NCBI GenBank assembly: GCA_040285825.1 | Contig: JAUPSS010000006.1 | Coordinates: 868,001 to 932,000 of the forward strand | Length of the DNA: 64,000 bases | Source: Eukaryota sp. TZLM1-RC | Lineage: Eukaryota; Protista; Metamonada: BaSk clade | Direction of reading: 5' to 3' | Shown: in pieces, positions 1 to 64,000 of the stretch | Position numbering within the stretch: position 1 is the stretch's first letter | Layout: every line of letters starts with the position of its first letter | Notes under the pieces: generated by a model | Seen by the model: the letters and a program-made list of their open reading frames with translations, nothing else | What the model was told of the DNA's origin: nothing | Databases searched by the model: none | Translations under genes and position numbers: made by a program

Positions 1-167
1 ATCCACTGAAACGACATCAACAACATTCATGACATCATCAAACGAGGGCACAACAACATCAGCACGTCGTTTTCCATATTCTGAATCTCTTACGCTTTCA
101 TTTATATCAAGAAACCTCAACAAAGGTTCTACAAAAGATTCAATATAATAGGAATTACACATTGCAT
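1..167 (-). mobile_element. Fragment of a CRE-like non-LTR retrotransposon (RLE endonuclease region)
   Basis: Minus strand reads AMCNSYYIESFVEPLLRF...YGKRRADVVVPSFDDVMNVVDVVSVD, homologous to the RLE region of the element at 24669-27930; cut by the window edge. Confidence 0.85.
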
Positions 168-191
168 GGATTTGATCTCTGACTATCAATG

Positions 192-471
192 TTTAGATTT
201 TAAGAATGCTTTTAATTCTGTATCACGTTTTTCCATTTTGCCTTATTTTCCTGAAGTTGAGTCTTTTTCTATTCATTTTATAGAAAATCATCAACATTGG
301 TCTATGAAAACTTTGACCTGCTTTCTTCTTCAGGTGTTGAACAAGGCGATCCACTTGGTCCTTTTTTCATTTGTCTGGTAATTCATCCATTGATTTGCGA
401 ATTAAAAGAAAAATTTCCAGAAATAGATATTGTAGCATATATGGATGACATTTCTGTAATTGCTCCTATTA
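192..471 (+). mobile_element. RT fragment of CRE-like family A
   Basis: Closely matches 25979-26269 (LDFKNAFNS, QGDPLGP, YMDD motifs) with small indels. Confidence 0.9.
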
Positions 472-472
472 C

Positions 473-2043
473 TTTTTTTAACTGGAATATTTATTGAGAT
501 AAAAAAACCCATCTAAAATTCAATATCCTCCAAACAAGGGTCTCTATTACTAAACCTACTCACGGCATGACGTTCATATTCTACACCAATAGCTAAAAGT
601 GCCTTTGAAATCATTGTTGGAAGACTTGAAAATGCAAAAAACAATTCTATTTAACCAGAAAGTGGAGTACATTGTTTTACCAGACCTATTCAGTAACACT
701 TTTTTGAAGTCTTCAAAAAAGTGCAACCCTCAAGGTCCAATATTGCCAAAAAAAGAAATTGCAAACGGTACAAACTAATATTTCACATGTTCCACTCTAC
801 CTCACTGTGCCAAAGGTTCTTCATATTTTTTTATCTTCTTTTTTTCGGCATTAGATAACAACGAATCAGCGGAATACACTAAACGAGCAGCAGAACTTCT
901 GCAAACATCAACTGAGACAACATCTACACCATTGAGAACACCATCGATCCCTGGAGCTACTAAATCTGCCCTTCTTTTACCAAAGGAATCATCAGTTTGA
1001 TCTGAAGACAGCTTACGTACTAGTGGCTCAATAAATGCCTCCATATTAAAACTTTTGCACATGTCATATAATTGATCAAGAACTGAGTCATGAACAATTG
1101 AGCGATAAGTTATAAAATACTTACAGTTAAAAATATGAGAAAGCGTAACAACACTCTTGCAGCGACAAATTAAATCATTTGGTAGAGAACAAGGCCATAG
1201 AAAACATCTCATTCTCTTTGCAGTGGTCCATTGGTGGTCATTAAGTAGAAGGCCATAAATGTTGGGAATTTGGGAGATTTGGCAACTTGAGCAACTGTCT
1301 TCAAGATCAATCAAAAAGTTTGCAAAAACGGGATTTTTTTCCTTAGCCAAGCTAAGACGTACAATATAATCCAAGTATTCTGAAACTTTCAAGATTTTTT
1401 TCTGCAATTTTGCAAAAGTCAGTGGTAAGGAGAGCAAGCTTCTTGAAGGAAGTTCCACAATATCAGAGGGGAAACATTTAGCCCAAATATTGGGTGAAAG
1501 AGTTTTAATTTCCTGTTGCAAAGAAATAAGATAAGAGCTACCACAATTTTCAATGAGATCAATTTTTTCAGGAAAACGATTCACAAATTCATAAATAAAG
1601 TTTTTACCACCTCCAATAAAGGCAGCTTTACACCGGTAGCTTGATTGATGAAAATCAACCACCAAAATTTGCACCACAAAAAATGTGGCTTCGTAACTGA
1701 GATGCATCAATTTCCAATAATTTTGCTAAAAAATTGGTTCTTTGTTCATTAAAAATGCGACAAAACTCCAAAGAAATTGATGGTGATGTTGATCTCAAAG
1801 TATGAGTAAATTTTCCAGAATAACAAATTTTTAGGAAAAAGAATTTCAAATGTTTCTCAATATTTAAATTTTCTATTGATTCTAATTCATTCCCAAATTG
1901 AGTCAACAGAGTCAAAAGTTGGCTTTTGACTTCATCAATATTTCCGAAATAACAACCCAAAAAACGAAAACCAGACTGATCATAATTGATAAAGGGAACA
2001 TTGACATCATTAATGAAAAAATCAATTGGTTCATGGCCAATAA
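473..2043 (-). mobile_element. 3' half of CRE-like family A, inverted relative to the adjacent RT fragment
   Basis: Reverse complement matches 26351-27930, including CCHC finger, RADL/VDVVSVD RLE motifs, short 3' UTR with AATAAA and poly(A) (T7 at 473-479); frameshifted. Confidence 0.92.
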
Positions 2044-2044
2044 A

Positions 2045-2248
2045 TTTGAAATAATTTGAACTATAAATTTTTTTTGATAATCTACAATTTTCCTTGTTGA
2101 ATTATTTATAGAAACACCTTATTCTCAATCCCTCGAAAACTTTTAGATGGATCATAAAGGTTACCTTCATGAATACGATCCTGATGACTTGAATCTTGAT
2201 GTTTGTTCACCTGTCATTGAGAGTTTTGTTGATGATGATGTATCCCTG
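2045..2248 (+). repeat. Dispersed repeat, second copy at about 30025-30219
   Basis: Shared sequence from 'gaaacacctt..ctc..tccctcgaaaa' through 'gatgatgatgtatccctg'. Confidence 0.8.
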
Positions 2249-2681
2249 ATAGATTTACGCGATCTTGTGAACCATGGTGGTGATAATTTTTACCAGATAA
2301 CCATTCCGAAAATTCCTCATGGTTCAAGAGACGTCGACCCATATGTTGATAATCGCTGCCACATCCACCATTAAAACATCAGTACAGAGGGTAGTATTTG
2401 GTCAATTGTCCTGGAAATAGAATCGTGAGCTCTGTTGTTGAGTTCTGTTGTTGTATTATTGAAATTAGCGTCATGGTTATCATTTTTGCACGATCTTGCA
2501 AGTACACTGGAACGTCAAGGTGACGAAAAGTTTCCCATGAAAACCATAATACCAAATACAACATTACCAAACGAAATGAAACATGTTCGCCTATCTGTGT
2601 AATTCTATCTGAAAAAAGAACTAAAACAAAGCAAATTTTTCCAAAATAAGAAAAGTCCTTCACCCAACTGAAATCTTTTGC

Positions 2682-3230
2682 TAGGGCTGTCCAAAGTCCG
2701 GTTCGGTTCGGTTCAGTCCTCAGTCCACCAATTGCTCGACCCGGAACCGGTCCGGTTTTTTTCACCATCGAACTTGTACTTAGACCGGTTCGGACCAATT
2801 CTGTAACAACTATACATAAATGTTTTTTGATCACAATATGTATTATCAAAACCACACGCTACTGCTGTGATCTATTCTTTCTTTAATGACACCAATGTAA
2901 CTCAAAAATTTCTTTCACTACATCAGTGTTGTTGAAAATTGTCATCAACGACTTGAGACCGACTGATGCAGAAACACTGTCATCACTTAAAGAAGTCCTC
3001 TGCTCGGTAATTGAGCTTCCTGCTGAGGAGAACATTTGTTTTGATAGAACAGAGGTAGCTTGAATACATAAAAATCATCTAGCCAATTGATCCAGTATCT
3101 CTTAGATCCTTTATTCTTCCACCAATTCAGGGCGTCATCACTTTGAGGAGTCACAGACTCCACACAATATCACATAAACTCCTCACTTATCGGTCTCTCT
3201 ACCCTTTTACTTTTACTCACTGGTTCACTT
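2682..3230 (-). mobile_element. hAT DNA transposon remnant (one terminus plus C-terminal dimerisation domain)
   Basis: Terminus TAGGGCTGTCC at 2682 followed by subterminal CCGGTTCGG-type repeats; minus strand encodes DDALNWWKNK...LAR*FLCIQATSVLSKQMFSSAGSSITEQRTSLSDDSV, the hAT dimerisation signature. Other end not found; right boundary approximate. Confidence 0.8.
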
Positions 3231-3401
3231 ATAAAAACTATAAGAATTCGATATTTTTTCAAATTTTTCACAATATATTCTTCGTCTTCACAAGTTTCGA
3301 TTCCATACGCTTTACAATATGCTGCCACTATTTCATCCCCCAATGTCTCCTCACAGTGCTTCAGGTATTTAGCATCTGGCTCTTCATCGAGTTAAGTCGA
3401 T

Positions 3402-4465
3402 TGTCCACGAGAGAATGAACTGACTTTATGCGACGTTGGACACTTTTTCGTGAAGGCAAAGATTGACGGGAGACAGTACTTGATAAGTTGCAAGAGAGTG
3501 GGACTTTCGACGAAAGAAAAAGGAAGATCATTATCAACTATCAGTTGAGCAATAAAAGCAAAAACAGAATCGCTAATTGTATGATCAATAAAAGGCGGTA
3601 CAACACTTATGAAAGATGTGATTGCAGGAGTTCGTTGTAGGGAAGATTTTCGTTCATTCGGGTGAAGAATATCATTGTGATGATGCCGTAGGTTGGAAAA
3701 GTGGTAAAGATAAAGCTAATTTATTTTCTATTCATATTATAAAAGCCTAAGGGCGCCAACAGTGCTTCTTCCCCTTTTTCAAAATTGATTGGCTTATATG
3801 AATATGAACCAAACTATAAACAAATAACTAAATAACTACAAATAATCTATATAAACTGAGAATTAGCCACACTTCCTAATTTGAGTACTGCTTCTTCGCC
3901 TCTTGCAAGGCGTAGAGTTATTGGAGGTACTTTAACGTTGACTAGTAGTACATTTTCCAATTTTCTTGTTATTCTTTCTGAACAACTTATAAGCTTCTGA
4001 ATGTTTAACTGAATGGAGACTCTTTTCCGTTGTTTTAACGCCAAACCATTGAACAGTACAGAAACTACCTGAGTCAGAATAAGAATTGAGAGGATTTTCT
4101 CTATAAAATGTTTCTCAGCATCGCCTGCTGCGACTGCCTTAAGAAAATAAATACCCAGAGGATACTCGGCGTTATAGATTTTGCAATCTTTCTTAGCAGC
4201 CTTTAATTTGGTGCCAGTAATAAAATTCTTCAATAATGAAGTAGAGTTGGAAGGATGGTCCATCACTTAAAAAGGTCCGTTCCTTGATCTATGCAATTTA
4301 TTATTTTGTTTGGTTTTACGAAGGACATAATCAATATTAGATACTATGAAACACGAATTAGTACTATCTACTGAAGTCGGAGTATTTATTGCATGATGAC
4401 GCTCAGCTTCTTCCCTTTTTTGTCGTAGACGATTTTTTTCAATTTAATATTCGAATATTGGAATC
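3402..4465 (-). mobile_element. Ty3/Gypsy LTR retrotransposon 3' remnant: integrase C-terminus, chromodomain, PPT and probable 3' LTR (about 3402-3761)
   Basis: Minus strand: DYVLRKT...GPF, EKHFIEKIL...VQWFG chromodomain (frameshifted), purine tract GAAAAAGGGGAAGAAG then TGTTGGCG LTR start at 3761. The LTR end (..GGACA at 3402) is tentative. Confidence 0.8.
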
Positions 4466-4846
4466 CAATTAGATCTGGAGTTAATTTTGACCCCAATTTG
4501 GATCAAATGAATGAAGACCAAAAATCTCTGTTCTTTTGTCGAGCAGTGGAGGCTTGACCCGTGTTATGTTGACCAGGAGCGAGGTGGGAAGCACATGAAC
4601 TCTGAAGAGTGGAATGGGAGACACTCACACACATCTGAAGTACTCCTGACAATTAAAATTTTATAAAAAAAAGAGTCAGGAAGTTCGCATCTCAAAGAGG
4701 TCTGACATAATCTGGACATATACTTTCAAAATATGTTTCATTGTATTATAGTGTTCAGTTATTATATTTTCGTCCTTCCTCTACATGTAACCGTTTAACT
4801 TAAAACCTGGCTGAACCGCGATCATTGCTTCTATTCTTTTTGGTTG

Positions 4847-7440
4847 ATGCCTGAATCAGTTTCTGATTCTAATGGAGTCAAAAGAAAGAACGATAGTCAA
4901 CAAGATGCTCAAGACGTCCTTTCCACCTCTCCTCCTCAACCTATTCTGTCTTCATTTTTGGACAAAAAAATTCTGATCAAGAATTTTTAGACAATCACGA
5001 TGAAAACAAAGTTTGTTCAAAAACAAAGCCACGCTCTTACAGATGCTCAAAGTGTCGACAACAGGGACATAATGCTCGAACATGCCCCAATGTTGGAAAA
5101 AATGATGTGGCAAATTCTGAAACAAAATGTAAAAGAAAATTTACTAGAAGGAAAGTCTAAGGTAGAACCCATAAATGATGCTCCACAAGTTGTTACAAAA
5201 CCAGTTTGCAACCGATTAAAGCACAAAACTTGCAACACTTGTGGTATTTCTTTTAGAAAAAATGCAAAAGGAAAAACTTCTGACCACTGCTTGAAATGGC
5301 GCATAGTTGATAACTACCATCCTCCCATAAAAATACCTCAAGAAATTCATCCGACCAAATGCAATGAATTTGCTTTCGTTTTTCAAAGATTTTTGGATCA
5401 ATTATGTAAAGGAAAGTATGCTATCATTTATATTTGGGACTTTTTTGGTTCTTTTTGTCTCCTTTTGAACAAAATTTCGTAAATAAATCCGAAGATTTAA
5501 CTAGTGTAGCACCGAGAAATCAGCCATCCGAGAAATTAAGTAAAATTTTTGAAGACAAATGCTTTGACAACAAGAGGTCCAAGGCTTTGTCAGCTTTAAG
5601 TCCTGGAGTTAAAGCACCCAACAGTGAAAGCACAATAGATAAACCAAAAATACTTCATCCTTATGAAGACCCTATAATGGATCAAAATTTTTACGGCACA
5701 TACTGGGAAAATTATCCATTGATGTCATCAGAAGTTTTTTCGGTTATCAAAAAGAGACCACGTGGTAAGTCTGCCGGACTTTCTGGTATTACCATTGATC
5801 ATGTCAAAGCCGCGATTATTTCTTCAGAAGATTGCCTTGGTTTATTGACCAAATTTTTCAACCAAATATTATCTGGTCAACGCAAATACCCAGAAGAATT
5901 AAGAAGTTCTCGTTTGACTGCACTTGTCAAAAATTCAAAAATGGATGTTCGTCCTATTGCAGTCTCTGAGAGCTTATACTATATTTTTTCTGCATGTTGT
6001 TTAAGCAGGTTTAACGAGAAAGCAAAACAAATATTATTACCCTTTCAATATGGTATAAATACTACAGATGGAGTCTCTTCAGCGATATTTGCTACTGATG
6101 AATTATTTCGCCAAAATGAATCCATTGTTTGTATGTCATTGGATTTCAGTAATGCATTCAATTCGCTCAATCGTCGCAGTATCCATGGTGCTTTACTGCA
6201 ATATTTGCCGAAATTACTGCCGTATTTTCAATCAACATGTAGCACATGTTCTAATTTACATTTCGGTAACAACATTTTGAGTTCATCAAATGGCGTAAAG
6301 CAAGGAAATCCGTTAGGACCTCTTTTGTTTTGTTTGGTCATTCATACTATTTTATTGCAAATTCAAGAGATGTTTCCTTCGCTAAAAACGATTGCATATG
6401 TGGATGATGTTGTTCTTATTGATGATTTAAATATTGTGAAAGAAGCAACTGTATGTTTTAAAGAATTATTTACCAAAATTGGTCTCCAACTTAATTTACG
6501 TGAATGTGTTTTGTTATCGAATTCTCCAGTTTTCACAATAAATGATCGTATTGAAATTCAAGTCAAATTATATTCAATTGATGCTATTCGTCATTTGGGT
6601 TCGTTTTTAGGAAATAATGATGAAATTACCAAAAAATTGTTTGAAAAGTTGAACTCAATTTCTGACAAAATTGACCGAATGATGACTTTAGATATACAGA
6701 CACATACTCATTTTACCATTATAACACTGTGTTTTAGTTCCAATCTTAATCATATATTTCGATCTACAAATACTCTTGTCACAAGGCCTTTGGCTCAGAA
6801 GTTGGATGAATTACGTGTCAAGGTGCTGTCACAATTACTGGGATGTAAATTGTTCCAAATTCCAGACCATGCTTACCTTAGTCCACATTATAGCGGTTTA
6901 GGGTGGACGAAGGCTTCTATTCTTACCTCGTGTGCTTTTGTTGGTGGATGCAAAAATGCAATCTTTGAGTTTTCCAAAATATTTGCAGATTGGGAAGATT
7001 TATTGATGACAACGCAAAGTTCGACTGTTTTTGCATTAAATGATGAAATTTCCAGAATTGATGTAGAAAAATGGGGTCGACGTTTTCCCCAATCATTCAA
7101 TGGCAATATTCCAGAAGAGAAATTTTAATTGAAAATACACTCTTCGAACATTACAGAAACGATTTACTGAAATGTACGAAAATGATCTTTATAATTATAT
7201 ATGCAGTTCGGCTGTTTAAAATCAAGATCTTCACTCATTGTTACCATTGTACCACGAAGATTTGGATTGTGTGCCACTAATGAAGCATTTGTAACAAAAA
7301 TGAGATTACAATTGAATATCAGAAGAAATATGTATTTGTGAGAACTCACCTCAACTAGAATTTCGCCATGTTCTGAATGTTTCTAAATTGATAACTTATC
7401 GTTCCTCATTGCATGATGCTGTTGAAGACACTGTTTTTAA
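4847..7440 (+). mobile_element. CRE-like non-LTR retrotransposon family C, degraded (zinc knuckle + RT), 5' part
   Basis: CSKCRQQGHNARTC knuckle at about 5044-5086; RT ORF 5434-7128 with RPIAV, LDFSNAFNS, VKQGNPLGP, YVDD; ends in HDAVEDTVF where a hAT element interrupts it. Start approximate. Confidence 0.9.
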
Positions 7441-8834
7441 CAGGGATGACTAAAATGGTCCATAATATTAAATTAAAGTACTTTATTTTATACTTTAAAC
7501 TTTATGCAGTAAAGTTGCTTAAAAAGAGATAAAGCAAAAGGGGCTCCAAGAGTAATCGTGTGTGTAGAAAAAGTCAAGTTCGCGAGGTTCGAGTCTGTTA
7601 GATTTCTGGCCTGAAAGACAATAGACAACGCCAACAGTAAGTTTATTGGCGTCAGGAAACAGTTCTAACGAAAGGTCATTAAACAAAGCACGTTTAACGT
7701 TTTGATGTTCACTCATAAGTTGTGGAAAGAAAAAGTGGAAAAAGTCTGTAGGGAATTTGTGAAAAATGCATTTGGTTTGAAATCCACTGAGTGCTCCCAA
7801 GCCCCCCCCCCATTTTCTCTTCCTTTTTTGTAATACAAACTTTACATCTGATGACCTCACTTCCTTGTGAGGCATGGACAGTAGTCTGTAGGGTTAACGA
7901 AGTGCTTTCAAATATTTGTGCGCGCTTTCAGTGCCTGCAATGTCATGAAACTTATTCGGTAAATCGTTGTACAATGGAAGGACGCTATATACCTGACATC
8001 TTTCCTGGAAGGCCAGTACCATTATGCAACCAAATAGGATCTGCTGACACCATCAACGGCTGAAAAGTTGCAGATTTACGCAATTTTCTTGCAACCCACT
8101 CCCGCCAACGTTAAAGAAGAGCAACGGCTGTCAATGGTCCTCCTGCTGAAAGACCAGCGCTTCCTTCATTTCTCAAGAGTCTTTCTACTTTTGCGCCTTT
8201 TTCTTCACCTAATTCTCCTACTCCAATGGAAAGTCCATTGCCTACATCTTTTCCTTTACCAACAATTGACAGTCCATTGCCTAATTCTATCATCCGTAAT
8301 GCTTCTTCGCCTACCAATCTTCAACCCAAAAGAAATTGGTGGTTTGTTCATGGTGGTAACTCAGTCCAAATTGGCGGTTGAGTATGGTAGCTTCAAATTG
8401 AGAAGCTCAAAGAAATTGGTCAGACTATCGTATTGTTGGTACACAAGAAAGAAACAAAATGGATGGTCAAAAGTCCACAGATAGTGTGATGGTAAAAGAC
8501 TACATAAAAGGAGGACAACAAATTACAAAAAAGTACTTTGAATGGATGGATAGTACAGCAGTTGCCAGTGAGCCTGACGATTTAAAAGTGAGTAGCGGCG
8601 AACCATCTGATGATGATGTCATTGAAGTGGAATAGTAGAATGATAAAAACAGTATTTACAAGTGTTTACATGTAATTTCCAATCAGTTTTTGATGAGTTT
8701 CTGAATAAATGTACTTTTTTCATCTTCTGTGTTCAACAAAGTAGTCACAATATCTCATTGATGAGTCATCACATTATTGAAACAATATTGAAAGTAAAGT
8801 GACTAAAGTGACTTCATCACTTTAGTCGTCCCCG
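7441..8834 (+). mobile_element. Internally deleted, non-autonomous hAT element (Ac-like ends) inserted in CRE family C
   Basis: TIRs CAGGGATGACTAAA / TTTAGTCGTCCCCG (2 mismatches); 8-bp TSD GTTTTTAA (7433-7440) / GTTTTCAA (8835-8842); BED-finger-like W..CLQC remnant near 7875-7960; removing it rejoins the CRE frame (DTVF-NMARTAR). Confidence 0.9.
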
Positions 8835-9118
8835 GTTTTCAATATGGCACGAACTGCAAGAATTTCGTGTATCAAAGAGCCCCTGCTGAAGGAAACACTT
8901 TCTCTGAATAATTTTGGTCCTGATGATAGAGGTGATGTATACTGTGATTGGATTGAAAATTCTGAATCTATTGTTGACTTTGTCTCATGTAATGTTGCAA
9001 ATGATACTTTGGTTCACAGAAGAAAACTGAATCCTGTTACTGCTCTTGATTTTAAAGCAAAAGAGAAACAAAAAAATATGATAAAGATATTGAAGAGGCT
9101 AATGCCGATAGAAATACA
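8835..9118 (+). mobile_element. RLE endonuclease part of CRE-like family C (continuation after the hAT insertion)
   Basis: KEPLL...RGDVYCDW...IVDFVSCNV...KAKEKQK: PD-(D/E)xK-type RLE motifs homologous to the other families in the window. Confidence 0.85.
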
Positions 9119-9176
9119 ATTGCGCAAGATCAATAAGTACAATACTTCACACATAGATATTTATAATCCTGCGATA

Positions 9177-10007
9177 ATGACTCGATCTGCAGCTGATTAC
9201 TTGATGCACAGCACTATCCGTCTTGAATGCTCTTCTTGCAATGGGAACAGTGTCACTGGTACTGGTTTCTTCTATCGATTTGATGTTTCTGGAGATGAGT
9301 TCATACCCGTCATCATCACCAATGAACACGTTATTGCAGGATGTAGCTCATACTCATTCGTTTTTACTTTAGCAAACGACAAGAATGAACCGGTTATAGG
9401 GTCGCACTACCCCATTACCTTGTCCAGCCAAGACTCCCTATCCTGGACTAAACACCCTGATGATAATATTGATTTGGCCCTGATGCCCGTCAAGCCACTG
9501 GTAAGCTTTGCCGAGTCACAAGGTGTCAAGCTATTTTACTCTCCTTTGAATCAAAATTGCATTCCCACACATGAGCAACTGACGAAACTGTCTGGGATTG
9601 AGAATATCATCATGATTGGGTACCCCAATGGAATTTGGGATGGAGCCAATAATATGCCAATCATTAGACGTGGAATCACCGCTACAAGTCCGAAGCTAGA
9701 TTACGAAAAACAACCTATTTTTCTCATCGATTGTGCTTGTATTCCTGGATCAAGTGGAAGTCCTGTCCTAATATTTGACCAAGGTCCGTACTCATCAAAT
9801 GGAAGTTTGATTTTTGGTTCGCGCCTTTTCTTTCTCGGTGTTCTATTCGCCAGTCCGCAGATGGTTGCACAGGGACAGGTGAAATCCGTCAATGTTGTTT
9901 TGGCGAAAAAGTTTGTCTCATATACCGATATTCCATCCAATTTGGGAGTAGTGGTCAAAGCTCATCTAATTGAAAAGTTCCGGACACTACTATTGAATGG
10001 ATGTTAA
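9177..10007 (+). CDS. Trypsin-like (S1, Trypsin_2-type) serine protease of bacterial type, 276 aa
   Basis: GTGFF, IITNEHV (His), HPDDNIDLAL (Asp), IGYPNG, PIIRRG, LIDCACIPGSSGSPV (Ser); intact and intronless; start placed at MTRSAADYL (ATG 9177) because the upstream part of ORF 8844-10007 is retrotransposon sequence. Confidence 0.9.
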   Translation: MTRSAADYLMHSTIRLECSSCNGNSVTGTGFFYRFDVSGDEFIPVIITNEHVIAGCSSYSFVFTLANDKNEPVIGSHYPITLSSQDSLSWTKHPDDNIDLALMPVKPLVSFAESQGVKLFYSPLNQNCIPTHEQLTKLSGIENIIMIGYPNGIWDGANNMPIIRRGITATSPKLDYEKQPIFLIDCACIPGSSGSPVLIFDQGPYSSNGSLIFGSRLFFLGVLFASPQMVAQGQVKSVNVVLAKKFVSYTDIPSNLGVVVKAHLIEKFRTLLLNGC

Positions 10008-10178
10008 ATTATTTTTGAGCAAGATGAATTAATAGAGGTTAAAGTTTACACGACCATTAGATTTTATCAACATTTCTTCTATAACAAGGACATCCCTATT
10101 GCAAACCCAGGTGTTTGTGCTTATTCTACATGTTTGTACACGTAAAATACAGTACAGAATAATGTTATATATTATATA

Positions 10179-11946
10179 GGGATTTATGCAAAGTTCCTCA
10201 CTTCAATTAACTAATTGCATATTTCCTCACATATAGTTATATCTTGCACTTAGTTCAACAAGTACTGATCTTCTCACCTTTGAGGACAGTTTCTCTTATC
10301 GTGTCCTTCTTCTTTGCAAACACGACATCTACGAGTTCTTCTTGCTGGCTCACTTTGATATGTTGGTTCTTCCTGCCGTTGTAATGCTTTCCATTCATGG
10401 CAGTTCCTTCTATCATGACCATGAACGTGACAATGACCACATCGTCGTGGTGACAAAGGGGATGACTCAGTTGGTGGCACTGGTTCTTCCACTTCCTTCT
10501 CGCTATCGAGCTCATCACTTTCATCTTCTCCTTCATCAAATCTCTTTCTAATGAACCGTTTCAATCTTGAATACTTGTCTTTTCTAGAGACAGGAGGACG
10601 TCCTGGCATTACTGTATCCAGAGGAAGGAAAATGTCCTCATCAACACTATCGATATCCAATTGATAATTGACCGGGAAGAACTCCCCTTTGTAGGTTTCC
10701 CGGAAGTTGACGACTAAGTAGTAAGCACACACAAGAGTTCGTGGATGAACTCGTATTCTCCGAGCAACTGCCATCACGTGCATACATGGCACCGCATGTT
10801 GCTTCCAAAACCCTCAACTACATAATTTCGAAGTTAAATCAATCGAGTAAACAAATTCTCCGTCTTGAACTGAAAAGGTGTCATCTGAAAACTGGGTGAC
10901 ACACAATTGACGAGCACTCAAAACGGAAGGCATCAAATATTCTTCAAAGTCATCCACAAACTCTCCCTTCATTGATTGTGCCTCAATTCGTCTTCTTGTA
11001 AATAACTTGTTCTTTGACTCAAAAATTGCGTGAACCATTGATGTAACAGGCAACGATCGGACAGGAACCAGCCATGTATTAAGGGACTCAATGATATTTG
11101 ATGTGAGTTGTCCGTATCTGTTTCCCTTAAAATGTGCCAGTGGCCCATGTCTCTTTAGGAGCATTTTGTTCAAGATGCTTAAAAGCAGCTGGGCATTGCT
11201 CTTTTAGTAACTGCCAAAACACATCAAATTCTTCTACAGTACTAGCCCTTGCACATTTCCAAAACAGTTTCATAGCTTTTTTTCCACCTCTACTGGCAAG
11301 ATTGTCACTTAGATGTTTACAACGCACGGAATGCAGCACTGATTCATCGAAGACATCACACAAAGTTCTAGCAATTGCTGGATTTCTATCACTAATAAAG
11401 ACAGTTTTATCGGTTATAGCAAAGTTTTTCTTGAGATTCGTCAAAAAACTCTCCCAGTTAATTATATTTTCAGTTGTTGTAATTTCAAATCCCATTGGGA
11501 AGAAGTGTCCAGTAGCATCAATACCTGCAGCAGCCAGTAATGTTCCTTTATATTTTGATCGCAGATGCGTTCCATCAATAACGATCACTGGTCTACAAAA
11601 TTTAAAACCATCAAGTAAGGGCCCAAAGCTGAAAAAACACATGGTTTATTGTTTTTCTGACTTCCCACTCTGTCGTTACTGCATCTCTTACACAGTGAGT
11701 GTAGAAGGGACATGGGGTTTCGGAATTACACTTGAGGTCCCATCTTCCAGCATCTTTTTGCACGACGACAAAGCTTTTGTCGACTTTCAGGAAGATGTCA
11801 TAAACTGCTATCTGAAGTACGTCAATATTTCGATATGTTTTCCCCTCAACCATTGGAGAGGATGCATATGTTAAAGTCATTGAAAGATTTAACTTGATGA
11901 AGAATGAAAATACATTTATTTATCTGATGAAATATGACGATTTCCC
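10179..11946 (-). mobile_element. Mutator-like (MULE) DNA transposon with disrupted transposase
   Basis: RPVIVIDGTHLRSKYKGTLLAAAGID, FISDRNPAI, TSNIIESLN, SWIM (CS*GFWKQHAVPCMH) and two CCHC knuckles across three frameshifts and a stop; GGGA termini flanked by 9-bp TSD TATTATATA (10170-10178 / 11947-11955). Confidence 0.92.
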
Positions 11947-12034
11947 TATTATATATTAATAGGCAAAAATAAATTCCAATCTTTTCTGGTAATTCTATTT
12001 AAATTATTTCTGAACTTTTATTAAATTTAAACAC

Positions 12035-12949
12035 TTGACAAAATTCATTGAACCTATATTTCCTCTACCAAATCTTGATCTGTTTGATTCCTCGCCATTG
12101 CTTCCCTTATTGGATGACCACAAAAGGACATCATTGTATTTAAACCTAATTAAAAACCATATGTTGATTATCCAACTCACTACTGCCCTCTCAATCTTTA
12201 AGCGACATGCAACATGAACTTGGTGATCCATTTACACAGGTTCGTTTCCGTTCCGATTTGTTTGTAGATGGAAGTGATGGGATTCACGTGTTTTCTATCA
12301 ACAGTGCTCATTGTACAGAACAATTGGAAAAATGGTTTGTCTGTGCTAATCATGTTTTACCCCTTGCGATGCAATTCAAGAGTAATGGCCTGTCAGGGGC
12401 TAATGCAGATGAAGTGCAACAACTAAAGAGTAAACTGTTATCAGGATTTGTTTTTCGTACCCTATTTATGGCACCTCCAAAATTCAAGGGAATTCATCTT
12501 CTCCTTCCAATGTTGTCTAGAGCATCTATAAACATGAAGTATACGGACTTGAAAAACAAAATCGAATTCGGTGAATCAACCGTGGGGTTGATTAGAATTT
12601 TAAAGGCTTCCGTGAAATCGAACACTGCTTCAGGGAAGTCTTTTGGCGCTGGAAATCACTCCAAACAATTCTTTCACTTACTTCAATTTGTGTGTGTGTG
12701 TTTGAAAAAACTACAAGCCAGGCTCATCCACTGCTATGGTCTCTCCAACATCTATTCGATCTGGTACCGCCATCAATTTTTCTTCGACGTATTCATGGCT
12801 CAGAAACGTGCCTTGAGTTGCCTTCCCTTATAAATCTTTCAACACCTTTTGTTGTAGCAAACCACAAAATGTTTTTTAACTTGAAATTTTTTGTGACCTG
12901 TAATTCCTCCGTATTTGCGAATACAGTTTTATCTTTGAGAATTAGATAA
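12035..12949 (+). pseudogene. Frameshifted coding-like region of unknown function
   Basis: Three overlapping plus-strand ORFs (12035-12217, 12207-12833, 12692-12949) chain into about 300 aa; one shift lies in a (TG)n run; no recognisable motif. Confidence 0.35.
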
Positions 12950-13074
12950 TTTCCTTTTACTATACATTTTGTTGCTATTGTGATCATAATATATAAACCC
13001 TCGAAATGAAACAAAATTTTAATCATCATAATTTATTATAGTAAACGATAACATTTACAGAAACAATAAAAATA

Positions 13075-13790
13075 AAACAATAAAATGAACTAAAACACAT
13101 AAAAAACAAAATTCTTCACGTCAACTCTTGATGAATCTTTACACAGCTTGGACATTATTAAACTCAAGTACTTGGGAACACTTCTGTACAAAGCGCAACT
13201 CATACGATTCTTCCATAAATTCCCTGCAAAATTCTTACCACTTGAACAACATAAATTACCAAAATCATTGCTAAAATTCAAGGTGGGCTGTCGGAGTGTC
13301 CAATGTTGCCAAAAATCGAAAAAGCAAAAGGAACAAACGAAAACTTCGAGTAAAGATTCTTATGTAAATCAATTAATATCTCAGAATATGTAACTCTTTT
13401 ACGATCTTCAGCCTTGTTTAAATGACCATTAGCACTAAGTAAAACATCATCACGATAAACAAAAGCAAAGGGATCAACTGTAGTAAAATCAACAACAACT
13501 TGAGAGGAATCCACAAAAGGAGCAATTAAATCACCTCGACGTGAATTAAACAGATTATTATCACTATAATGCTTAAAAAACGGTTCTACTTTGCAACTAA
13601 AATTGTAACACTTGAACATCTCATATGTCACATCACGAACGTCATTATGAAGAACTGACCTATATTGAAGGAATTTCTTACAACTAACAATATAACGGAA
13701 ATTGGCAGTAGGTTTTGCGTTACAAATACAAACAAAATTGTTCAAAAAACCACTTGGATACAGCCCTAATCTCAACCGCATTTTTTGTTT
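13075..13790 (-). mobile_element. 3' fragment of CRE-like family D (CCHC + RLE)
   Basis: CICNAK..SCKK..RSVLHN, VEP, RRGDL, VVVDFTTVDP, KAEDRK, FVPFAFSIFGNIG; related copies at 54975-55800 and 56851-57600. Confidence 0.88.
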
Positions 13791-13951
13791 TCAAGCTTGA
13801 CCTTGCCATCTGGAGATGAAATGGGGGTAAATCATGCTTGATAAAACAGACGGACAAGTCCTGACCATCATACTTCTAAATAAGTCGTTATGATGAATAG
13901 GAGGTCCCAGACGCCTTGTCAATTCTGGGTCGATTTTTAAAAGTGGCTGTT

Positions 13952-14803
13952 TTATGTCCCTATCAATTTTTCTAATTGAAATGGGAGAAATGAGATGAGC
14001 TTAGGGGTAATCTGGGTGTTTCCTTCACCAAATATCTGGGTTGCTATCAACAAAGCACGAGACCAATCGGATTGAACAGGGGCTTGGAAACTTCTATTAG
14101 CTATCCTACACCAGTATTTATCCCATGTTTGGAAGTTGAGAATAAAGAAGACGAGAGACATCTTGTTGAAAGGATCTTCCTCGAATAGGTGAGGAGCTTT
14201 GTATTCAGCTGACCTAGGTCGACAGTCCACATGTCGCTGAAGACTACTCGCAATACTAATGTTCAATATATTCCTAGAAGATTGGAGGTCTTCCAAACGG
14301 AGAGGCTCCTCAGAAAAAATCCTTCTGCGATGAGGTTGAGGGGGAAGCGTTTTATCTAAACTAGGCCCGCTCAACTCGACTTCATTTTCTGATGCATTAG
14401 TGAGCATAGGGTGGAAGTAAGTTGATGGTTTCTGAACCACTCAGGTAGGTCTGTTCACTCGTTTTGTCATATCTACTGTTGGGATGTGATCAGTGAGTAC
14501 ATCGTTAGAACAGACTTGTACCGGTTGCTCTGTTTCTGATATTATGGGGGCAGTTGCTGGAATATTAGGTCTTTAATAAAGGTTTGTTGATTGATCGCTC
14601 CTCACCTTGAATCTGACCCTCTCCTCCCTTGTTGTGGATTCCCCGGATTGCTGAATAAAGTTATTTGAGCGGCCCCTAAATGTGGAGACGATTGAACGTT
14701 CGGTCAGTATATTATTTTGGGCGTCCACGTCAAACAAGTCGCTGACGGGTTCCACCTTGCTTGGATTTATGCTGTCTACTTGTTCTATAACTGCCTTAAA
14801 CAA
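13952..14803 (-). pseudogene. Decayed ORF of unknown function
   Basis: ORFs 14573-14803 and 13952-14440 are in the same frame, separated by two stops; GC-richer than the flanks; no motif recognised. Confidence 0.35.
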
Positions 14804-15415
14804 GCAAGGGCCCCGACCGCTGGATATTTAATATACTGATTGAAATGAGCTATGCAGTTGAATTCGATCATAAATTCAGCTCAAAAATCACAACATTTCT
14901 ACTCCATGACAAACAATCTTCTTAGCGGGGAGTTCACTCTTCTTATTGGGGCGGTGATTTCCTTTCTGAGAGGCAAGGCTCTTCTCAGCGGGAAGTTCAC
15001 TCTCCTGAGGAGGATCACTCTCCGTAGATGGAGGATTACTCTCCTTAGCAAGAAGATTACTCTTAATGTCCTGGCCGACTGAGCTATTAATTAATGATGC
15101 TGTATGGTTAGACATGTACAGATTAGAGATAAAAGATATTTATTTAAATTTCACTGGCCCTTTTTTTCCAAGGCCATCACTAGTGAAGTCTATTCTAGAG
15201 TAATTGTTCACAGTACAACAAAACAAGAAAAAACGATTCACTCAATGTTGGAAAACCGACCAATTGATCACATATCTAGGTCAGCTGATAATACAGCTTG
15301 CCCTTATAACATTCAAACCAACAATCTAGTTGGACAATCTATGTTGGGATTCAAACACTGGTTCAAATGTTTCTATTCAGTGAAGAAAATCTGAGTTGAA
15401 TTCAAATCGATATTT

Positions 15416-15845
15416 ATGCTTTCATATCCACAGTGTTCATTGTACAATTTGAAGGATGTGGTGAAGGAGGCTGTGGAGGACACTGTTTATGGCAATCTTA
15501 CTGCATTAGATCTAAACAATGACAACATTGGCAATGAAGGTAAAATAGAATTCCACTCTTTCTACATTAGATCTCTCCAACAACATCATTGGTCCCAAAG
15601 GTGCTAATGTACTTGCCGGAGCTTTGGAATCTAGTTCCACTCTTTCACAACTGATTCTTGGCGGTAACAAAATTGGATATGCAGGCGCTAGTGGACTCAC
15701 CAGAGCTTCGGTATCGCTTCACTCTTTCTTCCAACAACATTGCTGGTGCACTTACCCAAGGGATCAAATTCCACTCTTTCTCAATTGTATCTTTCCAAAA
15801 GCAACATTGGCAATTCAGCCAGATCCACACTTGAACAAATAGCAT
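15416..15845 (+). pseudogene. RI-like leucine-rich-repeat gene remnant
   Basis: NLKDVVKEAVEDTVYGNLTALDLNNDNIGNEG and ALESSSTLSQLILGGNKIGYAGA across frameshifts; homologous to 28204-28850, 43457-43850 and 61571-61960. Confidence 0.8.
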
Positions 15846-16022
15846 CTAATTGTCTTTTTCTAAAGATTTTTTGTTAATTAACACTTTCTTAAATTATTCT
15901 AGAAAGCAATCTTATTTTTTTTCTTTTTTATTTTTTGAACAAATAGCATCTAATCGTCTTTTTCTAAAGATTTTTTGTTAATTAACACTTTCTTAAATTA
16001 TTCTAGAAAGCAATCTTATTTT
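15831..16022 (+). repeat. Direct repeat of about 87 bp with a T-rich spacer
   Basis: 'ttgaacaaatagcatctaat...agaaagcaatcttatttt' at about 15831-15917 and 15935-16022. Confidence 0.9.
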
Positions 16023-17546
16023 GCACACCATTAAATTTTGGGAATTAGCCTGTGGTAAATGAATTTGCCACAAACTAATGAGTAGTATGAATTGTAGTAT
16101 GGGAACTATTTTCACAATTGAATTAGAATTTCTAACATATTGTATTAAATATACTAAATTATCAATTCCCTTGTTGGTCATTGTTTTTATTGCATTTTAC
16201 CTTACTATCATGCTGCCTATTTGTTGGTACTTTTCTTTTTCATTTTAAACATCTTTTTTAACAGCAGATGTTGGAGATTATACAGGTGTTCTCCGACAGT
16301 TATGTGCTGGTTTAAAATGATGCCTTTTGAACCCACATCAGGTTCAAAAAGATTGAGGTCTTTTTGGAATTAATTATTTGAAGTTGAACAAACTAAAGAT
16401 CGGTATGCTTTGAGTCGAGTCGTTCAGGAGTGTTTAAGTAATGTGCATTTGGGACTTATCTCGTTGTTTCAATGCTGTCCTTCACGTTTGTGTTGTAATA
16501 TGCTTAAACTTTGTGCAATTCCCGAAGAATTGGTTACTGAATCTTTGATTTGTTTTGTATAAGCAGAGTTTTTTGGTGATTTTGAAACAGATTATGACAC
16601 ATCAAGTCTTGACATATTTTTCCTTGGAACAAAATCTGAAGTTGTTTTGCTTGTTCTGTCACATGAATGGTGGTATTCCTTGCTCACTAGGTTCCATCAG
16701 TGATCATCTTCTCTAGATATCAGAAATACCACAGTTGTTCTCATAGCTGCTAATGATGCTTTAATTAGTACTACATTGCTTCTTTGACAATTTGTATTTG
16801 AAGAGGTATCAACTGAGGAAGCTAGTCACTGCATGTCGATGAGGGTTGCTCTGAGAAAAAGTTCCTTTAATTGATTCCAGAAGTTGTTGAATACATTGAG
16901 TACCGTCTTTCTTTTGGTCACTCATGTCGAGGTATTTTGAATTTCTCTACTTGATTTCACCTATTATTGGAACAAAATGATGTTTAATATTGATTTGAAA
17001 TTAGGAATAAAGTTTCTTTGGATTTTTTAAGGGTTCAATCTGACAGTTAAGCATTTTCAACACAATGTACATTTTTAAAATAATATTTAGTGAGTGCTGT
17101 CAAATATGAGAACAATTAAACTTACATTCATAATCATTACAGGATTATTAGAAGTGTTGTGAACAAAAATGTTCAAAGAAGATTAACAATTGAGGTGTCT
17201 CAGTGTATTGGGACCAAGTATTTGGGAGAATAAGATACTGAGCAGACACCTTATGTAACCTCTTCAATTACGTATAACCTTGAAGCTGTCGTCCAGATTC
17301 TTATCGATTTGAATTTGAGGTTGAAAAAATGTACTAAAGTAAATTGTGTATTCTTGTTATTTTGTTTTGGCTTTTTTCACTAGTTATCTATTCAAATGTA
17401 ATTTTATAAAGATTGAGTAATATTGAGGTGATAGTGACTGAGACATATAAACGAATGATAATAAGAAGTCGGAAATGATTCATTTATTGTGCTATACAAA
17501 AGAGAGTTGATGGAGAAACAAAAAAATAATTGATTAACATTAAACA

Positions 17547-20500
17547 CTAAGCAATGAGATCATTCTCAACTTGGATCACAACTTTAATTACTACACCATC
17601 AGTACAATAATACTGATGTACTTGGTTAGATGAATAAACAGTGTAGCGATGTAGAGATTTTCTTTTCTCTCCTTTTTCATTTTCTATTTCATTTTCTTTT
17701 TTTTCTTTATGACACTTCATAGCAGCCTCAGGCAAGTCTTTATGTAACATTTTGTTCTTGTGCTCATCGATAGAGAAATGTTTTTGCAATCTACGCAAAA
17801 ACTTTTTCAACATTTCCATATTCTTGAAGTGATCTCGACCAACGAGCTGATCTCTAAGACTCACAGCGCTATTCTCACTAGTTTTATCCCGCCTATTCAC
17901 AATATGATTACTGTGTAAAGATGGATTACACAGAGATGGTAGCTGGTCTATAAGATATTCCAAATCACCCGCAAGATTATAAAACTCTTTGATTTTGAGC
18001 TTAAGATGAAAACTGTTCAACATCTTGATGAATAAAGATAAAAAATTCACGAATGACTTAAGATCAGCTTCCGACATGCTAGATGGTATTGATTTGATGT
18101 CCAAAGAATCATCCATAAATTTACGAAATTCTTTAGGAAGTGGAAAGTGGAATGCAGAAGAAATACAAGACAATACATCCTCATTGAATTTTAGTAATGT
18201 CGTAATTAACACAGAATCAGTCTGTTTAGAATCGTTAATCAGCTTTTTCAGATACGAGCTAACAAATGGAGACGCTAAAGGATCTGACAGAAATGGTAAT
18301 ACTGATTGCTTCATTAAATCAATATCATTGGATGAAGATTGGTCTTGGTCATTTTTGATTAAAAGATGTAGTTCTGAGAAACCATCTGGAACACTCCAAA
18401 AATGGGTTTTCTCTAAAAAATCTACAAACTGGTGAAGTGAAACGTGGAAATAGCGAATATCAATAACGGAAGTCGTATATAGTACATCACTTTCGGTTTC
18501 CCTTAGCTGAGTTAATAATTGTTCCATTGTTTTGGAAAAATCTTCCTGGATGGTGAATGAAATATAAGTGGGTTTGTCATCATTATCTACATCAATACTT
18601 AAGTCAAAACAACTTTTTCCGCCAAATGATTCACTACTAACACAGTCATTAAAGAAAGACACCATATGAGGCAAACCATGGCACTGAAGGACAACCTTGC
18701 TGAGCTTTTCATAGAACTCTGCTTTATATTTTTCAAGATAAGTTTCAACAGACTCAGGAACATCTCTCCAATCTGGAACTATCAACTCTCTATCTGTTGT
18801 GTCGATCTTGAATATTTGAGCAACAACTTTCCAATAGTTGCCCATTGAAGGGTGCGATAGTGCTGAACGAATACGTTTGGTGAAGGAGTTGTGACTGTAA
18901 CCCAAAACTGGGTACTTGAACACTGAAACTTTATCCAAAATCTTATGCAGAGTATCAAATTCAAGTTGTTTTTTGCTCAAGATAGAGATATCAACACGTT
19001 CTGTTGGAAAATCAGTGCAGATATTCTTGTCAACATTAATTCTATCCATTTGAGCTAACTTCAACACATCTTGGTCAACATTAAACCATGAATTAACGGT
19101 AGAGCAAAGCACTTCACTGGAAATATTCTCCTTACAAAGTAGAATCAAGTAATAACAAGCAAGGGGAATGTCATCTCGATGTTGGAAATAAAAGAATTTA
19201 GGTTCTTTCATTAATTGGTACTGGTCTCTATTAGATTTAGAATCCTGTTGGAACGACCAAATCTTGATAGATTTATGTTTCTTCACAAACTCAAAAGTAG
19301 TATCATCTAAAGTACCAAGCCCTACAGTAAACCAATTATTGCCGAGAACTTCTGGTATAAGAGGTTCTTCTCTTTCGGCATATGTCAGAATAGACGAGGA
19401 GTACACCGAACCATGTAAATGATATACAAAGCATTTGGGGTTACGAAACTGCAAGCTATCAGAAGTTTCCTCATTGGCAAACATTTGAAGATGTGGTCCA
19501 AAGTCTTTTTCATGTTGTTGTTGAGCTTGCTGTGAAAATACAATCTGTACAGGAGGATTAACCTTAAAGTTCTCTGGATCAATCTTTGACCCCAAATGTA
19601 TCAATATTTCAATAATAGAATCATAATTTGTTGTGGCAATGTTGACAGATTCATGACTCTGCAAACGAGCTAAATGCAACACTAAGCTAGCGTATTGATT
19701 ATTCCGGAAAAACTTGATTATATTATATTCATACATGGCTTCCTCATCAGGAGATTTACATCCAAATTCCAATATAGCAACGTTTACCAAGACTCCAAAA
19801 GCATCACCAACACAACTTTTGAGAGCTTGGGTATAAGAAGATTGTTTCTTTTTAGCTAAATTTCCTGCTAATGGGTCTCTTCTAAGGCAACGGTCGTACT
19901 GAGTTAATTCAGGAAGACTTTCAGATACTTGGCGGCCGACAGATTCTCCAAGGGCATATTGAAGCATAACTGTCCAATTAAGACTATAAGGAACATTTGC
20001 AAAGAGAGGTTTGACGTTGGAATAATCATCAAGTATGTCCTGGAAATACTTTGGGGAAATTTCAATGTGCAAAAGAGATTTAATGTTGACCTTAGCAACC
20101 CACAGCAGCAACAACGCCAATGCTGGTACGGAAATGATACACTGGTCCTTGGACCAATGGTTTCCATTGGCAAAAGGAAAAATCCAATCTAGCTTAGATA
20201 AATCCTCTTCAATGGAGTTGTTCTTCAATTTATCACTAAGACGATTGACTTCGTCCGTGAATCGTTGAGCTTCATTATCAGAAGTAAAGTGATTTGGTTT
20301 GACATTGTAAATGAAACTTGTTGGAAACCGTAGAAAAGCAGAAACAAGGATGATAATGGAACACTTGTAGGAGAGATAACCACTAGCTTGATCATAAGTT
20401 AAAGAAAAATCTTGGGTATTGTTACGAAGAAGGTCACGGGTAAGCGGTGAAGATAAACATCCAAGCAAGGATGAACAGACATCCAACCAAAGATGAAGAA

Positions 20501-21047
20501 GTCTGAAACAAGAACCCTCGGAATTGGGTTGCTTTTGGTCTTGGAGAAGTTTAAAAACGTTCAATGAGAGACCATTGCCGAAGACAACAGTTGGGTCGGA
20601 AATCTGGGGAAGGTTGTCAGGAAACAAGAAGCGACAATCGAATAGCTTACAGGGAGTTAACTGCGGGAAGAATAATCTGTTGCATTGTTTGATAAGATGG
20701 GTCTCATCATAATCATTTGAACTTACACAAAGATGATGAAGTGAAGAATCATGGTCAATCATTTTAACAACATATTGGTCCAGCGTTGTTTGGTCAGGTG
20801 TGAGGAGGATAGTCGCTGAAGCAACGATTTCGCATTGATATAGTTTAGCTTTTTCCACTTCAGAGCTCGGAAGATCAGTGTGTTCTATAGCATGAATAAC
20901 GATTTTGCGACCATCTTCAAAATGAAAAATGTTCTCTGTTCCTTGAGTTTGTTGACCTGTCTTGAAGTAAGACCTGCGCAAAGAACTACAAAGACGTTCA
21001 ACTCTGTCTCGGAATTGTTGACAAGGTTGAACATTTTCGTTTGTCAT
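17547..21047 (-). CDS. 1166-aa protein with a SIR2-like (SIR2_2-type, putative NADase) domain
   Basis: Intact intronless ORF; ordered motifs VVFGNGLS (GNGLS at 20565-20579), NWTVML, IATTNYDSIIE (TTNYD at 19620-19634), VYHLHGS (HLHGS at 19407-19421), WFTVGLGTLDD. Confidence 0.8.
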   Translation of the reverse strand: MTNENVQPCQQFRDRVERLCSSLRRSYFKTGQQTQGTENIFHFEDGRKIVIHAIEHTDLPSSEVEKAKLYQCEIVASATILLTPDQTTLDQYVVKMIDHDSSLHHLCVSSNDYDETHLIKQCNRLFFPQLTPCKLFDCRFLFPDNLPQISDPTVVFGNGLSLNVFKLLQDQKQPNSEGSCFRLLHLWLDVCSSLLGCLSSPLTRDLLRNNTQDFSLTYDQASGYLSYKCSIIILVSAFLRFPTSFIYNVKPNHFTSDNEAQRFTDEVNRLSDKLKNNSIEEDLSKLDWIFPFANGNHWSKDQCIISVPALALLLLWVAKVNIKSLLHIEISPKYFQDILDDYSNVKPLFANVPYSLNWTVMLQYALGESVGRQVSESLPELTQYDRCLRRDPLAGNLAKKKQSSYTQALKSCVGDAFGVLVNVAILEFGCKSPDEEAMYEYNIIKFFRNNQYASLVLHLARLQSHESVNIATTNYDSIIEILIHLGSKIDPENFKVNPPVQIVFSQQAQQQHEKDFGPHLQMFANEETSDSLQFRNPKCFVYHLHGSVYSSSILTYAEREEPLIPEVLGNNWFTVGLGTLDDTTFEFVKKHKSIKIWSFQQDSKSNRDQYQLMKEPKFFYFQHRDDIPLACYYLILLCKENISSEVLCSTVNSWFNVDQDVLKLAQMDRINVDKNICTDFPTERVDISILSKKQLEFDTLHKILDKVSVFKYPVLGYSHNSFTKRIRSALSHPSMGNYWKVVAQIFKIDTTDRELIVPDWRDVPESVETYLEKYKAEFYEKLSKVVLQCHGLPHMVSFFNDCVSSESFGGKSCFDLSIDVDNDDKPTYISFTIQEDFSKTMEQLLTQLRETESDVLYTTSVIDIRYFHVSLHQFVDFLEKTHFWSVPDGFSELHLLIKNDQDQSSSNDIDLMKQSVLPFLSDPLASPFVSSYLKKLINDSKQTDSVLITTLLKFNEDVLSCISSAFHFPLPKEFRKFMDDSLDIKSIPSSMSEADLKSFVNFLSLFIKMLNSFHLKLKIKEFYNLAGDLEYLIDQLPSLCNPSLHSNHIVNRRDKTSENSAVSLRDQLVGRDHFKNMEMLKKFLRRLQKHFSIDEHKNKMLHKDLPEAAMKCHKEKKENEIENEKGEKRKSLHRYTVYSSNQVHQYYCTDGVVIKVVIQVENDLIA

Positions 21048-21329
21048 GGAGTAGAAATGTTGGGAATTTATTAATCTTGCTCACATAACAACATAAATTC
21101 ATAACTAATGGAATGATATTCATTGAACCACGATTTCCTCTACAAAATCTTGATCTGCTTGCTGTCAAGCTAAAGCTTCTCTAATTCGGTTGGAAAATTG
21201 AGGCAATCTATTAATAATGGCAAGTTGAATCCGAAAGCGCCTTGAATAAATATCAAATCTTTTCATTGTTTTTTCTTGCACCATTCTTTGGGAATTATTC
21301 AAAAAAGTTCATGTGTCTACTGGTGTTTT

Positions 21330-22753
21330 TCCGTTTATCGAAAATGGGAAAGCAATCAAAACAGTGGTCTATTTCTATCAGTAATCGAGAAAAATAGAAT
21401 TGTGAAGAGATGGTTGCCGATATTTTCTGAATTCGACTTTGACATAGTCTATGAACCTGGTGAAGAGAACCACTGGGCAGATATGTTGTCGAGAAATGTA
21501 GACCTTTATCAAAAGGAAGAACCTTCATCAATTTGCAGTGTTAATATCTCGAACACGATGTACTCTAATTATGAAATACCTCCTCTAAACGATGACTCGG
21601 ATTCAGAATCTGAAGATCTCCCATCAATCTCGTCACTTAGCAGACACCAAGATTTACCCATTTTTTCTTCTTGATTCTCCAAGATTAGATCGGAACAACA
21701 GATTGCCATAAATCATAAGGACTCCTTAATTGAAAACACAATTAGATGAAAATACTCATATTTGGAAAAACAATAAACAGAAAAAATTCTGATCCCCAAA
21801 ATTCTCAGAAAACACGCTGTATTGTTAACACAGGGATTGGTTCAATCTTGCCACCCAAGCAAAAACGATAGTCTACATAAACTATCTAAAAGCAATTATT
21901 ACTGGCCTATTATGCGAAAGGACCTTATAGAATGTTAAAAGATGCCCAACATGTCACGAAACGGCACCAGTCAAACGAACAAAAACACCTTCCACAGGTT
22001 CCCTTTGGGCAGATCGTCCATTTACTAGACTAAATGTTGATACATCTGGACCTCTGAATACTAATTGCGATGGTAATAAATATTTGTCAGTGTTTGTAGA
22101 TTCTTTTACTGTTTATCCAATTTTAGTCCCTATAAAAGGAACTCAATGCTTTAAAGACGGCAAATGCATTAATTTGGAACGTTTGCGCAATTTTTGGCAT
22201 GTCCATGTTAATTCATAGTGACAATGGTACTAAGTTCGCCAATGAGACTTTTGAAATAGGGTGTAACAGATTAGCTATTGACTATGTCCTACGTAAAACC
22301 ACACAATATAATAAACAACATGGATCTTGGAACGGACCATTTTTAGTTGTTGATACTGCTTCCAAATCCACTTTATTATTAAAGAATCTAACTACTGGCA
22401 CAGAATTACAAGCTGCCAAGAAAGATTGTGAGATCTATAACGCAGAAAATCCGCAGGGTATTAAATTCCTCAAAACAATCGCAGCAGGCGATGCTGAAAT
22501 ACGTACTTTTAATAGAAAAGATTCATTCAACGAGTCTAGCGCCCCTGAACGGGTTATACGTAGTAATAAAAACAGGAATTATTTTTAGTTTCTCAGCTAT
22601 TCGTATTTTAAAATATTACTTTTGAATATTCGTTATAAAGCTGATGTATTTTGAAAAAGGGGGAAAGCAGTGTTGGCGCGCTTGGGTTTTTATTATATGG
22701 ATAGAAAATAAATCATCTTTATCTTAACCCCACTTTTCCAACCTACGGCATCA
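21330..22753 (+). mobile_element. Ty3/Gypsy remnant: RNase H end, integrase, PPT and start of LTR
   Basis: RWLPIFSEFDFDIVYEPGEENHWADMLSR; H..YYWP..CPTC zinc motif; FTRLNVDT, FVDSFT, IHSDNG; PPT GAAAAAGGGGGAAAG then TGTTGGCG at 22671; many stops and deletions. Confidence 0.88.
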
Positions 22754-22754
22754 A

Positions 22755-24545
22755 AAGTGATAATGGCCCCGAGTTCGTCAATGTGACCTTCAAAATAGTG
22801 TGTAATAGATTAGCGATTGAAATGTGTAACTCAATAGCCCACTATTCAAAAAGTAATGCACTTGTAGAACATAAACATACAGACGTTTTTCAATGCTTGA
22901 AACTATTAATAGATATCAATGATTACGAAAATGGTCAACCTATGTACCTATATTCCATCTAGTGTTGTCAAAGACGTTACTTTTGCCACGTCTCTTTTTA
23001 ACAAGTACTACGTCTCCTTGGAGACGTTGTGAATTTTGGTCTTCACATCATTTTACCTTCCCAAACCATTTTCTCTAACAACATTGTTGTCCTTATACCC
23101 ATCAACTGGTCCCAATACGATGAAGTACTTGAGTCATCTCTACCACTCAATGACGACAACAACGCCGAAGAAGAAGACGCAGTTCTAATGTCTGTTTCAT
23201 AAAAAAGTCTCCAATCGTCCGCTGTCTTAGCTGTGATCTTACGTTTGTCGTTTAAATGAACCATACTCCAGCGAATTGGGAGACATTAAGGTTCTGGAAG
23301 AAGAAATGGATACGATGATTGATTAATGTGAGGAAGAGCATAATTCACCAAATTTGGATCTGGAAGAAAAAGTGTCCCGGCTCTTGGAAGCAGTGTTCAC
23401 AATTTTCTAACAGATTTGGTAGATATTGATTGGAATTAGTTCTTTATAAAGTCTTAGATTTTTATATTTGTTTTGGTGTTGTATGTTTGAGATAGACACA
23501 AAACAGTCCAAAGACGATCAACCGCAACGTCTCCACAGCGTTTTCTTAACATCTTAAGTACGTCTGTAGACGTTTGAAAAAGGAGTCTTCGCATGGAGAC
23601 GGAAGACGGAGACGTTGAGCGTCTTTTACGTCTTTGACAACACTAATCCCATCTATTAAGAAACTCTACTAACAGCAGAAAAGCTGGTTGTACTCCTTAT
23701 GTACTTATGTTCTCTTCTTCGATTATTCCAAAAAAAAGTCCCTGCAAACATATTAGGACATTTATGCAAATTTGACACTAATATTCCCTAAACAGACAAT
23801 CTTAAATTCAAAAATAAACGTCTTTTAAAAAAAAGGGAAAAGCAGAGCGTCACCAAACATTTAATACTCCGACTTCAGTGAAATAATTCTAATTCGCGTT
23901 TTATAGTATTTGATATTGGCGACTATGTCTTACGTAAAACGAAACAAAATAATAAACTGCATGGATCTTGAAGCGGACCATTCTTAGTTATTGACTCTCC
24001 TTCCAAGTTCACTTTATTATTAAAGAATCTTAGTATTGATTCCAAATTAAAAGCTGCCAATAAAGATTGCAAAATCTATCCACAAGATAGAAAAAACCCA
24101 TAGGATACTGAATTCCTTAAAACAGTCGCAGCAGGCGATGCTGAAAAACATGTTATAGAGAAAATCTTCCCAGAATACAACTCTGATTCAGGTAGCTTTT
24201 GTACTATTCAATGGTTTGGCGGTGAAACAACAGAAGAGCCTCTCCATTGGGTTAAACATTTAGGAAGCTTATAAGTTGTTTGGTCAGAATAACAAGACAA
24301 TCGGAAAGCGTACCACTAGTCAACGCCAAGGTACCTCCAATAAGTGTACGCATTCTAAGCGGCCAAGACGTAGTGATTGAATTAGGAAGCGTAGCTCATT
24401 CTTCATTATATAATCATTTAGTTTATTGTTGTAGTTTTAGTTTCATATTATATAAGCTGATTTATAATGAAGAAAGTAAAGAGGCAGTGCTGTTGCCTAA
24501 GGCTTATACATTATGAATAGTAAAATCAATCAACTTTTCTTCATT
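22755..24545 (+). mobile_element. Second Ty3/Gypsy integrase-chromodomain remnant, split by a hAT MITE
   Basis: SDNGPEF..NSIAHYSKSNALVE before 22960 continues after 23653 (TPYVLMF, DYVLRKT, AGDAEKHVIEKI, IQWFGGETTEEPL), followed by a degenerate PPT and LTR start. Confidence 0.8.
22960..23645. mobile_element. Non-autonomous hAT element (MITE-like), 686 bp
   Basis: Perfect 18-bp TIR TAGTGTTGTCAAAGACGT / ACGTCTTTGACAACACTA; 8-bp TSD ATTCCATC (22952-22959) / ATCCCATC (23646-23653); subterminal AGACG/CGTCT repeats. Confidence 0.93.
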
Positions 24546-24668
24546 ACAATAGACTTAAGGCAACAGTATTAATGTAACATAATTCTGTTGAACCGATCGA
24601 TTAAAGAATTTTTTGAACATTCAGAAAAAAACACCGAATCCAGACATCAAATGATCCAATTCAAATTT

Positions 24669-27600
24669 TTTTTCTCACTCACTTTCAACGTCCTCCTTCT
24701 TCTCAACTTGACGTCCTATTGTCGGTTCGATTGAATTCCTCCAGTCTCCATGTCAGACACTCTCAGTGATACTGACTGGACTGCAAAAAGTACCGAACGT
24801 GATGTTGACAAACCAACCTCCTCAACCACCAATCGTTCTCATTCTCCCCACCTGTCACTCCATGCTGGAAAATCATTGGAAAAAAATTTAAATGAAAATT
24901 TTTCTAAACCACGCCGCAAATGTTGTAAATGTCGAAAAACCGGACATAACATTGCAACTTGTCCGCTTATTCAAAAGGAAAAACTTAATGCTCGTGCTGC
25001 AACTGCAGATTTAAATATTTCGTTATCACACAATCCTGAAAATGAATTTTTAAGCGAGATGCCCGATAACATTTCTAACAAAGAAGATTATAAAGATGAG
25101 AAAAAATGTGTTTTTTGTCGAAAGCTTGTTGCTGTCAATGATTCTGGTCGACCCTTACTTTTTTGTGATTCTTGTGTTGCTGCTGATCAACTACGTTCTC
25201 CCATTCGTGTTCCTGCTCAGCTTAGTCCGTTGGCTTCGATACCTTTTGCTGTTGTTCTTCGTGCTTTTACTGAAAATCTGCGTGGATTATGGGATGTTAC
25301 GCCTATTTGGAAATTTTTTCTGAAAAAAGATAAAAAACTTTTATCGAAAAAATCAAATTTTAAAAAAAATGTTTTTTCGAAAGAAAAATTAGTGAGAAAA
25401 TTAGCTTTAAAAGGACGTTTTGGATCTGCAAAACAATGTTTATTCTCTTCTGATTTAGCTGAATGTAATGAAAGCACATTGTTCCAATTGAATCATCTTC
25501 ATCCAGAAGAAAATTTTCATTGTACTAAACCAGATTCAGTTGATTATTGGCTGCAAAATCCTGTCAATGCTTCTGAGGTATTGAAACTGATTCAGCAAAT
25601 GCCTACTGGAAAAGCTCCTGGGCCATCTTTGTTGAATTTTGACATGATCAAATCAGCTGTTGGACAGTGTCCTGAAATTGCTGATGATCTTGTTCTTTTT
25701 TTCAACAATCTTCTTACGTTAAAAATTAAAGTCCCTTTTGAGATGACCAGTGCTCGCTTAATTGCTCTCAAAAAAAGTCAATCCAAAATCCGTCCAATTG
25801 CAATTGGAGAATCGATTTCAAGAATTCTTGCGTCTCTTGTTTTCAATAGAATTGGGAAAAAAGCCAAGGAATTTTTCAGTCCATTTCAATTTGGAATCAA
25901 GACAATTGATGGTGCTTCTTCTGCTGCTCTTTCGTCGGATGTGTTTTTTAATTCTAGTGATTCTAATTACATCTTCAATTTAGATTTTAAGAATGCTTTC
26001 AATTCTGTATCTCGTTCTTCCATTTTACCTTTGCTGCGAAAGCATTTTTCTGAAGTTGAGCCTTTTTTCTATTCATTTTATGGAAAATCATCCACATTGG
26101 TCTATGAAAACTTTGACCTGCTTTCGTCTTCACGTTAAACAAGGTGATCCACTTGGTCCTTTTTTCTTTTGTCTGGCAATTCATCCATTAATGTGCGAAT
26201 TGAAAGAAAAATTCCCAGAAATAGATATTGTAGCATATATGGATGACATTTCTGTAATTGCTCCTATTAGAATTCTGAAACAAATAGCAACTTTTATTCA
26301 ACAGCGTTATGAAGATATTGGTCTCTCATTGAATATCTCCAAATGTTTGATTATTGGCCATGAACCAATTGATTTTTTCATTAATGATGTAAATGTCCCC
26401 TTTATCAATTATGATCAGTCTGGTTTTTGTTTTTTGGGTTGTTATCTCGGAAATATTGAAGAAGTCAAAGGCCAACTTTTGACTCTGTTGACTCAATTTG
26501 GAAATGAATTAGAATCAATAGAAAATTTAAATATTGAGAAACATTTGAAATTCTTTTTCCTAAAAATCTGTTATTCAGGAAAATTTACTCATATTTTGAG
26601 ATCTACATCACCATCAATTTCTTTGGAGTTTTGTCGCATTTTTAATGAACAAAGGACCAATTTTTTAGCAAAATTATTGGAAATTGATGCATCTCAGTTA
26701 CGAAGCCACATTTTTTGTGGTACAAATTTTGGTGGTGTTGATTTTCATAAATCAAGCTACCTTTGTAAAGCTGCCTTTATTGGAGGTGGAAAGAATTTTA
26801 TTTATGAATTTGTGAATTGTTTTCCTGAAAAAGTTCATCTCATTGAAAATTGTGACAGCTCTTATCTTATTTCTTTGCAACAGGAAATTGAAACTTTTTC
26901 ACCCAATATTTGGGCTAAATGTTTCCCCTCTGATATTGTGGAACTTCCTTCAAGAAGCTTGCTCTCCTTACCACTGACTTTTGCAAAATTGCAGAAAAAA
27001 ATCTTGAAAGTTTTAGAAAACTTGGATTATATTGTACGTCTTAGCTTGGCTAAGGAAAAAAATCCCGTTTTTGCAAACTTTTTGATTGATGTTGAAGAGA
27101 GTTGTTCAAGTTGCCTAATCTCCCAAATTCCCAACATTTATGGCCTTCTACTTAATGATCACCAATGGAAAATCTGCAATGAGAATGAGATGTTTTCAAT
27201 GGCCTTGTTCATTACCAAATGATTTAATTTGTCGCTGCAAGAGTGTTGTTACGCTTTCCCATATTTTAAACTGTAAGTATTTTATAACTTATCGCTCAAT
27301 TGTTCATGACTCAGTTCGTGATCAATTATATGCCATGTGCAAAAGTTTCAATATAGAGGCATTTATTGAGCCACTAGTACGTAAGCTGTCTTCAGATCAA
27401 ACTGATGATTCCTTTGGTAAAAGAAGGGCACATTTAGTAGCTCCAGGGATCGATGGTGTTCTCAATGTTGTAGATGTTGTCTCAGTTGATGTTTGCAAAA
27501 ATTCTGCTGCTCGTTTAGTGTATTCCGCTGATTCGCCGTTATCTAACGCCGAAAAAAAGAAGATAAAAAAATATGAAGAACCTTTGGCACAGTTAGGTAG

Positions 27601-27930
27601 AGTGGAACATGTGAAATATCAGTTTATGCCGTTTGCAATTTCTCTTTTTGGCAATATTGGACCTTCAGGGTTGCACTTTTTGGAAAATTTTAAAAAGGTG
27701 CTACTGAATAGGTCTGGTAAAACAATGAACTCCACTTTCTGGTTAAATAGAATTGTTTTTTGCATTTTCAAGTCTATTCCTACAATGATTTCAAAGGCAC
27801 TTTTAGCTATCGGTGTAGAATATGAACGTAATGCTGTGAGTAGGTTCAGTAATAGTGACGCTTGTTTGGAGGATATTGAATATTAGATGGTTATTTTTAT
27901 CTCAATAAATATTCCAGTTTTTTAAAAAAA
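24669..27930 (+). mobile_element. Full-length CRE-like RLE non-LTR retrotransposon (family A); single ORF 24750-27886 broken by two frameshifts
   Basis: CCKCRKTGHNIATC knuckle, CVFC..CDSC, RT (RPIAIGE, LDFKNAFNS, QGDPLGP, YMDD), CRC..HILNC, RSIVHD, RLE; AATAAA and poly(A); 11-bp TSD AATTCAAATTT (24658-24668 / 27931-27941). Confidence 0.95.
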
Positions 27931-28121
27931 AATTCAAATTTAAGTTGATTTAAGAAATAATTTGATTCACCATGGATCAGACTGATGGAAAAGCAGTGGA
28001 CTACAAGGTTGGAAGTTTTCATGTTTGAGTGACTTTTTGCAGGTGTTGTGTTGAAAATGGTTCATCAAAATTCTATCGTTCTACAGGACAAATTTGAGAA
28101 AAAATGGTTGAGATATGTTTA

Positions 28122-28158
28122 TTAATAATAATAAATAAATAATAAATAAAATAATAAA
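28122..28158. repeat. (AAT)n/(AAAT)n microsatellite
   Basis: taataataataaataaataataaataaaataataaa run. Confidence 0.7.
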
Positions 28159-28203
28159 TTTTAAGAGATGGACGATTAGATACCTTTTGTTGATGTGTGT
28201 GAC

Positions 28204-28850
28204 TCAATGTCCCATTTTGTTACCCCGAAGATTCAATTCAGAAATAGCAGAATTCAATTCCAAAGCGCGGCATAGTGCATATCCGCCCTCGGGACCAATT
28301 TTGTTATAGGCAAGAACCAATTCAGAAATAGTGGAGTTAGATTCCAAAGCACGGGCAATTGCACTGGTGCCTTCGGGACCAATTTTGTTATAGGCAAGAA
28401 CCAATTCAGAAATAGTGGAGTTAGATTCCAAAGCACGGGCAATTGCACTGGTGCCTTCGGGACCAATTTTGTTATAGGCATGAACCAATTCAGAAATAGT
28501 GGAGTTAGATTCCAAAGCACGGGCAATTGCACTGGCGCCTTCGGGACCCATTGTGTTGCCACCAAGATTCAAACGAGTTAGAGAGGAATTCAATTCCAAA
28601 GCTCGGGCAAGTGCAGTAGCGCCTTAATTACCGATGTTGTTACTATCAAGATGCAATGCAGAAAGTGTAGAACGGAACTTAATTTTAGAGCTCGAGAAAG
28701 TGCAATTGCGCCTTCCGAACCAATGTTACTGTATGCATTAGGCCTACCACCAAGATCCAATTTACTAACATTGCCATCGACAATGTCCTCGGCAGCCTTC
28801 ATAAGCACATCCTTCAAGTTGTCCCAGCAACTATCTGGATGATTATCCAT
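28204..28850 (-). pseudogene. RI-like leucine-rich-repeat gene with 28-aa repeats, disrupted
   Basis: Near-identical 84-bp units encoding ALESNSTISELVLAYNKIGPEGTSAIAR (about 28261-28550); frameshift near 28670 and an in-frame TAA at about 28625. Confidence 0.88.
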
Positions 28851-28900
28851 TGGAGGAAAATCGTTTGCAGGTGAGAAATGGAAAAACGATGTGTTCGGTA

Positions 28901-29483
28901 TAATTTTACCACCATGTGGACCACGTGGTGGTTGGTGTCAGCATGGTGGTTTTCTTGGTGGTCAATTTCATTTCATTATTACTTTCTCCTTTCTTTGTTC
29001 CAAAACCCATGGCCTGGAAGCAAACACCCTGTATTTGAATACATTTCCCCTAATAATTCTTATGATGAAGTGAAATATTCGAAAGGACGCCTACATATCA
29101 TATGTGACTTTTATTTATATGGATGAATGCTGAAATAGTAAAAATGATGGAAAAGCTGGAGGAAGTTGCAGAGGCAGTCAACGAGCAGGATCAAGAAGCG
29201 GATTATTCACTGGATGAGGACGTCCTACCGATCATTGTTATTTCAGAAATCTTTATGTTTAGGAGGACATTGAAGAGGAATTATGTGATCTGAAATGCGT
29301 TGTTCTTTGTGGTTGAGTTGTGGAATTAGTATTAGTTTGTAAAAATAAACATGTTTTATTCATAATGATTTGACAATGTCAGAAGGTAACAGCATTTTAT
29401 AAGCTGAAAAATACACCACCGTGTGGTCCACGCGGTGGCACATGGTGGTTGGTGCCACCGCGTTGTCAAAATTGCGAACACTG
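28901..29483. mobile_element. Non-autonomous hAT element with an eroded left terminus
   Basis: Right end ...AAAATTGCGAACACTG (CAGTGTTCGC type); perfect 8-bp TSD GTTCGGTA (28893-28900 / 29484-29491); TGGTGG/CCACG subterminal repeats at both ends. Confidence 0.8.
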
Positions 29484-30219
29484 GTTCGGTACCCTTATGC
29501 AATTGAATTCAATTCCTACTCCTCCCAATATTGTTTTCCCACACTACCATTTTTGATTAATTTCATGTACGTTCCTCATGCATAAAGTACCGGAAAAAAT
29601 AATGAGAATGGGGACCCATACAAGATCTGTTCTCATCTGCGGTAATCTGCTATAACGCTATCATATTTCCATAAGTGTATTGACAGTCTGTTTAGTTTAG
29701 ATTGATGTCTTTTTTCATCTTTGCTCAACCTCGCCTGTGCAATGAATGACATTTTGCCAAATATTTGTTTTTCATATTGTTTGTTTTGTGTTTCTGTTTA
29801 TATTCCAAACTGACAGTTGTGGTTTTCTCCTTTTTTTGTATATTTGAATTTGATAACATCATAATTTTTAATTCAAATAAAGTATTTGCGATTTGTGAAG
29901 GTGTCTTCTACTCTATTATTTTTTGGTCGTTTTTGTGAAGGAAAAACTTCTAGTCAATTTTTGAGTTGATTTGCGATATGAAGATTTAGAATTTTGCTTT
30001 TGTTGTTTAGTTTCTCGTTGAAATAAATTGAAATTTAAATTCTTTTTTTTAATCTAAAATTTTCCCTATTGAATTGTTTATAGAAACACCTTGTTCTAAC
30101 TCCCTCGAAAAACTTTAGATGGATCATACTTGTTGACTTCATGAATACGATCCTGGTGACTTGAATCTTTATGTTTGTTCACCCGACTTTGACAGTTTTG
30201 TTGATGATGATGTATCCCT

Positions 30220-31870
30220 GGGAAGATTCTCGTTCATTCGGGTGGAGAATATCATTGTGATGATGCTGTAGGTTGGAAAAGTGGTTAAGATAAAGCTAAT
30301 TTAGTTTCTATTCATACTATAAAAGCCTAAGGGCGCTTATATATTATAAATTAATTGGCTTATATGAATATGAACTAAACTATACATAAATAACTAAATA
30401 ACTACAAATAATCTATATAAACTGAGAATTAGCCACACTTTCAAATTCTAGTACTGCGTCTAGGCCTCTTGCAAGGCGTAGAGTTATTGGAGGTACTTTA
30501 ACGTTGACTAGTAGTACATTTTCCAGTTTTCTTGTTATTCTTTCTGAACAACTTATAAGCTTCTGAATGTTTAACTGAATGGAGAGGCTGTTCCGTTGTC
30601 TCACGGCCAAACCATTGAACAGCACAGAAACTACCTGAGTCAGAATTATAATTGAGAGGATTTTCTCTATAAAATGTTTCTCAGCATCGCCTGCTGCGAC
30701 TGCCTTAAGAAAATCAATATCCTGAGGATTCTCGGCGTTATAGATTTTGCAATCTTTCTTAGCAGCCTTTAATTTGGTGCCAGTAATAAAATTCTTCAAT
30801 AATGAAGTAGAGTTGGAAGGATGATCCATCACTTAAAAAGGTCCGTTCCATGATCTATGCAATTTATTATTTTGTTCGGTTTTAACGAAGGACATAATCA
30901 CAATATTAAATACTATAAAACACAAATTAGAACTATCTACTGAAGTCGGAGTATTTATTGCATGATGACGCTCTGCTTTTTCCCTTTTTTCTCGTAGACG
31001 AATCTTTTCAATTTAATATCATCTAATAAAGGAATATTGGAATCGAATTTTGATAAGTTTCCTAATATATTTGCAGGGTCCGCTCTTGGACTAATCGATG
31101 ATCCAAACATAAAATCGGATAGGGTAAAACATGTTCTTCTGCTTTTGGTAGAATTGATTAATTGTTGGAATAAGGGTACATAAGTAGACCAATTGTCATA
31201 GTCATTAAAGTCTTGATAATTTCCTCCAGCATTGTAAAACGTCTCTATGTTTACAAGTCCATTATTTTCAGAGTAGTGGGGTATTGAGTTACTTATCTCA
31301 ATCGCTAATCCATTACACAGAATTCTGAAAGTCTCGTTGGCGAACTCAGGTCCATTATCACTATGAATTAACATAGCTATGCCAGAGATAGCACAAACGT
31401 TCCAAATCAAAGCATCTGCGGTTTCTAAGGCATCGAGTTCTTTTAGAGGGGCTAAAATTGTATATCTAAAAGAGTCTACAAATACTAATAAAAATTTATT
31501 ATCTTCGTTGTCAGTGTTCAGAGGTCCAATGGTATCGACGTTTAATCTGCCAATGTATGATCTGCCCATAAAGATCTTGTGGAAGGTGTTTTTGATCTTT
31601 TAACTGGAGCCGTTTTTGACAAGTTGGGCACTTTTTTACATGATTTATGAGGCTTTTTCTTATATTAGGCCAGTGGACATCACTTTTGGATAGTTTATGT
31701 AAACTATCGTTTTTGTTGGGAAGACCAGATGGGACTTAACCATGTATTAATAATAGTGCCTGCTTTTTGATGCTCTTTGGGATCAGAATCATATTATAAC
31801 TATTATTGAGGATATTTTTTGAGTATTTTGAGTATTTTTTGCGTATTGTCATCTAAAATAATTTGCCATT
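30220..31870 (-). mobile_element. Ty3/Gypsy remnant: integrase, chromodomain and partial LTR
   Basis: RLNVDTIGPL, FVDSF, IHSDNGPEF, ENNGLV; 30220-31020 closely matches 3641-4450. Confidence 0.9.
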
Positions 31871-32209
31871 GCCAATCTCAATGCCTATCTCATCCTAATA
31901 AGACTATCTTCCATTTCCGTCTACCGTGCCATATCAAGTTTAACAAATGCATTAGAGTGCAGACAAAAACACGAAAGGAATGTCATATGTCAAAAAAGTC
32001 AGATGTACATGATGGAATCTATAGTTTTTGAGGCTATCTTGTCACCTCATGTTGAACTTTATACAAATTTTGATTATTCTGAATAACAATTTCAATGACT
32101 CTATCGTAGCATTAAGATTACAGAAAATTCACTTTTTATTATGATTGATGCACAAATGTAATTAATGGAGAATTAAGACCGGGACTCAAAAAAGTGACAT
32201 TTATTAAAA

Positions 32210-34976
32210 GCCGTTGATACCGTAAGACCCCCGATCCGGATCCCAGTAGAAATAAGTCCCGCCAGCACAATCCCCTTCTCAATGGAAATGAGAAATTTTA
32301 CTTCTGAATTGAAAAATAATAAGTGGAATATTTCATCCTTCTGGAAATATTTTGCTAGAAAAAACAAAAATTGTTTTAAGAAAAAATTTGGAAATAGAAA
32401 AATTGTAAAATCAAAAATTTGCCGAAAATTGTGCTTACGTGGTCGTTATGGTGCCGCAAAGCAGTCTTTGTTTTCCTCTTCTTTGGCTGATGTAAACTCT
32501 GATACCCTTGAAAAACTCCAAAAGTTGCATCCTCAAGAAAATTTCAAGTGCAGCAAGCCTGAAGTGTGTCCTTTTTGGATTGAAAATCCTATTACTGCAA
32601 TTGAGGTTCTTAAAGCTATTCAAAAATTACCTAAGGGGAAAGCAGCAGGCCCATCTGGAATTTCTTTTGATCTCTTAAAAATAGCGTGTTCCAGTGCTCC
32701 CGAAATTGCTGATGATCTAGCCCACTATTTTCAACAATTAATTGTTTTGAAAATAAATCCTCCATTTGAATTGCTCGCAGCACGTCTGATTGCTTTAGTA
32801 AAGCCTGGAAACGGAATCAAACCTGATGGAATACGCCCAATTGCTGTTGGTGAATCTCTTTCTCGTTTGCTGGCATCAATTGTCTTCGATCGTGTCAAAG
32901 ACAAAGCCTCTACATTTTTGAATCCTCATCAATTTGGAATCAAAACAATTGATGGTGCTTCTGTTGCTGCTATTGCCTCTGATACCTTTTTTAATGCAGA
33001 GGAAAATAATTTTATTTTTAATCTCGACTTTAAAAATGCTTTTTAATTCTGTAAAGCGAGAAGCAATTTTTGAAGTTATTAAATCTGATTTTCCTGAGCT
33101 ATCGAGTTTTTTCTACCATTTTTATGGTAAAGAATCAGATTTAATTTTTAATTCATTTGCTCTTAAATCATCTTCTGGTGTGAAGCAAGGTGACCCTTTA
33201 GGTCCATTATTGTTTTGTTTGGCTATTCACAAAACTTTAAATATCATTAAGCAAAAATACCCTTCTATAAAAATAGTTGCTTATATGGATGATATATCCT
33301 TGATTGGTTCATTTGATTTACTAGAATTGGTTGCTCAAGAAATTGCCGATTCATATGAAAATATTGGGCTTCATCTTAATGCCAGCAAATGCCTTCTGAT
33401 TGGCTCTTCTGCTCAAGACCTCGTGATAAACGATTCTATTGTCCCTTTTACTAATTATAGTAGTGATGCTTTTTAAGTTCCTTGGTTGTTGGTTAGGAAA
33501 TGTGCCTCAAATTCAGAATGAATTGCAAGTTATTTTGGAAAAAATGAAAATTGAACTTGATTCAATTTCTTCTTTAGATATAGAAAAGCATATTAAATTT
33601 TTTATGCTTAAAATTTGCTACACTGGGAGAATAACCCACATTTTGAGATCTTGTGCTCCTTCCATAGCATTAGATTTTTGTCGTTCTTTTAATTCATTGA
33701 GAACAGAATTTTTTTGCTGATTTATTGGATGTAGAACCAGGAATGTTGAAAAGCCATTTATTTTCTTCAGCAAATTTGGGGGGTATTGGATTTACTAAAT
33801 CTTCAATTTTGTGTCAATCAGCATTCTTGGGTGGTGGCAAAAATTTTATTTATGAATTTTCTCGTAGATTTCCTGATGATTCTCATCTGTTAGTCCCCAA
33901 TTGTAGTCCCTATTTGTATGAGTTATCTTGTGAACTTGAAAAATTACCGCCACAAATTTGGACCAAATGTTTTCCTCAATCAATTCAAGAAATTCCAAAC
34001 CGATCTCTATTTAATTTACAGTTTTGCTGTAAAAGCTTCAACAAAAATTGTCAAAGATTTTTGAAAGCTTGGATTTTGATGTTAGACTTGGCTTGGCCAA
34101 GAAAAAGAATCCCGCTTTTGCAAATCTTTTTACAAGATATGTGTGACAGTACTTCTTCTGCCTTAGTAACAACAATTCCACAAGTTTATGGTACTCTCTT
34201 ATCCGATTCTGCTTGGACTCTGAATATGAGATTTCGTTCCTTTATCTGGCCTGATAATTTACCTCATAATTTAATTTGTAAATGTTCTCGAGAAATTACA
34301 ACTACTCATTTGTTAAATTGTAAACATTTTATTACTTTTAGAAGCAAGGTTCATGATGCTGTAAGAGACCAGTTATATTGTATGTGTAAATCTCATAGAA
34401 TTGAATCCTTCTTGGAACCTTTGTTGTCAAATCTGTTTGATGCTGAAAATGATTTTCATAAGAATAATAGAGGTGATGTCATATTACCTGGATTAGATGG
34501 AAGCTTCATTTTATTGGATGTAATGTCTGTTGATCCTTGTAATGCCTCAAATGAAAGGCTTGTTAATTCTGAAATTCATAATCCCCTTTCAAATGCTGAA
34601 AATTTTAAATTCAAAAAATACAATGAACCTTTGTCCAAATTGGCCAGTCTACAGCATGCAAAATACAATTTGTATCCATTTGTATTTTCCCTTTTTGGTT
34701 CACTTGCACCAACTGCTTTACGTTTTTGGATGATTTTTGAAATGATTGTAAAGAGAAGAACTGGCAGAAATTTCAACAGATTGTTTTGGCAAAATAGAAT
34801 TGTGTTTTCTATTTTTAAGGGGATGTTGAAGATGGTTTCTGATGCTTTGCTTTCTCTTGGATCTCACTATGAGAGAGTTGCATCTAGTGTTTTTGTTTTG
34901 GGAGAGATGGATTTTTTTAGATGTTGATTTATAGGTTTAGAATAAAATTAAATTTTAAAAAAAAAAAAAAAAAAAA
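32210..34976 (+). mobile_element. 5'-truncated, young CRE-like element (family B)
   Basis: RT (RPIAVGE, QGDPLGP, YMDD), CKC..HLLNC, RSKVHD, RGDV/LLDVMSVD RLE; A20 tail at 34957-34976; perfect 9-bp TSD TTATTAAAA (32201-32209 / 34977-34985). Confidence 0.95.
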
Positions 34977-35042
34977 TTATTAAAATGTTCAATATAATAA
35001 TCACAAAAAACCAAGAAAACCAATCATTAAGTTAACTATTCC

Positions 35043-37244
35043 TTAATGAAAAGCTTTCTCAGTTTGACCTACATATTCATGAAAAATATCAATCAAGAAG
35101 CTTTTCCCTGGATACTGAATCCACCATGGAAAACAAGATAATTCAACTAAATATCCATTCTTAATTAGTTCAACAGATTCAATTAAACCTTGATTAATCA
35201 GTACTGCAGGAAATAGGGATGAGCTTGATAGACTATCTTTATCAGATTCAATCATTTGAATAAATCTCAAAGAAGGGAAGTTTTGCTCAATGATATTGCT
35301 GGGAACTTTTTCATGAATAACTAACTCCTCCAAATTTGGTAATTGCATTTCACAACTGATCGACGGACAGCTCATTGTGACTCTAATTAGGGAATGAGGC
35401 AAAGGTATTTGTCCATCTAGTATACCTCGTGACTTAAGCACGACCAATTCTTTTAATGATGTAAGATAGCTAAAATCAGTCAGCATATAGACATCATGAA
35501 GCACTAACTTCACTAGTGAAGTGGGCAATTGTTCCATATTGTATGGATAATGAAGTACTAAACATTTGAGATTTGATAAATGCGCCAAGTGTAGCGAGTA
35601 CCTTTTCGGACGCATAAGCATTGTCTTGAGCTTTATAACCTCAACATTTGGGAAAAAGGAAAACAGTTGTGGGTCATAATCAACTTCACAGTAAACATCA
35701 AGCTGTTTAATTCCAGCATTAATTTCTTTGGAACATTGATAGTCGGTAGATAATTTCAATTGTAAATCACTGATATTTTCATTTAAATTCAAATCTCGAG
35801 GATCTTTTAAAAAGATCTTGTTTTGAATTGGATGAGCCCTGAACACCTCTTGAGCAAAGTGAGCTACTCTTTTACTTATACCACACTTGGTGTAAAATCT
35901 TGCCTTAATATATGGATGGTTGCCAAAAAGCTGTGGTAAATAACACAAATATTCCCAATAAACAAGCTTAATTAAACCACGAAACATTCTGCCTAAAGGT
36001 TGTTGTGGATGACGAAAACTGCCAAGTATTTCAGATCCAAATACTTTGACAGGTTGTGGTCGATCAATCAAATCAAATATACCTAATTGACCTTTGTCAT
36101 TGCTTCCCCAAGCCAAAACAGTGTTCTTGTTGTAGGCAAAAAGGAAGTTATAACCTACTGAAACTCTTTCTACATAAGTCAGTGTTTCAAAGCATATTGG
36201 TTCATCACTATCATTATAAAGATCACTTATTCTACTCAACTGACCCCAAACAAAAACTTTACCACAATTATCAATGGCAGCATAAACACCTTTACAACCA
36301 TTAATAAAAAGAATATTAGTCAACCCTGGAACTTTGGTGGGTGGGTCATCAAAGGTAACATCATCACTATCCTTAAAGAACTTCCAAACATCACCATTGA
36401 CATCAATAACAAATAAATAATTATCGTAAAGAAAGAAAGAACCCTTGGATGGTTCTTTCGTAGATATATGCTGGGGGACTCTTATCTTCAATAGTCCAAA
36501 AAATTGTGCAAAAACGTGATAGAAATCACCATTTAAATCAACTGCAACAAAAGAATGACGGTCAACGGACATTGAAACAATATTATTTAGTCCTTCAATT
36601 AATTCAACACATCCACTATTTCCACATTTAACAATTTTACCTTCTTGTGTCAAAGCAAAAGATAAACGATGATCACAATAAACTTCCTTAATTTTATAAG
36701 GAATGTTTGTTTTAGTGATTGGTAGTTTGTTACTACTTGATTCAATGATTTGGTTAGCTTTATTACCTCCCCAACCATACAACTTACCGTCAGAAGAGAT
36801 GGCAAGGGAGTGAATACTACCAGCTGAAATGTCTTGAATATCATTTAAAGGTAATTTGATTGGTGATTTGATTGATTCAGGTCCATCATAGAGAACTTGG
36901 CCAAAATGATTCTTCCCCCAACCATAAACCTCACCAGAATGGGTGACAAGAAGTGTGTGACCATCACTGCTACAAATGGACTTTACTCCAACCGACCGTT
37001 CTGGTCGATCGGAATTTGGGTCACCCAACATATCTTGTTGAACAGAATCGTTTTCCATGGATGTAAGGCTGATGGTTCTTGAAAAGGGATAGTTGGAATC
37101 TACGGAAGAACTCACGGGGATTGACGAGGGGATTTGAGGAGAGAATGAATTAGAAGACGAATGTGATGTATGGTAAAAATGGCGCTCCGGTAAAAAAGAA
37201 GACATATCATGGCGGCCAGATGCAGGAGCAAAGTACTTGGACAT
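35043..37244 (-). CDS. RCC1-repeat (beta-propeller) plus C-terminal LRR protein, 733 aa
   Basis: HTLLVTHSGEVYGWGKNHFGQ, ISAGSIHSLAISSDGKLYGWG, AWGSNDKGQLG; C-terminal QLPTSLVKLVL / LTSLKELVV repeats; intact ORF. Confidence 0.9.
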   Translation of the reverse strand: MSKYFAPASGRHDMSSFLPERHFYHTSHSSSNSFSPQIPSSIPVSSSVDSNYPFSRTISLTSMENDSVQQDMLGDPNSDRPERSVGVKSICSSDGHTLLVTHSGEVYGWGKNHFGQVLYDGPESIKSPIKLPLNDIQDISAGSIHSLAISSDGKLYGWGGNKANQIIESSSNKLPITKTNIPYKIKEVYCDHRLSFALTQEGKIVKCGNSGCVELIEGLNNIVSMSVDRHSFVAVDLNGDFYHVFAQFFGLLKIRVPQHISTKEPSKGSFFLYDNYLFVIDVNGDVWKFFKDSDDVTFDDPPTKVPGLTNILFINGCKGVYAAIDNCGKVFVWGQLSRISDLYNDSDEPICFETLTYVERVSVGYNFLFAYNKNTVLAWGSNDKGQLGIFDLIDRPQPVKVFGSEILGSFRHPQQPLGRMFRGLIKLVYWEYLCYLPQLFGNHPYIKARFYTKCGISKRVAHFAQEVFRAHPIQNKIFLKDPRDLNLNENISDLQLKLSTDYQCSKEINAGIKQLDVYCEVDYDPQLFSFFPNVEVIKLKTMLMRPKRYSLHLAHLSNLKCLVLHYPYNMEQLPTSLVKLVLHDVYMLTDFSYLTSLKELVVLKSRGILDGQIPLPHSLIRVTMSCPSISCEMQLPNLEELVIHEKVPSNIIEQNFPSLRFIQMIESDKDSLSSSSLFPAVLINQGLIESVELIKNGYLVELSCFPWWIQYPGKSFLIDIFHEYVGQTEKAFH

Positions 37245-37599
37245 TGAATGAATAACGGATTGGGGATCTTGAATTACAAAGTTGGTGATTAGGGAAAACA
37301 GTCAGCAATACGATACTCGAATCATCAACTAATGGAACTCTTTTTCAAGAAGCATTTCGTTTCTCGAATTCGAGATGTGACCAAAAACTTCGTCATGAGC
37401 TTCAATTGAGAACCATATCATATGAGTTTTCCTGACGATGTTGATTTATTGAACTTTCCAAGCGATTTTCTTGGAGATCTACAACTTGCCCATGATTATT
37501 GGTTTCCCTGAATTCGGTTTTAAACGTCTTCTCGTCATTGTGCAGGAAATACCATCTTTCACACTAGTAAAACACTAGTAAAATGAGGAATTGTGGTAA

Positions 37600-37852
37600 A
37601 ATATTGTAATCAAAGTCAACAACAGCTTTTGAAGACTTGGATTTTAATTACGTCTTGGCTCGTCTTTTGTACAATACGCCTTCGTTGTTTGATTTGGTCT
37701 GATAATGTGCACTATAATTTGATATGATTTGCAAATGTGGATCAAAAAATTATCCCCATCAACAATTCAATTGTAAACATTCTTTTACTTTCCCATCAAA
37801 AATTAATGATGCAGGATCAACTCTATTGTATGCCAAAATCGCATAGAATTGT
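37600..37852 (+). mobile_element. Highly degraded CRE-like family B fragment
   Basis: Patchy similarity to 34050-34400 (ttggatttt..., tgataat, aattgtaaacatt, catagaatt). Confidence 0.55.
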
Positions 37853-37874
37853 TCCCTATTTATTTCAAAAACGT

Positions 37875-38250
37875 GTACAAAACAACTAAACAAAATTAGG
37901 ACTCAATAATATTCAATACACGCATCTACATCATTAGGTCGTCATCAATCCGCGATTCTGGTACTTTATTCCTCATAATAACAGGGCTTTGGTTATCTTT
38001 TCGGGAACTGCTTCAAGAATACTGAAACAAATTCTGTTGTGCCAAAGATTGAAGTTCAAATCTTTTCCTACTCTTTCTTTTATAAGTCTATTGAAACCTT
38101 TGAGAAATTTGATTCCAGATATTTCAATGTTACCAAACAGAGAAGCAGCAAATAGAACTAGCTAATATTTCACAGGCTCTACACGTCCTAGTGAAGATAG
38201 GGGATCATTGTACTTTCTTATTCAGCTCTTTTCCGCAAAGCTGAGTGAAT
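37875..38250 (-). mobile_element. Degraded 3' end of a CRE-like element
   Basis: Minus strand: LGRVEPVKY*LVLFAASLFGNIE...LWHNRICFSILEAVPEKITKAL, homologous to the family A C-terminus. Confidence 0.75.
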
Positions 38251-39068
38251 GTTTATATCATGTTTGCATTTAGTCGTAATCTCGCTACTTTACTAGCACA
38301 TAGACCAAACTTTGATCTGTTGAGTGATTTACCCATTTGGTTACTGCATTATTTATTCATCACAAATACTGGAAAGACGATTTCCCTCAAATTCAGCGCA
38401 TGGGCACATTTGTACAATACACTATAAGTAAATACTATAATCACAAATATTATCCAAGGCTAACAATATGAAGAAAGGTGAATCGTGTGTATAAAAATAT
38501 TATTGTTAGTACAGTTTACAATCAACATCTACCCTCCCTGCTGTGATGGTGAGTTTGAGAAACACACTCTAAACCACATATTTTATATACAATCGACATA
38601 AGAAAAGATTTTCTATTTTGTGATAATCAAACCACACTGAAGCTGCATAATATGCATATATTAATTCATGTTCTGCAGAAAAACTAATAAACTGCTATCA
38701 ATGACTAATCAAATTCTAGCTGCTAGCTATTGCCAATCTATGATTGCAAAGAGATTAGAACTCTCATGTTCAAAGGGAACAATGTGCTTCTTCTGCTTCT
38801 AGCGATGTGTCCTGCTACATAAAGCAAACTTTCTGAATGCAATAGTGCTGAATGTATTCATGTATATTGATATAACAGAAGATTTATTGACGTACTGATT
38901 CTATATAAGCATAAACAGACGAACTACGGACTAGTCTAAGTGAAGAGCGGACGAACTACAGACCAGACTAGGTCCACTTGATCCTAGTCCGAAGTTTAAA
39001 TTTTCTCCCATTTGTAGACTTCGACACTGTCATTTATGAGCAAAAAACCCCAATCTGTTGTCAATTCA

Positions 39069-41384
39069 ATGTCCAGCCATTCTACTCCCTCATTTCACGG
39101 CGATGTTACGCCTTCTCCTTTACCAACGTGCTGCCGTGAAGATACATCGCCTTCGTCGTCTGATTCATACTCCCCCCGTATCCCCTCTTCAATCCCCGTT
39201 AACTGTTTCATGGATTCCCATCATGCCTTTTCAAGAACGATGGATCTCTCCTCTGACAAGCAAGATTCTTCTCACCCTTCCCTCATTAGATCTGTCAATG
39301 ACGACCTGAAATCAAATTTGCCTCTTATTGCTCTTCCTTCATCGATGGACATGACTTCAAACCATTGTATTCTTCCCAAGTCTTCCATATCAAGTGCATG
39401 TGAAGATGTGTCGGCCGATCCAAGTGCCCATCGATCGGAAAGCTTAGTTGGGGTTAAGTCAATTTCCTGTGGTGATTTGCACTCCCTTCTTCTCACATAT
39501 TCTGGTGAGTTTTATGGTTGGGGGAATAATGTTGGTAGTCAAGTTCTCTATGATGGACCTGAATCAATCAAATCACCAATCAAAACAGCTTTTAATGATA
39601 TTCAAGCCATTTCAGCTGGAGTGAATCACTCTTTTGCCCTCTCTTCTGACGGTAAGTTGTATGGTTGGGGTATTAATAGATTAAACCAAATCAATAGATC
39701 AAGTAGTCACAAACTACCAATCACTGAAATAAACATTCCTTATGAAATTAAGGAAGTTTATGGTTCTGCTGTTTCCTTTGCTTTAACCCAGGAAGGTCAA
39801 GTTGTTAAATGGGGAGATGATAAATCATTTGAATTAATCAAAGGCCTAAATAATATTGTTTCAATGTCCGTTTATTGTGTTGATTTTGTCGCAGTTGATT
39901 TAAATGGTGATTTCTTCTTCTCTGACCGTCATCAACTTTGCAGGATACCAGTCACTCAGCGTATATCTACGAAAGAACCATCCCAGGGTTCTTTTTTGCT
40001 TGTTGGCAATTATTTATTTGTTATTGATGTCAATGGTGATGTTTGGATGTTCAGCAAGAATAATTTATTTGGTCCTTTCTGCGACAAACCCACCAAAGTT
40101 CCAGGGTTGACTAATATTGTTTTCATCAATGGTTGTAATGGTATTTATGCTGCCATTGATAATAGTGGTAAAGTTTCTGTATGGGGTCAGTTGAGTAGAA
40201 TAAGTGATCTTCACGAAGATAGTGATGAACCAAAATGTATCGAAGCTTTCACTAATATAGAAGGAATTTCAGTGGGTCAAAACTTCCTTTTTGCCTACAA
40301 CAAAAACACTGTTTGGGCTTGGGGAAGGAACTATAAAGGTCAATTAGGTACAGGTGATTTGATTGATCGACCACATCCTGTCAAAGTATTTGGATCTGAA
40401 ATACTTGGCAGTTTTCGTCATCCAAGACAACCTTTAGGCAGAGTGTTTAGTGGTCCAGCCAAATTAATTTATTTTGAATATTTACAATATTTGAAAAACT
40501 TGTTTGGAAATTGTCGTTATCCAAAAGCCAGATTCTATACCAAATGTGGTATTAGCAAAAAGGTTGCCAAAATTTCCAAGAAAGTTATTAATCGTTTTGA
40601 ATTTTTAAAAGATACCGAAAATTTAAATTTAAATGAAAATATTTGTGAATTACAATTGCGATTATCTACTGGTTATCAATGTCCCAAAGTTATTAATAGT
40701 AGAATTGAAAAACTTGAGATACACTATGATGAAGTTGATTATGATCCAGAGTTATTGACATTTTTCCCAAATGTAGAGGAGATTAAGCTCAGTACGTTGT
40801 TGGTATTCCGTTGGATTTCTTTAAACTTGGCGCATTTATCAAATCTCAAATGTTTAGAGCTTCATTATCCATTCAATATAGAACAATTACCTGCTTCACT
40901 AGTGAAGTTAGTGCTTACACGGGACGATATGGATGTTACAGATTTTAGCTATCTTGCATCATTAAAAGAGTTGGTGGTGATGTCTTATCGTCTTTCACCA
41001 AGTATATTAGAAGGACAAATACATTTACCTCAATCCATTGTTAGATTGGAAGTATTGTGTCAGACACCCAATATTTACATACAATTAAAGAGCTTGAAGG
41101 AATTGGTAATTATTGACAAAGTTCCCGCCAAAATCACTGAACAAAACTTTCCTTCTTTGAAATTTATTCAATTTATTAAATCAATTGAATTCAGTCTGTC
41201 AAGTTCTCCCCTATCTCCAAGACCATTTATTAATCAAGGTTTATTCAAATCTGTTAAACTAATCAAGAATGAATTTTTAGTTGAATTATCTTGTTTTCCA
41301 TGGTGGATTCAGTATCCAGCCAAAAGGTCTTTGTTTGATATTTTTCATGGTTATTTAGATGAAAGTTTAGAATCTTTTCAGTAA
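39069..41384 (+). CDS. RCC1-repeat plus C-terminal LRR protein, paralogue of 35043-37244
   Basis: Same architecture with long identical blocks (PVKVFGSEILGSFRHP, KARFYTKCGISK, VELSCFPWWIQYP). Start placed at 39069 because its context (ccccaatc.gtt...ttcaATGTCC) matches the paralogue; an upstream in-frame ATG exists at 39036. Confidence 0.9.
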   Translation: MSSHSTPSFHGDVTPSPLPTCCREDTSPSSSDSYSPRIPSSIPVNCFMDSHHAFSRTMDLSSDKQDSSHPSLIRSVNDDLKSNLPLIALPSSMDMTSNHCILPKSSISSACEDVSADPSAHRSESLVGVKSISCGDLHSLLLTYSGEFYGWGNNVGSQVLYDGPESIKSPIKTAFNDIQAISAGVNHSFALSSDGKLYGWGINRLNQINRSSSHKLPITEINIPYEIKEVYGSAVSFALTQEGQVVKWGDDKSFELIKGLNNIVSMSVYCVDFVAVDLNGDFFFSDRHQLCRIPVTQRISTKEPSQGSFLLVGNYLFVIDVNGDVWMFSKNNLFGPFCDKPTKVPGLTNIVFINGCNGIYAAIDNSGKVSVWGQLSRISDLHEDSDEPKCIEAFTNIEGISVGQNFLFAYNKNTVWAWGRNYKGQLGTGDLIDRPHPVKVFGSEILGSFRHPRQPLGRVFSGPAKLIYFEYLQYLKNLFGNCRYPKARFYTKCGISKKVAKISKKVINRFEFLKDTENLNLNENICELQLRLSTGYQCPKVINSRIEKLEIHYDEVDYDPELLTFFPNVEEIKLSTLLVFRWISLNLAHLSNLKCLELHYPFNIEQLPASLVKLVLTRDDMDVTDFSYLASLKELVVMSYRLSPSILEGQIHLPQSIVRLEVLCQTPNIYIQLKSLKELVIIDKVPAKITEQNFPSLKFIQFIKSIEFSLSSSPLSPRPFINQGLFKSVKLIKNEFLVELSCFPWWIQYPAKRSLFDIFHGYLDESLESFQ

Positions 41385-42083
41385 GCAATAGCTTAGCTTA
41401 ATGATTGGATTATGTGGGTTTTCTGTGATTATTTTCCTGTTCTTATCAATGTGTTTATTTATATTTTTCCCGAAATAATGGGGATTTAAATTCACAATCC
41501 TCAGGTTTGATTGTCTTTGTTGATTCTGTTTTAAATTCTTCCAAGTCTTTACTCTGATTATTTTTTGAATAATTTCAATTATCCATTTCAAATTTCAAAT
41601 TTTTATCAATTTTTTGTATTCTTATTGTGAATAATGACCATCTGATGAACTTTGATGGAAAACCTGATTAGGAAACTTTTGCAGTTGTTGAAGAGGGAAT
41701 ATCGTATTGTTCAAGGCACTATGGGGAATGGCACCAAGAAATGAAATTCTAGATACCCTCTTTTCTCAGAAAATTAGCAATTTTGCTTTTACACCATATA
41801 ATTTGTCACTTTCTTAACTAAAAAGGATCCTGAACAGGAAAAACAACTACCAACTGTCCTGAAATACAAGCAAGAAACTCCTTCTCCTCAAACTGTTTCG
41901 AAGATAAAGTCTTGGGAAGCGAAAAGACATGGTGGTGAAATTCCCAAAGGCAGTGCAGCCAGTGAAATTGAGAGTAAAACAGCCAAAGAGGAAGTTCAAC
42001 CTGCACCAGCCCATAGACCAGAGAAGAAGGGATTCAAGAGGAGTTTGATTGAGGAGGAGATGAATATGGGATTTTATTAGAAG

Positions 42084-42824
42084 TTTTTTTAAACTGGAAT
42101 ATTTATTGAGATAAAAAAATCTATCTAGAATTCAATATCCTCCAAACAAGCGTCACTATTACTGAACCTACTCATAGCATTACGTTCATATTCTACACCA
42201 ATAGCTAAAAGTACCATTGAAATCATGGTTTGGAATAGACTTGAAAATGCAATAAACAGTTCTATTTAACCAGAAAGTGGAATTCACTTTATTTACCAGA
42301 CCTATTCAGTAACACTTTTTTTGAAAATTTCAAAAATGTGCGACCCTGAAAGTCCAATATTGCCAAAAAGAGAAATTACAAACGGTACAAACTGATATTT
42401 CACATGTTCCACTCTACCTAACTGTGCCAAAGGTTCTTCATATTTTTTATCTTCTTTTTTTCGGCGTTAGATAACGGCGAATCAGCAGAATACACTAAAC
42501 GAGCAGCAGAATTTTTGCAAACATCAACTGAGACAACATCTACAACATTGAGAACACCTGGAGCTACTAAATCTGCCCTTCTTTTACCAAAGGAATCATC
42601 AGTTTGATCTGAAGACAGCTTACGTATTAATGGCTCAATAAATGCCTCAATACTGAAACTTTTGCACATGGCATATAATTGATCACGAACTGAGTCATGA
42701 ACAATTGAGCAATAAGTTATACAATACTTACAGTTTTAAATGTGGGAAAGCGTAACAACACTCTTGCAGCGACAAATTAAATCATTTGGTAATGAACAAG
42801 GCCATAGAAAACATCTCATTCTCA
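42084..42824 (-). mobile_element. 5'-truncated copy of CRE-like family A
   Basis: Reverse complement matches about 27178-27930; T7 tail at 42084-42090; probable 10-bp TSD TTATTAGAAG (42074-42083) / TTATTAGCAG (42825-42834). Confidence 0.9.
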
Positions 42825-43456
42825 TTATTAGCAGTTGATTAAATGATATTTGCTTGGACTATAATTTGATACAATTACCATCAAAAGTAAGAAAACACCG
42901 ATTACTATGTTTCCTACAATTATATCAACTATATTTTACTCATATCCATATCTTTTCCACCAAAGGTCCATTTTTGTCAAAGTAGTTCCTCCAAGATCAA
43001 CGGACAAATTTCCTCGCTAGTCTCTGATCAATGGTATAATGATTCATGATGTTTTCCTGTTTTTTTAATATTGACAGGAAAAGAATCAAAAATTGTTTTG
43101 TAGAAAAACGCCTTATGGAAGATTAAGTGTTTGTTGATGCATCAATAGCGCCATTGGCTGAATTTCACACAATAAACTAATCCATAAACAAGAGATAACG
43201 TTAGAAAGGATACCTGGGTTATATCAAACCGACACAATCAACTAAAACAGTTACAAACAAGAGAAAAGATTCACTCAATGTTAGAAAACCGACCTATTTC
43301 TGACATATACAGGTCAACTGATAATACAGCTTGCCCTAATAACATTCAAACCAACAACAACAACAAATAGTTGGACAACCTATGTTGGGATTCAAACACT
43401 GGTTTCAATGTTTCTTTTCAGGGAAGAAAATCCGAGTTGAATACAAATAGGTATTT

Positions 43457-43850
43457 ATGATTTCACATCCACATTGTTCCTTGTACAATTTAAAGGATTT
43501 GGTGAAGAAGGCTGTGGCGAACATTGTCTATGTTAATGTTAGTGAATAAAATCTTAACCAAAAAAATTTGGTAATGAAAAAGCTAATGCACTCTTTTAAG
43601 CCATAAAAAAAGAATAGAATTCCACTCTTTCTACTTAAGATCTCCTTTAACAACATCATTGATCCCGTATGTGTTAGCACATTTGCCCGTGCCCTAGAAT
43701 ATAGCTCCACTCTCTCTGTATTGTCTCATTCCAACAACAACATTGTCCTGAAGGAACATGCTCCAAAATCCCATTCCACTCTTTCTCAATTTTATCTTTC
43801 CAAAAGCAACATTGGCAATTCAGCCGGATCCAAGCTTGAACAAATAACAT
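43457..43850 (+). pseudogene. RI-like LRR gene remnant
   Basis: MISHPHCSLYNLKDLVKKAVANIV.. then FARALEYSSTLS; homologous to 15416-15845. Confidence 0.7.
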
Positions 43851-44084
43851 CTTATCGTCCTTTTCTAAGGATTTTTTGTTAATGAACACCTTTTTAAATT
43901 ATTCTATTAAGCAATCTTAATTTGCACCATTAAATTTTCCAAAAATTAATACAACAAATCAGCTGATGTTCAACTATTTACAAGCAAATCAAAACTTCGG
44001 ATTGGAGTGAAATTCATTCAGGGAACTTTTGTTTGCTTATTCATTTAAGTCATTTAATATAAAATATGAAAATATAAAATGCAC

Positions 44085-44660
44085 AATTAAAACTCCACAT
44101 CATCAAAACCTGCCTCCTTTAAAACAAAACAATTAAATGCCAAAGATTCAAAAAAATTTCCCAAAAGAAGAAAGTGAATCAGAAATCAGTTTCACCATTC
44201 CCTTAAAAATTGTAAATACAATCCTGCTTTGCCAGTAAACACGATTGAAAATTTCTTCCAGTTTTTCCCTTTGCAACTACAACAAAAAAATCCTCAAGGA
44301 AAGCCAAAGCAGCCTTACCTGGAGATCCAAGCAAAGCAAAAACAAAAGGACATTGATTATATTGGGCACGAGAATTTTCATTAATCGAGGAAATGGGTTT
44401 TGCATATTTAGCAATTTTTTATTTTTCGCCTGCAAGGAGAGGATTATTTACATCCGAGATAATGAGCTGTTCGTTAGAAAAATTACAGGGGTCAATAGAC
44501 AAGCAACAAAAGCACCTTCAATAGCATTAATACCAAGTTGGACAGGTTTCAAATCGTCCCTTGCCTTAGAAGAAATTCATTAAAAATAAGAGAATAAAGC
44601 AATCTGGTGAAAGAGTCTCCAATAGCAATTGGTCCAACTCCATCAGGTTTGTTACTTGTT
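44085..44660 (-). mobile_element. Scrambled CRE-like fragments (RT start joined to RLE and 3' end)
   Basis: KPDGVGPIAIGDS, GINAIEGAFVA, LLGSPGKAAL..., RIVFTIFKGMVKLISDSL; same fragments at about 62200-62770. Confidence 0.75.
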
Positions 44661-45404
44661 TTCTGGTTTAACATAAGCACTTGTGTATCACAAACAGAAT
44701 TTTGAGTTTTAAAAATCAGAAAACTCCAAACAATAGCTTTTTGGTCAACCATGAAATTTTCAAAATGTGTTGTTATCCTTCGCTAAGACGAATATAGTTT
44801 AACTTCTGTCAAAGGTTAGGCATTCATTCCTTCTCAGTCTACAGAAAGGGATGTATTTCAGTAGTTGAAAAAGAGGATTGGGAAATGACTTTTCTGGTCT
44901 TTGATACCTAACAAATCATGGTTTTTACCAAGAACTAACACTTTTTAATAACTGAACAACGAGCCATAAGTAAAGCTTTGACCTCCACCAACACCATCAA
45001 TTGAATGTAGTTAATATAACGAGGAAGAGCTATCAATAACGAAAATAGAATTCTGATCTTCCATATCATATGAGCGAATCTACAACCACTTTCCATTGAG
45101 AAGAATTCCCCGGTCATCTAAAAAATTGAAATCTTCAGTTCCGAGGGTATGAAATTGATGTATTTACCCAGTGCCCCATTGGACTTCTTTTTCTATCCCT
45201 TGGAAGGCTCAAGAACATTGAGTAAATGTCGAATGTCAGAATTTGAGACTCTGTTCCATGGAGATCGAGTTGTAAAATCAACAATTGCCCAAAAATTTGG
45301 AACTATAATACATTTTGGTGACAACACTCAACCATTTCATGTCATTACGATTCCTCAATACCGGAAATGATATTTCTTCCATCAATCTACGATGAATTCA
45401 TTTC

Positions 45405-45474
45405 AAGACCAAGTGTATCGCCTTGTTTAACACCTAAAGACGAAAGCAGGTCAAAGTTTTCATAGACCAATGTG
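45405..45474 (-). mobile_element. Short RT fragment of CRE-like family A
   Basis: Reverse complement cacattggtctatgaaaactttgacctgctttcgtctttaggtgttaaacaaggcgat matches about 26093-26148. Confidence 0.75.
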
Positions 45475-45901
45475 TTGTCTAAACTGAAAGAACAATGATG
45501 TGATGTGATGTTTTTTGGCGTTCACGAATTCAATTTGCCATTACTAATAGATTACCACGGTTTTTCAATAGAATAGGAGAAGCTGTAGCTAGACAGCAAG
45601 CAGATCAAAATTTTGTAGAGGAAATTTTGGCTCAATGATAGTCGTCCCATTAGTTAATTTAATTAAGTGCGCAGGTTCAACTAATTATACATTTGTTGGT
45701 TCATAAATAGTACAATAGTATAATGAGGGAAATAAGGAGGAAAACAACAACTGCCCAAATGCCGAACTTATTGATCATTTGCTGTTCGTTTAGCAATTTT
45801 TTGGTTTTGTTTAGTAATTCAAAGTCAATGCCTTTAATGCCGATTTCACAAATTACGAAATGCTTCCAATTCACAATCATTGAAGTTAAATCAAACAACC
45901 A

Positions 45902-48900
45902 ATGTCGACTATATTTAAACCTACTTGTCCAGTATCGCTTCTGATATCAGAAGGGGCATGTGCACTGCTTACAAATAATTGGACAATAGTGCCTCTTGAG
46001 TATTCTGCCTCACGAAGCCATCACAAGATACATCTCACTCAACAATTTCATGTTGTTGAAACAGAAGACCATATGTACTTGGCCCTCCAACCACGTTGCA
46101 TTGAAGGATCTTTCGTTTGCCACGCAGTTTCTTTACCATGCATTTCATCCACTAAGATTTCCATGTTTGCCAGTATGGAAGAATACATCTACGCTATTTC
46201 CTCTAACAACATTCTTCATCAGATTGATCTTGTTGATCTTACATCATGCGAGTTCTCTCTCCCATTCAAGCCAAAACAGTTGGAGGTGGGTTATGGCAAG
46301 ATCTTTCTTGTTTCGACCGAAGGTGATCTCTGTTCTCTCAATGCCAGAAATGGTAAAATTACTAATGAACCAGTAAATCAGGTAGCCAGTTTTGCTCTCG
46401 GAGCCGATTTTTCTTTGTTTGTCACTTTTGATAGGAAACTCCACGTCCTTGATATGTTTCATCGCCGATCAACCCAAATCAATGACATTGATGGTGTTAC
46501 TCACGTTTCTGTGTTTGGTAACAATGTTGTTTGTGCTACAGATTCTCATGTCAATCTATTTGAATTATTCAATACTGATGCAAGTACTGTGAAGATGCTG
46601 TTGTCATGTCCTATAGCTGACTTTAGTGGTCCCATTTCTGATGTCTTTGCTACTTCTACTGGATTTTATGTAGTTTCCAACGCTGTTTTCTTTGCTAAAT
46701 TGCCAGAAGCACCATCTGATTTTGTTTGTGATACAATTAAGTTTAATCAAATACTTTTATTTGATTGCAACAACAAAGCTCAATTGGTAACCCAAAATCT
46801 TTATTCTCAACAGTGTTTTGCTGTTGGTGAAGCATCAACAACAGCCAGTAAATTCCACAAACCAATTGAAAATCAAAAGTCGTTGAACCCTCCGAATGAG
46901 TTTTTTCAGGACCAAACACCAGCAACTGTTCATGACTTAGCAGCCAATGAATCTGTAGTTGATGAAGTAGAATCTAATAAGCATGTTGAGACTCAGCCAA
47001 CTCCTGATGACTCTGCAGCCAATGAATCTGTAGTTGATGAAGTAGAATCTAATCAGCATGTTGAGACTCAGCCAACTCCTGATGACTCTGCAGCCAATGA
47101 ATCTGTAGTTGATGAAGTAGAATCTAATCAGCATGTTGAGACTCAGCCAACTCCTGATGACTCTGCAGCCAATGAATCTGTAGTTGATGAAGTAGAATCT
47201 AATCAGCATGTTGAGACTCAGCCAACTCCTGATGACTCTGCAACCAATGAAGCTGTAGTTGATGAAGTAGAATCTAATCAGCATGTTGAGACTCAGCCAA
47301 CTCTTGATGACTCTGCAGCCAATGAATCTGTAGTTGATGAAGTAGAATCTAATCAGCATGTTGAGACTCAGCCAACTCTTGATGACTCTGCAACCAATGA
47401 ATCTGTAGTTGATGAAGTAGAATCTAATCAGCATGTTGAGACTCAGCCAACTCCTGATGACTCTGCAACCAATGAATCTGTAGTTGATGAAGTAGAATCT
47501 AATCAGCATGTTGAGACTCAGCCAACTCTTGATGACTCTGCAACCAATGAATCTGTAGTTGATGAAGTAGAATCTAATCAGCATGTTGAGACTCAGCCAA
47601 CTCTTGATGACTCTGCAACCAATGAATCTGTAGTTGATGAAGTAGAATCTAATCAGCATGTTGAGACTCAGCCAACTCTTGATGACTCTGCAGCCAATGA
47701 ATCTGTAGTTGATGAAGTAGAATCTAATCAGAATGTTGAGACTCAGCCAACTCTTGATGACCCTGCAGCCAATGAATCTGTAGTTGATGAAGTAGAATCT
47801 AATCAGAATGTTGAGACTCAGCCAACTCTTGATGACCCTGCAGCCAATGAATCTGTAGTTGATGAAGTAGAATCTAATCAGCATGTTGAGACTCAACCAA
47901 GAGGTCATGGTTTGACATCTAATGAAACTAAAGTTTACAAGACAGATGCCAGTGAGGAAGTTCAAACCCAAGCAATTGTTGTGGGGGCAGGGATCAAGAA
48001 CAATTCTTCTACAAATACCTCTTTTTCATGTAGTAATTGTGCCAAATCTCCATATGAATCTTCAGATTCATCAAAAGAGTCAGATTTGGAAGATGATTTA
48101 GATTTGAACAACAATGATGTTCTTTGTTTTGATAACATGAGCGTGGAAAATTCCCAATTCTGTAGTGAAGTTCATGAGAATCATGGGAAACATTTGTCCT
48201 ATCAGAATAAGTTATGCAAAGGGGATTTGTTTTTCCATGTGTTGGATCATGCTTGTTTCATGCAATTTCGACACCACAGAAAGCGAATTCCATTAAAATG
48301 CAACGTGGAAAAATTTTTCTTGACTGAAAAAGGTCCCATAATCAAAACTGATTCTAAACACTATTACTGGAACTTTAAATATGCTGATGATATCAAGTCT
48401 GTGGAACTTGAACATTACCAGGGTCTTGACAATCTTGACATTATTACATTTACACATTTTCCTTTAAGCTCTGACGGAACTGTTTATGTACCTAAGCGTG
48501 ATGAGGATGGATATTTTGAGGAGAATGCTTTTGTACCATCAGAAGTACTTGTCAATATTCGTCAAATTTCTGCCTGTGATGAATTGGCAGCTTTCGTTAC
48601 TTATGATGGTTACGTCTGGATTTGGAACAGGGAAGTTGGCGAAATATTCAAACACAAGCAGTTACAACATGTTAGTCAAATTTCTGTGAGCTCTTCTCAA
48701 GGCTTAGTTGTTTTAAATGATGGAACTTTGTTAGGATGGAGCAGTCACCAGGAATGTGGCTTTATGCCTAGTGGAGTTGAAGAAATTCCTATCGAAATTC
48801 CTGTTGTAATTGATGTCCCTCCAATGGAATACGTGGAAGTTTCACAAGACCATGCGATATGTTTAACCAAAGAAGGAACTGTTTATACTTTTGGTTCTAA

Positions 48901-51900
48901 TAAGCATGGTAAATGTGGAGTTAATTCAGATGATGATTTTGTGACTCCAACTTTATTGCCATTTCGGAATATTGATCATGTTGCTATTGGGGAAGACAAT
49001 TCATATTTCATAAAAGATGACGAAATTTATGCTTGTGGCGAAAGAGATGGACTCTTACGAAAATCAAAAGACAGTTGTGCATCATTTAAGCCTGCTTTCA
49101 GTGTATCCACTGGTCCAGAATTGAAAGTTTCTCAGCTACTCAAACAACCCTGGGATAAGGAAGTTAATGCTCGGTTGGTCAGAGAAGCTAATATAGGCAT
49201 CAACAGAATTGCTTTCGACAATTGGGGAAATCTGCTTTATGTTAATGCAGAAGGCAAACTTTTAGCTAAAGGTGATAACAACAACAATGTTCTGGGAATT
49301 TGTAAGACATCCGAATCTTCTTTTACTCAGGTTGTCAATGGTAACAATGTAACTGATGTTTTCATGGTCAGTGGTGCCTCCTTTTTCAAAACGCAAAGTG
49401 GTCAGATTCTTGCTTGTGGAAATGGGGAAAAATTAGCTATCCCAAGCACCAAGGATGAAAATGGAAATTTTGTTTCGGAGATCAAAGTAGCTGTGCCTTT
49501 TGAAGATGTTGCTGGTGCCAAATTTTTCTCTGGTGATTCTGGAAATGTGTCTGTTTTGTTTCAGGATGGTAAATGTGGCATTATCAAATCCGGATTGGGA
49601 CTTATGTATCCCAAAGTACTTGCTAGCTCTTCCATTACCATGATTACTTCTAATGGTAACTCTGATTGGTTTGTGAAAGAAGATGGATCTGTCTATAGAG
49701 CGTCGCCTGATTTACGTAGAATTGTTGGTCTTTCCAAAGTTGTCTCCCTTTCTGTCAGTGATTTCAGCGGCCTAGCCCTTCTCAATGATGGTTGTGTTGT
49801 TACATGGGGTCGCTGTACTTTTAATTTTGAGTCAGGAGCAGAAGAAATTGATTTAAATTTTGACGGGCTGAGTACACCATCTTTGTACACCTCTGAGGAT
49901 GCTAATGGTTTTGGTAGTAATTATTCTGATTTTTTTGTCATATGTGATTTACCCAAGATTAAAGCAATTGCTGCTGGAAATTTTTATTCACTCTTTGTTA
50001 CTGAAGAAGGGAAAGTTTTAGTTATAGGTAACAATGATCAAGGTCAAATAGGTCTAGGAGGATTGAAGAAAGCTACAGTTTTTACTGAAATTCCGAACAT
50101 CCGGAATGCTTCTGGTGTGAAGGCATACAAAGATTCTTCCGTTATAGTGTCTAATGGAGAACTTTATATTACTGGAGACCTTGGAAAGTATTTCTTTGGA
50201 GAACCTTGCACGACTTTTACCAAAATTCCAGAGGTGACGTACACCCCTGCCTTGGATTACTCAAAACTGGGTTTTGTTGAGCCAAAAGATATAGACTATT
50301 CTCAGGACGAAGCAAGAATTAGTTATTTAAATAGAATTCGAACTAATGGTGATTTGGATTATACAATTGTTCTCAATGAAAATGAGTTTGTTTTCAATCA
50401 CAAGTCCAATCATGGAAAGATGACTTTGAAATTTCCAAATATTCATCGTGTGTTTGCCTCAGAAAATTATCCAGTTTTTAGTACGAAAGATTTGACATAT
50501 TTTGTTGTTATGATTAATCATCAAGATTCTGAGGAAGTATATCAAAAGATTTTGGGATTGGATGCATTCGAAGTGAAAAAATTCGTGTATTCGACCCAAT
50601 TATTCCTTTGTCTTGATATAATTGGTAATGCTTATAGAATCAGTGAAGAGTTAGAAGTGCAAGAACTTACTCAATTGAAGAATGTTCGGCAGATTTCACT
50701 CTTTGAATCATCAGCAGCTTTTGTCACTGGTGATGGGTTTGCCTGGTTATGGGATTTGGGTAATTATAGTGTAACCAATGAACAATTAGTTTGTCATCCT
50801 TACTTACATAACGTGAAACAGGTGGCTATTGGCAATTTAGGATATGACCATCATTTTCATTTAGTAGTCTTAAATGATGGAAAATTGCTTGGTTGGGGTA
50901 ATGCAAAACGTCTTGGTTTTTCAAATGATGAATGGGATAAAATTCCAATGGAGTTTCCTGTTCTAATTGATGTTCCACCTATCGAATACGTGGCAGTTTC
51001 GGGAGATCATGCTATTTGTTTAACCAAAGAAGGAACTGTTTATACGTTTGGTTCCAATAAGCATGGCAAATGTGGAGTTAATTCTGACAATGATATCATG
51101 ACTCCAACTTTATTGTCTTTCCATGGTGTTGACCACGTTGCTATCGGTAAGTCCAATTCCTACATCATAAAGGATGACATAATTTTTGCTTGTGGTAAAC
51201 AGCACGGAATCTTCGCAAGAACACTACCTCTTCATCAATTTAAACCAATCATATCCTTGTTAACCGGATCTAAGGCAACTTTACTTGTCAGATATGAATC
51301 GGATTGGTCAATTGAAGAAAACTCACTGATTTTGAAAAATTCCATGTATAATCTTGATAGAATTGCTCAACTTAATGACAGATTAGTGTATGTCAATAAC
51401 GAAGGTAAAGTACTGGGTATGGGCAGTCAGTATTATTATCAATTGGGATTGGGTCATAGGGAAAAACCTACTGCGTTTACTCAAATTCCACTGTGCTACT
51501 CGATTCAAAGCGTGTACGCAACACAACATTTTACCTTTTTTAAAACATCCGAAGGCGAGGTTTATGCCTGTGGAACAGATTTGAATGTATTTAAAGCCTT
51601 AACACCTGGTGTCAGAATCGAAAAAAATCAGAAAGTTGTTGTTAATCTTGGAAATTTGGGGAGTTTTCATGGAGTTTGTAATGTTCTCTCGGATAATGTC
51701 ATCTTTCTAAACGGATCTGCGACACTGTATAAGGATGATTCGCAATCAGTTGAGTTACTCTCAGATGTTGTGCAAATGGTAGTTTCTGGGGACAAGAGTG
51801 TTTGGTTTCTGTCTTCCAGTGGTCATGTTTATCGCTATTCTAAATCTCTCAAACGTATAGTTGGTCTTTCGCGTGTTGTCTTGATTTCTGTCAGTGAGAC

Positions 51901-54802
51901 TCACGGTCTTGCCTTACTTCATGATGGAAGGGTTGTTTCATGGGGTAAAGCTAACCATAATGCTCTTGGTTATTCCTCCAGTAACGTTCCTGATGATGTG
52001 TACTTAGACGATGGTGAGATCACTGTTCCAGAATATTCGGATAGTGAGGAAGAATTTGGGTTCTCTATGCACGAAACATATCACTACAAAGTCATCCCAC
52101 ATTTGCCAAAAATTAAGGCTGTTTCAGCCGGTAATCATTATTCCCTATTTGTCACTGAAGAAGGGAAAGTTTTAGTTATTGGTAACAATGATAAAGGTCA
52201 AATAGGTCTAGGAGGTTTGAAGAAGGCTAAGGTTTTAACTGAAGTTCCGAACATCCGGGATGCTTCTGGTGTGAGGACATTTGATAATTCTTCCGTTATA
52301 GTTTCTAATGGAGAACTTCATGTTGCTGGAGACCTTGGAAATTATTTCTTTGGAGAACCTTGCACGACTTTTACCAAAATTCCAGAGGTGACGTACACCC
52401 CTGCCTTGGATTACTCAAATTTGGGTTTTGTTGAACCAAAAGATATAGACTATTCTCAAGACGAAGTTAGAATTAGTTATTTAAATAGAATTAGATTATT
52501 AGGTTTTGGGGAATTCCACTATTTTGATTGCAAACAGAATTATTGTAAGCGTCGTTCAGAATCCATTGTTAAACTTGCAATATGTGAAGATTTTGTCACC
52601 AAGTATATATTGGAAGATTATGTGATTGTATGCAATTCTATAGGACAGTATTTTGTAGCAAACAGTTCTGACCAATTAGATTTTCATCACATCACGGGAT
52701 TGGATAATGTGAATGTAAAATACTTTTGCTGTTCATTCAGTGATTTCGGAAATTCTTTTTCTTTAGAAATTTGTGAAATTCTTGCATTAACTATTGACGG
52801 TACTGTGTTCATTTTTAAGCTCAACAAGAAAACAGCCTTACCTACTGCCGATGCTCAATTAATGTCTGAAATTTCCAGTGTTAGGCAAATGACATTTCAA
52901 TCGGGATGTTGTGCATTTGTCACTTTTGATGGTTCTCTATATTATTGGAATAGAAGTGATCCTCAGCACACAATTGTTCGTCACCCAACTTTGCATAACG
53001 TCAAACATGTGGCAATTGGGAGTCTTTCCTACTTCCTCAATCCAACATTGGTCGTCTTAAATGACGGAACTTTACTAGGTTGGGGAACGCTTGGTTTTGA
53101 CAAAACAATTCCAATCGAAACTCCTGTTATTATTGATGTCCCTCCAATGGAATACGTTGCAGTCTCAGAAGACCATGCTGTATGTTTAACCAAAGAAGGA
53201 ACTGTTTATACTTTTGGAAGAAATATGTATGGTAAATGTGGAGTTAATTCAGGTGAGGAGTTCATTATGCCAACCTTGTTGCCATTTGAAGGGGTTGATC
53301 ATGTAGCAGTTGGCTCACAGTGTAGCTTCTTCATCAAAGATGATATAATTTATCGATGTGGGTACCAACCTGTCTCTATCAGTGAAAATTCAAATGAGTT
53401 TGTCCCCATTGCCTCCTTCGCCAATGGACACTTTTTAAAGGATTTGGGTAGAGCAATTGAGCAGGGTGAAAAGTCAACATGTAGTCCCGAAATGCATGAC
53501 AATGACATTGAACTAAATGATGAATCTCGAATCCACAAATTTGAAAGTGACACAGAATCTACAGAGCTTGGAGAACCTCAGCCAACTCTTGATGACTCTG
53601 CAGCCAATGAATCTGTAGTTGATGAAGTAGAATCTAATCAGCATGTTGAGACTCAGCCAACTCTTGATGACTCTGCAGTCAATGAATCTGTAGTTGATGA
53701 AGTAGAATCTAATCAGCATGTTGAGACTCAGCCAACTCTTGATGACTCTGCAACCAATGAAGCTGTAGTTGATGAAGTAAAATCTAATCAGCATGTTGAA
53801 ACTCAGCCAACTCTTGATGACTCTGCAGTCAATGAATCTGTAGTTGATGAAGTAGAATCTAATCAGCATGTTGAGACTCAGCCAACTCTTGATGACTCTG
53901 CAGTCAATGAATCTGTAGTTGATGAAGTAGAATCTAATCAGCATGTTGAGACTCAGCCAACTCTTGATGACTCTGCAACCAATGAAGCTGTAGTTGATGA
54001 AGTAGAATCTAATCAGCATGTTGAAACTCAGCCAACTCTTGATGACTCTGCAACCAATGAAGCTGTAGTTGATGAAGTAGAATCTAATCAGCATGTTGAA
54101 ACTCAGCCAACTCTTGATGACTCTGCAGTCAATGAATCTGTAGTTGATGAAGTAGAATCTAATCAGCATGTTGAGACTCAGCCAACTCTTGATGACTCTG
54201 CAGTCAATGATGTAGTTGATGAAGCGGAATCGCCAGAGCATGTTGAAACTCAGCCAACATTTGATGACTCAGCAGTCAATGATGTAGTTGATGAAGCGAA
54301 ATCCAATGAACAAATCGAAAATAAACCGCGGGTCCAGGATCTTTCAATTTTGTCGTCGGTGACTAATGTTATTTGTGAATCTGGGGATTGCCTCAATCCG
54401 TTACTGGGCCCCAAAAACTCTGCAATTAAGAAAGAGCTAGACCAGCAATCTCCCAAACCTGAAAATATCGAATTTTTTGGTCACTTAAGGAAACGTGGAA
54501 AAATATTCAAAACTTGGCGGCAACGTTGGTTTGTTTTGAAAAATTCCACATTGAGCTATTTTGGAAGCTTGGATGACAAAACACCCAAGAACGTGATTTT
54601 CCTATCTCATAATTCTAGTGTTCACCATATTTCTACTGATTTGTATAACTCTTTCAAAGCAACCAAACCTCAAAGTCACTATTTTGTTGTGAGTTCGACT
54701 CCTGACAGTCGTTTGTTTGTGTTGGAAGCAGAAAGTGAAACTGATTGCAATATTTGGATCAGGAAAATTCGTCAAGCAATTCCATCAGATTACAGTTCTT
54801 AA
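45902..54802 (+). CDS. Giant 2966-aa protein: multiple RCC1-like propellers, two acidic 20-aa tandem arrays and a C-terminal PH domain
   Basis: Intact intronless ORF; DHAICLTKEGTVYTFGSNKHGKCG-type RCC1 repeats; PH signature GHLRKRGKIFKTWRQRWFVLK...LEAESETDCNIWIRKI. Confidence 0.92.
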   Translation: MSTIFKPTCPVSLLISEGACALLTNNWTIVPLEYSASRSHHKIHLTQQFHVVETEDHMYLALQPRCIEGSFVCHAVSLPCISSTKISMFASMEEYIYAISSNNILHQIDLVDLTSCEFSLPFKPKQLEVGYGKIFLVSTEGDLCSLNARNGKITNEPVNQVASFALGADFSLFVTFDRKLHVLDMFHRRSTQINDIDGVTHVSVFGNNVVCATDSHVNLFELFNTDASTVKMLLSCPIADFSGPISDVFATSTGFYVVSNAVFFAKLPEAPSDFVCDTIKFNQILLFDCNNKAQLVTQNLYSQQCFAVGEASTTASKFHKPIENQKSLNPPNEFFQDQTPATVHDLAANESVVDEVESNKHVETQPTPDDSAANESVVDEVESNQHVETQPTPDDSAANESVVDEVESNQHVETQPTPDDSAANESVVDEVESNQHVETQPTPDDSATNEAVVDEVESNQHVETQPTLDDSAANESVVDEVESNQHVETQPTLDDSATNESVVDEVESNQHVETQPTPDDSATNESVVDEVESNQHVETQPTLDDSATNESVVDEVESNQHVETQPTLDDSATNESVVDEVESNQHVETQPTLDDSAANESVVDEVESNQNVETQPTLDDPAANESVVDEVESNQNVETQPTLDDPAANESVVDEVESNQHVETQPRGHGLTSNETKVYKTDASEEVQTQAIVVGAGIKNNSSTNTSFSCSNCAKSPYESSDSSKESDLEDDLDLNNNDVLCFDNMSVENSQFCSEVHENHGKHLSYQNKLCKGDLFFHVLDHACFMQFRHHRKRIPLKCNVEKFFLTEKGPIIKTDSKHYYWNFKYADDIKSVELEHYQGLDNLDIITFTHFPLSSDGTVYVPKRDEDGYFEENAFVPSEVLVNIRQISACDELAAFVTYDGYVWIWNREVGEIFKHKQLQHVSQISVSSSQGLVVLNDGTLLGWSSHQECGFMPSGVEEIPIEIPVVIDVPPMEYVEVSQDHAICLTKEGTVYTFGSNKHGKCGVNSDDDFVTPTLLPFRNIDHVAIGEDNSYFIKDDEIYACGERDGLLRKSKDSCASFKPAFSVSTGPELKVSQLLKQPWDKEVNARLVREANIGINRIAFDNWGNLLYVNAEGKLLAKGDNNNNVLGICKTSESSFTQVVNGNNVTDVFMVSGASFFKTQSGQILACGNGEKLAIPSTKDENGNFVSEIKVAVPFEDVAGAKFFSGDSGNVSVLFQDGKCGIIKSGLGLMYPKVLASSSITMITSNGNSDWFVKEDGSVYRASPDLRRIVGLSKVVSLSVSDFSGLALLNDGCVVTWGRCTFNFESGAEEIDLNFDGLSTPSLYTSEDANGFGSNYSDFFVICDLPKIKAIAAGNFYSLFVTEEGKVLVIGNNDQGQIGLGGLKKATVFTEIPNIRNASGVKAYKDSSVIVSNGELYITGDLGKYFFGEPCTTFTKIPEVTYTPALDYSKLGFVEPKDIDYSQDEARISYLNRIRTNGDLDYTIVLNENEFVFNHKSNHGKMTLKFPNIHRVFASENYPVFSTKDLTYFVVMINHQDSEEVYQKILGLDAFEVKKFVYSTQLFLCLDIIGNAYRISEELEVQELTQLKNVRQISLFESSAAFVTGDGFAWLWDLGNYSVTNEQLVCHPYLHNVKQVAIGNLGYDHHFHLVVLNDGKLLGWGNAKRLGFSNDEWDKIPMEFPVLIDVPPIEYVAVSGDHAICLTKEGTVYTFGSNKHGKCGVNSDNDIMTPTLLSFHGVDHVAIGKSNSYIIKDDIIFACGKQHGIFARTLPLHQFKPIISLLTGSKATLLVRYESDWSIEENSLILKNSMYNLDRIAQLNDRLVYVNNEGKVLGMGSQYYYQLGLGHREKPTAFTQIPLCYSIQSVYATQHFTFFKTSEGEVYACGTDLNVFKALTPGVRIEKNQKVVVNLGNLGSFHGVCNVLSDNVIFLNGSATLYKDDSQSVELLSDVVQMVVSGDKSVWFLSSSGHVYRYSKSLKRIVGLSRVVLISVSETHGLALLHDGRVVSWGKANHNALGYSSSNVPDDVYLDDGEITVPEYSDSEEEFGFSMHETYHYKVIPHLPKIKAVSAGNHYSLFVTEEGKVLVIGNNDKGQIGLGGLKKAKVLTEVPNIRDASGVRTFDNSSVIVSNGELHVAGDLGNYFFGEPCTTFTKIPEVTYTPALDYSNLGFVEPKDIDYSQDEVRISYLNRIRLLGFGEFHYFDCKQNYCKRRSESIVKLAICEDFVTKYILEDYVIVCNSIGQYFVANSSDQLDFHHITGLDNVNVKYFCCSFSDFGNSFSLEICEILALTIDGTVFIFKLNKKTALPTADAQLMSEISSVRQMTFQSGCCAFVTFDGSLYYWNRSDPQHTIVRHPTLHNVKHVAIGSLSYFLNPTLVVLNDGTLLGWGTLGFDKTIPIETPVIIDVPPMEYVAVSEDHAVCLTKEGTVYTFGRNMYGKCGVNSGEEFIMPTLLPFEGVDHVAVGSQCSFFIKDDIIYRCGYQPVSISENSNEFVPIASFANGHFLKDLGRAIEQGEKSTCSPEMHDNDIELNDESRIHKFESDTESTELGEPQPTLDDSAANESVVDEVESNQHVETQPTLDDSAVNESVVDEVESNQHVETQPTLDDSATNEAVVDEVKSNQHVETQPTLDDSAVNESVVDEVESNQHVETQPTLDDSAVNESVVDEVESNQHVETQPTLDDSATNEAVVDEVESNQHVETQPTLDDSATNEAVVDEVESNQHVETQPTLDDSAVNESVVDEVESNQHVETQPTLDDSAVNDVVDEAESPEHVETQPTFDDSAVNDVVDEAKSNEQIENKPRVQDLSILSSVTNVICESGDCLNPLLGPKNSAIKKELDQQSPKPENIEFFGHLRKRGKIFKTWRQRWFVLKNSTLSYFGSLDDKTPKNVIFLSHNSSVHHISTDLYNSFKATKPQSHYFVVSSTPDSRLFVLEAESETDCNIWIRKIRQAIPSDYSS
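46934..47899 (+). repeat. Coding 60-bp tandem array, about 16 units
   Basis: Unit encodes DDSA(A/T)NESVVDEVESNQHVETQPT(P/L); contiguous units with no unique spacers. Confidence 0.97.
53577..54310 (+). repeat. Second coding 60-bp tandem array, about 12 units (last two degenerate, 57 bp)
   Basis: Same unit as 46934-47899, with SAVN variants. Confidence 0.95.
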
Positions 54803-54974
54803 TTTTAGCTATTGTTTTTCTCAATATCTGTCTTCACCAGTGAGTTTTTGTTTTTTGGTGTGTTGTATTTATAAATTTTTTCAAAGTTTAAAATTTATTT
54901 CAAAAAATCATCATTGGATTTTAATATTAATTCTGATATATTTAAATATTTTATGGGGAAACAAAACAAAACAA

Positions 54975-55800
54975 ATTAAAACACATAAGAAACAAAATTC
55001 TCCACGCCAACTCTTGATGAATCCAAAAAAATTATAAAGTTTAATTAAAAATAAAAATTAGTTTGATGAAAATTATAAAGTTTAATTAGTTTTTAAATTA
55101 TAAAGTTTGGACATCATTAAACTCAAGTACTTGGGAACCCTTCTGTACAAAGCGAAAATGATACGATCTTTCCATAAATTCCCTGCAAAATTCTTACCAC
55201 TTGAGCGACATAAATTACCAAAATCATTGAGAAAATTTCAAGACAGACTGTCCAATGTTGCCAAAAATCGAAAAGGCAAAAGGAATAAAGGAAAACCTCA
55301 ATTAAAAGTTCTTATTTAAATCATTTTATATTTCAGTATACTTATCTCTTTTACGATCTTCAGCCTTGTTTGAATGACCATTAGTACTAGGTAAAACATC
55401 ATCACAATAGCTAAAAGCAAAGGGACTCTGTAGTAAAATCAACAACAACTTGAGTGGAATCCACAAAAGGAGCAATTAAATCACCTCGATGTGAATTAAA
55501 CAGATAATGATCACTATAATGCTTCAACACAGGTTCTACTTTGCAACTAAAATTGTAACACTTAAACATGTCATGTGTCAAATCATGAATGGCATTATGA
55601 AGAACTGACCGATATTGAAGAAATTTCTTAAAACTTACAAAATGACGGAATTTGGCAGTAGGTTTTTCGTTACAAATACAAACAGTTTATCCAAAAGACC
55701 ACTTGAATACAACCCTTATCTCAACCGCATGATTTGTGTCCTAGCTTCATTTGTTAGTGAAGACCAAATGACCTTGGTTGCTGATATATTAAGCTAGTGC
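54975..55800 (-). mobile_element. 3' fragment of CRE-like family D
   Basis: Homologous to 13075-13790 (MRLR*GLYSSGL, RSVLHN, VEP, RGDL). Confidence 0.85.
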
Positions 55801-56091
55801 AATTCTGGATGTCTGATAAAATGGCAGCAAAGACAAGCTTATTGATATTAGTTACACTTAGTCGTTGTAAAAAACTCTAAGACTTCAAAACCAATTAAAA
55901 CAGACTGATGTTATTTCACAACAACAGAATGAAGATTAGTCAAAGATCTCGATGGTACAGAATGCAAACTTGAAGGACAACACTTATTCCACCCATCAAT
56001 AGGTAGTTACAGCTCCTTCTTTTCGAGCGAAATTAATACCGTGGATGTTTGCAAGAAAAATGCCTTGAGAAACGCTCAATCTGAAGTATCC

Positions 56092-56676
56092 TGAAGCGGA
56101 ATCTCCAGAGCATGTTGAAACTCAGCCAACACTTGATGACTCAGCAGTCAGTGAAGCTGTAGTTGATGAAGCGAAATCCAATGAACAAATCGAAAATAAA
56201 CCGCGGGTCCAGGATCTTTCAATTTTGTCGTCGGTGACTAATGTTATTTGTGAATCTGGGGATTGCCTCAATCCGTTACTGAGCCCCAAAAACTCTGCAA
56301 TTAAGAAAGAGCTAGACCAGCAATCTCCCAAACCTGAAAATATCGAATTTTTTGGTCACTTAAGGAAACGTGGAAAAATATTCAAAACTTGGCGGCAACG
56401 TTGGTTTGTTTTGAAAAATTCCACATTGAGCTATTTTGGAAGCTTGGATGACAAAACACCCAAAAACGTGATTTTCCTATCTCATAATTCTAGTGTTCAC
56501 CATATTTCTACTGATTTGTATAACTCTTTCAAAGCAACCAAACCTCAAAGTCACTATTTTGTTGTGAGTTCGACTCCTGACAGTCGTTTGTTTGTGTTGG
56601 AAGCAGAAAGTGAAATGATTGCAATATTTGGATCAGGAAAATTGGTCAAGCAATTCCATCAGATTACAGTTCTTAA
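56092..56676 (+). pseudogene. Duplicated PH-domain tail of the giant gene, without its own start and frameshifted
   Basis: Copy of 54220-54802 with a 1-bp deletion near 56615 (gaaatgatt vs gaaactgatt). Confidence 0.85.
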
Positions 56677-56850
56677 TTTTAGCTATTGTTTTTCTCAATA
56701 TCTGTCTTCACCAGTGAGTTTTTGTTTTTTGGTGTGTTGTATTTATAAATTTTTTCAAAGTTTAAAATTTATTTCAAAAAAATCATCATTGGATTTTAAT
56801 ATTAATTCTGATATATTTAAATATTTTATGGGGAAACAAAACAAAACAAA

Positions 56851-57600
56851 TTAAAACACATAAGAAACAAAATTCTCCACGCCAACTCTTGATGAATCCT
56901 TATAAAGTTTGGACATCATTAAACTCAAGTACTTGGGAACCCTTCTGTACAAAGCGAAAATGATACGATCTTTCCATAAATTCCCTGCAAAATTCTTACC
57001 ACTTGAGCGACATAAATTACCAAAAACATTGAGAAAATTTCAAGACAGACTGTCCAATGTTGCCAAAAATCGAAAAGGCAAAAGGAATAAAGGAAAACCT
57101 CAATTAAAGGTTCTTATTTAAATCATTTTATATTTCAGTATACCTATCTCTTTTACGATCTTCAGCCTTGTTTGAATGACCATTAGTACTAAGTAAAACA
57201 TCATCACAATAGCTAAAAGCAAAGGGACTCTGTAGTAAAATCAACAACAACTTGAGAGGAATCCACAAAAGGAGCAATTAAATCACCTCAATGTGAACAG
57301 ATAATGATCACTATAATGCTTCAACACAGGTTCTACTTTGCAACTAAAATTGTAACACTTAAACATGTCATGTGTCAAATCATGAATGGCATTATGAAGA
57401 ACTGACCGATATTGAAGAAATTTCTTAAAACTTACAAAATGACGGAATTTGGCAGTAGGTTTTTCGTTACAAATACAAACAGAATTATCGAAAAGACCAC
57501 TTGAATACAACCCTTATCTCAACCGCATGATTTGTGTCCAAGCTTCATTTGTTAGTGAAGACCAAATGACCTTGGTTGCTGATATATTAAGCTAGTGCAA
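56851..57600 (-). mobile_element. 3' fragment of CRE-like family D (duplicate copy)
   Basis: Duplicate of 54975-55800. Confidence 0.85.
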
Positions 57601-57829
57601 TTCTGGATGTCTGATAAAATGGAAGCAAAGACAAGCTTATTGATATCAGTTACACTTAGTCGTTGTAAAAAACTCTAAGACTTCAAAACCAATTAAAACA
57701 GACTGATGTTATTTCACAACAACAGAATGAAGATTAGTCAAAGATCTCGATGGTACAGAATGCAAACTTGAAGGACAACACTTATTCCACATCAATAGGT
57801 AGTTACAGCTCCTTCTTTTCGAGCGAAAT

Positions 57830-58210
57830 TAATACCGTGGATGTTTGCAAGAAAAATGACTTGAGAAACGCTCAATCTGAAGTATCCCTCCTTGATGACT
57901 CCACATGGTACAAACGAATAAAAATATGCAAGTCCTTTGAAAGAATTGAAATCGTTAATGGTCGTCGTGAAAAGACTGCTATGAATTTTATTGATGATTT
58001 TGAAAAATTTGTAGAAGGAGGAATCAGCTTTTCGATCGTTGCTTGTGGTTAAATTGTTTTTACCATTTTTCAAATCAATTCCTAAAATGATTTCGAAAGC
58101 TTTAATGTCTGTCAGTACACATTACGAAGACATCGCTGCTGTAAGGTTTGATGGTGTGGAAGCTTGTTTTGAAGATATTGACTTTTAGACTGTGGCTTTG
58201 AAAATAAATT
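57830..58210 (+). mobile_element. Degraded 3' end of a CRE-like element
   Basis: TVDVCKKN.. and VFTIFKSIPKMISKALMSVSTHYEDIAAVRFDGVEACFEDIDF*, followed by AATAAA. Confidence 0.75.
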
Positions 58211-58912
58211 AAAATACAGAAGAAAAATGAAATCCAGATTCAAAATAATTGCTGAAAGGAACACTCTGATCATCAATAATGAAATCAGCAGGCTTTTTAC
58301 CAATCTATAATCATTTGGACATATTTAGAGAAAGACTAATTTGATAAAAATATAGAAACCATGATTTTATTGAAGATACACAACTCGATCATATTGAACT
58401 TGTATTGATCAAACACAGTGTGTTGTCAAACTACCACTCTGTACTCCTTTGATGCCCAAAATGAAAACGAAATGAGAAAGGTAACGTGTAGGAAGTCACT
58501 TCAAAAAAACTTCTATGAATCACATTTCTATTTCCTTTCAAATACTTACCAAGAATGAAAAAAAACTTCGTGTTTAAAAAATGTGGTGTGATCTAATAAG
58601 TAGATATGGTAAACCAATGTGATCATTGAATAAAATTCATGTAGTTCAGGTAGATTCGTAAAGCTAACTTAAAAAAGACATACATTGGTTGATATATTGG
58701 AGAAGACATGCAACGAGTGAAGCATTTTCAGGAATTACGTCAGTAGAGCAGCATTTTTTTGAACTTTGAATCAAATGGTGAATTCGCATGACCCCTTAAA
58801 ATCTGTGAATAATAAACAAAATACTTATGAATAAAAAAACTTCAATTATATCAATGACCCAATACAAAATAAGGATTTATGGGTCAAATTCAACAAAGAT
58901 AATTAGGCAAGC

Positions 58913-60586
58913 TCAATGTTGATCCCTTCCAGACACCCAAACTATTGAATTTGCAATCAATAAATGACCATCTGTGGAGCTTTGCCATCCACCAAAATAA
59001 CCACTATCAATACTATATCCCACTGAAGCAAAATCCACCACTCTACTTTTGTTAAATTGTCTCTTCAAAACTAGAGGATCTCCATTTTTCAAAGTGGCAA
59101 CAGTTTGAAATTCAGGAGTAATAAAACTGTAGTGTGCACCATAAACACAAGAAAAAGACTTGACTGATTTCATAATTAAATCATTCTTCTTGTAACGACC
59201 TAGTCCAACGACAGAATCGAAAAATTTGCAACAACTCAAACCCTTAAACGCTCCATATTTAAAATCACCCCTAATGTTGTTTCCAAAACAACTGAACAAA
59301 ACCAAACCTTTACCAGCTTTTACAATTTTTTCAAGTAGTGTGGCTTGGACAGGTAAACCAACATTGTCATAAACAAATGCATCAAAATTGTAAATGCTGA
59401 TTGAATTTGGTTCATCAGTAGAAAAAATTTGTACCTCAAGATGGGGCCAATTTTGAAAAAATCCTCTCTTCAGTGTTTGAGAAATATCATCATGGAACCT
59501 GACATCCACCCACAAACAGACCTTAATTAATGAAAAACTTGGCTGAATTTGTTGGTCATTTCTTTGAACATATCGTTTTAATACTTCGTTTTGATTATAT
59601 AATTCCTCAACAATAGCATGTAAATTTAGAATTTCAATATTAAGCTTTTCTAATTGTTGACTTTGACCTTTAATTATTTCAGACTGTTGACTGTTCAATT
59701 CCGCTAATTTCTGATTTTCTTGACTATTTGGATGCAAATCGGATAAAGAATGATCATCAGGACTGCGATTTTTCTGTTTATTCACAATTTCAAATTGACT
59801 GATCAAATCATTCAAAACCTCCAAAATTCGGTTAATACTAGGCCTGTTTGATGGATAATTATCCATGCAGTTATTGATAATATTTTGTAATGATACAGGA
59901 GTTGTTTCATCAAATGGTAACTTAGTACCATTATATTTGGCTCCTAATAAAGCTATTTGAGAGTTGATACCCTCAAAGGCGATTTTATTTGTAAGTAATT
60001 CATATAGAATTATCCCTAGGGAGTAGACATCACTTTCTTGGGTTGAATTGTTATCAAAGGCTTCCAAGGCAGCATATTTGGGCGTCATGGCATTAATGGT
60101 TTTCAGGGTGGCTGTTTCAGCAATAATTTTAGAAGTTCCAAAATCAGAGATTCTGGGGCGACCATCAACCATAAGAATGTTCTGGGGCTTTAAATCTCTA
60201 TGGATAAAGTTGTTCGAGTGAAGAAATTGAAGAGCAGAGGTAATGGAGATCGCGTGTGAAAGCGACCTGCGAGATATAGGGGAGGGTGTGTGGAGGGAAG
60301 AAGAGGCACGATCCATGACAATACCCATTTTACCGTCGAGGTAGGTAACTCCATAGACGCGGATAATGCCAGGATGGTTGAGGAGAGATAAAAGTCCGAG
60401 TTCCTTCTTAAGGTTGGTCTCCCCTTCGTTTGTAAGAGCGACAACTTTAATGGCAACGAAGTGGGAGAACCACTGAGCGGCGAAAACAGTAGCGAAACCA
60501 CCACGCCCGATCTCTCCGTTGACAATGTCAATGGTGATTTCATTGGGAGGTATTTCTCGGCAGGGGAAGAAGGAGGCAGAGGACAT
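58913..60586 (-). CDS. TKL-like Ser/Thr protein kinase + coiled coil + C-terminal ThuA/class I GATase-like domain
   Basis: GRGGFATV, VAIK, HRDLKPQN, DFG, TPKYAALE, SDVYSLG; heptad segment; C-terminal LEKIVKAGKGLVLF...GDPLVL...RVVDF...DGHLLIANSIVW. First ATG at 60586 (the ORF track starts at an upstream TTG, 60619). Confidence 0.9.
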   Translation of the reverse strand: MSSASFFPCREIPPNEITIDIVNGEIGRGGFATVFAAQWFSHFVAIKVVALTNEGETNLKKELGLLSLLNHPGIIRVYGVTYLDGKMGIVMDRASSSLHTPSPISRRSLSHAISITSALQFLHSNNFIHRDLKPQNILMVDGRPRISDFGTSKIIAETATLKTINAMTPKYAALEAFDNNSTQESDVYSLGIILYELLTNKIAFEGINSQIALLGAKYNGTKLPFDETTPVSLQNIINNCMDNYPSNRPSINRILEVLNDLISQFEIVNKQKNRSPDDHSLSDLHPNSQENQKLAELNSQQSEIIKGQSQQLEKLNIEILNLHAIVEELYNQNEVLKRYVQRNDQQIQPSFSLIKVCLWVDVRFHDDISQTLKRGFFQNWPHLEVQIFSTDEPNSISIYNFDAFVYDNVGLPVQATLLEKIVKAGKGLVLFSCFGNNIRGDFKYGAFKGLSCCKFFDSVVGLGRYKKNDLIMKSVKSFSCVYGAHYSFITPEFQTVATLKNGDPLVLKRQFNKSRVVDFASVGYSIDSGYFGGWQSSTDGHLLIANSIVWVSGRDQH

Positions 60587-60941
60587 GTTGGGGTCAAAAC
60601 AAAACTCCTTGAGGAACAAAAATTTAAAAATAGAGAGTCATTTGTCATTTATTAGATTGATAATAAATTCATTGAACAAAACGAAATGAAACTAAGCCAA
60701 ATGAGTAAACTTCACTTATTTCACCTGATGTGACTCCGTCACCAATTAATTGAAGTGCCAAATCTGATTGATTGAAATGAATATTCATTGATTTTCCATA
60801 AATTATGATTGTGTGTTATAGCCAAGGCTAAGCCTGGTAGAAAAGAAAAGAGGTGCATCTATTCAAAAAAAGGTTCAACTAATCATCACCAAATCTTCTC
60901 TGAATCTTTGACCGGGGGTCCTAAAGTGACCCAAAGCATTG

Positions 60942-63433
60942 AGTTGGATTAAATGATATTTGCTTACACTATAATTTGAGATTATTACCATAAAAAGTAG
61001 GAAAACACCGATTACTATGTTTCCTACAATTATATCAACTATATTTTACTCATATCCATATCTTTTCCACCAAAGGTCCATTTTTGTCAAAGTAGTTGCC
61101 CTATGATCAACGGACAAATCTCCTCGCTAGTCTCTGATCAATGGTATAATGGTTCATGATGTTTTCCTGTTTTTTTTTCAATATCAAACGGGAAAAGAAT
61201 CAAAAATTGTTTTGTAGAAAAACGCCTTATGGAAGATTAAGTGTTTGTTGATGCATCAATAGCGCCATTGGCTGAATTTCACACAATAAACTAATCCATA
61301 AACAAGAGATAACGTTAGAAAGGATACCTGGGTTATATCAAACCGACACAATCAACTAAAACAGTTACAAACAAGAGAAAAGATTCACTCAATGTTAGAA
61401 AACCGACCTATTTCTGACATATACAGGTCAACTGATAATACAGCTTGCCCTAATAACATTCAAACCAACAACAACAACAAATAGTTGGACAACCTATGTT
61501 GGGATTCAAACACTGGTTTCAATGTTTCTTTTCAGGGAAGAAAATCCGAGTTGAATACAAATAGGTATTTATGATTTCACATCCACATTGTTCCTTGTAC
61601 AATTTAAAGGATTTGGTGAAGAAGGCTGTGGCGAACATTGTCTATGTTAATGTTAGTGAATAAAATCTTAACCAAAAAAATTTGGTAATGAAAAAGCTAA
61701 TGCACTCTTTTAAGCCATAAAAAAAGAATAGAATTCCACTCTTTCTCCTTAAGATCTCCTTTAACAACATCATTGATCCCGTATGTGTTAGCACATTTGC
61801 CCGTGCCCTAGAATATAGCTCCACTCTCTCTGTATTGTCTCATTCCAACAACAACATTGTCCTGAAGGAACATGCTCCAAAATCCCATTCCACTCTTTCT
61901 CAATTTTATCTTTCCAAAAGCAACATTGGCAATTCAGCCGGATCCACGCTTGAACAAATATCATCTTATCGTCCTTTTCTAAGGATTTTTTGTTAATGAA
62001 CACCTTTTTAAATTATTCTATTATGCAATCTTATTTTGCACCATTAAATTTTCCAAAAATTAATAAAACGAATCAGCTGATGTTCAATTATTCACAAGCA
62101 AATCAAAACTTCGGATTGGAGGGAAATTCATTCAGGGGTCTTTTTTTAGCTTATACATTTAATTCATTTAATATAAAATATGAAAATATAAAATACAGAA
62201 TTAAAACTTCACATCCTCAAAACCTGCTTCCTTTAAAACAAAACAATTAACTGCCAAAGATTCAAAGAATTTCCCAAAAGAAGAAAGTGAATCAGAAATC
62301 AGTTTCACCATTCTCTTGAAAATAGCAAATACAATCCTGTTGTGCCAGTAAAAACGATTGAAAATTCTTTCAGTTTTTCTCTTTACAACTACTACAACAA
62401 GAACCTCAAGGAAAGCCAAAGTAGCCTTACCTGGAGATCCAAGCAAAGCAAAAACAAAAGGACATTGATTATATTGGGCACGAGAATTTTCATTAATCGA
62501 GGAAATGGGTTTTGCATATTTAGCAATTTTCTATTTTTCGCCTGCAAGGAGAGGATTATTTACATCCGAGATAATGAGCTGTTCGTTAGAAAAAATACAG
62601 GGGTCAATAGACAAGCAACAAAAGCACCTTCAATAGCATTAATACCAAGTTGGACAGGTTTCAAATCGTCCCTTGCCTTAGAAGAAATTCATTAAAAACA
62701 AGAGAAGAAAGCAACCTGGTTAAAGACTCTCCAATAGCAATTGGTCTAACTCCATCAGGTTTGTTACTTGATTTCTGGTTTAACATAAGCACTTGTGTAT
62801 CACAAACAGAATTTTGAGTTTTAAAAATCAGGAAACTCCAAACAATAGCTTTTTGGTCAACCATGAAATTTTCCAAATGGGTTGTCATCCTTCGCTAAGA
62901 CGAATATAGTTTAACTTCTGTCAAAGGTTAGGCATTCAGTCCTTCTCAGTCTACACAAAGGGATATTTTTCAGTAGTTGAAAAACAGGATTGGGAAATGA
63001 CTTTTCTGGTCTTTGATACCTAACAAATCATGGTTTTTACCAAGAACTAACAATTTTTAATAACTGAACAACGAACCATAACTAAAGCTTTGACCTCCAC
63101 CAACACCATCAATTGAATGTAGTTAATATAACGAGGAAGAGCTATCATTAACGAAAATAGAATTCTGATCTTCCATATCATATGAGCGAATCTACAACCA
63201 CTTTCCATTGAGAAGAATTCCCAGGTCATCTAAATAATTGAAATCTTCAGTTCCGAGGGTATGAAATTGATGTATTTACCCAGTGCCCGATTGGACTTCT
63301 TTTTTATCCCTTGGAAGGCTCAAGAACATTAAGTAAATGTCAAATGTCAGAATTTGAGACTCTGTTCCATGGAGACTCAGTTGTACAATCAACAACTGCC
63401 CAAAATTTTGGAATTTTAATGCATTTTGGTGAC
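60942..63433 (+). repeat. Segmental duplication, copy 2 (copy 1 at 42833-45322)
   Basis: Collinear match from 'agttg.attaaatgatatttgct' to 'cattttggtgac'; includes an LRR remnant (about 61571-61960) and CRE fragments (about 62200-62770). Confidence 0.95.
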
Positions 63434-63499
63434 CACAAACAAGCCATAAACCATACTAAAAACGGCTCTAAAAAGGAATCTACTCGATATGATTTACAC

Positions 63500-64000
63500 A
63501 TTTAATTTAATTCAATTTGGAGCACAGTCGGAAGCATCCAATTCAAATTCACTGAAAAAATATGAATGGATGAGGCTAACATATGGTGAATGGTCACGTC
63601 TCAATAGAAAACACAAACAAGTGTTACAATTTTGTGTTAGACAAAATAATGGTAATAGTGAAGACAGACAATGACCATTGAGGAATGGAATTCGTGGTTA
63701 CGTGATCATGATTCAAAAACTGTTGATTACCACAAATTCAGAGAGTTTATGTTAGCCAAGTGTAAACACTACAATGCAGTGAAACAATTTTATAGTTTAC
63801 CCTTATGGAGGATACATAATATCCAAAGTTATATCCATAGGCAAAAAAATGAAGAAAGAATTGTGAACAAGTTATTGACAACATTCGGTGGTAAAGACAA
63901 AATGGTATTGTGTATTGGGGACTTGGGTCGTAAACCAATCAGTAATCTCAAACATAGTCCCCCAACTCCTTCCAATAAATGGATAAGTTGTTTTCTTAGA
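63500..64000 (+). mobile_element. Fanzor1-like (eukaryotic TnpB) RNA-guided nuclease fragment, 5'-truncated, running off the window
   Basis: 63671-64000 is open for 110 codons: MTIEEWNSWLRDHDSKTVDYHKFREFMLAKCKHYNAVKQFYSLPLWRIHNIQSYIHRQKNEERIVNKLLTTFGGKDKMVLCIGDLGRKPISNLKHSPPTPSNKWISCFLR; preceded across one frameshift by NLIQFG...YEWMRLTYGEW. Confidence 0.72.

Follow-up and report, generated by a model that had tools for sequence, protein, structure and literature searches.

A putative, highly divergent defence-type SIR2 domain with a large conserved extra segment in a protein of the metamonad Skoliomonas litria

The soda-lake protist Skoliomonas litria TZLM1-RC (Metamonada) carries one unbroken 1166-codon open reading frame at positions 17547-21047 (minus strand) of the window, by which we mean the whole 64,000-nucleotide stretch of contig JAUPSS010000006.1 analysed here. 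It corresponds to one gene call, a full single-exon ORF (17547..21047) encoding 1166 residues plus stop, whose product we call P0001. The frame has a single stop, the terminal one, compared with 54-136 stops in each of the 5 other frames, and its GC content is 0.366 against 0.355 for the whole window. The ORF is intact and its composition is native. Retrotransposon, Mutator and hAT debris flanks the gene, and its 5' leader with the start codon (21039..21069) has an inverted repeat copy (31 nt, 94%) located 6.1 kb off, at 14884-14914.

A single relative of P0001 was found among 1.84 billion representative proteins, namely P0002, a paralog of 694 residues encoded on a different contig. The two proteins share a SIR2_2-like core, aa 150-625 of P0001 (19173..20600, minus strand), at 32% identity. 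P0002 is missing the N-terminal region (aa 1-150; 20598..21047, minus strand), for which no relatives were detected, and its C-terminus is unrelated to that of P0001 (aa 626-1166; 17550..19172, minus strand), with BLAST of one C-terminus against the other returning nothing. A kept core joined to an unrelated C-terminus is a modular pattern known from defence SIR2 proteins. The window holds no further copy of either protein (tblastn, both proteins as queries).

Wider searches added nothing to this pair. Whether queried with the complete protein, an alignment of the core or the catalytic half of the paralog, word-index protein searches recovered P0002 only; 185,579 species genomes held no bacterial or archaeal relatives of P0001, and metagenome contigs held no relatives of the core or the C-terminus. 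Neither profiles nor sequences of the core, catalytic half and C-terminus found a real match in the PDB, OTUB1 (E 0.65) being taken as chance, and phmmer comparison of the N-terminus, extra segment and C-terminus with 120 bacterial SIR2 ORFs found nothing. An exhaustive HMMER core search also returned P0003, a Calx-beta repeat protein in which weak matches to seven repeats sum to a spurious one, and a tblastn match on a Sulfitobacter plasmid (E 0.6) lies outside any real ORF and was rejected as chance. With one paralog and no other relatives retrieved, the protein is indeed undescribed, as the initial annotation had proposed.

Defence-type SIR2 domains cleave NAD and are used by bacteria against phages; the SIR2_2 or "SIRim" group takes in ThsA, DSR2, the SIR2 of SIR2-HerA, the SPARSA SIR2 and FAM118. 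P0001 presents the SIR2 motifs in the canonical order that had been claimed for it: GNGLS (aa 157), TTNYD (aa 472-476; 19620..19634), HLHGS (aa 543-547; 19407..19421) and GLGTLDD (aa 576-582; 19302..19322), all on the minus strand. GNGLS belongs to a predicted strand beta1 and Gly-rich loop, TVVFGNGLSLNVF (aa 153-165; 20553..20591, minus strand), that matches the bacterial SIR2_2 G[AS]GxS loop; this GxGxS strand and loop stands upstream of the catalytic motifs, as in SIR2_2, and TVVFGNGLS aligned with the loop of all three bacterial groups (z 2.1-2.9 each). The Asn motif (TTNYD) then precedes the His motif (xHG[SD]), again in the SIR2_2 order. The putative catalytic residues Asn474 and His545, correctly described beforehand as intact, are identical in both paralogs and occupy columns that are invariant across 71 bacterial SIR2_2 domains. 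GLGTLDD is the equivalent of the family's GYSFxD motif and follows its post-His pattern G-[YL]-S-x-x-D at Gly576 and Asp581, with Gly578 replacing Ser. When 73 sequences (the 71 bacterial SIR2_2 domains plus the two Skoliomonas proteins) were aligned with MAFFT without supervision, G157, G159, S161, TTNYD, E480, H545, G546, G576 and D581 fell in conserved columns. Because the four motifs are invariant between paralogs that are only 32% identical and fall on the family's conserved columns, we regard them as beyond chance.

P0001 also departs from the bacterial pattern. Where all 71 bacterial sequences have the Lys of KxHG, P0001 has His543; the catalytic Asn and His motifs are 73 aa apart, compared with 34-66 in bacteria; and the 31 aa from His to GxS fall below every bacterial member (43-80). 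No CxxC occurs anywhere in P0001, which thus lacks the canonical sirtuin zinc ribbon, as noted earlier, and the canonical sirtuin model (PF02146) had no match to it at E up to 1-5. A suggested link of the GNG loop to AbiH was not borne out: neither the full protein nor aa 154-445 matched PF14253 at E up to 5, in a search whose HMMER filters drop many weak matches, and GNG loops are present in the verified SIR2_2 members L099 and L100.

The large extra segment that the initial annotation had seen after the Gly loop is real. From this loop to TTNYD there are 313 aa in P0001 and 299 in its paralog, against 78-154 (median 123) in the 71 bacterial domains, so the helical region between the two motifs is enlarged by some 170-230 conserved residues. 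A lineage-specific, helix-rich stretch at about aa 165-357 (19977..20555, minus strand) holds roughly 172 residues whose alignment columns are occupied by the two Skoliomonas proteins alone. Its identity between the paralogs (31-35%) is on par with that of the catalytic half, and it contains a conserved PALALLLLWV (aa 308-317) inside a hydrophobic 19-mer (aa 304-322; Kyte-Doolittle 2.09). Two more hydrophobic stretches of P0001 lie at aa 229-247 and 412-430. A low-confidence whole-core hhalign placement of the Gly loop within this segment, at aa 282-299 (LDWIFPFANGNH), was rejected: the paralog lacks Gly at this place, and the invariant GNGLS strand, taken on its own, aligns with the loop.

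Profile and model scores point in the same direction as the motifs. A SIR2_2 HMM check had been advised at the outset, and SIR2_2 (PF13289) was the top Pfam match of the complete P0001 (21.2 bits, E 3.4e-4) and, independently, of P0002 (19.9 bits, E 8.4e-4). Both scores stayed below the gathering score of 24.5 bits, and both matches covered model positions 3-62 of 141. When the domain of P0001 was excised (aa 440-625), it scored 25.6 bits (E 1.5e-5), slightly above gathering. Several PADLOC SIR2 models gave borderline matches to the same location in both paralogs, and the language-model neighbours of aa 140-640 were bacterial SIR2_2 clusters in 30 of 30 cases, at a score of 0.90 that 4-10% of shuffled proteins also attained. 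With hhalign, the catalytic half was matched to three Pfam-verified bacterial SIR2_2 groups at probabilities of 95, 85 and 93%; the raw scores of 59.2, 44.5 and 54.7, which are inflated because the bacterial reference set was collected through the TTNYDxhhE motif, compare with maxima of 44.3, 46.6 and 46.2 over 40 motif-keeping shuffles, one group of the three failing to top its null. With TTNYD deleted, the stretch from HLHGS to GLGTxDD was still placed correctly (z 4.3, 2.0 and 4.6). Neither the 1.84 billion representatives nor the PDB yielded a SIR2 protein to the two-sequence core profile, with E values up to 10 admitted. AlphaFold2, run on the core from the two-paralog alignment and no borrowed homologs, gave a model too poor to use (pLDDT 30.6), and Foldseek with a biased model gave no match below E 0.17. 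The tree sets the two paralogs on a long branch of their own outside all three bacterial groups, with no donor indicated. On the agreement of several weak lines, we consider it likely that P0001 contains a defence-type SIR2_2 domain.

The flanking regions are less informative. No Walker A motif ([GA]xxxxGK[ST]) occurs in P0001, in keeping with what had been reported for its C-terminal region; aa 606-1166 matched nothing in Pfam, NCBIfam or PADLOC, and the C-terminus has no PDB, atlas or metagenome relative. The core profile did not retrieve the SAMD9-like family of this genome. The reading of this region as STAND-like, prompted by CHGLP (aa 789; 18669-18683, minus strand), is not supported, and since the C-terminus has neither a Walker A nor detectable relatives, its description as the protein's own sensor region was a guess only. 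The flanks showed no domain of a conflict type, be it a sensor, a nuclease, a STAND module or another. Two matches, Spa1_C in the Lys-rich tail (Pfam, E 0.006-0.03, below cut-off) and Cas12i (PADLOC, E 0.006), were judged to be chance.

What, then, might P0001 do? We propose that it is probably a lineage-restricted, extremely divergent SIR2 protein of the defence type. The domain would bind NAD+ and cleave it by means of Asn474 and His545, as an NADase or through ADP-ribosyl transfer, like its bacterial and vertebrate relatives, and the extra segment, the 150-aa N-terminus and the 540-aa C-terminus would hold the protein inactive, or control its assembly, until a trigger arrives. That P0001 is an NAD-consuming enzyme has a similar probability; that it serves as an immune effector is a more tentative suggestion, drawn by analogy. 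A more far-reaching and rather doubtful version would make the two Skoliomonas proteins a sixth, metamonad-specific lineage of eukaryotic defence SIR2, with a hydrophobic-helix lid module, acting as a membrane-associated or newly gated NAD+-depleting immune effector with interchangeable C-terminal sensors. Under this version, divergence would have become too great for standard profiles, and the helical lid would have grown into a conserved module of 170-230 residues with transmembrane-like hydrophobic helices (aa 304-322).

The main competing account, which we consider unlikely though not negligible, grants the SIR2 fold and denies the immune NADase: having descended from the SIR2_2 branch, P0001 would be an NAD-dependent deacylase or ADP-ribosyltransferase with a housekeeping or regulatory task, or would bind NAD as a pseudoenzyme or scaffold. 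The lack of a conflict-type domain in the flanks suits it, as do the vertebrate FAM118 proteins of the same class, which form filaments and process NAD beyond simple depletion according to PMC12700824, and the His in place of the KxHG Lys, together with the short His-to-GxS spacing, may point to altered chemistry. Against it, the catalytic Asn and His are retained in both paralogs; moreover, there are two known copies in total, their C-termini are unrelated and P0001 sits amid transposon debris, a combination that a fast-evolving accessory gene fits better than a housekeeping one. It is less probable still that P0001 is no SIR2 protein at all, and that a mostly helical orphan mimics SIR2_2 by chance or convergence in its GxGxS, TTNYD, HxHGS and GxGxxD. 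Such an orphan would explain the failure of HMMER to match a SIR2 protein in the 1.84 billion representatives or the PDB, the poor pLDDT of the unbiased AlphaFold2 model (30.6), the empty Foldseek result below E 0.17 (biased model included) and the atypical motif spacing. It would leave unexplained why four motifs stand in the correct order, each aligned to its proper column of the family in three subfamilies of bacteria, why two of the three groups score above both motif-preserving and motif-free shuffles, and why Pfam, PADLOC and the language-model search indicate one family and no other.

That the gene came recently from bacteria, is a contaminant, or is decaying or transposon-borne and without host function appears very improbable. 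The position of P0001 between retrotransposon, Mutator and hAT debris and the duplication of its leader and start codon 6.1 kb off would suit such an origin, but the 3.5-kb frame is open throughout and the GC content fits a eukaryotic 1.5-Mb contig bearing RCC1, kinase and PH-domain genes. Nor did the 185,579 species genomes and the metagenomes yield a bacterial or archaeal relative, and the separate long branch of the paralogs lies outside the three bacterial groups.

A divergent defence-type SIR2 protein in this organism would matter for several reasons. Domains of this type count among the clearest connections of eukaryotic immunity with the anti-phage systems of bacteria, and to our knowledge almost no immunity has been described in the metamonad lineage. 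With a Pfam score below the cut-off and no relative in 1.84 billion proteins besides its paralog, P0001 is likely to be missed by SIRim-type surveys, and defence-type SIR2 may be more widespread in deep-branching protists than currently estimated. If P0001 is active, its extra segment and unrelated flanks would represent a new mode of gating for an NAD-consuming effector, and the protein would offer a testable candidate for a free-living metamonad.

How does P0001 compare with known systems? The SIR2 subunit of SIR2-HerA (PDB 8w9l, 8wld, 8su9, 8uae) works with HerA, whereas P0001 has no visible HerA partner or other sensor; its helical region exceeds that of c0 by about 160 residues, it has His for the KxHG Lys, it is extended by 150 aa at the N-terminus and by 540 aa at the C-terminus, and its sequence similarity to this subunit lies under HMMER detection. 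Thoeris ThsA (SIR2_2 plus STALD/SLOG; PDB 6lhx, 8bto) has the SIR2_2 motif set and the catalytic Asn and His columns in common with P0001, which lacks the SLOG/STALD domain; of the three profile comparisons this was the weakest, within its null whether the motif was kept or removed. The overall architecture is that of DSR2, a SIR2 protein of about 1000 aa with a C-terminal sensor (PDB 8k98): both are single polypeptides of about 1000-1200 aa in which an N-proximal SIR2_2-type domain is followed by more than 500 non-catalytic residues, although the C-terminal regions have no sequence similarity. Eukaryotic SIRim proteins, including FAM118B/SIRanc (PDB 9r0p), resemble P0001 as eukaryotic defence-type SIR2 proteins that are at times fused to other domains. 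The core profile retrieved neither FAM118 nor other eukaryotic SIR2 proteins and disclosed no sequence relationship to FAM118/SIRanc, a PDB profile search that included FAM118B chains had no match at E 10, and the VIA Z to FAM118B (5.0-5.3) is lower than that to the bacterial proteins. SIRim proteins are reported in 19% of eukaryotic genomes and in five clades, for which the accessible text of the preprint describes nothing like the large conserved extra segment of P0001 (bioRxiv 10.1101/2024.09.18.613514). Eukaryotic SIRim proteins as such have already been described; P0001 is a new and very divergent variant.

We propose that the core of P0001 (aa 150-625 of this 1166-aa protein) is probably a SIR2_2-type domain (PF13289, the defence-type SIR2 class). 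This is based on convergent lines of sequence evidence, each of them weak. The protein carries, in SIR2 order, GNG (aa 157), TTNYD (472-476), HLHGS (543-547), and GLGTLDD (576-582), followed by CHGLP at aa 789, and has neither a CxxC nor a Walker A motif. The initial annotation had described these motifs in this same order and had correctly noted that a CxxC zinc ribbon and a Walker A are lacking. It had also remarked that the GNG loop recalls AbiH-like proteins. GNG instead of GAG does not diagnose AbiH: no AbiH match was found, and GNG is present in verified SIR2_2 proteins at two bacterial loci, L099 and L100. The L099 protein (3588-4955) is a 455-aa NUDIX-SIR2_2 fusion, in which this variant Gly loop reads GNGFN.

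P0001 has one meaningful family match, Pfam SIR2_2 (E 3.4e-4, 21.2 bits, model positions 3-62), and P0002, its paralog from the same genome, separately matches the same positions (E 8.4e-4); both scores fall below the gathering score of 24.5 bits. Residues 440-625 of P0001, when excised, score 25.6 bits, and several PADLOC SIR2 models match this same spot in both paralogs. With aa 140-640 as query, a protein language model gave 30 matches, all of them bacterial SIR2_2 clusters, at a borderline score of 0.90.

For profile comparison, 120 bacterial loci were fetched with a degenerate DNA pattern for TTNYDxhhE, a motif-biased sample whose ORFs form three groups: c0 (about 400-480 aa), c1 (which includes ThsA, SIR2_2 + STALD), and c2 (about 500 aa). 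For ten representatives, SIR2_2 membership is firm (E 1e-7 to 1e-31), and the profile of a joint alignment with half its rows from c0 has the SIR2 of SIR2-HerA structures as its best match. In hhalign, the catalytic half of the P0001 family matched c0 at 95% probability (score 59.2), c1 at 85% (44.5), and c2 at 93% (54.7). Since the references had been selected by motif, it was left intact in the null shuffles (n=40), which peaked at 44.3, 46.6, and 46.2 for c0, c1, and c2; the c0 and c2 scores thus exceed the null and the c1 score does not. With TTNYD removed, the HLHGS-to-GLGTxDD part still fell on the correct template region (z 4.3, 2.0, and 4.6 for c0, c1, and c2; 60 shuffles), and the N-terminal strand TVxFGNGLSLNV fell on the beta1-G[AS]GxS loop of all three groups (z 2.9, 2.8, and 2.1). 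When both paralogs and 71 bacterial domains were aligned by MAFFT without supervision, G157, G159, S161, TTNYD, E480, H545, G546, G576, and D581 fell in the conserved or invariant columns of the family.

AlphaFold2 gave an unusable model with the two paralogs alone as alignment (mean pLDDT 30.6). With a 73-sequence alignment, pLDDT was 53 overall, 65-85 at the beta1/Gly-loop, TTNYD, and His regions, and below 50 across the extra segment (about aa 165-357, between the Gly loop and TTNYD). The best PDB match of this second model in Foldseek was SIR2/HerA (E 0.17), a consistency check rather than independent evidence, because bacterial SIR2 families dominate the alignment. Both paralogs share a long branch of their own (SH-aLRT 99) in a rapidly computed maximum-likelihood tree. 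This branch belongs to none of the three bacterial groups, path lengths exceed 5 changes per site, and the tree yields no donor or clade assignment.

P0001 belongs to a near-orphan family. Word-index searches, run with either the full protein or the core alignment, recovered a sole relative, the 694-aa hypothetical protein P0002 (L002 10001-12085, contig JAUPSS010000002.1), to which P0001 aa 154-605 is 32% identical with all four motifs invariant. In P0002 the core is complete and the extra segment is present, but the 150-aa N-terminus of P0001 is missing and the 215-aa C-terminus is unrelated. Ordinary genes (Phospholip_B, Metallophos, JAB, RRM) flank the P0002 gene. An exhaustive HMMER search of 1.84 billion representative proteins with the two-sequence core profile returned only the two paralogs and one Calx-beta repeat protein, a match judged spurious; no SAMD9-like protein of this genome was among the matches, and P0001 itself has no AlbA_2 domain. 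No relatives were found in JGI metagenome contigs, in bacteria and archaea (185,579 species, one genome each), or in plasmids and PDB sequences. The C-terminal 540 aa of P0001 resemble neither the P0002 C-terminus nor anything else tested, and, with no Walker A present, a STAND-like or other defined sensor in this region is unsupported.

P0001 is encoded by an uninterrupted ORF of 1166 codons (17547-21047, minus strand) with only a terminal stop, as against 54-136 stops in each of the other five frames of the same 3.5 kb, and its GC content (0.366) is close to that of the window (0.355). The exact protein is a called, single-exon gene of JAUPSS010000006.1, a contig of 1.52 Mb in assembly GCA_040285825.1 ("Eukaryota sp. 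TZLM1-RC"). TZLM1-RC is the type strain of Skoliomonas litria, an anaerobic, haloalkaliphilic soda-lake metamonad (PMC11603281). Elsewhere, the window is plainly eukaryotic and rich in transposons, with a protein kinase gene, three intronless RCC1-repeat genes close together (45902-54802, 35043-37244, and 39036-41384; one encodes 2966 aa with a terminal PH domain), and, amid transposon debris, retroelement reverse-transcriptase ORFs (5434-7128 and 24750-27886) and a 387-aa Trypsin_2 peptidase ORF (8844-10007). Searches of the window for tRNAs and Rfam families were negative. An inverted 31-nt copy (94%) of the P0001 5' leader and ATG ACA AAC lies 6.1 kb away (14884-14914 vs 21039-21069). Downstream of it, within 14906-16030, the frame is interrupted by many stops yet retains RNI-type leucine-rich-repeat units such as GNLTALDLNNDNIGNEG, with DNA repeats at 15488-15810. 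The region resembles a degenerate LRR gene with the same start as the SIR2-like gene, the two being convergently oriented.

How does P0001 depart from bacterial SIR2_2? The Gly loop and TTNYD are 313 aa apart in P0001 and 299 in P0002, whereas the 71 bacterial domains have 78-154 (median 123). TTNYD to His spans 73 aa (34-66 in bacteria) and His to the GxS motif 31 aa (43-80 in bacteria), and the Lys of KxHG, which precedes the catalytic His by two residues and is invariant in 71/71 bacterial domains, is His in both paralogs (His543, window 19413-19415). Some 172 residues of aa 165-357 occupy alignment columns private to the paralogs, in agreement with the insertion of roughly 200 aa noted initially. 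This segment is not junk, as its identity between paralogs (31-35%) resembles that of the catalytic half (36-44%). It has conserved, strongly hydrophobic stretches, such as PALALLLLWV, which lies within a 19-mer at aa 304-322 (window 20082-20138; Kyte-Doolittle mean 2.09), and other conserved hydrophobic 19-mers lie at aa 229-247 and 412-430 (1.68 and 1.65). These means are in the range of transmembrane helices, which the 19-mers may form; alternatively, they may be buried core helices.

ThsA, DSR2, SIR2-HerA, and FAM118 consume NAD+ through equivalent Asn and His residues. Because of what is established for these families, several of which are named NADases in the titles of matched PDB entries, P0001 is most likely an NAD+-consuming enzyme that would act through Asn474 and His545. 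The enlarged helical module, together with the unique N- and C-terminal regions, might gate activity or assembly. A possible immune role would follow from the class of the domain, its occurrence in two copies of modular build, and its position amid transposon debris.

Defence-type SIR2 ("SIRim") proteins are known in eukaryotes. According to a preprint, they occur in 19% of eukaryotic genomes and five clades, some with NACHT or TPR fusions (10.1101/2024.09.18.613514), and human FAM118B and FAM118A have been characterised as NAD-processing sirtuins that form filaments (PMC12700824). Since such proteins have already been described, a eukaryotic anti-phage-type SIR2 is not new in kind. What is new in P0001 is its extreme divergence, below profile thresholds and with no relatives, its large conserved extra module, its deep-branching free-living host, and its unrelated flanks.
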